NCBI GenBank assembly: GCA_973895155.1
Contig: OZ316892.1
Coordinates: 14,066,861 to 14,130,860, forward strand
Direction of reading: 5' to 3'
DNA: 64,000 nt
Origin: Marsupella aquatica
Taxonomy: Eukaryota; Plantae; Marchantiophyta
Part shown: positions 1 through 64,000 of the stretch, in pieces
Layout: every line of letters begins with the position of its first letter
Numbering within the stretch: position 1 is the first letter of the stretch
Program-made: the position numbers and the translations under genes
Notes under the pieces: model-generated
Told to the model about the DNA's origin: nothing
Seen by the model: the letters and a program-made list of their open reading frames with translations, nothing else
Database searches by the model: none

Positions 1-1521
1 CTAACGACAATGAATCGTGGGGTTATCCTAATGATATCAGACATGTGAATTGCCATCTTGACTACTGAGCTGTTACTGGTAGTAAGCCATTTTAGCGACG
101 CTCGCGGATGGACATTGTCTGTGAGTTTTAACCAGATGTAATGAGTGTGGGCTTATGTAAAGAAACTCCAATAAAGCTTCAGATTTTTCAAGGATGAAAC
201 TAGATTATGCCAAAGCTCTGAATTGTAGTGTCTACAGTGATCGTCAGGGTATGTAGTTTGTATATAATACAATTTCTCCTTAGTTTCATTCCTCTTCTGT
301 AGTTCCCTATCACTTACGGATATCGGGTTCTCTGGCACAGCATAGTGAAAGTCATCGCGCAACAATTAGCTTGTTTTGACATTTGCGTGTTCTCCGGAGG
401 CGACTTAAGCAGCTGTAGAGTACTGTGATGACTGTAGACAGGGAAAATTTGGGGACGTTAATTGAATTTGAGGCCGTCAAGAAACATATTGAATTCTAGT
501 CTGAGAACTTTGGGCTCTGCGCTTTTGTCCAGTGTACTGAGAAGTTGAGGTGCAACTTATTAGAAAAGCATTTTGGGCGAGTGTTCCGAGAACGCATTCG
601 TATTTAAACAAGTTAAGATTACAAGCATTCGTGTTACGTGTTCTTAATTAGTTTGGAATTTGTCAACCTTGCTTTCTCTTAAAAATCGGGGGTGGTAATA
701 GTGCGAGTGAGAGAGAGAGTAAATCTCTTGACGATAAAAAAGTGGGCTTTGTTCTTTTCAGGCTCGCAGGATTTATGTCGCGGGTCCTTCACTATTATTT
801 TATTTTTTGAGTATTTTACAGGATGGATCTTCGCTTTGGTCTAGTCGCATGAGCTCTCTCTGATTGTTACGATTTCTAAGAGCTCCTAGACATATACGAT
901 TTCTACGTGAGACACGTTCTACCAATGCAACTGCCATTCTCACTTGAGAGACTAGAAAGGTTTAAAAAGTTCCCAAGTTCAGACTTCGATGAAAACCGGT
1001 ATTCAGATTGAGTCAAGGAAAGAGTTTTAGAATGATTAATAGACACACTGAACCTGCATAAAATCAATCTAATTCCTCGGTACCATTCCAAAACATTCAG
1101 AAACGAGTGTGCGAATACAATCAAGTTCTACTAGTGGTTACAGGCGGACTTAAACTTCGAATTTTGCCTTTCGTAAGTACAATTCCAACGAATAGGTGTT
1201 CTATTTTTTTGCGCACTTTCTCACATCTCCTATTATAAGTACGTACGTTTTCTTTTCTCAGCCTTTCAATAGACAAATGCGCTTTATTAAAAAGAACTTC
1301 TACTCAAAGCGTTTCGTAACATCCGTTTTCCTGTTCATTTAGCAGTTTGATTAAAACACCACCGTATACCGCAAGACACCTAATCCTAACCGTATGTACA
1401 AGTTGCTCATTTCCACACTAAGTACCCACATAATACACTTTGTTTGCTTTCTGTGAAGCGCCAGAAGACGGCAGTCCTCCCAATCAGCCGAATTGTACAG
1501 ACGCGTTCTAGAGCACCCTCT

Positions 1522-3126
1522 CTAGGAGCTGCTTCTTTTCTTTCGCTCCTCCTTAGTTTTTTGATTCTTTGACTGCAAGAACATCCATGAGCCAAGTTTC
1601 ATTGCCAAGCTTTTAAACAATGCAGAATTCGGAATCCTTTTTTCACGTTCATCTCTTCTCAGACATGAACGAAATAGCTGTACCAAGATAGCAGCCGAAG
1701 ACACAAAGAGGACAGTATTGACTCACCAGAATGATGAGAACCCGGACAAAAATCGATACGAAATCCATGAACAGATCCAACGAATGCTTGATGTAGTCCT
1801 CGTCACCCTTGTCAGCCCTTTCAATGATAAGTTGTGTATCAAAGAGTACGTAGCCAACGAAGAGTAGAAGGCCTCCGTACAACTGCAAGATGCCATTCAT
1901 ATAAACATCAGAAACGCCTCCTTTGTGGAACGATGTCACTTCCGAATACAGCTCCTTGAACATTTCGAGCACAGATTGCAAAGACCAACGAGTACAGGTA
2001 CACCATTCGCGGAACGTATGGATTTACCTCCTAAACAGCACGGTAAGGTATTCTAACAGAACTTGCAGAAAAAACTTACCTCGACGTTGAACATTGCTGA
2101 AGACCCACCAAAGATATAAGAACCAAACCGTAACATGAGCATTGTGCTCACGAGCGACGACAAGATTCCACCAAGGAACAAGTATTCACGACGCTTGGAG
2201 AGGACGGCAGCTCCCGAGAAGCTGGCAAAGATCGCCACCGTTCCCAAAAGACCTGTGAGTGCAATGCTTGGGTCTTGGTTAATGACGTATTCAACCAAAG
2301 TCCCAATCGAGGCCCCCTCCAAGAAGGCTGCACCCATCAGTAATTTATACCTCTTTCCCTGCAAGAAAGAATTAAAACAACACAATCCAAAGCAGTGAGT
2401 ACAAAGCTTCGAGTCAAGGGATCAATAAACTAAAAATATATTTGGTCCGGCAGTGTCAAGTGCACATTATCGCTAGAGAATCGCCCACTGCAGAAAAAGA
2501 TTTCTGGGGCTATCCACAGGGTGGAAAGGACACGAAAAACTTACCTCCTCATACGGAGGTGTCGCCAGTAGCCACATCGTGGCCCCGAGGAACCCCATAG
2601 TCGTCAAGAGCCCTCCGATATGTGTCAGGATGTGCACATATACGCCCACAGCAGCAACCAAAAGCGCCACACACACAGTGGTATACACCTGCAACAAGTC
2701 GACCGAAGGCAGACAAAGGTAAGCAAACCACTACTTGGGCATGAAAATATAGGCTGAAGGAACTTCAAGACCCATCACCGACACGGCGAGGAATAGACAA
2801 GGGCGCCGGCCGATGATACGGAACTCGGACGTGAAATCAAGGAACCCGTACACAACACAAGAAACCCCTCCCAAACCAAAGAAATAAACACAGCATTCTT
2901 GCCAAGATTTTCCATAGCCGGCCAACCCTGTGCCGTTCTGACGCGTTCGATAATATGCTCTTTCCTTCACTCCCTGAGCAACGACCTTTAAACGACGGAG
3001 TTCTAGTGTAGAGCGTACCTTGCGCAGATGGAGCTGCACTCGAGTATTCAGATGGTTGAAATTCAGCAAGGAGTCGACATTCCAGGATTTCGACCGGCTC
3101 TCGAAGAACCCCGCAGCGGCATCCAT
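1522..3126 (-). CDS. BI-1: Bax inhibitor-1, 5 coding exons (3126-3019, 2688-2545, 2358-2080, 1882-1727, 1572-1522), 245 aa
   Basis: Exons join in frame across phase-0 GT-AG introns. BI-1 motifs: [51 protein letters not shown], and a basic C-terminal tail (KEERKKR). Confidence 0.95.
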
Positions 3127-4229
3127 GGCTGCCTCCGAACTACTCACAAATTGGACTGAATAACCTTCCTGCACGCGCACAGTTACACCACCGCTGCGTT
3201 CCAATTCAACGAAGCGAAGATAAGATGAGCAAGCTATAACCCACAACAAAACTTTCTGCGCACCCGCTCAAACCTCAGGAATGATCTACGCCTTCTCTTT
3301 GCTAAATCCCTGCCTTGCCTTGCCTTCTTATGGCAGCGAGGAAGCAGATCGACGCCGAACTCAATCCACAAAACAATACCCGACTCCAAGCCAGCCAGTG
3401 CCTCTTTGCAAGGGGAAAGGCAGCGGTGCAGCGACGATTGACCCGCAAGCCACGCGACACATTATATAGTGAAAACGCAAGACTGACCAGTGACCAGCAA
3501 TCCAATCGAAACACTCACCGTGACACACCACCACCACCAAACCAAACCAAACCACACCACACCCAAAACCGAACCAAAACGTTCCAGACCTTTCGAAAGG
3601 GAAGCACGCTCCCGCACAAAGCTAGCAAAATCACTGCTGTGGAAGGATCTGGATCGATCGCTCTCTTCTTCTACTCCTCCTTCGTCTCGCAAACACTCCA
3701 CAGAGAACCACGGCCGCGAATCACAAGTAGAGGGCAGTCCTCACCATAGCAACTGGATAGATTAGCGTTGCGGCAAAGCGAAGCAAAGGGAAGGAAATGG
3801 AAAATGGAAAATGGAAATGAGAGGAAGCGGAGCGAACGGAAGGAACGAGGAGATTATGGGGATGGGTTCGGAACGAGGAGATCGTTTCCTTTTCCTTGGA
3901 TTTCTCGTTTCCTTGTGTGCGATCATTTTCGCGGAAGGTGAGGATCGGAAGCGAATTCTGTGTCATGTTTCTCGACTGCTCGAGACTTTTCTCGGGGTCG
4001 GACTGTAGCGATGGGATTGGTAGGGGCGAGGGAAGGGGGCTGGGAAGGGTCCGGGACGACTCACGTGGCGATCTCTCACTTGCCGGAACGCGTCACCAAG
4101 TCGAGGGTCGGGACAGACGGGGCAGGGCAGGGCAGGGCAGGGCAGGGAGGGCAGAGGTGTGCTTTGGTTTAATCTCGTATTCTGAACTCTTGTTGGCCCT
4201 TGGCCTCCTCCTGCCTTCCGCGTCATTTC

Positions 4230-4423
4230 GACCACCATGTATTTTCAATGTTACTATAAAAGTGGTAATTGAAGCCTAGGTCTAGAGTGAAACTTCTAGA
4301 CCACCATGTATTTTCAATCTTACTATAAAAGTGGTAACTGAAGCCTAGGTCCTAGTCTAGAAAGGTTAGTGGCAGCTGAACCCTATTCTTAAGGGCCTAG
4401 GTCTAGAGTGAAACTTCTAGACC
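4230..4423. repeat. ~70-bp tandem duplication carrying the hairpin GGTCTAGAGTGAAACTTCTAGACC (copies at 4279 and 4400)
   Basis: GACCACCATGTATTTTCAAT...GAAGCCTAGGTC occurs twice; the same hairpin motif recurs at 12885, 13695 and 14270. Confidence 0.75.
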
Positions 4424-5905
4424 ATAATTCATGTAAAAAAAAAGTTACTGGTGTGTAACTTTTTTACTAGGTATTATCATTTCCATAACCCTATGCCCAG
4501 AAAATCTTACCCGGTGATTTTTTTCCGTGCAGGTATGACATATGATAATGATTGTTTGGGCTAGGGTTCTAGTCTGTTCCCACAAAGCTCAGCTGACGGT
4601 AAGCATTTCTTCACTTTCTGGTCATAGGGTTAGACTAGTAACCCCAGACCAAACCATCATTATCCTATATGTAACTCCTGATAGAGACAAAACTGATAAT
4701 GAGGTTCAATAACATCAAAAGTTTAAATGAGTATGGACAAAAGTGACATTGACTCTAAATAAGGATAAAACTGAAATGATGGTGGACACAAAACAAGAAT
4801 GAGGTAAAGACTTACCAAATTGGAGTTTAAATTGGAGTTTCGACCGCCAGGTATCTTCCATGATAGCTTAATTTTAGATAGAGTCCTGGAAGATTGAAGT
4901 ATAAATTGGAGTATAGTAAACCCCTCATTGTTTTGTGCTTCTATAAGAAAAGCTATGACGTGTTGCTTCAATAGAGTCCTCGGAGAAGTTTAGGTTAGAT
5001 TATTGTAAACCCCTCATGAATTGTTTGCTTTGTATGTCTGTAGAAGGGTATGAGGCATTGATTCCCACATGAACCACTTAACCCTTTTTGGCCATCTGGC
5101 CTGGGAGTTTAAATGAGAATAAACTTCAGGTAAGGTGCAAGTGGCAGAGGGGCAGTTTTGCAAGTAAATGTGAGGTGGATGCTTCAAATATGCACTTGGA
5201 GCTTATGCTTGGTAACTCATTCCCACTCGGGGGTAATGGGCAGGGGTAATGGGCTGTAACCCCCTTGGGCTCACCTCCCTTGGGGATTACATCCCATTGC
5301 CCCCTCTTGGGGATGGGTTACCCTACACATCACCGCCCTCCAATAAACCTCAATACCCTTGACCAATGGGGGTGAGGGATTGGGGCAGCCAAGCAGAAGA
5401 AGTGGAGCGGGTTGGGGCGGCACCAAAGCAAGAGGGAAGGTGACTAGCATGGTCAGCCTGAAAAGGGGAATCTTAATTCTATTGAATAGGAAGGGACCGA
5501 TTGTAGGTTTCTAGGAGTAGCACTGGAGTGGTGTGTGGTACTGAAATACACTAACTTATGCACCCACTGCAATATCCTGGAATTGTAGATAAGTACCTGG
5601 GGTGATTCCAATCATCTTTTGGAGAATCTCTTGTGATTTGCTGATTTGATCGTAAGCCATTTATTGTCCTTTCCTACATACCATGGAATAACCAATTTGA
5701 CTATGACATGATGGTTGTTCCTACCAAACTGAATCTGCAACGTCATTTGGGGGCCTTGTGAGAAATGATATGGTTGGCACAGGATCATGAAGATGAGCCC
5801 ATGGGTAAGAGGACATGCAAGAATTAATAAATACATTACTTCATGTATAAGGGAAAGTTCAACATTTCTTATTAAACCACACCTGCCCATATAAAAGCCC
5901 CATTC

Positions 5906-6057
5906 CCTGCTTATCTAGTGCTCATTACTGCGAATACTGTAATTAAAATAAAAGGTGGAGCACTCACCACAAAAGGTAGACCCTGCTTGTCTAGTACTCA
6001 TTCCTGTGAACAGTGGAATTAACATAAAGGTGGGAGCACTCACCACAAAAGGTATAC
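5906..6057. repeat. Two diverged 76-bp tandem units
   Basis: CCTGCTT.TCTAGT.CTCATT...GGAGCACTCACCACAAAAGGTA starts at 5906 and again at 5982. Confidence 0.8.
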
Positions 6058-7103
6058 CTCAAAGCCCTTTCCAAGTAAAACTGAACCTGTGCACTGCATA
6101 GGTGCAGTTTAAGAGGTGACAACAGGGTAGGCACGATCGACAGTACACAGAGAGGCAGACCTGAAGTCCCGAGTTACTCTTTATGAGCAAGAATATCTCA
6201 AAGAAGATGTATGTGCGGTACAAGACCTTTTTTTCAACTCTTGATAAGGTGGAATCCAGTGTCTTCATGTCTTTAGCTAGATAAGTAAATACTCTGAATG
6301 GAATGGGTACACGTTTCTTTCCATACTTCTTGGTATGGTCCATCCCCGTAGCTTCATGTCTTTAGCTAGATGGATAATAGCAGTGCATAGAAGTGTGTCA
6401 TTGACTCTAGTGATATCACCAAACATGGCATTGCTGTGGTGTGTTAGAATTCGCAGTCAGGACTTCGCGATTAGAATGTTGGATGACAGTCTAAACTTGC
6501 TTAGATCTATCTCCAACCTGCTGTAGATATTGATAAGGGTCTCCCCCAAAGTGGGGCGCGTAATGACATTTTCAAAATGCAAAGGGAGCCCTGATCGCCA
6601 GGGAGTTGCTGCAACGGGGATGCTTCAGGTAGCAAGGTTCGCTTGGTTAGCGACAATTAAAGTTTCCGTCTGAGGAAATTTCTTAGTAGCACTTGTTCAA
6701 GAACAGGTCAGCTATAACAGCAATTATAATAGTTTCCTAAACTTAAGCACCGTCCCTCGTTGCTGGAGTATCCACCCGTGGTGCCTCTGCCAGTATCCAC
6801 TGCCAGCCTTAACACCATTTTGAGAGTGAGCTTGATCGTGAGCTTGATCCACCATAATGTTCCAAGCAGAAGCGTGATTGACAATTCAAGTAGCCCTACG
6901 GAATTCAAAATTGTAAAGTGTAATGGACAGAGCTCATAAAGGAGCATCACATATTACAAGCGAAAACACAGTAAGCATTCAGAAGTTCTGTCAAATTTAA
7001 CTACTTGTGATCTCATTTCAAATCTTTCCGAAAGGGTTAGGGTAGCTTGAAAGCAATCCCACAAGAGAATTTGACTCGCTCCTTGTAAACAGACAACTAT
7101 AAA

Positions 7104-9183
7104 TCAGCTCTCAGCTGCCAATTTGTTCTCTTCGTCTGGTACCTCATTCCTTGCACCTTGTCCTCGGATTCGCACCCTATCTCCCATGTCGGTTTCTTCG
7201 TCTGACTCATTACTTAAAACTTCTCCTTTGATTCGCACACGACCCCCCATAATGACCAAGGGTTCTTCTGCTTCGTCTCCGTCGGGTCTCTCAACCATGT
7301 CCAGCTGTAACCTGTCTGCAAATTTCGCATCACTACAATTGAGGAACCAAGCCAAGCTACACTGAACATCCTTTCGTTCAATCTGTATATATCGGGGCCG
7401 GATCCGTTTCTCCAGGTTGTACGTGAAGTAAAATGGGTAGTCCACAAGCTCTGACACCGGCCTTTTCATGCTGGTCACAAAGAAGGACAGATGAGGCTTC
7501 AGCACCTCGTCAATGCTGAGGGCCAATATTTGTGGGCACTTCGTCACCATGACACCAAGATCTTCGACTGAAAATCCTTCTCTGCTGAGAAATGTTACCC
7601 TTGATTGTGCCAAGGCAATGTTGATTGCCAGAATTTGTGGCAATTTCTCCAGAACTCGACCAATATCTTCCCGTTTAACACCTGCGTACTTAACGAGCCA
7701 ACCCATCTTTGTATCCAATCTGTGCTTTATGTCCAGTCCAAGAATATCTGCATACTGTATAACAACTCGCGAAAGATGCTCTTCCCTAACCCCCAGAGAC
7801 CTTAGATCCTCAATTGCAGGCTTCATCTTATTGTCTAAATCAAAACCTAAAATGAATGGCTTCACCTCCAAGACCTTTGCTAACACCTCCCTCGGTATGC
7901 CTAAGCCAAGCAAATATTCGACCTTAAGCTTAATATTGTTTCCTACTCTCATTCCTAAGATTTCAGGGTACTCAGTAATCATCGGGCCAATTTCTCTCAT
8001 GTTCACTCCTAAACTAACAAGATAAGCTATCGACGTGCTCATAGTTCCTTCAATCTTGAACCCTAAAATATCGGGGTACCTTGTTAGAACTCTACCAAGA
8101 TTGAGTCGATCTATTCCTATACCCAATAAGAAGGTCACAACAGGTTCCAGGTCCATATTCACACTGGAATTCAGAACCATAGGATATTTTCTAATGAGAT
8201 CGGGTAAAAATCTAGCCTCCACGTTCAATTTTTCCAAGTAACTCAGAACAGGAACTAGATTCTTCTTCACGCTGCAACCAAGCATGAGTGGATAGTCGTT
8301 TATATCTTTCGTACTGAGCCCGATCTTTTTCAAAAATATTATCCTTTCTTCCATGACGGTCACAGAGGGCGGAAGGGTAACTGACTCGAGCTCTGCAGTC
8401 TCGATGCCTTCTGATTTCAAATATTTGAGCACAGCTTCACGGGCCACAAACTCGTTCTCATAAATTTCTTCTCTTGGTGAAAGAGATGGTTGTTCAGCAG
8501 CGGATTGTTCTCCCAAAGCTCCAGCTCCTGACACCAAAGAACCTTGGGACGAAGCTGCATCAGCAGAAACAGCTGAAAGCACAGACAACCAATGAAGTCA
8601 AATTCTATGCACCAAATCTGACTTTTGAGACGTGTATAAAGAATGTATAACAGATAAGGAGAAGGTTTAGGGTTTAGGGTTTATGAAACTGAGAGGAATT
8701 TCCAATTACAGTTAATTCTCCTGCTGGAATGAGGCAAAAGGCAAGGAAGAAATGAAAGCCCTGCGATTTTCATCATTTATTGATTCTATTGCTTTCCTTT
8801 ACAATGGATGAGCTTCAGAGGCAGGGCACACCTGAGGCTTCTTCACTCTGGACGACATGGCCTTGATTTGGAGCTAGGGCTTGGAACCCCCTCGAGAAGT
8901 GCTCCGTATTCTCCGCCTGAACCCTAACTCTGCCGATACGAGTGAATCCACCGGCAGCTTCCAAAAAGGGCCCTTGAATGAGCACTTCTATAACACTAGA
9001 TACGAACAATGGAAACCCACCTGAACTGGGAAACATGCGGGACCGGCACCGGACAGTCCTCGAACATCTGAAAGAGCACTGGCCGTAACCTCCAACCGAG
9101 ACCCACACCTGGGCTGCAGCCGTCCGCCGCGCAGCAACGGATCCGAGAGCAGCACGGACGATCGTAGCTGAAACCGCGGCCAT
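7104..9183 (-). CDS. Organelle-targeted mTERF protein, mTERF4/BSM/RUG2-like (exons 9183-8832, 8572-7104)
   Basis: Tandem mTERF repeats (INDYPLMLGCSVKKNLVPVLSYLEKL, YPDILGFKIEGTMSTSIAYLVSLGV, YFTYNLEKRIRPRY, CSLAWFLNCSD). Exon 1 is Ala/Arg/Ser-rich like a transit peptide, and the phase-1 donor and acceptor match. Confidence 0.9.
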
Positions 9184-9341
9184 CTCCAACAACAAGAATC
9201 AACAAATTACACGTCCAACGAAATGATAACCCTTACGTTTTCGGGGCATTGGATTCTCACCAATGTTTGCGTTACTCAAGCTCAAGCCGACATTCTCGCT
9301 TCCGCTTCGTCCACACCTGCTCACTCTGTTGCTTCTCCCTC

Positions 9342-9523
9342 TTCTTGCGCAGCTTAGGTGGAAGGCAAAGACAGTTTCTTCCGGGGAGCCGGAGCCATCA
9401 GTGAAATACCACTCTAGAAGCTTACTCTGGTGCTTCTCCCGCTTCTTGCGCAGCTTAGGTGGAAGGCAAAGAAAGTTTCTTCCGGGGAGCCGGAGCCATC
9501 AGTGAAATACCACTCTAGAAGCT
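9342..9523 (+). pseudogene. rrn23: Two tandem ~80-nt fragments of plastid 23S rRNA, with a third, inverted partial copy at 10017-10065
   Basis: GCGCAGCTTAGGTGGAAGGC...CTTCCGGGG..CC.GAGCCATCAGTGA.ATACCACTCT matches plastid 23S rRNA as I recall it; fragments only. Confidence 0.8.
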
Positions 9524-9554
9524 TAATCCCTGTGTTGATAATCATAATTACGAT

Positions 9555-9725
9555 ATTTTCTTTTCATCCGGCTCCTCATGAATAAAATATTTCAAACTCC
9601 ATTGAAGTTTTTTCTAAGATTGTAGAATAAAATGTAAGAGTCATTGACAGATATTAACTCTAGAATCAATGTAGGTATTTTTTCATTTGGTTTTCTTTGC
9701 CATCCTAGCCTAACCAACAAGCAAA
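9555..9725 (-). other. Plastid group II intron fragment ending at the start of domain V, probably rpl16 intron
   Basis: The minus strand reads ATTCATGAGGAGCCGGATGAAAAGAAA (domain V start) and AGGATGGCAAAGAAAACCAA, resembling the rpl16 intron 3' region from memory. Confidence 0.5.
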
Positions 9726-10964
9726 AATTTCGTAGATTTCATCGTTTCCATGACTTAAACTTTTTCGATTAGGTTCCTTTTCCGCAGTTGAGTCTGGATT
9801 TTATTATTCAATTTACTCAGTTTATATAATCGCTTTTCACATTAGTTGTCGAGGTGCACATCGAAAGAATTGATGTAACTAAGCTGCCGAAGTTACTATC
9901 TAGTTGCAGCAGTCGTTTATGTGCTAATCCGCGTGTATTATACCTAATGTATTATAGTGAAATGGATACCTAATTTTATGATAGAAAAAACACTATAATC
10001 CATTTCACTATATTTTAGCTTCTAGAGTGGTATTTCACTGATGGCTCCGGCTCCCTGGAAGAAATTTCACTATATTATACCTAATGTATTATAGTGAAAT
10101 GGATACCTAATTTTATGATAGAAAAAATATTTACGGACCCCACTAGAAGTCCCTTCCAAAATTCCTGGCACCACATCGTGCCACGTCAACAACAACCGCA
10201 ACAAACAAGACTTGTCAGTTTTGTGAATCAAACTTATAGTTTTCATTCGTGTTTGTGTCAATTTGGGTGTAAATTTTGGGACGCCGTGCCGTAAAAAGAA
10301 AAATAAAAACATTGAAAATACAAAGAGCAAGACGGTTAAAACTGTCACTATGTAACCGTTTTAGTTACATTTCCAATTTTAAAACTTAAATTCAAAGATT
10401 TATAAAAAGTATTTTTCATATAATAAATAATGACTAATAACTAACTTCATAACTTCCTTGTTAAACCGCAACTCCCGGTATGTAAGGACCTCTCGTATTG
10501 TACAGCCATTAATGCTAGGAAGAGCACATAGAAACCCAAGATCGGGGAGGAGGAATGGCTGGAATCTTGAAAGTTCATCTAATTTTATACTCAAAACTAT
10601 TTACTCATTCTCAAAACAAAAAATACCCAGTCGTAGATCTCATTGAGATCTTTCTTTTGCACCCTAGATCGCCTTCTAACATGGATGAATAAGATTTCTA
10701 GAGGCATTACAAAATGGACGGCAAAGATCGTAAAATCAACAAAATCGATGGCTAGGAAGGCTTGGATTTGTTTAATTTTTCATTTGAAAAATATTAACCC
10801 ATTTGCAAAACGGACAGAACCCATTCATAGATCTATTTGAGATCTTTCTTTTGAGCCATAGATTGGCCATTATGATGGACGGACGAGATTTCCGGAGATA
10901 AGAAATGGAGACGGCTCAGATCGACTCTTCCCCCTGATTTTATTAGCCAAGGGGTCCACGAACT

Positions 10965-11489
<525 letters not shown>

Positions 11490-11758
11490 TTTTCTATTTA
11501 GTTTTCAAAATTTGTAACTTTTGACCGAACTTAATTATTGAGATCAAAGCAAAATCTAAATGTTTTGTAGAAAAATCAATTGTGTTTTATTATTAAACTA
11601 GTCAATCATAAGTTTTAACACTTTCGTTTTTTTAGTTAATAATTTTTTACCGTTGTATGCTAATCATGTATTTCTTTTTCATGTTTCTCAATTTTTCTTG
11701 TTTTTCATTTTTTCTTGATATCTTATATTGAGGTTTGAAAAAAAGGAGGAAACTTTTG

Positions 11759-12243
11759 ATGTCTCTAATGAATTGGTTTGAAGATAAAAGAAGATTCGGT
11801 GGATTAATTGAAGCTTTTATCAAAAAAGCTACCAAAGGATATATATTTAGTGAAGGGGAAAAAGATAAGTATATAAAGATTGATACTACTAAAGGGTTGT
11901 GGACTACATGTGATAATTGTGAAAATATGTTATATGTTCGATTCTTGAGACAAAATAAAAGAATTTGTGAAGAATGCGGCTATCATTTACAGATGAGTAG
12001 TACGGAAAGAATTGAACTATTAATTGATCGTGGGACTTGGCATCCTATGGACGAAGATATGACTGCAAGAGATATTCTTAAATTTTCAGATGAAGATTCT
12101 TATAAAAATAGAGTAGTATTCTATCAAAAACGAACAGGTTTAACCGATGCTATTCAAACAAGCATAGGAAAATTAAATGGAATTTCTATTGCACTTGGAG
12201 TTATGGATTTTCAATTTATGGGAGGTAGTATGGGATCTGTTGT
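11759..12243 (+). pseudogene. accD: Plastid acetyl-CoA carboxylase beta subunit, 5' half (NUPT)
   Basis: [17 protein letters not shown]...CDNCENMLY...[22 protein letters not shown]...[14 protein letters not shown], truncated where it meets the rps11 fragment; bryophyte-type N-terminus. Confidence 0.95.
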
Positions 12244-12358
12244 TTGAGCAGCAAAAGGTGTACTTTTTTTTGCACCCTTAAACCCACAGGCACCAGCAGA
12301 AGACCAAGAAATGACTTGTCCAGTATATCCGGAACTGCTACAATTGTATTATTAAACA
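12241..12358 (-). pseudogene. rps11: Plastid rps11 internal fragment (NUPT)
   Basis: The minus strand translates, with one frameshift, to [38 protein letters not shown]. Not called in the ORF track. Confidence 0.85.
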
Positions 12359-12572
12359 GCGGTGTATAAAATAAATTTAGTGGCTGCGTAGAAACGCTGT
12401 TTCCCTCCCCAAACAATTAGCAATAAATAAACTCGAAGTGATTCTAATTCCCACATAAAGAAGAAAAGTGAAATATCTTGAGAAGCAAATAATACTATCT
12501 GTCCACTATACATCGCTAACATCAGGAAATGAAACAATCGAGGATTTCGTGTAACTGGCCAGGCAGCCAATA
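12359..12572 (-). pseudogene. ndhD: Plastid ndhD internal fragment (NUPT)
   Basis: [41 protein letters not shown]...[16 protein letters not shown]. Confidence 0.93.
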
Positions 12573-12860
12573 TAGAGTCACAAACCCTGCCCTGCTCGGC
12601 TCTGCGCGTCTTGGTCGAAAGCAAAGCCTCGTCGCTAGGCAAATTCTGCTCTCTTGCTACTACTGTAAGCCAAACCTAAGCCCCAGCAAGCACATTCCGC
12701 CGGTTTCCCCTCCCGTGGCCATCTCCAACATCAACAACAGCACCAACAAAGTGAAAACAGAGTCCCAACCTCCGCCCAGCTCTGCTCTACTCCGCTCTTC
12801 GTGGCCGAATGCAAAACAAATGTGCTGATTCTCGTGTTATCTTACTAATAAAGCGCAAAC

Positions 12861-14310
12861 TGCAGCCTACTTTTCACAAGCTAGGGTCTAGAGTGAAGCC
12901 TCTAGACCGTAACTCTATGGTCATCATGTGCATGGTCATCATATACATGCGAAAAACTTATGACATGACTATGATGTATATACATGCCAGTTTTATGTGA
13001 TAATTTTTAAATATTTACACTAAAAATATATAGGTAGTATGGCCCCACCACAACATATGTGCATAGAATATGGATGTGCATACCAAAAGCCTGTGCACAT
13101 CAAGGAGAATGATATATTATATATGATTATTAAAATGATGGGGTTTTTTTTATCATTTCATTAATCTTCAAAGAATATGAATCGAAAATATATTTTGATA
13201 ATTCTTTTATTGTCCTCTCCGCTATTCACGGTCAAAGAACGGGTAATCGAGGCTAGTCTAGTCTACTACTGTAAGCTAAAAACCTAAGCGAAGGATGGAA
13301 TTGTTTCGAAAGGACTTTGGATCACACAAACCCTTTTTTTCCTCACTTTCGGAGAGGAGCGCGAGTGGCGACTTCACTCTGTTCGTGAGAGAATTTTCTC
13401 TCCTTTTGGGGTCAAGTATGTATGTTAGCCGTTCGATTCTCCTAGGCTTAAGGAGAACCGTCAGATTGGTGACTAGCTACACCTCAGCCCTAGCAAGCCC
13501 ACTCTGCCAGTATCCTCTCTTGTAGCGGAGGTCTTCTTGGTTCACCTATGGAGGTAGTTGCAATGTCTGTTATTCACAAGTGGAGTCTAAATGTCAAAAT
13601 TGTCTATTACCAACAAAATTATGACCTATGGTGTCACTATAGAACCCTAAAAATGAATAATGCTACTTGATGCAGCCTACTTTTCACAAGCTAGGGTCTA
13701 GAGTGAAGCCTCTAGACTGTAACTCTATGGTCATCATGTGCATGGTCATCATGTACATGGGAAAAATTTATGACATGACTATGATGTATATACATGCAGT
13801 TTTATGTGATAATTTTTAAATATTTACATTAAAAAAATATAGGTAATATGGCCCCACCACAACATATGTGCAAAGAACATGGATGTGCATACAAAAAGCC
13901 TGTGCACATGAAGGAGAATGATATATTATATATGACTATTAAAATGATGAATTTTTTTTATCATTTCATTAATCTTCAAAGAATATGAATCAAAAATATA
14001 TTTTGATAATTTTTTTATTGTCCTCTCCGCTATTCATGTTCAAAGAACGGGTAATTGGGGCTAGTGATTATTAAAATGATGGATTTTTTTATCATTCTAT
14101 TTACATTCAAAGAATATGAATAGAGAATATATTTTGATGACATTTTTATTGTTCTTTCCGTTATTCACGTTCAAAGAACGGGTAGTTGGGGCTAGTATAG
14201 GATAATGACGGTCTAGTCAAGGGTTACTAGCCTGTAACCCCATCTTACTTATAAAGAGCCAAATCCAAGCTAGAGTGAAGCCTCTAGACCTTAACTCTAT
14301 GGCTCATCAT
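12861..14310. repeat. ~395-bp direct repeat (12861-13257 and 13671-14065) plus partial further copies (14066-14196, 14270-14310); probable non-autonomous TE family
   Basis: Near-identical blocks begin TGCAGCCTACTTTTCACAAGCTAGGGTCTAGAGTGAAGCCTCTAGAC and end GGGTAAT.G.GGCTAGT. Confidence 0.85.
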
Positions 14311-15155
14311 GTGTCAAATATATATGTCAAACTCCTAAAAAGCAAAAGGCTCCTAACTGGGCAACATGATCTCTTGGACAAAAGTCTCATTCAAAGGGGA
14401 CCAACCAAATGGCAAGTGCCAAGCACGGGTATAGGGCTCGTTTAATTAATACTAAGATGCCAACTCCGTCCACCCGTCCACCCGTCCACGGCTTGTAAAG
14501 GCCCCCTTAGTTGAAACACAGGAAGCTCAGCTGTAGCTTAATAATAACAATACGATACGATGCCAAAGAGGGTGATCGAAGCCACAACGGAGACTCCGAT
14601 CGAGACGCGAGTGCGTGCCCGTGTGCCCGTGTGCCCGTGTGTGCCTTCTTCACCGAGAACGCTTTTGTTCCACAGAACTTCTGGAGCTCCGCAACTCTAG
14701 AAAGGTAGACCTCGAGCGAGCGAGCGAGCCCAAGCGCAGGCGGCAAGTTATTGCGGAAAGGACCTTGAGAGCAGCGCGAGCGTCAAATTCTGGTCGATCG
14801 CAAAGCAGGCGGTGGTGTAGCAACGAGCGAACCAACGAAACAAGCGGACATGAAGGGAATTGAGAAGAAGAAGAGAGGGCGAGAGAGAGCGAGACGGAGG
14901 TAGACGACGAGGAATAGCAGGGTGGCTCCTCCGCTCGGCACGGATTGGAGGTGAAGACGGGCAGCTGGAATTAATGAATCGGCTGCTGATTGTTGGCTTG
15001 GTTGCCGGCAGTGTGGAAGCAGGAGAAGTGAAGCAAAAGCATAGATGACAGGAATGCAATGGAAGTCGTTTGACTGACGTAGAGGGGGGTCGTTCCTTGT
15101 TTGATGCATGACAGGAGTAGATGAGCGCAAATGTGGTGAATGTTCGTGAGACACA

Positions 15156-18100
15156 ATGTCTCGAGTGGAATCTCCCTTTCATGCCATTGCTGCAGAGGCA
15201 CTCGACGACAAAGACATTCCCGGCGTCCCCGTCCTGGACGAGGTTGAGGCCGATGGTTCTTCTGCTCCCGCCACAGCAACTACATTCGCCACAAGCTCAG
15301 TAGACGCCAAGGATGGCCAAGAAGAGGACTCTGCTGTGAGGCCGCAAGCATTGGAATCGAACACGGAAAACAGAGGGGACGGCGAACATTTTAGTGGAGA
15401 AAATGGAGGTCAATATCATAATGGTGTTGAAGAAAATGGTGGCAATGAGGCTTCGGGCAAGAACGGAGATCCGGAGCAGGAGGTAGAGGAGACGCCAGTA
15501 GCTCTGGAGCAGAAGGTTTCCTTTGAAGGTTAGTGATTCCGATTTAACTCTTTCTTTTCATTCTGTTGAACGACTATATCTTGCCTAGTTTTGACTTTGC
15601 TATCGGGAGGGACCTATATCCCCAGCTGAAGCTTAAGCTGATTTGCACTTTAGGGAGTGATGGAGTGGTGCCAAGCCCTTATATCTTCCGACTATGACAC
15701 TATCTCGTGAAGACTGTTGTGTGTGTCCCAAGTCGGTGAAGTGGTCTTAATATCATCGCGTTGTTGTATGAACTGCTGGAGACCGTGGAGAATGACCCCT
15801 TCCCTACCATTAAACGTTCAGTGTCCTGCCCCATACTATGTAGCCGTGAATTCTGCGGTCTGTCTCATTGTTTCGTGATTTTGGGTTGCCGGAATCGGAG
15901 CTGCACAATGTAAAACATGAGAACCAAAGATTTGGTTAGGGTTCTTGCAGTGAATGAGTATTATTAATTTTCTTTGGTAGGCGCTACTGGGATCTCACTC
16001 GTGGAATAGGCAGGGACTTTTCATGCTCCAAACAGGAACGTGTGATTATATATTCTCAACGGGATTTTAGGGTTTTGAGAAAGATTGGGTCTTACTTACT
16101 AAGCACTGTGGAATCTTGAACAATGCATTCCGGTTTCCTCTGGAAGATTCTCGTTTCATGTTTTCGGGAGGGTGGATGTGTGGTAATGATCTCGGCAGGT
16201 GGTGGAGCAGAAGTGAGCGAAACAGTCACTAAGAAATCAAAGAAGCGAACCAATGTATGGACCAAAACGACATCTCGGAAGAGTGCGAAGAAAGTTAAGA
16301 ACAGTGGAGTACGGGGTCAGTCCGACGCTAAGGATGACAACGTGCTTTTGAAGCCCTATCATCAAGAGGATGACCCATCGTATCCAATTCTCCTCTCGAA
16401 AATCTACAAGGCGGAAAAGATTGAGCTGAGTGCGGATAGGCTCACCGCGAGTGGTAGTAAAGGTTATCGGATGGTGAGAGCAACTCGTGGGGTCGTTGAA
16501 GGAGCTTGGTACTTTGAGATTTGTGTGGAAAGGTTGGGAGATACAGGGCACACGCGGCTGGGTTGGAGCACAAGGAGAGGTGACATTCAGGCACCAGTAG
16601 GATATGATGCTCACAGCTATTCTTATAGGGATTTAGATGGCTGCAAAGTTCACGGAGCACTACGGGAGGACCATGGAGAGGCGTACCATGAAAAGGACGT
16701 GATTGGCTTCTATATAAATCTTCCTCGTGAGCCAGGCTTTGTGCGGAAGCCGGAGGAGGAAGTCGTTGGGTATAAGGGACAACCGTATATTGTTGTCGCG
16801 GATGAGCCCCTCAAACCGTTGCCAGGTATGGTATTGTCCCTTCCCCCCAGTTATAGTCGAAGTCAGTCGCTGAAGCCAGTCTGGCTGGTGTCGATGTCGA
16901 AGAAGTTGAAGACAGTTCGAGTGTTGTTCTCTGAAAGTGTAGTCTTTGTTGTGATTTGTGCCGCGAATTTCAGTAGGACTTCGTCTTGATTCGTCTCGAG
17001 AAATCCTGTTGCAATGGCGATACCGTCTTATCTTTCTGCTTATAGACTGATGTTCCAAAGGAAGTAACGTCGTTTACTTTCTTGTCCTCTGTTATATGTT
17101 CTGCTCTGCCCTCATTCCTTCTGGTCTGGTCAAAGTCCAAACGGCTGAATGGAGAAAGGATTTATATACCAGTATTCTTGCAAGTCGGATAGATGTTTTG
17201 GAAACGAAGAATTGTAATTGGAAGCGTGCTTCAAATCGGGGGGTGCAATAAACCTTCGGGAGCTCATAGCACTTGATTGTGTTGAAATTTGGTGCGAAAT
17301 GTAGTAACAGTGGTGTGTGTGTGTGTGTGTGTGTGTGTTTTTTGGGGGGGGCGGGGACGGTGGTATAAAGTCATCATTGAGAAACTAGTTTACCTAGAGT
17401 TAGGGGCAGTCGATATTTACCCATCTGCATGCCCAAGGGCCGAAATTGAACCAGAGAAGGAGAGTTACTTTTGATTTGATTGCTGAAAATGGACTGCCAC
17501 TGAATCTCTATTTGGTATGGTTGTAGGAAGTGAAATACTCTTTTTCAAGAATGGAGTATGCCAAGGTTTGGCCTTCAAGGACATCAACGACGGCAGCTTC
17601 TTTCCTGCTGCATCCATGTATACCCATCCTTCTCAGGACTGTTGCAAATTAGTCTTTAATTTTGGTCCAGATTTCAGGTATCCTGTTAATGATCTTGGAG
17701 ATCGACCTCTTCCTTCACCCATGTGCCAGGCTCCTAGGCCTTCTGGAGAGGCGAGGGCAGAAACCTTTCTTACAAATCAGACGCAGGCAATCGTACAATT
17801 TACAGAGAATGGTGGGGATAAATGGACAGCACCTGAATTTGGCGATCCAATGGAAGTCGAAGAGGCTACAGAAGCTACAGAAAAGGAGAGCAAACCCAAG
17901 GACGTTGAAAAGGTACCACCAGAAGCTAAAAAGAAAATTAGAAAGTTCAAGGTCCCGGGTGGGAGCCATAAGCCGTCACCGTCGTCTAAAGGTCCCAAGG
18001 TAGGAAGGTTCCTAATTCACCCAGAATCCAAGAAGGATGCAAATCTCAAGTCATTTAAGAATGACATCGTCAGAGTGGGAGTGGAATCGATCGGTCTGCT

Positions 18101-18824
18101 AAGTCAGAAAGGGGACAAGAAAGATACAGCAAGAACAAGATTGCCAAATCCTAAGGAGACTCTGAAGAGCAAAGGATTGCTGGATCTTGAAGGGATTCCG
18201 AAGGAGACAAGATTGTCGATTCACAAAGAGATACAGAAAGGCAAAGGATTATTGAATCTTAAAGGGGTTCAGAAAGACAAAGGATCTCCAAGTCTTAAAG
18301 TTAGCAAGAAAGTTTCGATTGGAACAGGCACTGAAACAGTGTTACCTCTCAAAGCAATTAAGAAGAACCTTCCTGCGACAAGTTCAGAACTTGAAATGAG
18401 TAAGGAAGATTCACTTAAAGCGAGTAAGAAAGACTCACGTGGAACGGGGTTAGCATTCAAATCAAGTAAGGACTTACCGAGATTGGGATTGATTCACAAA
18501 CCGAGCAGGAAAGAGTTCTCTGGAACAGGATCAGCTCAAAAATCCAGCAAGAAAGACTTGCCTGGAGTAGGCTCAGCTTACAAACCGGGCAAGAAAGACT
18601 TACCTGGGGGTTCAGCTCACAAACCCAGCAAGAAAGATTTGTCCGGAACAGGATCATTTCACAAACCCAGTGAGTTCAACAAACCTGGATCTCTGCTTAG
18701 GGGTACGGGGCTATCAGCCTTTAGTGCGGGTAGAAGGTGGGGAGATATTCACGGGGCTCTGAATGTTGATGTTTTCGTTGTGAAAACCGCAACACCCACT
18801 CAAGTCGAAGGTCCTTTTGGGTAG
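15156..18824 (+). CDS. TRO: ASH2/TRAUCO-like COMPASS subunit (SPRY domain) with C-terminal extension; exons 15156-15528, 16199-16825, 17527-18824
   Basis: [100 protein letters not shown]. Both introns are phase 1 and consistent. The exact start codon and whether the tail is translated are less certain. Confidence 0.88.
17313..17338. repeat. (GT)n microsatellite in ASH2 intron 2
   Basis: About 13 GT units. Confidence 0.9.
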
Positions 18825-20033
18825 CCTTAATGGTACTTTAAGCCTGCAGAGTGTACAGTGTATTTTAAATCAAGATTAAATGCATATGGTTTGCATGATC
18901 CGATGAGATATAAGGTTTTCAGGGATGTCATCAGTTGCCCTTGGGTTAGAAATGTTGTGAAAGAGAGGAGCACATTACTGCTCCTTATCATGATGCTATG
19001 CGATTGCCAGCGTCTTCGAACAGAGGGCTCTAGGAGTGTCTTTCCGACTCTTTAGCAATTTCATGTCCTTTGGACTGTCATTTGACTGCAAACGAGTGCG
19101 AGGCAAATCGCTACCCCGACAACAGCTGCTGTCTTTTGATCACCAATTCAGAGTATCTGAAATTAAAGATCCAGGATTCCACATGTCACTTTGAGTTCCA
19201 CCTTTCTATCGGAAGGTTTTCGGGGATATCTGCAGTGAATTTGAGGCTTTTCGTTGGTCCGTGTTGAGATGTATGTTACGACTGCGCTCTATGGCATGCT
19301 TCTGTTTGGAGAATTGACGGTCTGCTGAAGGCGCTGACACAATCGACACCTTGTCTCATCACTTGGGATGGTGTATTTCTTTCCTCAATCAGCTTTTCTT
19401 TTGTGAACGTCGCCGATAACATCCATCTGTCCCCAACCAGAGGCTTCTCCATGTTACAACCCAGTTCAGGTTTCGATGTAACATTGCAGGCATGCTTTAG
19501 TAATCTTATGGAACACACAGATTATTAATTCTTCAAATTTAACCTTGCAAAATTTAACATTTCTGCATTATCCAATTTGCTGATCACTGCACTCATCACA
19601 ATTTTTTATGTGTTAGTTCATCGCTTGGAGGTTTACTGCACACACCTACTTTTGGTATATGGTCTTGTGACTATCCTTCAATTTGAGTCCCCAGGTTCAT
19701 ATATCAGGGTTGCTAGTACCTGTCTGAATGGAACTTGAGACTGCTATCCATGCTCCTCGGATGCAATTTTGGGCCTCAAACGGTCCTCTTACGAACTAGT
19801 GCTGAAACATTGAGAAGGAAACAAGAGAGGTCCCATTTCGTTGGTGGATCACTGGAGATCAGAGACCGCCCACACTGGTGCCTAAGAACGGTCTCCTAAG
19901 ATTTTGCAATCAATATTGAAGCAGACGCAAGGTTGCACTTCAAAAGCATCATTCTATGCTGATCAATCACCTGCTGAGCACTCACAAGATTTTGACGTGA
20001 TCCATCAACCATCAAATAGTCGGTACTTTCGCC

Positions 20034-20193
20034 AATATACCTTGAATCACACTTGCCCTTCAAAAGTACTCTCGTGAATATACCTTGAATCACACTTGCC
20101 CTTCAAAAGTACTCTAGCTAATATACCTTGAATCACACTTGCCCTTCAAGTGTGCTCTCGGGAACATTCTTGGATCACACCTGCCCTTCAAAA
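20034..20193. repeat. 43-bp minisatellite, about 3.7 units
   Basis: AATATACCTTGAATCACACTTGCCCTTCAAAAGTACTCT at 20034, 20077 and 20120, degenerate at 20163. Confidence 0.9.
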
Positions 20194-20675
20194 GCTACAG
20201 GTTACCCCTAGTTACTATTTAAAACTAGATTCTTTTTTTGGATAATAGATCCTTTCAAAAGCTACAGGTTATCAATAATTACCATTACATTTAGTTTGTT
20301 AAGTGATCAAATTGGGAGAAGAGAAAAGTGAAAGGTGGAAGACGTAGGAGGTCTTGAGCAGCTCCCTTTATGCCCAGTGGTGATTTAGAAGATTTGGCAA
20401 TCTCTATTTGTTTTTATTTACTCTATGCTCCTCACGTACGCTCCTCTGAAAGATCTATCTATGTTTTTTAAGAGTCCCTACGTATGCTGCTATAAAAGAT
20501 CTATCCATGTTTTTTTAAGAGTCCCATCATAAATCAGCACCTGCCACATACATGATATATTTGTGACATAAAATGATTTGTCTCTATCAGGGAGGCAACA
20601 GATTTTTGTATGTGTAAAGTGCTTTGGTCAATGATTATCAGTTCTTCCTAGGCAACTCGAGAGCGACATAAAAAT

Positions 20676-20914
20676 CATGGCTGTATCTGTTTAAGTTGTC
20701 AGTTATGAGCCAAGTCATTTTCATGATGCCTGTACAATTGCACAAATTTACTGTAGAATTTAATAGGGTGACTCAATTTATATTCAAAAACTAGACCCAA
20801 TAATATCCAATGTAGATCATGGCTGTATTTTTTAATATGTCAGTTATGAGCCAAGTCCTTTTAATGATGCTTGTAATATTGCACAATTTTTTAATTCAAT
20901 AGGGTGACTCAATC
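20676..20914. repeat. Diverged ~100-bp direct repeat
   Basis: TCATGGCTGTAT...GTCAGTTATGAGCCAAGTC...AATAGGGTGACTCAAT occurs twice. Confidence 0.75.
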
Positions 20915-22280
20915 GATGTTCGAAAAATAAACCCTATAACATCAAATGTTGTCCAAAATGCCCAGGTTTGACTTTGGCATTTTGGACAACACTTGATGTT
21001 ATGGGGGTTTATTTCGTGTGTACTCTCTTCACTTATCATTTACAAATTAGTTAGTGTACCAGTCTCTCCAACAAAATTTGATTACTACATTAACACTATC
21101 TACTACTTGACCATGTCTAGAATGTTTTCTGTCTCGTTGTACACTGGAGCCTCTCTTACTTTGTCCCGGTTGTACTCGACACCTTAGATACTATGGGTTT
21201 ATTTCTTGTGTACTCTCTTGACTTATCATTTACAAATAAGTTAGTGTACACCTTACTGATGTGCTTTAAGACTTGCCGTGAAACTAATACATCTTCTTTT
21301 TGTTACTCTTTAATTTTAAGAATAATAGATCCATTGTAAAATCAGTGTTTCAAAATTCTGACACCATTCTTAAATATAGGTATAAAATCTTAGTAATTAT
21401 TTACTTTTTGCACAAGTCAAGATGACACTGCAATAGGAATTGTTGTTGCCAGTGATTCTTTTAATTGGCTAAAGACTGCAAAAATCTTCCTTTCCCAGCT
21501 CCTGTTGAAACCTAAACATCTCAAACTGAAAATTATGCTCAAATGAATCTTGCATATGCTGTCATTGGTAATAGATCATGCTCTAGACAGAAACCCTCAG
21601 AGCACCTCAATTGTTTCTCAAAGTTCCTACATACACATTAATGTAGTTACTGAGCTTAATACCCCTCTTTGTAATTTTTGGTGTTTAACATAGAAGAATG
21701 CACACTAGATTTGGATGGAGGCTTTATGAAACGTCTCATCTACCTTTCAAAATAGTAAAACTAAAAGAAAAATCTATTAGGCCTTTGAGTGTATTAAGGC
21801 TTTGTCAACCCCGCTTTAGGACCCACAATGCTCTTAATGTTTGATTGTAACTAAGCTCTTGCCTTCCCATAATGGGTAGAGGGTGATGTGTATGCACTGG
21901 TCTATGGGGCCTCCACGCAAAAAACAGGTTAAAAGCATAGTGTGACTTTAGTGATCAAATCACAGGCTTGTTGATTGGCTCGAACTTGGCATGTCTTTGG
22001 TCAGCATGCGAGCAGTTGATTATGGTCATAATGACATATAGCTATGGGGGGGAGACCTTGTTTTAGAGAAAATACTGTATATTAGTTGTACGTAGAATAA
22101 ATATGGCATGAGAGAAGCAAAACCTTCATGGTAACTTGGTTTGCCATTCTCGATAGCAAAAAGTATTTTTATTTTCTTCCAAACAGTGGCCATTTAAAAT
22201 TTTAACACCCAAAAAATAATCTCAGTCTATTTTTCCTGATATTTGTTTTATACACCTTTTTATTTTGTTTCTACATCTTT

Positions 22281-22590
22281 TTATTAACCTGTCCCCCAAA
22301 TTACCCGATATTACTAACATGTCCCCCAAACAAAATAATTATCAACCTGTTTTCCATTTTGTACTTGGGTCTTTGCCACGTGGCAACTCACTATTGGCTA
22401 GCAGTCACCCACCGCCACCCTCTCGGGGCCCCTTCCCTTGCCCCGTTGAGTTTTCCTGGATATAAATTAGTGCCAAAAGTGTAGGATTTTTGTGAGGGGA
22501 GTGTGGGGCAACAAAATGGGAGCTTGTGATAATTGATTTTGTTTGGGGGCACATAAGTAATATCGGGTAATTTGGGGGACATGTTAGTAA
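22281..22590. mobile_element. MITE/foldback-like element with ~65-bp terminal inverted repeats
   Basis: Left TTATTAACCTGTCCCCCAAATTACCCGATATTACTAACATGTCCCCCAAACAAAATAATTATCA is a close reverse complement of 22525-22590. No coding capacity; TSD not resolved. Confidence 0.75.
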
Positions 22591-23477
22591 AAAATTGTTT
22601 GCTTTTATCTAGCCACACGTCTAGCCAAAACATGTCTTTGCTTAATTCTTACAAATAACATCTCTCGCTGGGGCATTTTGCCTCACATAAGAACATTCCA
22701 GTCCTAGTGTTGTCTCCTCATTTCCTGAAGTGCCAGCATATTTTCCAGTCAATCTTTTGTGGAAGGTTGAAAGTGAAGCCCGGATGAACCTTCATGTTGG
22801 ACACAGTGCTCCCATGGACCACATTTTGATGGTCCATGGGAGTTCTGGACTTACAACTTGATGATTATGAGTTTTAAGATAATTTTTAGTTTTTCATTTG
22901 CAAGGCAACTAGAGAACTAAGGAAGAGACTTGAAAAAGAACATGCCCTAATATGTCATATTAGCACAATGAAAATTATTCTAATGTAATTTACCCTTCCA
23001 CATTGAATGATTTAACTGAACCAAATGCCAAAAATTCACGGTCACTTTGGGGAAAGAGTTACCTACTCCTCTAGCACATCCTCAGAACATAAAAAAATAT
23101 TTGAATTTCTGAACATCAAGTTATTACAATTAAACACAATATTGGGAAATGTGTTGCATGGGGGTTTTCAAAAACAAACATTGTGGTCCATGGGAGCATC
23201 ATTTCCATGGAAAGTTACATTTTAGCATTGGGCCCCAAAACCTCATCATTAAATTATCTTCGATGCAAACCTAACTACCACCACGGGTACATGACAGCTC
23301 ACAAACGGCTGAAGGAACTTTAATCACAGGTCTAGTCCTTCATGGATATTTTAAATTGGGTCAGCTACAATTGAATGCAATTGGCACTTTGACCGGAAAA
23401 CTTAGAGTAGCGCAACAAAATAAAACACAGAAAAATCCTGAGCCCAAGTTGGACCTTAAAAAGAATTGATTATAAAG

Positions 23478-26400
23478 TTAGCCATTCAAAGTGTCCCAAT
23501 CATGTAACCAGTGCTGCGTGAGGCTATCACAGGGTTCACGTGGAACACCAAACGAATTGATAATCTTTCCTAGTTTCTCGACATCAATTGTGTAATCTGG
23601 TATTCCCCAGTATGGATCTTTGCATCCTGTGGTGTTTCCTCGTTTGGGATTTGGAATGGCCTCCCTGCAAGCAAATTCCAAGCAGAATCAGGCAAATTAG
23701 ACCTCTAAACCGAAATTAAAAATTGAAGTTACAGCAATTCATTGTCCCATGACCGTAGTGTTGGGAACTCTCAGGGCACTTATTACTGTTTTGTTGGGGA
23801 TATGTGCCAACTTCTTCCCGATAATTGTTACTCCCACAAATTCTAAGGGGAAAAAAGGGGCGTAGTTTGGACCATATGTACCTCCCTACTGAAAGACCTG
23901 ATTGTTGGATCCAACGGTATTCCTTATTAAATCTTATAAGATCTGATGGACCCAACCAATTATTCAAGGTCGGCCTCCAATTACGCATCTCCCCGGGTAG
24001 GAAGTAGCTTGCCAGCACAGCCAACATGACCCAACTCTAGAAAGAGAGCACACAGCCTAGGCTGGATTTTTCTGAGTATCGGGGGAGGGGCAGTTGGAAT
24101 CACCCTAATATTGCACTATTTGATGCTACTGTGAAATTAGAGGGTGTCCATGTGACCTTGGCAAGAAGAACATTCAGGGTCAACTGATAATGTTCCTAAC
24201 ACTATTTGGGGTGAACAGCGACTTTGCATTGGTTGCACCATGTAATAATATGGCTAGTTTACACCATGTTCACACCATTCACCCGTGTTTGCATCCTTTG
24301 AACATGTACATTTCAAGTGTTACATTTGCGTATTGTCAACGTTCTCTATACTTAGTGCTAGGCACAATAATTACATAGTAACGCCATTTGATTGCCAATA
24401 TTGTTTTGCAGTGAATAGTATAGTTTCTTTATGGACAACACTATTCTCAATGATTTGTCATCATTTGATTCTGACACTGTGTTCGAATCTCATGGTGATT
24501 TCAGTGAAGCCTCTGGGTCTTTTTAACACCCTTTATTACTTTTTCCAGATATGCAGATTTTTGGGGAGAATCAACATGTAGTTTTTTATATGAGGGGAGC
24601 GAAAGAGAATCAACATGTAGCTTGAATTTCAGCTCAAATGTGCTCACCTGAAAGGATTTGAGATGTCATGTTTCAACTTTGCAGCTGCAGCATTGACATG
24701 CATCCATGTGTGCATGACTCGCAAGTCTGTGTAATTATAAGAACTCCAATTGCAAGGACCAAAAATCTCCACAACTCCTAATGCAAAAAGAAATTAATGA
24801 GCCTAAAGTTAGTGAGCCTCATCTAACATAGTGATGGGGATTTAAAACCAAGTCGTATTTTAATTCCACATGTCACAGGTCTAGTGGCAAAAACAAAGTG
24901 TGCTTATTCTGTAAAGAAAGACAGCAAATCTACACCAATCTAAAGCCTCAATATCTAGTTAATCTTGAAAGTGCTTTAGGTCCAAGTGTCTCAAATTTCT
25001 AGTTTGTTTCTAGCACTTCTACCATCAAGACATTTTGCATGCTTTTGTCTTAAATGTTTCAAATTATTGCAGCTTTGCCTAGGCTCTTTCTTCCTTTCCT
25101 TCCATGCACCAGGCTCCCATGCCCCACCCAAAGGCAGATATAACCTGCACATACTATTGTAGAACCTTGGGCATGAGAGTTAAGATAAATAAACCTATTT
25201 ATATAGATTAAGTAGTTGTAGACCTCAATCAACAAAGATTTCACCCTGAGACTCAAGACTTTTGAGAAAGGTATATATGAAGGCAGGGAACAATTTCAGT
25301 GCAACGTTATTAAGAAGGCTACTCTGAAGTAGTGTACATTTTCTATGTTATGAACAATCTAGCTAGCCATGTTACGTAAAAGAAATTTGCATGCCAAACA
25401 GTGTATAGATGAGCCAAGCAGATATATCATAAATTTTACCTGCACCTTCAGGGAGCAAGAATGTTGCCCAAGTATTAGCTCCATGTGCAATCACTAGTAT
25501 ATCAGTTTGAGAGAATATTTTTATCAGTTCTGAAAACGTGTAATTGGTTTCTCCCATAGCCAGCATCTTATCAAGGACATTAACTTCAAAGGATGGCCTT
25601 GAAAAGTTTTGAAGGAAGTCAACAACTTCATTTTGATTGACTACTCTGCGACGAGATGTGTCATTTCGGCCATAGAAAAGTACTCGGAGCTTTTGCGGTG
25701 GTAATATCACCTGTATGAAAGTAGTTTCTTAGCATAATGCCTCACAAGAATAAAAACAAATGTCTAGACTACAAACAGTAGTCTTCTGCTGTCTTCCACT
25801 TCTATTAATCCAAGTTATTTCAACTAAAACTACCAAGTTGATGCCTTGCATAACATCATTCCTGAAAACAATTGCCACTGTCCAAGGTATGAATTTCAAA
25901 TCTTATTTAGGGATCACTTTCCAGGGGTACTGTTACTGGTATCTGAGTCAACATTGGTCTGTCAGATGGTTGATCCTTGGAGCTTACATGTCAAACTAGG
26001 TCATTTTCTACATGGTGAAGACTTTACACAGATATTGCTATGAGAGCATTCCAGATAATTTTGATGCATAAATCAACTACGAGCGCTGAGTTCTGCAAAA
26101 CAAAATCTTTCTCATCCTACTCAGCTCAGTCTGAAACCATGAGAATGTAATTGGAACCCAGATACATGCATGAAAGCCAAGAACACTGATCAACTATAGT
26201 GCTCATCACAAAATCTATACTGTCTCAAATGTTTGCTCAGATTTATGCATATCAAAGTTGTGCAAATAAGTATGAAGATGAGAAACTTATCAAACCTTTG
26301 GTTTTGGTATGCCAAAAAAAGAGAATGTTGCATCTCTATACTTTTCAACTGCAGGCCCAGCAATTTCAATCGGCAAGCGTGTCTCATCAATCCTCTCTCT

Positions 26401-28623
26401 TGCATGTTGTTGGAGTAACAATCGTTCAAAGCACGCAAGATTGGTTTGATTTTTCACAAGGATGTAGGCTGGATCAATGCTCCCAGATATCTCCATCGCC
26501 ATCCTGAAATTGTAGTTTCTATGAAAATTTGGTAAATATCTAGGTATATTCTCAAACCCTACATGGAGAGAGAAGAACCCTTCACATTCTTGCCTATGCT
26601 GCAGCTCGTGCTATAAAGCAGAAATTTATCCCAGCTATTTCCAAATCTTTTTTTATCAAACTTCAAGGAAATCTACTCTACACGCACAAACTTTGAGAAA
26701 GTCTCTTCTTTGTTAAAGATTTCAAAACTACATGAAAATTTGCAATAGACCCAAGAGTACAAACAAAAAAATTACTGTAGTAGATGATCATGACAACGTT
26801 GCTCTTAACCCCATAACAGACCAACTTGGAGAATTTGAAACATTGCAAAGAATTTTCGTATCATTCTCTAATGAAGTTCTCTTTGAAGGTTTTTGTAGGG
26901 TACCGAGGGTGATTTTATAATATACATGTTTGAAAACCAGAACCTTGTTTATCTTCTCCTTGTTCCATTATTTCTCACCCTTGCTATAGTTGAGCTGAAA
27001 AATCTACAGTAAACCAGAACCTTGTTTATCTTCTCCTTGTTCCATTATTTCTCACCCTTGCTATAGTTGAGCTGAAAAATCTACAGTAGCCTCGTGATAT
27101 GTCACGAGGTTGGCCATGAAAGAGATGAGACAAGAGTATCAAGTTCTTCAAAAAGAGATGAGAAAATGTGCTTGAACTTATTGAGACAACAACTAGTAAG
27201 TACTATAGTAGTAGTAGTAGTAGTGGTAGGTACCTGAACTGCCAAAGAAGTTGTGCACGGTCCTCAACATGTTTGCCTTCGAAGAGCCACTTATCGAATC
27301 GATGGATGATATAATTGTCGATGGGATATGAAGCCGTACCATTAATGGGTGTGGATCCAGCCATGACAAATGGCCAGGTGCGCTCGGCCCAATTGTGCAT
27401 GGAGTTGCCAATGTAGGGCAACATGTGGGCCGTCGTTCCTCGAATAATGGTGTAGTTCCCTGGAATACTGCACCATAATGTCCATACCCATGTTATATTA
27501 CACTGCATTCTAGATAGATAGATAAGCATGAAGATACATTATGGAGACAAATAGACAACTAAGTCTATCCTAACTGCATACCAGCTGAGTCTAGTTGCAG
27601 GAAATTTCTCATATTCAATTTCAGCTGGCCAAATACCTCATCAAGTGTGGTTATTGAGAAGGGTGACAGAAAGGAGATTCCAATGTAGAGTCAAAAGACT
27701 AGATCAAGTTCAGTCCAATGACATCTTCCATGTTTACTAGAGTTGTCCCATTTCCTTGGTAAGTTATAATAAAGAGACTAAGTTACACTGATAAATTGTG
27801 TCAAATAACGTGCACAATGAAGTATTGCCCCTGCAGGAAAACTAATCCTACAAATATCAAAGCATTCCAAGTAAACATTTTTGGTCTTTAAAATCCCTAT
27901 GTCGTCACTTGTAGAATGGTCTATGGAAAACAGATACTGTACTCCAACAACAATTTAAATGCCACATCAGTATTAACATAGACACACAGACCTGGGAGCA
28001 AATGTAACACCAGCACAGTTGTCATTGCTCACATTGCCATTGCAAGTGTAGATCTCATTCCACATATAATACAGCTCAGGGATGAATGCAGGGCCAGATA
28101 TATTGTTCTGAATTTCTTCAGCCGTAGTGTTGATAAGTACTAATGCTCCTGTGGGATCCATGCATACATTCTCCATTGTCAAGAGAGGGAAGTTCAGATA
28201 ATTGTTGTTTGGCAAGAATAGTGTCTTGAATCTAGTCACTTCTTTGGATGTAAGTTTATCTGACAATTGGGAGACATCTAGGGTGCGCATTCTCTTAAAG
28301 AATGCTTCTTCAAGGGTCACTGGAGTCGCAGCAAATCTCTCATAGGTGTTGCTTGTGCTTGAGATTGTTGTGGCAGGTGAATTATTGACAAATGCAGCAA
28401 TATCCTGACGAGTCCAATTACATGTCACTGGGGCATGAGTCCAATCCGCAACTTCATCAAACCCATTCAATGTTGGCAGTGTGTAGTGCATAAAATTCTG
28501 CCCCTTGTAAATGGCGTTTGCAGTCAAGTCATAATATGCACCAAGTAATGTTGTTGCTACCACAAAGATGCCTCCCCATATTTGGCAGGCTCGTGAAGAA
28601 AATTTTGCTCTTCCCAGCTCCAT
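23478..28623 (-). CDS. Glycosyltransferase family 61 (DUF563)-like type II membrane protein; exons 28623-27992, 27509-27234, 26503-26296, 25710-25440, 24777-24648, 23664-23478 (567 aa)
   Basis: N-terminal TM helix; GNSMHNWAE, ACFERLLL, R..RRRVVNQNEV, FSQTDILVIAHGANTWATFLLPEGAGVVEIFGP (GT61 HGA...VE motif), DYTIDVEKL. All five intron phases are consistent; exon 5 is missing from the ORF track. Confidence 0.8.
26934..27087. repeat. Perfect 77-bp tandem duplication in GT61 intron 2
   Basis: AAACCAGAACCTTGTTTATC...AAAAATCTACAGT at 26934 and 27011. Confidence 0.92.
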
Positions 28624-31356
28624 TGTTAAGGGTATTGTCAAGTTTGGAGGTCTTATGGAGTTTGGCTTCCTCTATCTCCCCTACTACAGGCAAAAGCACT
28701 AGGATGTAAGATTGTCAACTTCCTTTGCACCCATCAACCTGCAGACACATATGTAAACCATTCAAAAATTGAAGCTAACAATAGTGACTATGCTACAAAA
28801 GGAAGGAGTTCCTAATTCAACGCACAATCACCTCAAAAGACTGTGGATATGTCAAGTTTCTTCATCTATTGCCCACTTAGGATTAGCATAGGTTCAACGG
28901 GGCAGCAATCATCACAGACTACTTCTTTCTGCGAAGACAAGATTTTATTGGCCTTCTACTTATGCAACCAAACAACCATAGGATAGAATGAAGTTTCCAC
29001 ACCCACCACCCCTAGTCTTAACCACAACAGAGTACAGTAAATAGATCTAGATTCTGGTTTAATATAAACAGAAAGTGAAAGCATGTTTGAATCCGTAGAG
29101 CAGGTCAACAAAATGACTTTCGCTAAATTTGAAATACAACACCCTTGAAAGAATTGCAATTCTACAGTAGTTCCCTAGATTTCTTTTTGAATTACTGAAT
29201 TCACTAGCAAGTTCACTTCCACCATATGTAGTCAGCTATTGTTCTATATAACCCGGCCGCACCTTATAACATAGTGAGATGAGATTTCATCAATCCAACC
29301 TAGTTAAATGCAAGTCCTTGGTTTATGCAAAAGAAGTAGTGCTTTCCCAAGTGTACACGGAGTAATGTTTAGGGTGCCCCAAAGTCTGCAACCCAACTAT
29401 CCTCCCTTTGCTTCAGAAGGTCGTTATGCCTTTGAAGTGAATGGGCCTGCCTATGCTTGGCTTCCTCCTGAACTTTTTTGACCTTTCTCTCCAAGGCCTT
29501 ATTGGTATCCTTCATGTCCTTCATTCACCTGTTGAATACATCCAGCTTTCTTCAGTAGTGTACTGCGGAAGTAGAGAGGGGTGACTGTATCCTGATGTTA
29601 TCCTCAAAACCTAAGATAGTCCCAGGCTACTAAATCAAGCTTTATTAAGTGTGTTAAGCTTCTTGCTTACTTTGAACCTTACCTTTGCTCTTGCCCTGAA
29701 ATGCACCACCACCCTCACCTTGAAATATACAGCCTAGGTAGGGGTAGACCTTTCTTATATAAGGGATAATAATTTGTGAACCTCAATGCCTAATCAATAT
29801 AATAAAATATGACAAGTTTGGAGATAAACCCTACAGCAAGGTGGAGATCTTTGGGGATCCATTTTTGTGAATAAATTAACCAATTTAATTGGACAGAATT
29901 CTTTAAGAAAGCAATTTGTGCATGGCCACTTTTTTAAGGGAGAAATTAACCTTTGCCCTGAACTCAAAAGTTCAAGGCTCAAGCAATATTTCTACTATCA
30001 AGTAAGAATATACATGCTTGCAAAAGTATGTATTTTGCTAATTCCAACACTCCAAGCAATTTTTTTCCATTGACAGCATGGACAATTTGCTAACACTGAT
30101 TGCTATTGAGCTGTATTTTTTCCCGTATTTACAAAACTATTGTACGCAAACTATGAAGAAAACATTACAAACTACTCTGAGCAGAATGGAAGCATATACA
30201 ATCAAAGCTGCTGTCAAAGCCTTATTTAAACACCATTTTAAAAAATAAAAACATTCCAGATAGATTGAATTTCAATTTGTCCATGGCCTTGCTTAGCCAT
30301 AGTTGAAAAGCTAGATGGCTTTACAAGTGTGTGACACTGATTAAATATTTTTGGAAGTAATTTCTCAAGATCAAATCCCATTCTCAAACTTTTAGGGGCT
30401 CCTCTCCTAAGAGGATGAAGTAAATTCATTGTCTTATCTGATGAAAGCAATTTTAATTCGGGCAAGTAAGGGATGACATGTCAAATAAATTAGATTTGGT
30501 TATCAATATACCACCCCTTTCTGTAACAATGTAGTTAATTTAATTTGTCATAAGAGTGTTGTAAGGATGGGTGGACATTGTCAATATAGGAAACACTTGT
30601 ATAGTGACCCCTAAAGCCACACTACCACGTCTTAGGACATTGGGAAATCACATAGCTTTGATCATGGCTATGAACAGGCCTCCCTTGTAGTGGACATTTT
30701 ATATAGATTCGATCTTTATGGTTAACTTGCTTGAAGTGGAGTACGTATAGAAGCACTTGTGTAGTGACCCTCAAGCTACACTACCACTTCTTAGCATATG
30801 GGGGAAAACATACTGATCAGATCTTTGTGTGGAAATCGCTTGATGAGTAATAAGAGGTAACCTAAATGACATCTATCAGAAAGATCTTTTTGTCCCCATG
30901 ACCATCACTAACACCATGAAGATGAGATGGAATGCCTCCCAAATTGATCACTCTTAGAGCAACAAAAGTTCTAACAAGGTTTACCAGATCTTGACTAGTT
31001 CATTGATTGAACATAGTGGTTTTGGAAAACAAAATATGGAATCGATGTTTACCTACAGGGTGACTACCATCTTCTCCCAAACAGAGCTCCTGGGTGTTGT
31101 GTTCAAAAATGGTGAGAAAAAACACATTTGAACTCGAATGCAAAGTCTTCTTAACACAACGCCCGGGTGTTGGTGTTTGAATACTGATGTTGTGTTTGAG
31201 TTGGACAATGTGTTTGAGTTTTGACCCTAAAATGTTCTACATTGAACACCAAAGGTAAAAATGCCAAACTCAAACACAAAGCCAATATTCAAACACAACA
31301 TCCACTTTTGAACACAATCTCCGTCAATTACAAAAAATGAAAACACATTGTCAATA

Positions 31357-31533
31357 TTTGAATGTAACATCCTGGGCGCACTATTTGGATGGAGCGGCCC
31401 ATGACACACTATTTGAATACAACGCCCTGCGTGAACTATTTGGATGGAGCGTCCCATGACACACTATTTGAATACAATGCCCTGGGTGCACTATTTGGAT
31501 GGAGCACCCCATGACACACTATTTGAATACAAG
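31357..31533. repeat. 55-bp minisatellite, about 3.2 units
   Basis: Unit TTTGAATACAA.GCCCTG.G.G.ACTATTTGGATGGAGC..CCCATGACACACTA. Confidence 0.88.
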
Positions 31534-33204
31534 ACCATGACCCTCTGTTTGGGGGACAATGATAGGTTGAGTGAACCCAGATGAGATCCATGACAAGGTA
31601 CCAAAAAAAGGCTTGTCTCCAAAATGGTGTGTTCCATTTTTGTAATAGAAAATTGTTGTCCCCCAAAGTCCAGACGTTGTTTCTTATTCTCAGTCAGCCT
31701 TGGATTTGTATGCACACATACTTCTTTGCATTGTTTTCTCTGGATAAGATTCTTGCACACCTGTCAATTTTGAAAATGGAGATCAGAAGAGGATAAAGAT
31801 ATATAAAAGAATAGTGGACTAAATTATAAGTTGCAAACAACTCTAGATTTATAGATTCCCGGTATGTATGCATATACACGTGTGTGTACGTCGAGTCCAT
31901 AATATATATAAACGCATCTGCAATAGTAAACACAGGTTGTCATCATTCACATGAGAGACCATTATGACTTGTTGGTAATTTGTATGTGTTTACGGTGGCC
32001 CCCTATGATGCATTGTATATTATATGATTTTTTATATGTATTATACACTACGACCCCAAATCCCATTTCATGTACAGAGGGCCCACTCCTTATGCCAAAT
32101 TTTCTTTTACCAAAGAAGAAATTAAGACCTGTGGCTTCACTCCATGGAACAGGTTATGAAGCATGGAGTTTGATCATGAATTACCAACACTGATTTTGGT
32201 GAAATTGATCTTGAGTCCAGATTAACTCTATTTCTTGTGGGTTTGTTTGGAACAGTTTTTCTCCACATTTTTTAGAAGTGCTAGTAAGAGTCCAAAGTAA
32301 CATTAATTCTTGTGGATTTCAAAATGAAAGTTTACACTATCTTTCCACACTTAAGACCAAAGTAACACTAAATCTCATGTGCAGAATTAGTGTTATGACA
32401 GGTCAGTGTGATTAACACTCATTCTTGCGTAGAGCCCATAAATATCTGCTCTCGAATTAGTGTGAATGACACTAAATTGGTAGTAGCACTAATTACACCG
32501 AAAAGTCTAGATACTAGAAGAACATAATGTGGATCCTTGAACAGAAGATATTTCTTAAACTATTATGTGATGTATTCAATTATTTCAAGATCACAAGTAG
32601 AATACAGCGCATGTACATCGGTTCTCAAATTTTCAGTACGACATTTGTGCGCAAGATTATGGGTTGTAACCCCAGGGCCAGGAATAATATGCTTTAACTA
32701 CTATCCGAACTATGCAAGTGAATCAATTTTGAAAATGTCACGTGAGAAAATGGCAAAAATGAGAGAGAAATTCACAAAATAAACCATCCCCTCGTGGAAA
32801 TGGGTTTCATCTCCCAGCCTGGACTCTAACCTTTTATAGGTTCCTGCTCATTTTCCCCCTCCTCCAGGTTACCCTCTCATTGTCTTTTGTGGGGAGAGAA
32901 GGGGAAGAGCAGCTATGACCCACTTCTTGATGCAATCAGTTCCCCCTTAAAAAACGATGGCCCCAAAACTTTCTCACAGATTTTCTTCTACTGTACCAGA
33001 GAGTGAGTGCTTTTATTTTTTGATTAATTTGAAAAGTGTAAAGAATCGCTTTGTACCTTCTTTTTCCCACACTTTTTTCCTTTACGCATTCTGTGTTGGC
33101 CTGTACCCTGCTTGTCGTTTATTGACAGCTTGTCATTCAAGACCTAGAAAGAGTTAAAAGCATGAGAGGTCAACAACACCAAAAGACCTAAAGCCTGGAT
33201 GAAT

Positions 33205-33450
33205 CACATAGGAGGGTCATGAAACCAAATTTGTATGGAAGCCAACAAACAACTTGGATGTAGGAACAAACTGAAAAGCCTGGTAAAGCAATGGAATAAT
33301 TCACATAGGAGGTGAAGGGAAATTTGTCTGGAAACCCAAAAGCAACTTGGATGTAGGAACAATTTGAAAAGGCAGGTAAAGCAATGGAATAAAGAACATA
33401 GGAGGGTCATGAAGAAAGATTTGTCTAGAGGCCCACTGACAACTTGGATG
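33205..33450. repeat. Diverged ~95-bp tandem repeat, about 2.6 units
   Basis: Recurring ACATAGGAGG..., CAACTTGGATG and GGTAAAGCAATGGAATAA blocks. Confidence 0.75.
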
Positions 33451-36400
33451 GATAATTGTATTCGACTACCAACTTTTAAACATAGTCTGAACCCAGATAT
33501 TACCTTTGGGTGTATAAAATGGTTCTATATTCTGGGGTTCAAAAGTTGCTAGGTCCATGTGAGTGACATTATTACACATTTGTGATCTTTCCGGACATCA
33601 AATTTTTCCAAAGGTTCATCGATCTAAGCGTGACATCATAAGGCTGGGGCACTTTGGCTAATTTTTCACAAAAGCAAACTAGTCCGCCGCTCTATTGTTC
33701 TAACATAGACTCCAGACCCAAAACCTTTTGAATTCCCTTGAATGAAGGAGCCAAAGGTGGACGATGTTCGGTCACCTGTGGAGGTGATATAAAATTCCAT
33801 TTCTTTGGGCCCATTGCTAATCATATAGGATAGGTAGACAGCATATTTGAAGGGGCCAGAGTCCTTTTGAAGCCAATTGTAGCCCTTTCCTCTCTTTGGT
33901 CCCCTTGATTGGGTCCTTGCCTTCGGGATCTTTTGTCCATGACACCTTTTGTTGTTTGCAGTATATTCTATATTTTCACCCATTATCTAGTCCAGATTTA
34001 ATCTCTCAGTGAAACAAAGAAGCCATGGGCCAGACCAGTTTTGTTTAATTGCAAAAATTGGCCAAATTTCCACCTCACCGGGAAAAAGTCTTGCAACTTT
34101 TGACCAACATCAGCCAGGCTTTCTGTCTTCCATTAGCCAGTTTCTCCCCTAGCCACAGACCCACTAACCAGAATGTGACCTCGACCCTAAAATCTAGGGA
34201 GATCTCAGATCTAACACTTCAAAAATCAATCTATTTAAAATTGAGATAAAAAAAACTATTCTTAGCATAGGCTAGCCTAAAATCTAGGGAAATCCAACTG
34301 TCAGAAATTGATGTAATGCAACTTACTTAAAAACTATTCTACACAAGGTGACGAAAAGAAAAACCCTGACCCCGAGGTCGTTCCAAAGCCCACCCCTAAA
34401 TAAGTAAATAATCGTTGTTAATTATTAATTTTTGTTGTAGTGACGGTACGTACAGTACAGTGGTGGTGGTGGTGGTGCTGCTGTACTGTACTCCACAGGT
34501 TGTATGTCACAACTCACAACTACTACCCTAGTAGTAAGGCCAAAAGCCATGGCCCAAGGGAGATGCTCTTGGGCGTGTACTACTACTGGATCCAGCAGTC
34601 CTGACAGCAGCCCCCCCTTCCAACATATGAAGCCCCGCCACGTCTGGACAACTGCCACAACTCATTCCTACTACGGAAATCTTTGCTGTACATTTCCACT
34701 GTACTCCTTCATTTACTGATGGGGTCAGTCAGCCTATAGACCTGGGCTACTCGAGAATCGAGTCCAGAGTGGAGTGGAGTGCAGGAGTGGAGTGCAGGAG
34801 TGGACTGGAGTGGAGAAACTAGAAAGAGATTGCTGCAGGAAGGAAGGGAGGAGGAGGAGGAGGAGGAGGAGGAGTATAAGGAGGGAACGAACGCTTCGTA
34901 TGGGTGAATGGGCAGTCTCGAAATTCGAAACCGCTGAGCTGAGCTGAGCTGAGTTGAGAGCCTGAGACTGAGGGTGATGAGTGATGGAGCTGACTCACTG
35001 TTTTTAAAGTCACATTGTGGAAAGCTCATGAGACTGAGCTCATGATCTGCTGTCGTCGTTATGTGCGGAAGTAGTGCTGCTGATCATGAGCGACAACTGA
35101 TTATTATGACGGGTTTAACTTTATGACTACGCCTAATGTGGCAGCTGGGAGCCGCAGTGCAGCTGCAGCTGCAGCGCTCCTCCCATTCTGTGATAGTGTG
35201 ATGTGGGAGGCGAAGACAAACAGCATTACCGTCCCCACTGCCCCCGCCTCAACTCGCGGTAGCAGCAGTAAGTAGCAGCCAGCAGCAGCGTAGCTCAGCT
35301 CGGGTCACCTCAGCTTAGCTCGCTGTCTGCCTGGACTGCTGGCCTGTAGTACTTGCTGCAACTGCAACCACGAAAGGCTTACGTTCCAATGCTGCAGTGC
35401 TGCTCCTGCTGCTGTGATGAGCAGCTAGCAAGCTAGCTCACTCACTTAGCGCTGCAGAGACAGCCGAAAGCCTCAGTCCCCCACTCTCTGAAATCACGCC
35501 AACAGGCAGCCCCAGCGGTTGCGAGCAGCAGCAGCAGCTGGTTGTGTTGGTTGGGTGTCAACTTTCCTCAGTCCTCCCCGCTTTTCGACAGACTCTCACT
35601 GCAAGAGCTTTGTGTGTCTGTGTCTGTCTGTCTACACTCTCTCACCCCACTCTCACTGGGTCGCTCTCTTACTTTACTACCCAGAGCAGCTGCTGCAACA
35701 GCTCGTCTGATAGACTGAGGAGTGGGTCGTCTACTTACCGCTCAATGAAGGCGCACACGAACGGTTTTGCACACCCTGCGCAGAGCACTGCAGCAGTAGC
35801 AGCGGTCGTTGTCATTCATTATTAGCCGTCCAGACATAGATAGAACAAACTGTAGTCTCTCGTTCCTCTTTGTTGTCTCTCTCTTCGATCCTCATTCTAC
35901 TGTACTGGATGTACATTGTCGTGTGCATTACTCTAGATGATATGATATGGTCCTGTTGGGCTTCAGCTCTACATTCGTCGACGTTCACGGGCCCATTTCC
36001 GCTCTCTGGTGCCAGCTGCCACTGCCGTTCCCTGTATCCACGTACATTGGCTGCGAATGAGCTCTCATCAGTCTCTCTCAAGACTGCTCACTGCGCTTCC
36101 ACTTCCACCGGACCATTTCTGGTGATGTCGTCTTCGTCCTCCGTCCTGTGACATGACCCCTCACGCGCAGCCCGCGCGAGGCCGCCTTCTACACAGAGTC
36201 TGACTTCCTCCCTTCCTTGCATGCATGAAGTCGGAACAACAGAGAGAGTCGATCACCACTCGGTGTTGGTTGTGAAGAGGAATGTAACGCAACGCAACGC
36301 CACACGGGATGGGAGCTCTCAGCACGAGATAGAATAGGTTCTGGAGCAAGCATTGATCCAAGGAGGCAGCTGAGGACACTGAAGAACGAACGAACGAACG

Positions 36401-36498
36401 CACTCTTAAGTGTGGGTTGCTTTCAGTGTTCATTCCTATTCTTACTGTAGTAGTGCATTGTAGAAGCGCGCATTGGAGGCAAGGAAAGTAAGGTAACC

Positions 36499-39400
36499 AT
36501 GTTGATCGGGATGTCGGAGCGTCGCCGCGGTGATGGTGGCAGGAAAGGCAGCAGGGGCAACCTGTCACATTTTGGGTACCTCCTGGCGGTTTGCATGGTT
36601 TCCCTCTTTACCGTCTTCAGCTTCTGCATTGGAGGAGCTCGAGGGGATGTGTACATGGTGTTGGTCGAAGGGGAGCCGGTGGTCAGCTACCGAGGCTCCG
36701 TACCGGGGTTCGTTGCCACCGATGGGTTCTCTCTCAGGTCGTCATCGTTTAGCATGGCCGGGTGGGTGGAGCCTCGTCCCTAGAGAACCTGTTTGATTGG
36801 CCGTGCTTCTTCTGCAGTGTATTCTAGTGATTTTACGCACCCATTATCTCAAATGTGCTTGCTTGCTTTCTTGTCATCAAAATATCAAAATCTCGAGGAG
36901 GGTGTGCCGTTTATTGATTGCACATTTTGAAGGCGCCTATAGGGTCCCTTCTCGACAACTGCTGTGATTCTATCGGTGCATTCACTCATTCTCTCAGTGA
37001 CAAACGCACGTCTTGTCCGGGATTATTCTCCTTGAAGTTTCAAGAGTCATTCTGCTGTATTTCTGAAAAACGTCGAGTCTTCCCTCTCACAAGCTCCGCT
37101 TCTCGTGATAGCGTTGATGGAGATTCCCGTCAGTTCCTTCCATTCCTCTGTCCGAAACTATGGATGCAGATCCCCTGGACGTTGAGAATCCATGTCATAT
37201 CTTTGTTATCAGCCTGCATTCGCTGATGATACCGATACACTCCGTGTGGGGGCTTGATTTTTAGGAAATATGTCCTTGCCTCTGAGAGTTGCACCCCCTC
37301 CATTGAGTTGAATCCAGTATCCATGCGGTGGCTGTAGCACCAAGTTCTGAAATGGACGAGAACTTATCGTTCATTCAAAGCTAGACTTTTGCACACTTTA
37401 CTGCCGCATGACAAGTTTTGTTGATCTTGACTTCTGATTATGGCTGAGTGGACCTCTTTCTAGACTTCACGATGAAATATTTCATTTGAACTTTCAACAC
37501 GGGACTGAATCAGGCATACTTTCTCGAGTGAGGGGTCCCTTCCATTGAATCCGAAAAATGGTATCACTGTCCAGGATTTAAGTCTGCTGCATGCGTATGC
37601 GAGACTGAATCCCGCGTTGTTACGTTTGCGCTATTCGTATTAGGTCACACCTCAGTCTTGCTGAGGCTGGGGCCAACTGTCATGTCTGGTCATGGGGATT
37701 CATTAATTTATTATTAGTGAAGGGTACTGTAGAACTCCCGTTCGTGCCCCCCCTTGCGAATCATTCAATGAAAAACAAACAAACGAAATCTTTTGCCACT
37801 TTTGGGGGGCCCGCCACGGGAAACTATCGCCAGCTTACTAAGCTCCTGCAAAACTCTTGAATCTGCAGGTAGCTACAGTATACTTCTGTGTGCAGTGACG
37901 GTTGTCGTCTCGTGAGTCCTTAGGTAGCTACAATAGACTTTCTCTTTGTAGAAACGGGTGCCACGCACTCGTTGCTGCTTGTAAGCCAAGTCAGTTGCAT
38001 TCAATTGTCCACTTGGATGTTGACCGGCCTCTATCTAAGACCCGTACATTTGGCTCTTGGAAACGTACAGTGATATGATCGTTTCCATGAATCACGAATT
38101 ATGTCTGATGTTTAATCCATTTTTTATTCCTCCGTTTCGAGCATGGCGAAAATCAACATTCAAAGCTTACCTTGTTCATTTCTCCTGGACTACAGTATGC
38201 CCGGCCTCATGTCTAAATTCCTGTGCTGCTGTTGGTTGGAAGTGTGCAAGCTGTGCAGGCATACTCAACACTGCTGTTAAGCCAGCAAGACACGCTTCTC
38301 GACAACACTCTTGGGAGTGGCAACTACAAGAAAATTTATGGCTATAACCATCTCATCAATGGATTTGCGGTTGATCTAACGGAAGAGCAGGTATTCACGA
38401 AGTTGCGAGATTTTCTTTCTTGGTCCTTTGACGAGTTGATTCTGCTGTCATCAGTTGGAATATTGTAATTGGGCACTCTTCAGAAACCAGTTGGACGTTG
38501 CTGTTAAAACCGGTGGCTCGTCCCGATATAGCGCAGCAGCGCTCAAGCGTAGACCTTTCTTCGTTGTGGTCTTGATAACGGGTCCCAATAATATAAAGAG
38601 AGTATTATTGACAAACCTCGCATCTATCAATATCTCAGAATCACTATAGTGGTGGAACCGTGTGGGGCTACACGAGCATTGTTGACCTCCCCGAGAATGA
38701 TTCGGTTCAACTTACCATGGAGATGTAGTCAGCCTTCCAAACTTGCCGTCTCTTCTTGTTCCGCGTATCCTGCGAAGCACTAGGATGAGCTGACCCTTCA
38801 ACATTCTACTTGCCTGACCTTTCAGGCAGACCTGCTACACTTTCTAGAATTGTATGAGCGAGGTTTCACCATGACAGTAGTGCTTGTCTGTCCAATTTTT
38901 GTAAGCTATCTGGGGTGTCCATTACTGCAACGGAAAAGAATGTGGGTTGTTTTCAGGGACTGGGCCTGTCATTTCATCGTTCTATGTGTGCCTAACCTTT
39001 TGTCACGGTGCTCTGTTGAAAATGAAGGCGTACGTTTTAAATTCAACGCCTGGAGTCAAGCTCATGGAGAGAGATAAGCAAGTGGAGAGCTGCACGACCC
39101 ACACTCCCGACTATTTGGGCCTTGTGAGCGGCTTGTGGAACGCGGCAGGGGGAGCGGACAATGCAGGCGAGGACATCGTCATTGGGATGGTTGATACGGG
39201 GATTAATCCCACTCACGCGAGCTTTGCAGATAGCTCCACCAAACCTTATGGGCCGCTTGTGCAGTACTTAGGAACATGCGAGGTAGCTGACAGCTTTCCT
39301 GCCGGTTCATGCAATGGGAAAATTATCGGCGCTCAGCACTTTGCTGAAGCTGCCAAGAGCGCAGGGGCCTTCAATACTTCCATCGATTACGATTCCCCTC

Positions 39401-42400
39401 TGGACGGTGACGGGCATGGAACGTAAGATTCTGGCCTGGCTTGGTTTTGGTGGTCTAACTTCGGGTCGTGCCGTCGCTTCTGCCAATAGCAATTTGAATT
39501 CCATTCTCAATGCCGGAGCTTTTGTCTGTAGATTTTTATTCGAGTATTGTTGGAGATCGTCTTATTAGTTGATTTTGACGATATAGTGCCTTACTTCCGA
39601 GGAGAGGTACCACTATCTTGGGGGACATCGTTTCCACTCACGCTCTAACTAATTTGTGTTCGCACCTGCGTCTCGTAAGCGTGTACTTAGACGAGACAAG
39701 TAGAAAATCCTTGACGGGTACTTTGCTGTAGTGGGCGGCCCGGTATCATGAATCGCTGAATCTGCGTGATTGTTAATGAAAATTGTATTGCCGTATACCC
39801 GTCCTCTGCCATATTCACTGCCCTGGAGCTGGAGCCCCAGTTCTAGTTTAGCCTTTTGGCTCAGGAATACTTACAAACCAGTCTTGTCCTTTCTTGGAGC
39901 AGAGAGCAGAAGATCCCAGTCTCTAGATGGCTTGTGGAATGACCTCTCCAAGCCATTTGTTAACATCGCAGTTGGTGGCATTTCTCTTAACAATCTTGTG
40001 GATGGCTTCTGCAGGCACACGTCGTCAATTGCAGCCGGTAACCACGACGTTCCTGTGATGGTCGCCGGAGTTGACTACGGAAAAGCCAGTGGCATGGCTC
40101 CCCGTGCACGGTATGCCTCTAAGCGTCCCCCTGTCTCCGCTTCTCCTTTTGCTAGGATGTCTTCGTCTTGACTGTCGGATGTGTTGCGGTCACCGAAACG
40201 TTTTTTTGATGTGAGAGCTGGAGTCAAATTGTGTGCTCTGGTTTTGTAGCATTGCAGTATATAAAGCTCTCTACAGATCGTTCGGAGGGTTCAATGCAGA
40301 CGTGGTTGCAGCCATTGACAAGGTAAATGTCGTTACCTCGGTTGTGTTTTTGGTGTCATGTCTGCAACTGTGGAGGAGCAGAGGTTCCTTCCATTTATAA
40401 CTGGAACCTGTCATAATTGGAATTGCTATCTTTTGTCTATGTACCTTTTTGTGTTTTATGTCAGACTATACGATATCATCTATTATTCCAGACCAGGCGA
40501 AACCATCGCTTCTTGCGTAAGTGTCTTTGTGCTGAAGAGAGTGGGATTGGTTGCAGGCTGTACAAGATGGCGTTGATATTTTGAACCTGTCACTTGGTCC
40601 CAATAGTCCACCAGCAGACACAACCACCACCTATTTGAGTATATTTGACCTCGCCTGCCTAGCAGCTGCGAGGGCCGGTGTCCTTGTTGTCCAAGCTGCT
40701 GGAAATGGAGGACCTTATCCGCAAACTACACTCTCCTTCAGTCCTTGGATCGTAACCGTTGCAGCTGGTGTTGATGACCGGACATATCCAAACTACGTCG
40801 ACCTTGGAAATAATCAGAAGCTTGTGGGAGAAGGCCTCGCACGTGAGTTTTCGCATACGTGGCCTTGCTGACAGTTAGTCCTGAACGTTATGAGAATTGA
40901 CTATATTTTGTTGGTGTAGATCTGCTGTTCTTCTGGACGGGAGGGCCGCGCTGCTGACTTGTTATTCCGTTCTCGATGCTCTTAGAGCAATAATTGTTTT
41001 GGTGCAAACCTAATACAGACGGATGATGGACGATGTGTGTTTATGGAGGGGTCACAGCTCTTTTCTGACGTTGTGTTGTGCCCAAAATTGCAGCAAGTAC
41101 GCCTGGGAACCAAATGATCAAATTGGTTCTTGCACAGGATGCAGTCGTTGGTCCACCCAATCCCATCTACGACTCTAGTGATTGTCAGGACTCCACTGTC
41201 TTCAGCCAGGCCATGATATCTGGCAATATTCTCATTTGCACGTACTCTTTCAATTTCATATATGGAGGATCTACAATCAAGCGTGTTGAGGAAACTGCAG
41301 GTAATTTGTCTGCCGCCGGTTTTATAATGGTGGTACAAAGTGACACTGCTGGAAGTAGATTTGATCCCATTCCAATCACTGTTCCAGGAATCATCATCAC
41401 TTCCCAGAATAATTCTCAGGTGGGCATCAAACTTGCTTTTGGTATATGCACAATTGCCTAGTTGTCTGATGTCGTGTCTTTTAAACGTTGCCAGCGACGA
41501 CTTGGTTGGTCACACTTGCGGGGAGTTGAGTCCTTGTCTTGCATTCCGCTTGAATTTTAGTGCTCACGTACCAAGTCAGCATCCGGTTGCTTAAGATCAA
41601 CTTTGCGAAGTAGTAAAGAACAGTGGCAACGGTGGCTCCTCGTAAAGATATTAATCTCTTTGGTACTTCTTGGTTCGATTTGGATATGCAGATGCTTCTG
41701 GATTATTATAATGCGTCGACCGTGAGAGATGTAAAGGGTCAAGCACATTCCTTTGGAGCACAGGGTAAAATCGGAAATGGACAGAATGCAGTGTATAGTG
41801 GTACATCTCCAGTTGTGGCAGTGTATTCGTCGCGCGGTCCAGACATCAAAGATTTCAGTTTCAATAACGCAGACTTGTTGAAGCCAAACATTCTAGCACC
41901 CGGAACACTCATTTGGGGTGCTTGGAGCCCTGTTGGCATTGATCAGCAAGCGTTTATCGGTAAGGTTTCCTTCCCTGGTTGCCAATGTGCTGATATGTCC
42001 ACGAAAGTACTTTTTCTTAATTCAACCACCAAGCGGAGCCTCCCATCTACATTTACTTCCTTTGCATGTTGTCACTGACTTGTTCGTGTCTTGATTCTCA
42101 GGGGAGGAGTTTGCACTGATTTCAGGGACCAGTATGGCTACACCTCATATTGCAGGCGTTGCAGCTGTTCTGAAACAAAAGAACCCAATGTGGGGCCCTG
42201 CAATCCTGAACTCAGCGCTGTCAACAACAGCCTCAATATTTAATCCTGATGGCAGTCCTCTTCAAGCTCAACAGCTTTCGTTTGGTGGACAATCAGCTAA
42301 TATACTTGGGACTCCATTCGATTATGGGAGCGGTGCGGTAAATGCAACCGCAGCTCTTGATCCTGGAATCGTGTTTCAAGCAGGTTAGTGTTCTTCTCGA

Positions 42401-43319
42401 TGTCTAGTTATTGAATTGGCGGTGTCATATTTCGTCAAGCGTCCCTCCATGGAAAAGACTGTCTATCACGACCATGATGATGCGTGAAGGTTTTATCTCC
42501 ATGGTATTGAATGTAATCGAAAACTAAATTTGTTCTTTATGTCATTGTTTACCTCTCCCAAGGAAAGGTAGATATACATTTTGCTCTTCTGTCTCTCGTC
42601 TTGTGCTTAGAATGCTGGGTAAAATCTGCATGTGAGATCTTGCATGCCAGCTTTTTTCGCCTTTAGCATTTCATTCCTATACAGTGAAAGTACAGAATCT
42701 ATCTCCAGACCAGATGCAGAAGATTGTAATTTTAGTTTGTTCATTTGTTCCCTTGAGGGCAAGGATTTCCAAAGAAATTAAATTGCTCTTATGAGATTTT
42801 CTCTCTCGTCTTCTTAACGTTTGGGGACGTTGTGTTTTGAAGGTCTCTGTAATTTCTGGTTCGCGTTATCGTGTCCATGACAACTGATGTTAATTTTTTG
42901 CAGGATATGATGATTACATTAGATTTATTTGTGCCACTCCCGGGGTTAACTATGACTCTGTGCGCAATTTGACGGGGAGCACATGCAACTCTTCCTCAAG
43001 CTACCTGCCTACAGACTTGAATACCCCCTCCATCACTGTGGCTCAACTCAACGGTACAAGATCCTTCACTCGCACAGTCATGAGCATATTTAGTGGAACG
43101 GAGACCTACACACTAAATTGCCAGGAGCCTGTTGGCATTTCAGTAATGATACATCCACAGGTTTTCACGCTTTCACTAGATCAAGTAGTGTCTTTTACAG
43201 TCACACTAACAGTGAAGGTTAGCTCTTCACAATCTACATTTGGTGAGGTTTTCTTTAGTGGCGACAAGGGACATTTAGGACACATTCCAATTTCAATAAT
43301 TGCCTCTCAGGTGGCTTAG
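36499..43319 (+). CDS. Subtilisin-like serine protease, SBT2/SLP3/ALE1-like; exons 36499-36761, 38243-38390, 39028-39422, 40015-40110, 40250-40322, 40557-40842, 41094-41419, 41692-41959, 42102-42383, 42904-43319
   Basis: Signal peptide; I9 prodomain (YKKIYGYNHLINGFAV); TTHTPDYLGL; catalytic triad VDTG, HGTH, SGTSMATPH; PA domain; Fn3-like end (DLNTPSITV). Intron phases are consistent. Confidence 0.93.
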
Positions 43320-43716
43320 TTAGTTTCCTACCTGACCCAGCTTTATCCTCTTCCGTCCATGACGAGTTAATTCTTTTAACTAGCGACGTTTCTCAGCGGA
43401 AAGATCTCACGCGGTGATTGTTTTTACTAGAAAAGTTTAGGAAGTTCGGTACAGTAGAAAAAAGAGTGAAGTAATACTAGAGTGAAACTAGTTTTAAATC
43501 AACAATTTGCCTCACTAGAAAATATCTCCCAGAAAGGGATCCCATGGACGTGTCGACCCAGGCAGGCGAATTATAATTTTGCACGCTCTCCAGTCAGAAA
43601 ATTGAAACTGACTCACAAAATGAAGTGTCTGGAAGATAGGTGTTGAATGGCTCCGGAGCATAATGGTAAATGCACTTTTCTAGGTGTGCAATTTCATTAC
43701 GGGTTAAGTCAGCAAA

Positions 43717-43910
43717 TCCTCGGTTTGTCTTGTTCTCTTCGGAGGCATGTTTCGGTCATCCTTTTTCTTGCATCTATTACCCAGGGAAGTCGCTTAGTGT
43801 GGAATGCAGTTAAATGTTGAAATTGTCTTGTTCTCTGTAGGGCAGTTCGTGTTTCAGTCATCCTTTTCTTGCATCTATTACCCAGGGATGTGTACTTAAA
43901 TGTGTGGAAT
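43717..43910. repeat. ~100-bp tandem duplication
   Basis: TTGTCTTGTTCTCT...GTTTC.GTCATCCTTTT.CTTGCATCTATTACCCAGGGA...GTGGAATG occurs twice. Confidence 0.8.
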
Positions 43911-44738
43911 GTACACATCATTTAAATGAAGAAATCAGAGCGTGGATGTGTTTATTATTCCGGTTGATTAATCAGACTACAGAGCTATCTACTGGTTACA
44001 CTCTGTTTGAACCTCATGCACCCTCTACTCGAGATGGTACTGCCCTTAGCAATCCCGTGTACAAAACCCTGGGAATCTGATCTCTTCGTACTTGCGAATG
44101 TGATTCTTTCTGAAGCTCATCTTGCAAACCGTGCTCTATCCCAGGAATCTGTAATGGTATCCAAAACTCTTGTGAAACGAGTGCCATCTAGTTGGGCATA
44201 TCTCCTAAACAATTTCAAGACAATAGTGCAGCTATCCGTAGACTTGGGCTTCACTTAGTGCCAAATTGGACAACAACCAATCCTCTGGCATGACTGGTGA
44301 CCAAATCCTTGGCAAAAAGTGGCTTAACCATGAATGTTCGGTGCCTGTTTATTGAGGAAAAGTGGCTGTCAGGGATGAATAGTCACAACACGAAATGAAA
44401 GACTACCAACGAAAATTTTGTGATAAGCATGTCACGAAAAAATTCAAAACAAACACCAGTTATGATCTGAGCATTCCTTTCCCAGCACAAGTCTATATCA
44501 CACTTTCATATAGTGTCAAACTACAAACAGAAGATACTAGGCTAGAAGTCAGATATCAGTAGTGATCAATATCCAAAGTGTGTATTGTACGTATCTTAGT
44601 GTGACTCGCACTAAGAACAAATATTACCAATTGACTCTCTTTTTCAAATTTTGGTTGGATAGTCTCTTCTTGTTCGCTGGAGAAGTGTGAGAAAAGTAAC
44701 TCTTCTTTATGTTGGGTTTCAGTTAAACCGCCACTGTC

Positions 44739-44818
44739 CACTACAAAAACCTGGTTATACCAGGTTTCTTAATATAGACGAATTTTCAGCTTTGTGTTGA
44801 TGAATGATGCAGGCTTTG
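44739..44818 (+). mobile_element. Putative CACTA terminus, interrupted after 80 bp by an LTR element
   Basis: CACTACAAAAA overlapping the perfect hairpin AAACCTGGT-TAT-ACCAGGTTT. The partner TIR was not found. Confidence 0.45.
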
Positions 44819-47800
44819 TGTTGAGGAATGATGCGGAAAATGATAATGAGATTCCTCTCTGTAGAATGAATGGGTACATCTTTTTATATAGTCTCCGTTC
44901 GAGTTATTTTCTATGGTAACTATGGTTAAGGTAACCATGGAGTCTAGTTAGGGTATAACACTCCCCCTTGACTATATAATGATAACTATGTAGACAAAAA
45001 GTTTTCTAACTAAATTATATACTTATAAACATGGCATAATTTGAGTACAAATGAGGAAGGTACTGTCTCGTTAAAACCTTTAACAGCTCTAAAAAACTCT
45101 ATCAGGGTAACAGAGAAAAAAATATATATCTCGGCTCTAAAGGAAAAAGAGCACAGCCCTGTCGGTCCTCAAGTGAATCCGGTGGTATGTGGAGTTAATA
45201 GTAACAACTTCACTCCGTCAAAATGAACAAGTTGTCGTATGCTCAACGACTCAACAACAACGCGACATGTCTCCAAATCGCTCACCATCACGCATACATC
45301 CGCACATACATCCTCGCATCGAATACAAATTAAAACATATATGAAAAAATGATTAGTAATTAAGTTATTATCATAAAATCACTTGTCCGTGGCTCATCTG
45401 GGCAAAGTGTAAAGTATAATAATAAATAATGTCATCTCGTGCAACTGAGTGCGTAAAGTATGGGATGTAAAAAGTCCGAAAAATATGATCTCCCCCTCAA
45501 AACAAGGTTTCGAGGAATATATTATTCTCGTAAAACTCAAATATCGAAACTCTCCCTTAGAGTTCAAGGACTCCTAATTAGATTCTTAAATAGAGGGTTC
45601 TTGTGCAAAATGCACAATTCGCAAGCGTGTGTAGTCGACACACAAAGAAATCTCTCAATCTTAGATTTCAAAAACATGTAGTATCAAATAGTTTTTATAT
45701 GAAAAATAATCTGCAGCACCAAAGGGTGTGCATTCACAACACCAGCGGGTGTGTGTATAATATGGCACGTCTGCCCTGCACGTCTGCAGTTCTCATATTT
45801 TGACAAAAAGTGTCAAGTCAATATAACTTCACAAATAACCCTGTGGAGTCCAAACATTTAGTCGAACGTCCATGTGTGTCATAGCACAGAAAAATGCTAG
45901 CTCAAAATGATTCGCTATCTTGCAGAGGTAAAGTGATATTCATAAACGTCAAACAACTCCGCATAAAAATAGTTTAGAGCTAGTGATAGTCAAAAGATCC
46001 CACTTAATGATCAAGTACCAAAATGTACTCGTAGTGGATAAATCAAGTGTGATTGGGGTTTGAGAAAATAAACTTTCTCCCCCTAAATATGCATTTTATG
46101 CATATATTATAGTTGAAAGCTAGAATTAAGTTGGACCGGACAAAGTTATGGGGTTTGCCCATATTAACCCCTCATTACTCATTCTCATTTGAGTTTACTT
46201 TGGGTTTCTAAATATTCGCAGTTAAACCCCTAAAGGGTTATTGATTATCCGCTTTTGGATATGGCCGGAAATTAAGGTCATGGAACTAACCTGAAGTACT
46301 GTACCTTAGATTATTCTGGATCTTTCGTGAGAAACATATCTGCCATCGATCACTAGATCTCAGAAAATCTATACCTTACCAAAATACCTCAAAAACTAGG
46401 TCATAGAGCATGGTTAAAGGTATGGTATTAGTTCCATACCTAAAAACTATCATCCCACCGAACGATGGCTATAAAAGCTCTCGTTGGAGTTGTTTATGGT
46501 GTAAAGACTGTGAGGATAAGGCCCTTAAATAAGATATTGCCCTAATGTGGGGTGTAAATGGGTGTAAACCCATGTCAATTGGTGTAAAAGTTGTAAATGG
46601 TCAATTTACACACAAAAAGTGTATGGACCAAAGTTTACTCCCCCTGATGGTGTAAATTGGTGTAAACCAGTATAAATGCTATAAGCAAGTGTAATCTGGT
46701 GTAAACAAGTATAAACCCAATGTAAAGCATGGGATTATACAATGGTAAGACATACACCAGTGTAAACTGGTGTCATGAAGTATAATCTAGAATGGTATCA
46801 TTAGGTGTAAACTAGGGGTGTAAAATGGTGTAAAAACCATTTTGTGATTGAAATGGGTGTAACAACCACTTTGTAAATGGAAAGTAGAGGTATTTGGTAT
46901 AAAACCATTATTTCCAATGTGCAAAGTCAAGTAAGGGTGGTATGATATGTAAATATGTCAAATGCATGTAAAGCATGTGTTGCACATGTAAGGCATGTTA
47001 ATGTATGCGAATTCAACAAGTGACATGTAATTTCCCTAAACCAGTTGATGTGTTTATATGTGTAAACTGTGTAAATTGCTGTGTAAATTTGCAATGTGCA
47101 CTTATCATTTTCCATTTCATTTGTTTATCCATAAGTGCAAAACATCCGTTGTCAACAAGATTTTCTTTGTTAATATGTGCATATATGGATAGTTTTTCAA
47201 AAATGAAGATTTTGCACTGAAACACATGGGATTCTCTTGTCTTTGGGTAAGTGCACCCAAGCATTTGTATTTCAGAAACTCTTTACTATACTGTGCATTT
47301 AATGAGGGTTGCACTTATCTGGTGTTCGAGTTTTTCTCGAGGATTTTGAGATCGAATGTTGCATGTTTAAGTCACTCATGTGTGTCTCTTGAAATCTCAC
47401 TTGTCGCTTTGGCTCATTCTTTGATTGCGATCAGCTTCTCAGGCTCATTCTTGGACAAGCACAACATTCCATATTTAGGATTCAAAAAATGCTATCAGAT
47501 CTAGACCCCACAATGATGATTCGTTTCTTTCGCTGGATGTCATCTCCCGTACGTTCACAACCAAAGCCAAGATGTTCTTCCTCCACGACATTTGCTTCTA
47601 TCTTCTCCAATTTGATACGACTGTATCAAATGGCTCTTATTGGAATCTTCATTGAATCAGCAAACGACCAATTCAACATCTATGTTTGGCCTCTTGTAAT
47701 GCCTGTACTTCACTCGATCGTGTGTAATGGGCATTTCCTTTCCTCCTTTATGGCTCGCAGATCGACCAACAAGAAACTGTCAGCGGTTGAGCAACATTAT

Positions 47801-48471
47801 GGAATTCAGGGAAAGAGAAGGCGCCTGCGTTCGTCCCTTATGAGGTTAGGGTTTTGAAAAATTTTCTTATGATCCCGATCGGGTCCTGATTTGCTCTCGA
47901 TCCACCCGGCTTCATTCATCGCCTCGAGTGATTTAGGTTGATCTGGCCTGGTTGGGTAGAAGGAAGCAGCGCGGCTGAACTTGATCTCTCTTGCCTCAGC
48001 CATAGCTTTCCACTTGACTCAAATCATTGCCTTGAATACTGCTTTCCCACACGATCTTCAGAATCACCCTTCAAAACAAAATTTCTTTAGATCATATCAC
48101 AGCCTTCATAAGCTTGCTCTCGACGCGACCACAATGCTACATCGTGTCGTTGCTTCATCATGACTCATGTTCTCTTGGTGGTTCAAACTACTAGCCTTCT
48201 CACTCCCAATTCAATTCTCCTCCATAACTTGGAAATCCTTAAGAGAACATTCATTCATCATAGCCATAGGGAAATTCCTAAAAAAAAATCATGATCAAGC
48301 TCAGCTGGTCTAGAGTCGTGCTGATAACGTGTTGAGGAATGATGCGGGAAATGATAATGAGATTCCTCTCTATAGAATGAATGGGTACATCTCTTTATAT
48401 AGTCTCCGTCCGAGTTATCCTATACGGTAACTATGGTTAAGGTAACCATGGAGTCTAGTTAGGGTATAACA
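44819..48471 (-). mobile_element. Non-autonomous Ty1/copia-type (Bianca-like) LTR retrotransposon, 3.65 kb
   Basis: 142-bp TG...CA LTRs at 44819-44960 and 48330-48471 (8 mismatches by my count). TSD CTTTG on both sides. PPT AGTCAAGGGGGAG (minus) next to the left LTR and PBS CGTTATCAGCACGAC next to the right LTR. No intact gag-pol ORF. Confidence 0.92.
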
Positions 48472-50532
48472 CTTTGGGCATTCCCGACTCTTTTTGGCGG
48501 GGTCACTTTTTGGTACGGTCACCTCTACACCTGTCACAGAGTCTACTCATTTTACGGAGGGCGCAAGTTTTCAGAAGCCTAGGTGGGCAAGCCCTCTCGC
48601 CCACCTAGGCCAGTGTCCAGAGCAGAGATGCTTTACTCCTCACATGCTGGTGTGTGTCCAGAGCACAGTCGATCAGCGATGTCACACGTCCACCTCAACT
48701 TTACAGATTCAAATGATTGTGAGGTGACCAGATTTCACAAACGGAGTCCCTTCAAGGCATCTCCTGTGATGGACAGTCGGCAGTGGGAGTGGGCACTCGT
48801 TTGGCGCAGGAGCACTCAAAATAGGACATAAAGGATCAAGCACGTCTGTCCATTTCATTCAATGCAAGTAGAGAACCTTTCTATTGACATACACAAGAAC
48901 GTCAATAGGAACGGAAACGACTCGTTGGGAGCTCAGGACCCTAACCGTAAGTATATGTTTACACCGTAATTGCAGGTTGCAATATAGTTGAGTTACACAC
49001 CACAACACAAACATGGCTGGAATTCTCACTGATGAGCAGCTTGGGCAACTAACAACTACTATGTAACACGTTTACACTCTTGCATTCCCTCCCTCCCTTC
49101 TAAAGTACCTCTTCTATCGTCGCCGCAAAGGCCAAAGATCGGAGGTGAAAGACTGTGAGACCTCACTCAAACTCCCCGATCTTGATGAACAACCACAAGC
49201 TCGATCGATCTGCCAAGAACGACTGTGGAAGAACCCTCTTTCTCACTCCGCTTCTGGTCCAAATCCCTGGCCGAGAGATTCACTTGACATGAATCACCAG
49301 TGACACCACACCGCCATGTGCGCAAGCGCTTCCACCACGGTGAACACTTCTAATTGAATCTTGTCATTCTATCAGAGGAGAGCGGTCTCCGCCATCCCCA
49401 TGCTGTGCGTCAACAGGCAACCTTCCAGCGCCCGCCTCTCTCCCTCGGACGGATTCGTTATTTGTGGTGACTTCTACAGATAACATCAACAGGATCAAAA
49501 TCGTATGAGCATTGATCCTTCGCACTCCTCTTTGTTCATAAGAGCATTGATCCTGTCAAAGTAGCCCTTTCATGATTATAATCTGCAGGAATTGACTACC
49601 GCAATAGAGATTATTGAAACAATAGGACATATAACACTAAGTCAACCAAGTAAGCTCGATCTCTTGTGATTATAACCCTCCAAAATTGAATGGATGGACC
49701 ACCACAATATGCTGCTACTGGGACTCACAACTAGCCCAATAGAGAGTGCGTCAAAATTCTCAATCCCTCTTGAGGTAACGACAGTGCCTGTGATCAACTT
49801 TCAGGAATTCTACATTGAAGCTCTAATTACCATTCACTCTGCAAAATGGTGTACCAACCTTGCTAGCCGAAAAGTAGAACTAGTTTGGCTCGTTTTAGGA
49901 TCTTCAACTCAATTGCCGCCCTGGGCTTCGTTATAATAGGAAGTGAACATCAAGTTTTCCCATTCTGTCAATCCACTACTTGGGCAACATCTATCCAATA
50001 CACTCTCTGCACGGGTCTTTGCATACCTGTGGACGAGTGCATCAGCCACACGCAAATCCGGAATGCTGCTACGAATCTTTCTATGGCCAATCACACTCAA
50101 TTACTTGGCCTCTCATCTGGGCGCCCATCCTGTGTGTCAATTCAAGTATCCTATTAACAATTTGCGCTACTGTGGCCAGTGACGCTCACAGTAACGCCTT
50201 GCCCATGCCTACGCTCACAGTAACGCCTTGCCCATGATGGCTACTATGCTTGTTCCCATGCCTATTGTGCTTGTTCACAGCTCTATACTTCCATAATCGG
50301 GTCTAGCTTTTTGGGTTTACGACCAAAAATGTGTAGTTGGTTGTACTGCGTGCTTCTCACTGTTTTCAACACTTTGCGACTCCAGTAAGAAGGGCGGGCA
50401 TGCTTCGAGTACACTAGCTAAACTTGGTCGTGCGCTAGCCTACTCCTTGTGTTTACTTAGGACACTTCAGGAAGAAGGGGAAGAAGGGCATGCTTGAACT
50501 ACTCACAAACTACTCACGAACTACTCACGCAG

Positions 50533-50630
50533 CTCATTTTCTCTGTTCCTTGGTCGTTCGCTCATTTTGTTCTTCGATCCGCCTCATTTTCTCTGTTCCT
50601 TGGTCGTTCGCTCATTTGGTTCTTCGATCG
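50533..50630. repeat. ~50-bp tandem duplication
   Basis: CTCATTTTCTCTGTTCCTTGGTCGTTCGCTCATTT.GTTCTTCGATC occurs twice. Confidence 0.85.
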
Positions 50631-51045
50631 GCCGTTCTGTTGTTCTCATCCCTTCAGAGTAGACTTACCCGAGTTATTGAAGGGGTTATCTATCACCTTG
50701 CAATCGGCATGAATAATTCAAGGTACATTCAAGCAAGCATGCCTACAATTTTAAATTTCTCTTCCAATTGACCAAAGGCCCTCAATAATTTATGCATGCA
50801 TAAAACTTGCTACTTATCCTTCATATTCTTCTTGGTCATGTTTGCATTTCCGTGTGGCCAGTTTGCATCCATATAGTTTGCCTACCTTGGCAAAATATGT
50901 GAATTTGTTTATAATTGACTTTCCTTCATGCACGCATAAACCTTGCTTGTTGTTGCTCAATTTGATGTACAATATAACTTCCATCTAACAACAATTACCT
51001 GGCTTACTTTTCTAGGGATACTAACTACATGTGTTCAATTTCCTA

Positions 51046-51458
51046 TGTTTGGTAGGAGTGCCGAGCATCAGAACAGACCGGCGGAGTTGATCTCCTATGG
51101 AGATGACATATATCACTTATCATGGCCTGTTCCTCCATCGGGACGTCGGAAATTCCGATTGTTGAGGCATGCTGACATAGTTGCTAGGTTCCCGGTTTTT
51201 TGCACAGCGATAGACGATAACCTTCACGACCTCAACTCTGCCCAGGTTCTTTCCCCTGCGACAACTGAAGCGTTTCATATGTGTGCCGCATGGGCATACA
51301 CTGAAACTGTTCCTTGTCGACAAAGGTATGTTGTGTATCGCAAACTAGCATATGTTGCTAGCTTTGCGGAGAGAACACCCTTCCCAGCAGCTGTCACAGC
51401 TGCAGTGCAGTCCACGTGGGAACTACCGGGCAAACAACATGTGGGTTTCCGATTTTAG
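51046..51458 (+). CDS. Small ORF or terminal exon with a P2RX7_C/KolX-like C-terminal motif, probably a transposon accessory protein
   Basis: Ends RYVVYRKLAYVASFAERTPFPAAVTAAVQSTWELPGKQHVGFRF*, following the R..YR...R.P.P..V...I...fP...g.Y.GF pattern. Recognised by eye only. Confidence 0.45.
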
Positions 51459-51645
51459 GTTTCTTAGTTGTGTTTTTTTTCATTTCGTCATTGTTCTTTC
51501 ATCACTTGAGTTAATTTTTCATGTGTTTTTTGTTGCACCAGTTTTTTTCATGTTTGTTTCACATGTGCCTCCTTTCCTTTCCCAATCGCAAGTGTAAATA
51601 ACTTGGGAGTTGCTAAGCAAACACCATGTTGGTGTATGCCTTTAG

Positions 51646-51915
51646 TGTTGAGCATAGACCACATTTGTAACGGCAAGCCCATGAACCATCCAACTCACGA
51701 TAGTCGACACAGAGAGATACGTGGTTCACCTCCACATGAGGCTACGTCTACGGGAACACACAAGAGCTTTACTGCACTCTAGGCCGACCGGCCATACCAA
51801 GCATCCACAGCACAAGCTCTCCCTATCTCTCAACTAGCTCCGTAACAATGAGCCTAAGTTCCACCAGGGTCTGGCATCAGCCCTGGCTATATACACAACA
51901 GCACTACCGCTAACA
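51646..51915. mobile_element. Solo LTR (copia-like)
   Basis: TGTTGAGC...GCTAACA inverted ends flanked by TTAG on both sides; internal GATACGTGGTTCAC...GGCTACGTCTACGG motif typical of copia LTRs. Confidence 0.65.
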
Positions 51916-52762
51916 TTAGCTAAGTCCCCTAGGCCCTCACTGTGTGTATATTAATGAAACCCACCTGTGAACGACCCCCTCTCCAAAACCCTTCAGTACT
52001 ATTTTTTGTCCTTTTAAAAAACTCTTGTTAATATTAATAAATTATTTTTGGACCATTAATAAAGCCCTTTGGGCTATTATAATCATCACCAAAAGATCAT
52101 TAAATATGCCCTTCGCGTATTATAAAAAAATAATGTTGAGATTCTGAATTGGAAAAATTGAAATATACATATATCATTCTGAGAATAACATATATTTTAT
52201 GTACACATTTCCTCGTACACATGCATTTCCTCAAGAAAATAAGGAGGCACATAAGAGTCAAAGATCATGCAAGTAAAGCTTATAGTTGGAACACAATGTA
52301 GTTAGTCCTATAGTTCCTGTAAATCTAAACCTCCCCCAAACTTCTATCTAATCATTTTTCACTAAAATGATAATTTTCACCAAAGCACGTAAATAACTCT
52401 GGTTTAAAGCACTCTCTCAGATATCATGTTTGATATCCTTCATCGGAAGCAACATGCTTTTAAAACACCTTTGTCGACTTGACCTCCTCTTCCTTAGGGG
52501 GCCAAGTATGGCCATACACTTCTTAGTTGATCCTCTAGAAAATATCATCTTCTAGAAAATACCATAATGCTGCAACTGGTCAAAACAACTTTGTCCCTGA
52601 ACAATAGGAAACCACATATTCATTAACATTTCATGGAATGACTCACGTTTGCTTAGAAATTGAACATTAAATAACATTCAAAACCAGATTCTAAACCTAG
52701 ACACAAATTTTCTACAGTAAAATAACAAATCAATTTGACAATTTACTTACCAAATATCACAT

Positions 52763-53020
52763 TCAATCAATTTTGCTCTTTACAAAGTTTTCCAATGCAA
52801 TTCCATCATCTGGATGCAATTTGAATACTTTTGGATGCAAAGGATTGACTTCAAGGGTGACTGTTGATATCACACAGTCTAAATCAATCCATTGAGGATC
52901 ACACACAGAGTACCTAAATTTCTCCTTATTATTACCAATTGGAGTAAACCAATTAAAGAACACTTTGCATGCAACTTCTGGACCAGGCCTATCAAGCAAG
53001 TCCACTGGTTCTCGTGATCT
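52763..53020 (-). pseudogene. 3' end of an unidentified coding sequence, possibly another TE, truncated by the CACTA insertion
   Basis: The protein-like reading frame REPVDLLDRP...VFFNWF...WIDLDCVISTVTL...FKLHPDD...* starts exactly at the CACTA boundary. Confidence 0.45.
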
Positions 53021-53846
53021 CACTAGTAGAAACCGGGGGGTATTTAGACCCCATTAAACGACTATTCAGTACCGTATAGGACTTGGAAACGACTGGGAAG
53101 GACTCTAGTCCTTTATAGGACTGCGAGTCGTATGTTTTGTTACTATAATCAACTGAGTCCTTTATAGAACTGGTTTATAAGTCGTTTAATAGACTGGATT
53201 TTCAGTCTATTTTAGTCTTTGTGTGGGTAGCTTTGGTGAGTCGTTTTTAGTCTTTTATGGGCTGCGATGATGAGTCGTTGGGAACGACTAAAAAGGTTAT
53301 GGAGGGTAGTCTTTAAATATACTTTGTGGGGTATGTATAAGTCTTTTATGTCAACTGGATATGAGTGATGAAGACCCCACTATACTACTTGGAATGAACC
53401 CACTCTTGTGCACAAATAACATATTGCATTCATGTTTTATTGTGTACTTGGAATGAACTCACTCTATAAGTTCACCATTCATCATGTTAACATTAGAATA
53501 CATAGTTTCAAAAAGCCATCTTCTATACCATGTACACTAATATGAATTCACAGATTCAAACTTCATAGACTACAAAGAAGGTCACAAAGTATTCCTCTAT
53601 ATCATACACACTAATACTGAAATGATAAAATAGATTCAAGTATCATAGACAATCACCATAGAGCCATAGTTTGACATCAATCACTTGTTTCATACATACA
53701 GAATTCAGAAATATCAATGTCACACACAACGTCTCCTTCATCCTCTTTACCAAATGGAAAAATTGGTACAGATATTTCTTGGATCTTTCCAAGGCAATGT
53801 CAAAATGTGACACAATTCACATGATGCTATCTACACTTGCATTCAG

Positions 53847-56800
53847 TCACTGCAGACTAACACACTCTGATGGCCAGAGCACAAGAGATCCTACTGCATC
53901 TGCAATTATTTCCTGAGGTGGATCATCGTCTCTATTCGGAAATGGCAAATTACAATCAGATACAATCACTGTAGTCAACAACACTACTACATGGTCATCC
54001 GGGACCACTTTGCCATGGAATTTTGCATGATCCGGTCGCAAAATGCCTGTACCCACACATACCTGCGAGTCATCCTCCCATGATAGAAGATTATGGACTG
54101 GCTCTGCTGTGGCTATCACCTCCACCTTACCCTGGCTGTTTTTCTTGGCTTTCCTGGGTGGCTTATACATGACATTATTCATACCTTGGTTGCGAGTCAT
54201 GACTTTGGCACGAGTGTTTTGTGCTGGTGATCGAGAATTGGCTACACTCTTCTTCAAAGAATCTGCATCCATATTTGACACTTCTGATTGTGTAGCAGGA
54301 TTTCCCTGCGACATCATCTCAGTATCTGCCAACATTGTACTTGCTTCAATTGAAGCATCTACAATCTTACTTGCATCCAATGTTGCTCCCAAGTTTCGAC
54401 GTCGCTTCACCCTACTCCCACTTGGTTGAGAGTCTGTCAACTCTGCATCAACTACAATTCAGTGTCATGTCCAACATAAGTCAATCACTCATCACATGTG
54501 CTAAATGTACATGTCACCAACCACAAAGTTGTCACTATCTCCTTACCATTATGAACAGCCTTCTTCCCCTTCTTTGCCATTGCCATATGCTCCATGTCTG
54601 CTTCTGTTGATCAATAAACACACCACAATATTGAGGTTGAATCTATTAACCACTGAATTGTTGCTCAACATTCATATAGAGGAATTTAAAGCATCAGCTT
54701 ACCTGATACCTCCTTGGCTATGGTCACTGAGGCACTGGGCACATCTTCTTCATTATTGCTCTTTGAATCACCTGATACATCAATCATGATGTCACTTCAG
54801 ATCCCAGTTCATCCAACCAGTTCTTACAGAAAAGATTACCTCCAACCGGCTTAAGCTTCACAAAACTCCATGCACTTTTCAAATGTAATGTATTGGATCA
54901 TAGCAGGTTACCTGTCTCAGCAACCTTCTTGCCCTTCTGCTTACTGATTACAGGGTCCTTCTCTGCCTCCACTCTTCCTGCATTCAAACCATTCACTCAA
55001 TTCATGAAAACTTACTTCTAACATTTGAACATAGGACACAATGAACAATGGGCCAGTGTCATTTCCATACCTGTGTCAGATTTGCCAATTCCCTTTTTTG
55101 TTAACAAGGGCACACTTTGTACAATGTTGCCCTCATTGTTTGGTTGGGAACCACCCAATTTTTCAATCACAAGCTTGAAATTAGATTCCACTGATGCAAG
55201 AAGGTTCGCTACAGATGCCTCCACAATATCCAAACGATCAGCCAATTTACTTTCCACTCGAGGGAGTCCACACTCTAATGACTTCAACCGTTCACACATC
55301 TCTGTGAGAGTTGTAACAGTTCCCTGTCATAACACAGCTTACATATCTCAGATAACTGTCCCCAAGAACTGGTTGCTTACTTCCTACTACATTTCTTTCT
55401 GATGCTCAAGGCCAAATAGTCACAGAACATACAGAATTACAACATAATCACCTGTTTGGAAGTTACACTTGTCACCTCACTCCTTTGTTTCATGAACTCC
55501 TCTCTCACTTCTTGTGCTGATGGTTCTTCACCTGTCAATTTCTTCTGCAGTCCACATCAACATACATATGAATGAAACCAAGTGTTGATTGTCAATGAAA
55601 ATGTAATAATGGTAGCAAGATGATAAGTTTGAGGCTTACTATCAGGCATGTCACTGCCTTACCAATTGTTCTTTCACTGGAGCATAACTTCCTCTCCCAG
55701 CCTGTGAAAGGTGTTTCACTTTGCCTCGAGCATTTGACATCAGTTCACTCTTGCTCTGTCCAGCCTCCGACATGAACCCTTTGATTAACCGTGTCCATTG
55801 ATCCAGTTCCAATGATGGGGGTGGTGGCATTCTCCTGTTAGAACCATTGTCTATCCACATCCTTTTCAACCTATGCCTCTCTTGTTTCAAAATCCTCATT
55901 GCATAATCTGATATGCAATCTTCAACTGGGCCCTTACCATCATTACCAACATACTCCCACCGTTCAAGAATGTCCTTGCAGATAGCAGCCCAATCAGCTT
56001 TGTTCTGACTCCTAAACTCTGTAATGCTCAAATCTAACCAACGCAATACTTCTCCTCTTAGGTCAGAATGCCAACGGTTCTTACCATCACATGTGGGAGT
56101 TATCCAACCTTCGGAATTCACTTCTACTTTACCAAATTTGTTACTGTCTCCTGCCTTGGTACTCCCTGAAGCGCTACTAGGTGTCCCTCCACGGCCTGGT
56201 GTCCCCCCACGGCCTGGGGTCCCTCCACGGCCTGATCTCCCCCCACGGCCTGGATTGCATTGTCCAAACCTCCCTGGAGTCCCTGCACATTTACAGGATC
56301 CATTTATAGTCACTTACATTAGGTAAGTATGAATCATAAATCCCGCTGCCAAATATACAGTGGACTTCAGAGCAATTCTGCAATGACCAAGTTACCTCTC
56401 CCTTGGCGCATAGATGGTTCTGGACCACCTGTCCTATTGCTTTGTCTTGATGAATTAGGGGCGTTTCTCCCGCCTGTGAATGATTGCCTCCTATCTGAAC
56501 GTTGATGGCCTTTGTTGTTTTCGTGATTGTCCCAATCAGAGTCTGCATACCAACAGGTACATGCCACACTCATGGACCTGTAAGATAAACTCTTTGCCCT
56601 AGCTACACATCAGATAAGTGCATATTGAGCTAAATCTCTACTACCATCACAAAATCACTAGCACAAGGCACTTACTTGTCCAATCATCCTCCTCACCTTT
56701 CCATTGCCCTCTGTACCCGTCTCTACCACGCTCTGGGTGTTCATATTCATCCCATCCATCTTCTGCTCCATCATAGTCATCATCATAATCATCAGGCGTC

Positions 56801-57018
56801 CCTTGCCAATAACTCTGGCTCCTTCTAGGGTATGGATTATGTGATTTCTCTCTAGCTGCCCACCTACCTGGGACTTGATGAGGGCCCTGTGCATCTTGCA
56901 CAGGTGCATTTTTCTGTGAGCCCCCTGCATCTGGGTCTCCATCCATATCCAATCTTTCCTCTTCACCCCACTCTCCAAGCCCCATGTCTGTCTCCATGTC
57001 ATCACCCTCTTCCCCCAT
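53847..57018 (-). CDS. CACTA TnpA-like accessory gene, multi-exon (internal exon boundaries approximate)
   Basis: Transposase_24/Ptta-like segment (ILKQERHRLKR...PPPSLELDQWTRLI...SELMSNARGKVKHLSQAGRGSY), a coiled-coil exon at 55070-55320, and a TNP1-type C-terminus (FHGKVVPDDHVVVLL...LPFP...IADAVGSLVLWP). Confidence 0.75.
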
Positions 57019-57195
57019 AGCTTTTGCACAGCACCCACAACCAAACAGGGAGAATCAGCACACTAAATTCAAAGTATCAATCAATTTCATGCATATCCAA
57101 TTATCCTAAACATCATTCCAGGCAGCAATTCCCGTTATGTGACTCTGTGCAGGTAGTCATCCTCAACCTCATACTTGCCAATCGCCAGCTGTTGC

Positions 57196-60100
57196 CTATT
57201 GCAAATCATCAACCTCATCATATTCCATTTGCCCAGGTTCATCATATGTCTCTCTCAATGTTAAGGGGATGTAGTCAGTCCCTGCCCGAGTTGGAAGTAC
57301 AGTCTCATGACTAGGATGCTCGAATGCAGCATGGTCATCCAAACTGAACTCTACTTTACTTCCATCCATCCGCCTGTTCCGTGCTTGGCTATGGCATACC
57401 ACCCTCCAGCCATGTGACTCCTCCACATCTGCAAAGAAAGCCTTTTCAACTTGGCTAGGGAAAACAAAAGGCTCAGACCATTCTGGTACTCTGGACCTGA
57501 AATTGGCCAACAAGAACCCATCATGATCACGCTTCATGGTGGCCCTTGGTCTCTGCCACTCTGATTTCACCCATGATCCCTTCATCAATATCACTGGGAC
57601 ACTTGTGTTACCATAATTCAACACCCAAATGTTGGTCAACTCCCCCACGTAACCCATCTTCATCCACCCCCTCTGTTCTTCAGAGGTTCTCTGCTCAAAC
57701 ACAGAAATCAAACCACAATCATATGATACACAATGGTCACCCTGCTCATCCCTCACTCGATAATGATTTCCATAAGCTCTCATCCGTTTGTAGGTCAGAA
57801 TAGACAATCGTGGTGGCACAAATAGAAGATACAAATCCTTCTCCATATCTGGGTGATGTCTACTATGCTCTCGAATTGTCATCCAAATCCACTGCTCGAA
57901 CTGTGGGAAGGGATCCTGCTGCCCAGAGTGTGCAGCTTTTTGCATATCATATTCCCTGCATTATGAGGTACAGGCATAGTTAGGTCTAAACAACACATGA
58001 CAACCTAAGATCACCCTTGGAACAGACAAGAAGCATCACAACAAAGGCAAGTCAATTCAATCACTCACCTCCACCATGGTTGCATAGGCTCTGTGTTTGC
58101 CAGCACATATGAATGAGCCTTGTCTCGAATCGCAACAGGCAGCTGAACAGCACGTCCCACACCTTCAACAACCTCGCCACTCACTCCATCATCTTCACCA
58201 GATTTCCAAACTCTTGTCATAGCTTCACCAGACCCAGCCATGTACTCTGTTAGGAATCCCAACGTCTCATCCGTAATGTACCCCAATGCCATGGAAGCCT
58301 CTGGCCTGTAGTATGTTCTCACATGACCTTTCAACAACTTCATGTATCGCTCCATAGGGTACATCCATCTGGTACTGACTGGCCCATACTGCCCTAGCTC
58401 TTCTACCACATGGATTAGGAGATGAGTCATAACATCAAAGAAAGCAGGGGGGAAGTATATCTCCAAGTCACAGAGGACATAAGCAGCATCCTGCTTCAAC
58501 TGCTCCAATCCTTGGGGATCCCACACTTTCACACATATACGGCGAAATACATTGCACAGTCGAAGAATGACATTACGGACTGGTTTCTGCATGAGACCTC
58601 TGAGGCATAGGGGCAGAATGTGCTGCATCAACACATGGTAGTCATGTGTTTTCATACTGCCAAGTTTATTCTTTGTAATATGCTTCTTGAAGGCACCAGC
58701 ATAGCCAGAGGGCACTTTCAGACAGCTCAATCTATACAAGAATGTCTTCCATTCATCCTGTGTGCACACATAGGGAGCTTGGAACTTGAGAAGTACATTG
58801 GGATTGCTTGCATGGGGCTTCAACCAAAGGTGAGGGCGAATCCCCTTCTGTTGCATATCAGCTCGAACTGCTCCTGTATCTTTCTCACCCGACAAGAACT
58901 TCAGCAAGCTCTCACAAATATTTTTCTCAATGTGCATGACGTCCACATTGTGTTTGCTGGGCTCGAATTCCTGCACTCCACAAAGCAAAGAATTCAACAA
59001 CAGAAACACTAATTAACCACATAGGAGGATTGTAACCAACATCAATCCACCATTGCTCCAATCTAAAATTGCAATCATACAGGGGCTGGAGGCTAAGTAC
59101 ATTACCCTCCAGTACTCCAACTCCAAGTCCATCAAGGTCTGTCTTTTCACACCGTGTTTCACCACTGGATCCTCAGGTTCTCGATCAGTGGCACTTCTCT
59201 TGTCCCAATCAGCCTTCCTGGCTGCCCACCTCAGGACTTGCTCTCTGGTGACCCTCTGTGGTGGGCCACGAAGCTCTGTTTTGTTGTTGAAGTGTGCAAT
59301 TTGAGACCGTGTGTGCCTGTAAGGATGATCAACAGGCAGATACCTTCTATGCCCCTGAAATTTCATACTGTGCAGGGCATGCGACCACTCACTTGTCACA
59401 TTTTTCCCACATGGTGTGCACCCCACATAGCCCTTTGTCACTCGTCCAGATATGATGCCATGGCCTGGGTAATCTGCTATATCCAGCAAACAAATTGCAT
59501 GCAGTCTAAAGGGGCTGGGTCGAAGAAGCCCCTTCAGAACATCATGGGTTAACACCCCTTCTATCCACAAAGTCTTCCACTCTTCCACTGCTGGAGCCAA
59601 CATGATATCTATGAATTGCTCGGTCACAGAAGCTGGTCCAGGGATTAACAGCACCATCATGACAAAAAACCTCTTTGTAGTCATCCATGGGGGAAGGTTG
59701 TAATTTAGCAGCGTAACCGGCCAACATGAATAACGGTTGTTTTTGTCTCCAAATGGGTTTACTCCATCCAGTGATAGACCAAATCGAAAGTTCCGCTTCT
59801 CTGCAGCAAACTGTGGCCACCTCTCATCAACAAATTTCCAATGGTTGGAATCTCCAATGTGACGCTGCAGGCCATCACTGCTCTTGTTATCAGGAGTCCA
59901 TGTCATCAGCTTGGAAATGGCAGGGCATCTAAACAGACGTTGTAGTCTAGGAATGAGAGGAAAATGACGAAGAACCTTGGCAGGGTGTGTACATTTCCCT
60001 ACATTCTTGTACCTGTGCTTACCACAATGAGGGCATGTCAATTTATCTGCATGCTCTTTGCGAAAGAGAACACACCCATCAGGGCATGCGTCAATAGACA

Positions 60101-60896
60101 CATAGTTCAGCCCAAGGTTAGACATCAATTTCCTAGCCTTGTACATATTTTTTGGAATTGAATTACCATCTGGTAACACATTTCGGCGCAGGAAGGTCAA
60201 CAACTCTGTCACAAATATATTGGGAACATTGTGATTGCCACAGATGTTCAACAACAACACGACAAAACCCAGCTTGGAGTAGTTCGACCCCTCGTAGATA
60301 GGAATGCAAGCTTCTTTGATGTGTTTTGGGCCCCCAAACACCCACTCCCTCTCTGCTGCACCTTCCCCAATGTCAAAGTCAGGTTGAGCTTGGCCGTCGC
60401 CAATGTGTGGCTGCGGTTCATTGTCCTCTTCTGATTCCACTGTGTCGTAAAAAGCATCAAGGTCTTCAAAAATCTCTTGAACCATTCTTGGGACATCCAT
60501 CCCACCGTCCTCAGTGACTGCCTCTGCATCTCCATCTTGGTCATCCACGTTCTCATGTTGGACCCCAGGACCATCCTCTGCACAGTCTATGTCCTGCTCT
60601 ACGTAGTCTCTACGCCTAGCTGTATTAGAATCCACAAAGTCAGCTCTCCACTCTTCATCAGAGGAGTCTTCTTCTGCTGGTACATTCCAAACCCTCCACC
60701 GAGGGTGCCTTTCATGCCGCAGCAGGTGAAGGTGCACAGTGTTCAAACTCAACGACTTGAATCCTTGGCACTGTGTGCATGGGCATCTCATCCTCCTACT
60801 CCTACCTTGGGCGGCCCGGGCTTGTTCACGCATCCACAATTTAGAATCATGATGCCTAATCCTAAATGGGTTGTGAAGAGGCAACCTTGGAGCCAT
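57196..60896 (-). CDS. CACTA transposase TnpD; exons 60896-59106, 58970-58069, 57955-57196 (~1150 aa, intact)
   Basis: N-terminal CPC..C zinc motif; IDACPDGCVLFR; GLSLDGVNPFG...SCWPV.LLNYNLPPW (Transposase_21); DVMHIEKNI; MKTHDYHVLMQ; FPPAFFDVMTHL..H; RWMYPMERYM (DUF4218); EPFVFPSQV..FF (DUF4216). Intron phases match. Confidence 0.95.
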
Positions 60897-61221
60897 CACT
60901 ATACACACGCACTCAGCACCCTGTCATTTTATTATGCAAGTGAAAATACACTTCCTGTTAAGGATTTCACCCCCGACTGTACTTGCCAAAATACGTAACG
61001 TTCCAAAAAAACAAAAAAACAAAAAATATAGGTGCCTGAGTCATGTACCTATTCTCAAGTGAATGAGACAAAATTCCTAAATGTTTGAGGGTGTCAACTC
61101 CTCCGCTGTCCTCACATGTACTGCCTCTGCACGTACATCCATGACCATATTAGAGTCCAATCATGTATAGTCATAGACACAGGTGCCAGGTGCGAGACCG
61201 GTGTGAGATGTCCTCATCTTA

Positions 61222-61619
61222 CTACCACATCAAATACGGATACCAATCCTGTTGTCGATGCCACTCAGCCCTGAGGTACTCAGGCATGTACATTAAGTCA
61301 TCAAGGTCTAAACCCTGCTCATGCCATGGTGGTCTTCGATCCGTGCCTACAAGCAGTGGCAGCAGTGCCCTCCATGGTGCACATGTTGCTACCAAGTCCC
61401 TCCACTGGGTACTAATTAGTCTATATTTGCAAATATCTTGTGCGCCAGACACCACAAGAACCCTCGGCCAGACATGTGTAAGAACTATATCATCTGCCAA
61501 ATCAGGCAACAAGGAACCACCTACAGCATCGTGCTTGTCTAACTCATCTGCTGGAAAGTAAATGTCCTCTTCCGACTGTGCATCCTCATTCACCACAGCA
61601 TTCACAACACATCCAAGGT
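61222..61619 (-). CDS. F-box-containing exon or ORF inside the CACTA element
   Basis: SLLPDLADDIVLTHVWPRV...ICKYRLISTQWRDLV fits the F-box consensus (L.LPDDI...I..R......L.LVSK.WR.L). Confidence 0.65.
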
Positions 61620-61931
61620 CTGCAGGCATTATCTCGGATGGAGCTACACTCTGTCTGGTTACCAATCCACACAAGTAAGCCCAAGCAGTAGCCATGCACG
61701 ATGCAACCCGTAGGAGGACCCTACATAGGGCCTGACGGTCTGGAAGAGGCAGCATACCCACCAAAGTCTTCAGCCAAACAGAGCCCAGCAAGTAGATTCA
61801 CAGTCACACCCCACGCAGCAGGAAACAACAATCACTTCAACTGCGACCAACCATGACAAGATGAGTTAGTTCAAGGATCACATTTATTACAAAATTGTGT
61901 TTTATACAAAAATATGAGGGACTCCTACTCC

Positions 61932-62795
61932 TCACTCTCTCCCACCTTTGCTAAGCATACATCTCCGCTGAATCTTGGAGGGCCAGGCCTCAAAAATATC
62001 AAAGTCCCAAGCATTCTGTCGCTTCCCTCTAGCTGCTGATTCCAGAAGCCAATCAGGGGAAAACACCCAAAGATTGTTGTTCATGACAAAATCACGCACT
62101 GTTGTCTTAAAGAATTTTCTGCATATTTTCATGTATGACAGACCTACAACATGAGTGGAGGTTTCTGTTAGACTCTCCTCCACTGTCCCACCTAGCTCAA
62201 CAACTATAGACTTGTACAGTCTGCACTTAGTCTCCCCAATTCCTTCTTCTGCAAATACCACACTGAACCCCTTCATAATGGTATTTCTCTCCTTGCCATG
62301 CTCATTCAATATAGCATCTGCACGCATAGGATGGTGTCCTATGTTGACAACAGGTCCATATTGGACAGAAGCAAAGTTGGGTTTCTCTGCCGCTGCTTCA
62401 TAGGCTTCCTTTTCAGCCAAAGCCTCTGCAGTGGCCTCCTCACTCTCCCACAACTCATATTGCTTAGTACTCTGTACACACCTATGTTTAACAGAATCGG
62501 TCAGCCAAGAGACTTCAACTACTTTTAGACCTTGGTTGGTAATGGCAGAATCAATGAAGGACCATGACCACTTGTTCATCACATCCAGCCATGTCCCCGC
62601 AACAACATGTGTAGTCTGTGGAGTGATGTCCTTGACTTCAGTCCCATGGAACTCTGAGAATCGTTTTTGTACGATTGGCCAACTCACTTGGGTGAACCCA
62701 TAGTGGCCAGGAATCAAAATGGCTTTGATTCCAGCCAACAGAGGCGGGTGGTCAACCTTTGTACGTTTCCTAGAGGCCATGTACACACGGGCCAC
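61932..62795 (-). CDS. Tandem BRCT-domain protein (Pol-lambda-type BRCT) inside the CACTA element
   Basis: Two BRCT units: LLAGIKAIL...HG....ITPQTTHVVA...VVEVSWLTDSV...YEL and MKGFSVVF...LGGTVEESLTETSTHVVG...FSPDWLLESA...FDI. NLS-like RKRTK; no stops. Confidence 0.8.
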   Translation of the reverse strand: MARVYMASRKRTKVDHPPLLAGIKAILIPGHYGFTQVSWPIVQKRFSEFHGTEVKDITPQTTHVVAGTWLDVMNKWSWSFIDSAITNQGLKVVEVSWLTDSVKHRCVQSTKQYELWESEEATAEALAEKEAYEAAAEKPNFASVQYGPVVNIGHHPMRADAILNEHGKERNTIMKGFSVVFAEEGIGETKCRLYKSIVVELGGTVEESLTETSTHVVGLSYMKICRKFFKTTVRDFVMNNNLWVFSPDWLLESAARGKRQNAWDFDIFEAWPSKIQRRCMLSKGGRE

Positions 62796-63378
62796 CTAAT
62801 CACTGCAGACCGGAAGATAATGCGTTCACCTGATAATCGGAGGGCCCTTAAAATGCTGCGTTTATAACTTGGTCCAGTCCAGTCGTCTGGTGAGTCTCTG
62901 CTCCAATTCCAAACGGGAGAAATATTGGGACAAACGTACTAGACACCTGCAAGCATGCACCTCATAGTTTGAATATGTGCCTTCACAATATTGAAGGTGA
63001 CAAGTGCAATTGTTTTGTGATGCCACATACAGATGTTGTAAATGGGCAGACATTCAATGAGAATACAAAATGTTGGTACACTTTAAGGGAATTCTCGCAA
63101 ATTAAATAGCCTTGTAACTTATATGCTCATAATGAGAAGTCCTGATTTAATTTAAGCAGTGTCATGTAAGTCGTGATCAAAATGATTGTAGAGTTAAAAA
63201 AGTTCCTAGAAGGCTTAAGGGCAGTTTTTGAAGGCATGTACCCAGGAACAAGTAATGAACTTAGGGTACTTGTTGCCTAAGCATCCTCTCCTACAGAGGT
63301 CCTTCTTCTCAAAATTGGAATGTCTGCAATCTCCAAGGTATCCACATCAGGTGCACTATGCATGTATATTATTCAGGT

Positions 63379-64000
63379 TCAAAGCCAAGAAATGTGATCT
63401 CTCATGGGAGTGTGCAAAGTAGGATCTATGGCATGGCGATGACAATAGAAGATCCATCGATCAACACCATGTGCAGAGTGATCATAGATGTGTCTGTCAC
63501 AAGCATAGCCTTCTGCTTGACGCTCCTTCAAACAATGAAAGTGCCACATGGTGGGACACCTAACACAGTGGACTATGTCCACCCAGAAATCTTCATCGTG
63601 CTGACCACATGCCTTGCACTTATGAAGTGGGCAAGTTGTGGCAAGATCGGGCAAACATGAAAAACAAAAGAACCTCACACAATATCTGTCAGGGCATTTC
63701 CTAACAAGTGGTGGAGCATCAACAGAGCCCTCATAAGACCCCAACTTCCCACACTGTGCACACTTAACCTGCTTCTCCAAACAATCAGTGCACATCCAGC
63801 CTCCCTGGTGTGCTGACGGGAGGCCCACCCCTGGACAGTTGTTTTCTGCAGCAAGGTCAGACTCCGGGTTGAGGTGGAAATGCCTCATGCAAGGGCCCTC
63901 ACATATGGCTAAGCCACCACCATCGTCACAAATGGCACAACAATGAGCTGCCTTCTGGAAAATCTGACTTGCGGAGAAGTTACTACCATCTGGCCCAACT
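63379..64000 (-). CDS. EDM2-type composite PHD-finger protein (5' partial) inside the CACTA element
   Basis: The frame is open to the window edge: CAICDDGG.L..CEGPCMRHFH...C.DC....CAQCGKLGS...C....C.RFF...TCPLHKCKAC...CVRCP..WH.HCL...IFYCHRHAIDP.L.TP.RDHI, collinear with the EDM2 PHD region as I recall it. Confidence 0.82.
   Translation of the reverse strand, partial: VGPDGSNFSASQIFQKAAHCCAICDDGGGLAICEGPCMRHFHLNPESDLAAENNCPGVGLPSAHQGGWMCTDCLEKQVKCAQCGKLGSYEGSVDAPPLVRKCPDRYCVRFFCFSCLPDLATTCPLHKCKACGQHDEDFWVDIVHCVRCPTMWHFHCLKERQAEGYACDRHIYDHSAHGVDRWIFYCHRHAIDPTLHTPMRDHISWL

Follow-up and report, generated by a model that had tools for sequence, protein, structure and literature searches.

A tandem-BRCT gene, likely a long-kept accessory gene, upstream of TnpD in a plant CACTA transposon

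The 64,000-nt stretch of Marsupella aquatica DNA analysed here (the window) ends inside a CACTA transposon in which three open frames, resembling PHD, tandem-BRCT and F-box proteins, lie upstream of the transposase gene. This raises the question of whether such frames are accessory genes kept by the element or host fragments that it has passively captured. The features of the element, in order along the window, are:

53018-53020: TCT triplet preceding the TIR, as expected of a target site
53021 to >64000, genes on the (-) strand: CACTA element, with a single end in the window and the other beyond 64000
53021..53032, (+) strand: CACTA TIR, start CACTAGTAGAAA, forming the end of the element on the downstream side of its genes
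53057..53289, both orientations: subterminal repeat array, six AGTCGTT
53847..57018, (-) strand: TnpA-like gene, 9-exon model
57196..60896, (-) strand: TnpD transposase, exons 60896-59106, 58970-58069 and 57955-57196
61222..61797, (-) strand: F-box-like open frame, 191 aa stop to stop, first ATG at 61755, variable
61881..61898, (-) strand: 18-nt motif containing AATAAA, past the BRCT stop
61932..62780, (-) strand: intronless tandem-BRCT gene, 282 aa, BRCT domains at aa 11-112 and 165-264, linker partly flexible
63379..64000, (-) strand: NSD/EDM2-type multi-PHD frame (63999-63379, 206 aa), open at the window edge

Contig depth rises at the TIR in runs X1, X2 and X3. Six of the window's 16 AGTCGTT matches fall within the 233 nt of the subterminal array, the expectation for the whole window being 4.9. 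A second TIR was not found between 53033 and 64000 on either strand with up to 2 mismatches, which bears out the claim of the preliminary description that no closing TIR separates the three frames from TnpD, and CTAGTG is absent after 52900. A CACTA-like end at 1125-1136 was set aside, as beyond the terminus it has no similarity to the element at 53021. Rfam gave no match. The three frames were confirmed to be stop-free and co-oriented on the (-) strand, with the TnpD start at most 3.1 kb downstream; when this region was resampled 1000 times with a Markov model, three frames of at least 191 aa never arose. Of the three, only BRCT was confirmed as trimmed to domain boundaries: PHD continues past the window, and the F-box motif is flanked by approximately 100 aa before it and 50 aa after it.

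The TnpD gene had been described as intact, and removal of two GT-AG introns from the model indeed gives 1150 aa with zero internal stops. Pfam places Transposase_21 (E 1.3e-59) and DUF4218 above the cut-off, and Transpos_assoc and DUF4216 below it. Residues D377, D475 and E804 sit in motifs that we take to be the DDE triad. The TnpA-like model encodes 747 aa with no internal stops and GT-AG introns throughout; its Transposase_24 match (E 0.014) is below the Pfam cut-off. A CACTA terminus with subterminal repeats, a TnpD with a tnp2 domain and DDE triad, and a second, open gene at the place of TnpA/ORF2 assign the element to CACTA/En-Spm. Pattern searches with TnpD yielded 0/2 and 0/51 viral matches and 0/20 in prokaryote genomes.

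In run X1, contig depth is approximately 50-fold higher from the TIR on and is still high at the window end. Single-contig depth in this run is 30-48 in the flank, 1766-2073 for TnpA/TnpD pieces and 1712-1880 at three places in the cassette; since the PHD, BRCT and F-box frames are all at element depth, they move with the element. All three have coverage in organisms A, B and C. The X1 pieces show 1-7 differences per 489-1644 nt, and by this sequence measure the CACTA family carrying the cassette is recently amplified. The family is young and probably active. The observed/expected CpG ratio is 0.24-0.35 in the cassette, 0.27-0.36 in TnpA/TnpD and 0.66-0.68 in two host gene regions, and this TnpA/TnpD-like depletion fits a long residence of the cassette in a transposable element. 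On the gene models, the element is a coding-intact, multi-copy plant CACTA with open TnpA-like and TnpD genes.

The BRCT frame scores above the Pfam cut-off (E 2.5e-13), and it was the BRCT sequence alone that retrieved a distant locus, L001 (one of 90 pattern matches confirmed, at one locus). In L001, the only retrieved locus with BRCT relatives, an intact BRCT gene immediately precedes a CACTA TnpD that is likewise intact. The BRCT proteins of the window and L001 are 26-28% identical, with saturated silent sites, and the TnpD proteins are 42-56% identical with matching intron positions. Over 251 BRCT codons, the second codon position has an identity of 0.57 and the 30 four-fold sites one of 0.23, and none of 2000 simulated BRCT frames was still open at 0.5 substitutions per site. 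Because the BRCT gene also directly precedes TnpD in this very distant relative, it has likely been kept for long as an accessory gene, the clade-wide linkage of BRCT to TnpD resting on one distant locus with context (n=1). The frames are multi-copy, no TIR intervenes, and the deep divergence of the BRCT gene shows constraint. The 18-nt motif past the BRCT stop is identical at 16/18 positions to L001 1768-1785, a score reached by 8/2000 shuffles for a motif found post hoc; it is likely a polyadenylation signal.

At short range, the differences in both the BRCT and F-box frames look neutral. In organism C, the BRCT differences among the matches listed (40 of 199 rows, most from one contig) comprise 11 replacement and 2 silent changes, a ratio that matches the neutral expectation, and the TnpD control is likewise 8:3. 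BRCT codon usage is weakly element-like after discounting openness (107/3000 nulls). A BRCT search gave 24 matches, about 17 of them unnamed stand-alone proteins with one or two BRCT domains in Logan, JGI and ENA assemblies. Protein searches gave no close host-type donor. Together with the divergence from L001 and the CpG depletion, this sets the BRCT gene apart from Pack-CACTA cargo, a close and unconstrained host copy. A two-sequence BRCT alignment run against metagenomes had 0/222 pattern matches confirmed, a wider alignment gave 0/6 in viral and 0/65 in prokaryote genomes, and a plasmid search had no BRCT find. Among the papers retrieved, none connects CACTA elements with BRCT.

The PHD frame matches three NSD-type Pfam models in order, each below the cut-off (E 1.8e-5 to 7e-3), and in the Atlas it lies closest to clusters of streptophyte NSD-like PHD proteins (0.91; 171-181 shared features); against NSD2 and AIRE, E is 0.004-0.06. 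The label "EDM2-like" fits these matches to NSD-type PHD clusters in Streptophyta. In X2 and X5, loose contig ends carry the open frame approximately ten codons further. A hand count showed an excess of silent changes in diverged copies; it left out X8 63520 (one base off register), X6 63958 (unlike the window) and the short loose ends X6 63452, X5 63657 and X5 63688. Homologues numbered 0/289 in a search covering longer proteins, and 0/7 in a viral locus scan. PHD-like sequence reaches depths of 1300-6500 in X6 and is abundant in organism D, where TnpD and BRCT of this CACTA family have barely any coverage. There is a moderate case that the frame is kept as an accessory gene, likely as a kept but exchangeable histone reader; EDM2 itself binds H3K9me2 and acts at transposable elements (PMC7529245, in excerpt).

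The F-box-like frame has a Pfam F-box match below the cut-off (E 0.06-0.08) and matches Atlas F-box clusters at 0.91 and 0.89 (ranks 4 and 7, 85-86 shared features). F-box proteins join a Skp1-binding motif to a domain that binds substrates; here the parts before and after the motif hold no known or substrate domain, no homologue was found among 81 candidates, and there was no PDB match. Codon usage resembles that of the element (9/3000 nulls). In X5 and some X2 contigs, a 43-nt frameshifting deletion (61547-61589) precedes the F-box motif, with no later start codon. Splicing of the frame onto TnpD was considered and rejected, as both candidate donors, inspected by eye, join out of frame. The case for a kept accessory gene is weak here, and the frame is likely dispensable cargo. 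The proposal that the frames are maintained accessory genes and not passive captures is therefore strongly upheld for BRCT by L001, moderately for PHD by its silent excess, and poorly for the F-box, given its frameshifted copies and lack of a homologue. Conservation of the three-gene combination was not borne out: L001 has BRCT directly before TnpD, with no F-box between them and no PHD in the 870 nt examined upstream.

The BRCT fold was confirmed by a predicted structure (pLDDT 80.8; Z up to 15.7), an earlier prediction from 2 sequences having reached pLDDT 35. In BRCA1/MDC1-type pairs a short linker packs the repeats head to tail; the linker of approximately 50 aa here falls below pLDDT 50 at 135-163, pTM is 0.50, and the rmsd to all tandem pairs is 11-22 Å. 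The best Foldseek match, the ligase IV BRCT pair, is tied with BRCA1 and Rad4 (rmsd approximately 20 Å), and Pol lambda is the sole top match spanning the entire second repeat. As donor candidates, BRCA1, Rad4/TopBP1, REV1, PARP4, ligase IV and Pol lambda cannot be told apart by score. P0023 was confirmed as Pol lambda and P0022 was not, one search giving no match and another a tie. First repeats group together (16 rows, 91/85), and for a single clade of all second repeats p-AU is 0.22. Tandem BRCTs that bind phosphopeptides carry Ser/Thr-Gly after strand 1 and Thr/Ser-x-Lys at helix 2 (PMC10386641, in excerpt). This BRCA1/MDC1 motif pair occurs in none of the four repeats of the window and L001, and the BRCT pair thus lacks a phosphopeptide pocket of that type; in the TopBP1-like P0019, Ser/Thr-Gly is present in 5/6 repeats. 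At the positions of R57 and L60, Ku-binding residues in helix 1 of Pol lambda, and of its F61, window repeat 2 has K/L/Y, a partial match. The R57/L60 equivalents are K/M in P0001, R/L in P0011 and E/H in L001, so a Ku-binding surface shared by the window and L001 is unsupported.

The reading that we prefer, with an even chance of being right, is that the BRCT gene is an old accessory gene of a CACTA clade, acting as a repair adaptor, with the PHD frame an exchangeable reader and the F-box dispensable cargo. The gene would have its own polyadenylated transcript, as the AATAAA motif common to L001 suggests. As its repeats have probably been distinct since before the window/L001 split, they likely bind two different partners, and would do so without reading phosphorylated motifs; the most likely ones would be the transpososome or factors of end joining (Ku, ligase IV or Pol X complexes). 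The protein could then steer host break repair at TnpD cuts, and the benefit to the element would be that the donor site or the insertion gaps are closed safely. This role of the BRCT pair is one that we infer; PiggyMac offers an earlier case of a transposase coupled to Ku (PMC4148214, in excerpt). On the 5' side of TnpD there would be an accessory zone in which a single gene is stable while the rest are gained and lost.

Rather unlikely is a BRCT decoy that occupies Ku or checkpoint docking, delays end joining, favours sister-chromatid repair of the donor and so raises copy number. The absence of a catalytic domain, the K/L/Y retained in window repeat 2 and the recent amplification of the family agree with a decoy, as does the dominant-negative effect of catalytically dead Pol lambda through its BRCT-Ku contact (PMC12056208, in excerpt). 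However, R57E abolishes recruitment of human Pol lambda according to the same excerpt and L001 has E/H at R57/L60, and two distinct repeats kept for so long sit better with a bridge than with a single decoy. A BRCT gene maintained for a role outside break repair, such as binding element DNA, TnpA or chromatin, is very improbable: fold likeness alone shows no function, the phosphopeptide pocket and a family-wide Ku motif are missing, and accessory proteins of transposable elements are often repurposed host domains (PMC13547354, in excerpt), but the closest solved structures come almost without exception from DNA-repair or checkpoint proteins and the life cycle of the element produces double-strand breaks.

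The preliminary description had seen in PHD, BRCT and F-box one coordinated, co-selected toolkit. This is distinctly unlikely. All three frames are open, co-oriented, at element depth in X1, covered in organisms A to C and depleted in CpG as transposable elements are, and the F-box codon usage and PHD silent excess point the same way. Against a chromatin-repair-ubiquitin toolkit stand the lack in L001 of an F-box between BRCT and TnpD and of a PHD in the 870 nt upstream, the F-box deletion, its missing homologues, and the PHD-like sequence of organism D and X6 where TnpD and BRCT have barely any coverage. A related reading is rather unlikely too: that a CACTA clade has its own BRCT adaptor coupling cutting to end joining, to which this family adds an EDM2-type reader and an F-box as a self-encoded module for chromatin choice, break management and removal of restriction factors. 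Least probable of all is that the three frames are passively captured host fragments, open because the family is young. Capture by Pack-CACTAs is a known process (PMC13317346, in excerpt) and short-range neutrality is compatible with it, yet for BRCT it is contradicted by an open gene at the same position in two elements with saturated silent sites, and the want of a close donor and the CpG depletion of long residence also speak against it. Passive capture of the F-box alone is quite possible.

The hand-over of cut-and-paste breaks to host repair has so far been viewed mostly from the host side. A BRCT-only gene before TnpD in two deeply diverged CACTAs would be a defined, deletable, element-encoded candidate for it. 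Unnamed stand-alone BRCT proteins in public assemblies, otherwise mistakable for host repair genes, are thereby given a likely origin, and CACTA gene content appears wider than TnpA and TnpD.

Among known systems, ligase IV, in which the inter-repeat linker clamps XRCC4, shares the length of that linker with the window BRCT, the first helix of the Pol lambda BRCT resembles that of window repeat 2, and the BRCTs of both have the common fold without a phosphopeptide pocket. They differ in that identity is 13-20%, the window BRCT has no enzyme attached, other BRCT families score equally and the Ku-contact residues of Pol lambda are not kept in L001. The PHD frame shares with the EDM2/NSD-type PHD cluster a putative order of three NSD-type models, but it ends directly after the PHD cluster and no longer homologue was found. 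An F-box-bearing isoform in a DNA transposon has a precedent in Zisupton (PMC12062965, in excerpt, citing Bohne 2012), which belongs to the KDZ superfamily, is from fish and has its F-box fused to a transposon protein, whereas here it is a separate frame. Pack-CACTAs likewise hold host-type domains within CACTA ends, but the present element is coding-intact, with a BRCT open at saturating divergence and no close donor. VANDAL VANC and KAONASHI ULP1 of Mutator are likewise host-derived domains long kept as extra genes (PMC13317346, in excerpt); they belong to another superfamily, with other domains, and VANC acts as an anti-silencer, with methylation lost sequence-specifically from cognate copies. 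In layout the element resembles CACTA/En-Spm elements with split genes head to tail (Arabidopsis EN/SPM2, 5, 6 and 9), which have the same CACTA end, subterminal repeats and order of TnpD then a TnpA-like gene on one strand (PMC4158355 and PMC13547354, in excerpt). Those excerpts describe two ORFs, whereas here TnpD is preceded by at least three more open frames, of which one is conserved in a distant relative.

The element that begins at 53021 belongs to a CACTA lineage carrying an old, element-borne tandem-BRCT gene, together with a more mobile PHD frame and a doubtful F-box, and the feature is real. Every CACTA feature examined was found present in the element, which has the following parts:

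begins at 53021: CACTA end; with two or fewer mismatches allowed, 53000-64000 contains no other match
inward of the CACTA end: subterminal AGTCGTT repeats, six in 233 nt
minus strand: TnpD, 1150 aa, three exons; Transposase_21 E 1.3e-59 and DUF4218 E 2.7e-27 (Pfam)
minus strand: TnpA-like gene, 747 aa, nine-exon model; Transposase_24 E 0.014 only
61797-61222, minus strand: F-box-like frame, open, 5' of TnpD
62780-61932, minus strand: tandem BRCT, open, 5' of TnpD
63999-63379, minus strand: PHD frame, open, reaching the window edge

The coding structures of TnpD and the TnpA-like gene are intact as predicted models, with GT-AG introns of 93-140 nt and no internal stops. The C-terminus of the TnpA-like protein (53847-54140, minus strand) has no Pfam match, but probably resembles the small beta-barrel of TnpA proteins. 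The preliminary description placed three co-oriented open frames 5' of TnpD with no closing TIR between them and the transposase; all three were found open on the minus strand, and the region 53000-64000 holds no TIR besides that at 53021 with two or fewer mismatches. Three frames of at least 191 aa were obtained in 0/1000 resamples of the region.

Ten of 12 listed sequencing runs match part of 54000-63999, and seven of the ten were compared with the window. Flanking single contigs in run X1 are 30-48 deep; those matching TnpA and TnpD are 1766-2073 deep and 1-7 letters off the window per 489-1644 nt, and single contigs at 62243-62335, 62905 and 63337 have depths of 1799, 1712 and 1880, respectively. 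The single-contig depth ratio in X1 suggests approximately 50 young copies. Summed depth, which is not equivalent to copy number, jumps at the TIR in runs X1, X2 and X3 and stays high through to 64000, and in run X5 (organism C) all 30 bins of 60401-64000 are covered. Because the cassette is spanned by no contig, the evidence for its linkage to the element is the matching depth and the window sequence. The cassette is CpG-depleted to the same degree as the transposase genes (0.24-0.36, compared to 0.66-0.68 in two host gene regions).

A word search with the BRCT sequence gave one relative among 795 candidates (P0001, 61%), and a profile search gave 24 proteins. About 17 of the 24 are short and unnamed, with either a single BRCT domain or two; the ten that were looked up have records in Logan, JGI, ENA, NCBI or EukProt. 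Lower-ranked matches include Pol-lambda-like sequences, with P0023 confirmed as such, and TopBP1-like ones. A metagenome scan with eight of these sequences returned 90 pattern matches, of which a single locus was confirmed: L001, a very distant relative and the one locus that supplies genomic context for the gene. Although L001 was found through BRCT alone, an open CACTA TnpD lies directly behind its BRCT gene on the same strand, 42-56% identical to the window TnpD with introns at matching places, followed by a possible TnpA start. Over 251 aligned codons the two BRCT genes share 28% amino-acid identity; nucleotide identity is 0.57 for second codon positions and 0.23 for the 30 four-fold sites. 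A randomly mutated BRCT frame was still open in 3/2000 trials at 0.25 substitutions per site and 0/2000 at 0.5. In trees, first repeats group together apart from second repeats (91/85; 95/85 in another tree), so the BRCT pair is older than the split between the window and L001. An 18-nt AATAAA-bearing motif, found post hoc, follows both BRCT stops with 16/18 positions identical (8/2000 shuffles; three control regions reach 13/18), which suggests that the BRCT gene has a transcript of its own.

In X5, the BRCT differences among the rows shown (40 of 199) comprise 11 replacement and 2 silent changes (neutral-like, p 0.43) and come mostly from one contig; they are no evidence for or against constraint because the TnpD rows are also 8:3, as private single-copy mutations predict. 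Within the inter-repeat linker (62244-62334), the window copy differs from the main X1 contig at a joint of depth 1799, and X5 has a net 3-nt insertion close by. Depth in X5 also spikes to 1919 on BRCT repeat 1 (62561-62680) and to 4893-7853 on TnpD (58001-59000), which hints that another CACTA family of high copy number carries a related BRCT; no contig links the two spikes.

The F-box-like frame matched the Pfam F-box at E 0.06-0.08, and F-box clusters in the Atlas protein-cluster resource scored 0.91 and 0.89, ranking below unnamed clusters at 0.91-0.94. Its codon usage is nearer that of the element than are stop-free nulls (9/3000), and no homologue was found in 81 candidates. Ahead of the F-box motif, a minority X2 contig and one X5 contig lack 43 nt (61547-61589), which throws the frame out of register; the X5 contig has a depth of 42.7, close to that of the family there. 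The suggestion of maintained accessory genes is well supported for BRCT, which is open before TnpD in L001 too, moderately for the PHD, and poorly for the F-box, which is missing from L001 and has frameshifted copies.

Three NSD-type PHD Pfam models match the PHD frame in order, each below cut-off, with streptophyte NSD-like PHD clusters at 0.91 in the Atlas and weak PDB matches to AIRE and NSD2. Beyond the window edge, the frame continues without a stop for some ten codons in loose contig ends of X2 and X5. In X1 the bins over the PHD reach roughly double depth (4663-5096), and in run X6 (organism D) four of five are 1276-6520 deep while window-type TnpD and BRCT are mostly below 200, so PHD-like sequence is also carried by other repeats. 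Codons were counted by hand in five in-register loose ends of runs X6 and X8, drawn from the 24 listed out of 103, with two overlapping ends taken once and the window as reference; the 27 changed codons include 14 silent, 12 replacement and 1 stop (p 0.0006 against 0.22), in copies that are not independent and, for X8, possibly from a host gene. All Cys, His and Trp residues are retained in these ends, and three of four listed differences in X5 are silent. No PHD was found in the 870 nt upstream of the L001 BRCT. A 140-aa open frame upstream of that gene (L001 231-653, plus strand), with no Pfam match, may be a further accessory gene in the PHD's place.

A BRCT model built from 16 sequences (pLDDT 80.8, pTM 0.50) predicts both domains confidently but leaves the linker uncertain. 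Structure searches ended in a tie among BRCT proteins, with ligase IV first and BRCA1 and Rad4 level with it in Foldseek, and PARP4 (Z 15.7), XRCC1, TopBP1 and ligase IV leading in VIA-align. The second-repeat profile gave similar E-values for BRCA1 (1.1e-7) and Pol lambda (2.5e-7); among top matches only Pol lambda aligned the whole repeat. The phosphopeptide pocket, Ser/Thr-Gly plus Thr/Ser-x-Lys (PMC10386641), is absent from all four repeats of the window and L001. Pol lambda contacts Ku with residues R57 and L60 (PMC12056208). The window second repeat has K/L at these positions and L001 has E/H, so on present evidence Ku binding is not family-wide. From the fold, the position of the gene and the requirement that the element's cuts be mended, a role of the BRCT protein as an adaptor in break repair is predicted at roughly even odds, and PiggyMac-Ku coupling is a precedent for a transposase-repair link (PMC4148214).

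The window's contents are those of a land plant, as judged by its mTERF and subtilase genes and by a fragment resembling plastid accD (11732-12247, plus strand; nuclear context, weak Pfam matches), whose appearance suggests that the plant may be seed-free. Its host genes are:

7104-8597, minus strand: mTERF
16120-18824, plus strand: SPRY protein, with no Pfam match, which we take to be probably ASH2/TRAUCO-like
38905-42078, plus strand: subtilase

A second CACTA-like terminus (1125-1136, minus strand), one mismatch from the 53021 TIR, faces the window start; it was rejected as part of the 53021 element since the sequence behind it is unrelated. The TIR cuts a 96-aa frame fragment (52763-53053, minus strand) that lies in a slightly repeated flank and has no Pfam match; possibly the element landed here in a repeat that was already present. 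At 51501-52000 lies a very high-copy short repeat, possibly a solo LTR, with summed depth above 100,000 in X1 and no Rfam match.

No CACTA-BRCT link was found in the literature searched, which includes few subscription journals or Repbase reports, and a prior database note is possible. TnpA-like domains are confined to flowering plants according to PMC13547354; should the host be seed-free, the present TnpA-like gene would widen that range. It is possible that PHD, BRCT and F-box form one three-part toolkit. Among known systems, Pack-CACTA elements capture fragments passively and Mutator elements retain ULP1/VANC genes (PMC13317346), an F-box is present in Zisupton (PMC12062965), and EDM2 acts at transposable elements (PMC7529245). 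CACTA elements as described in PMC4158355 and PMC13547354 have two genes, whereas the present element has at least three more open frames 5' of TnpD.
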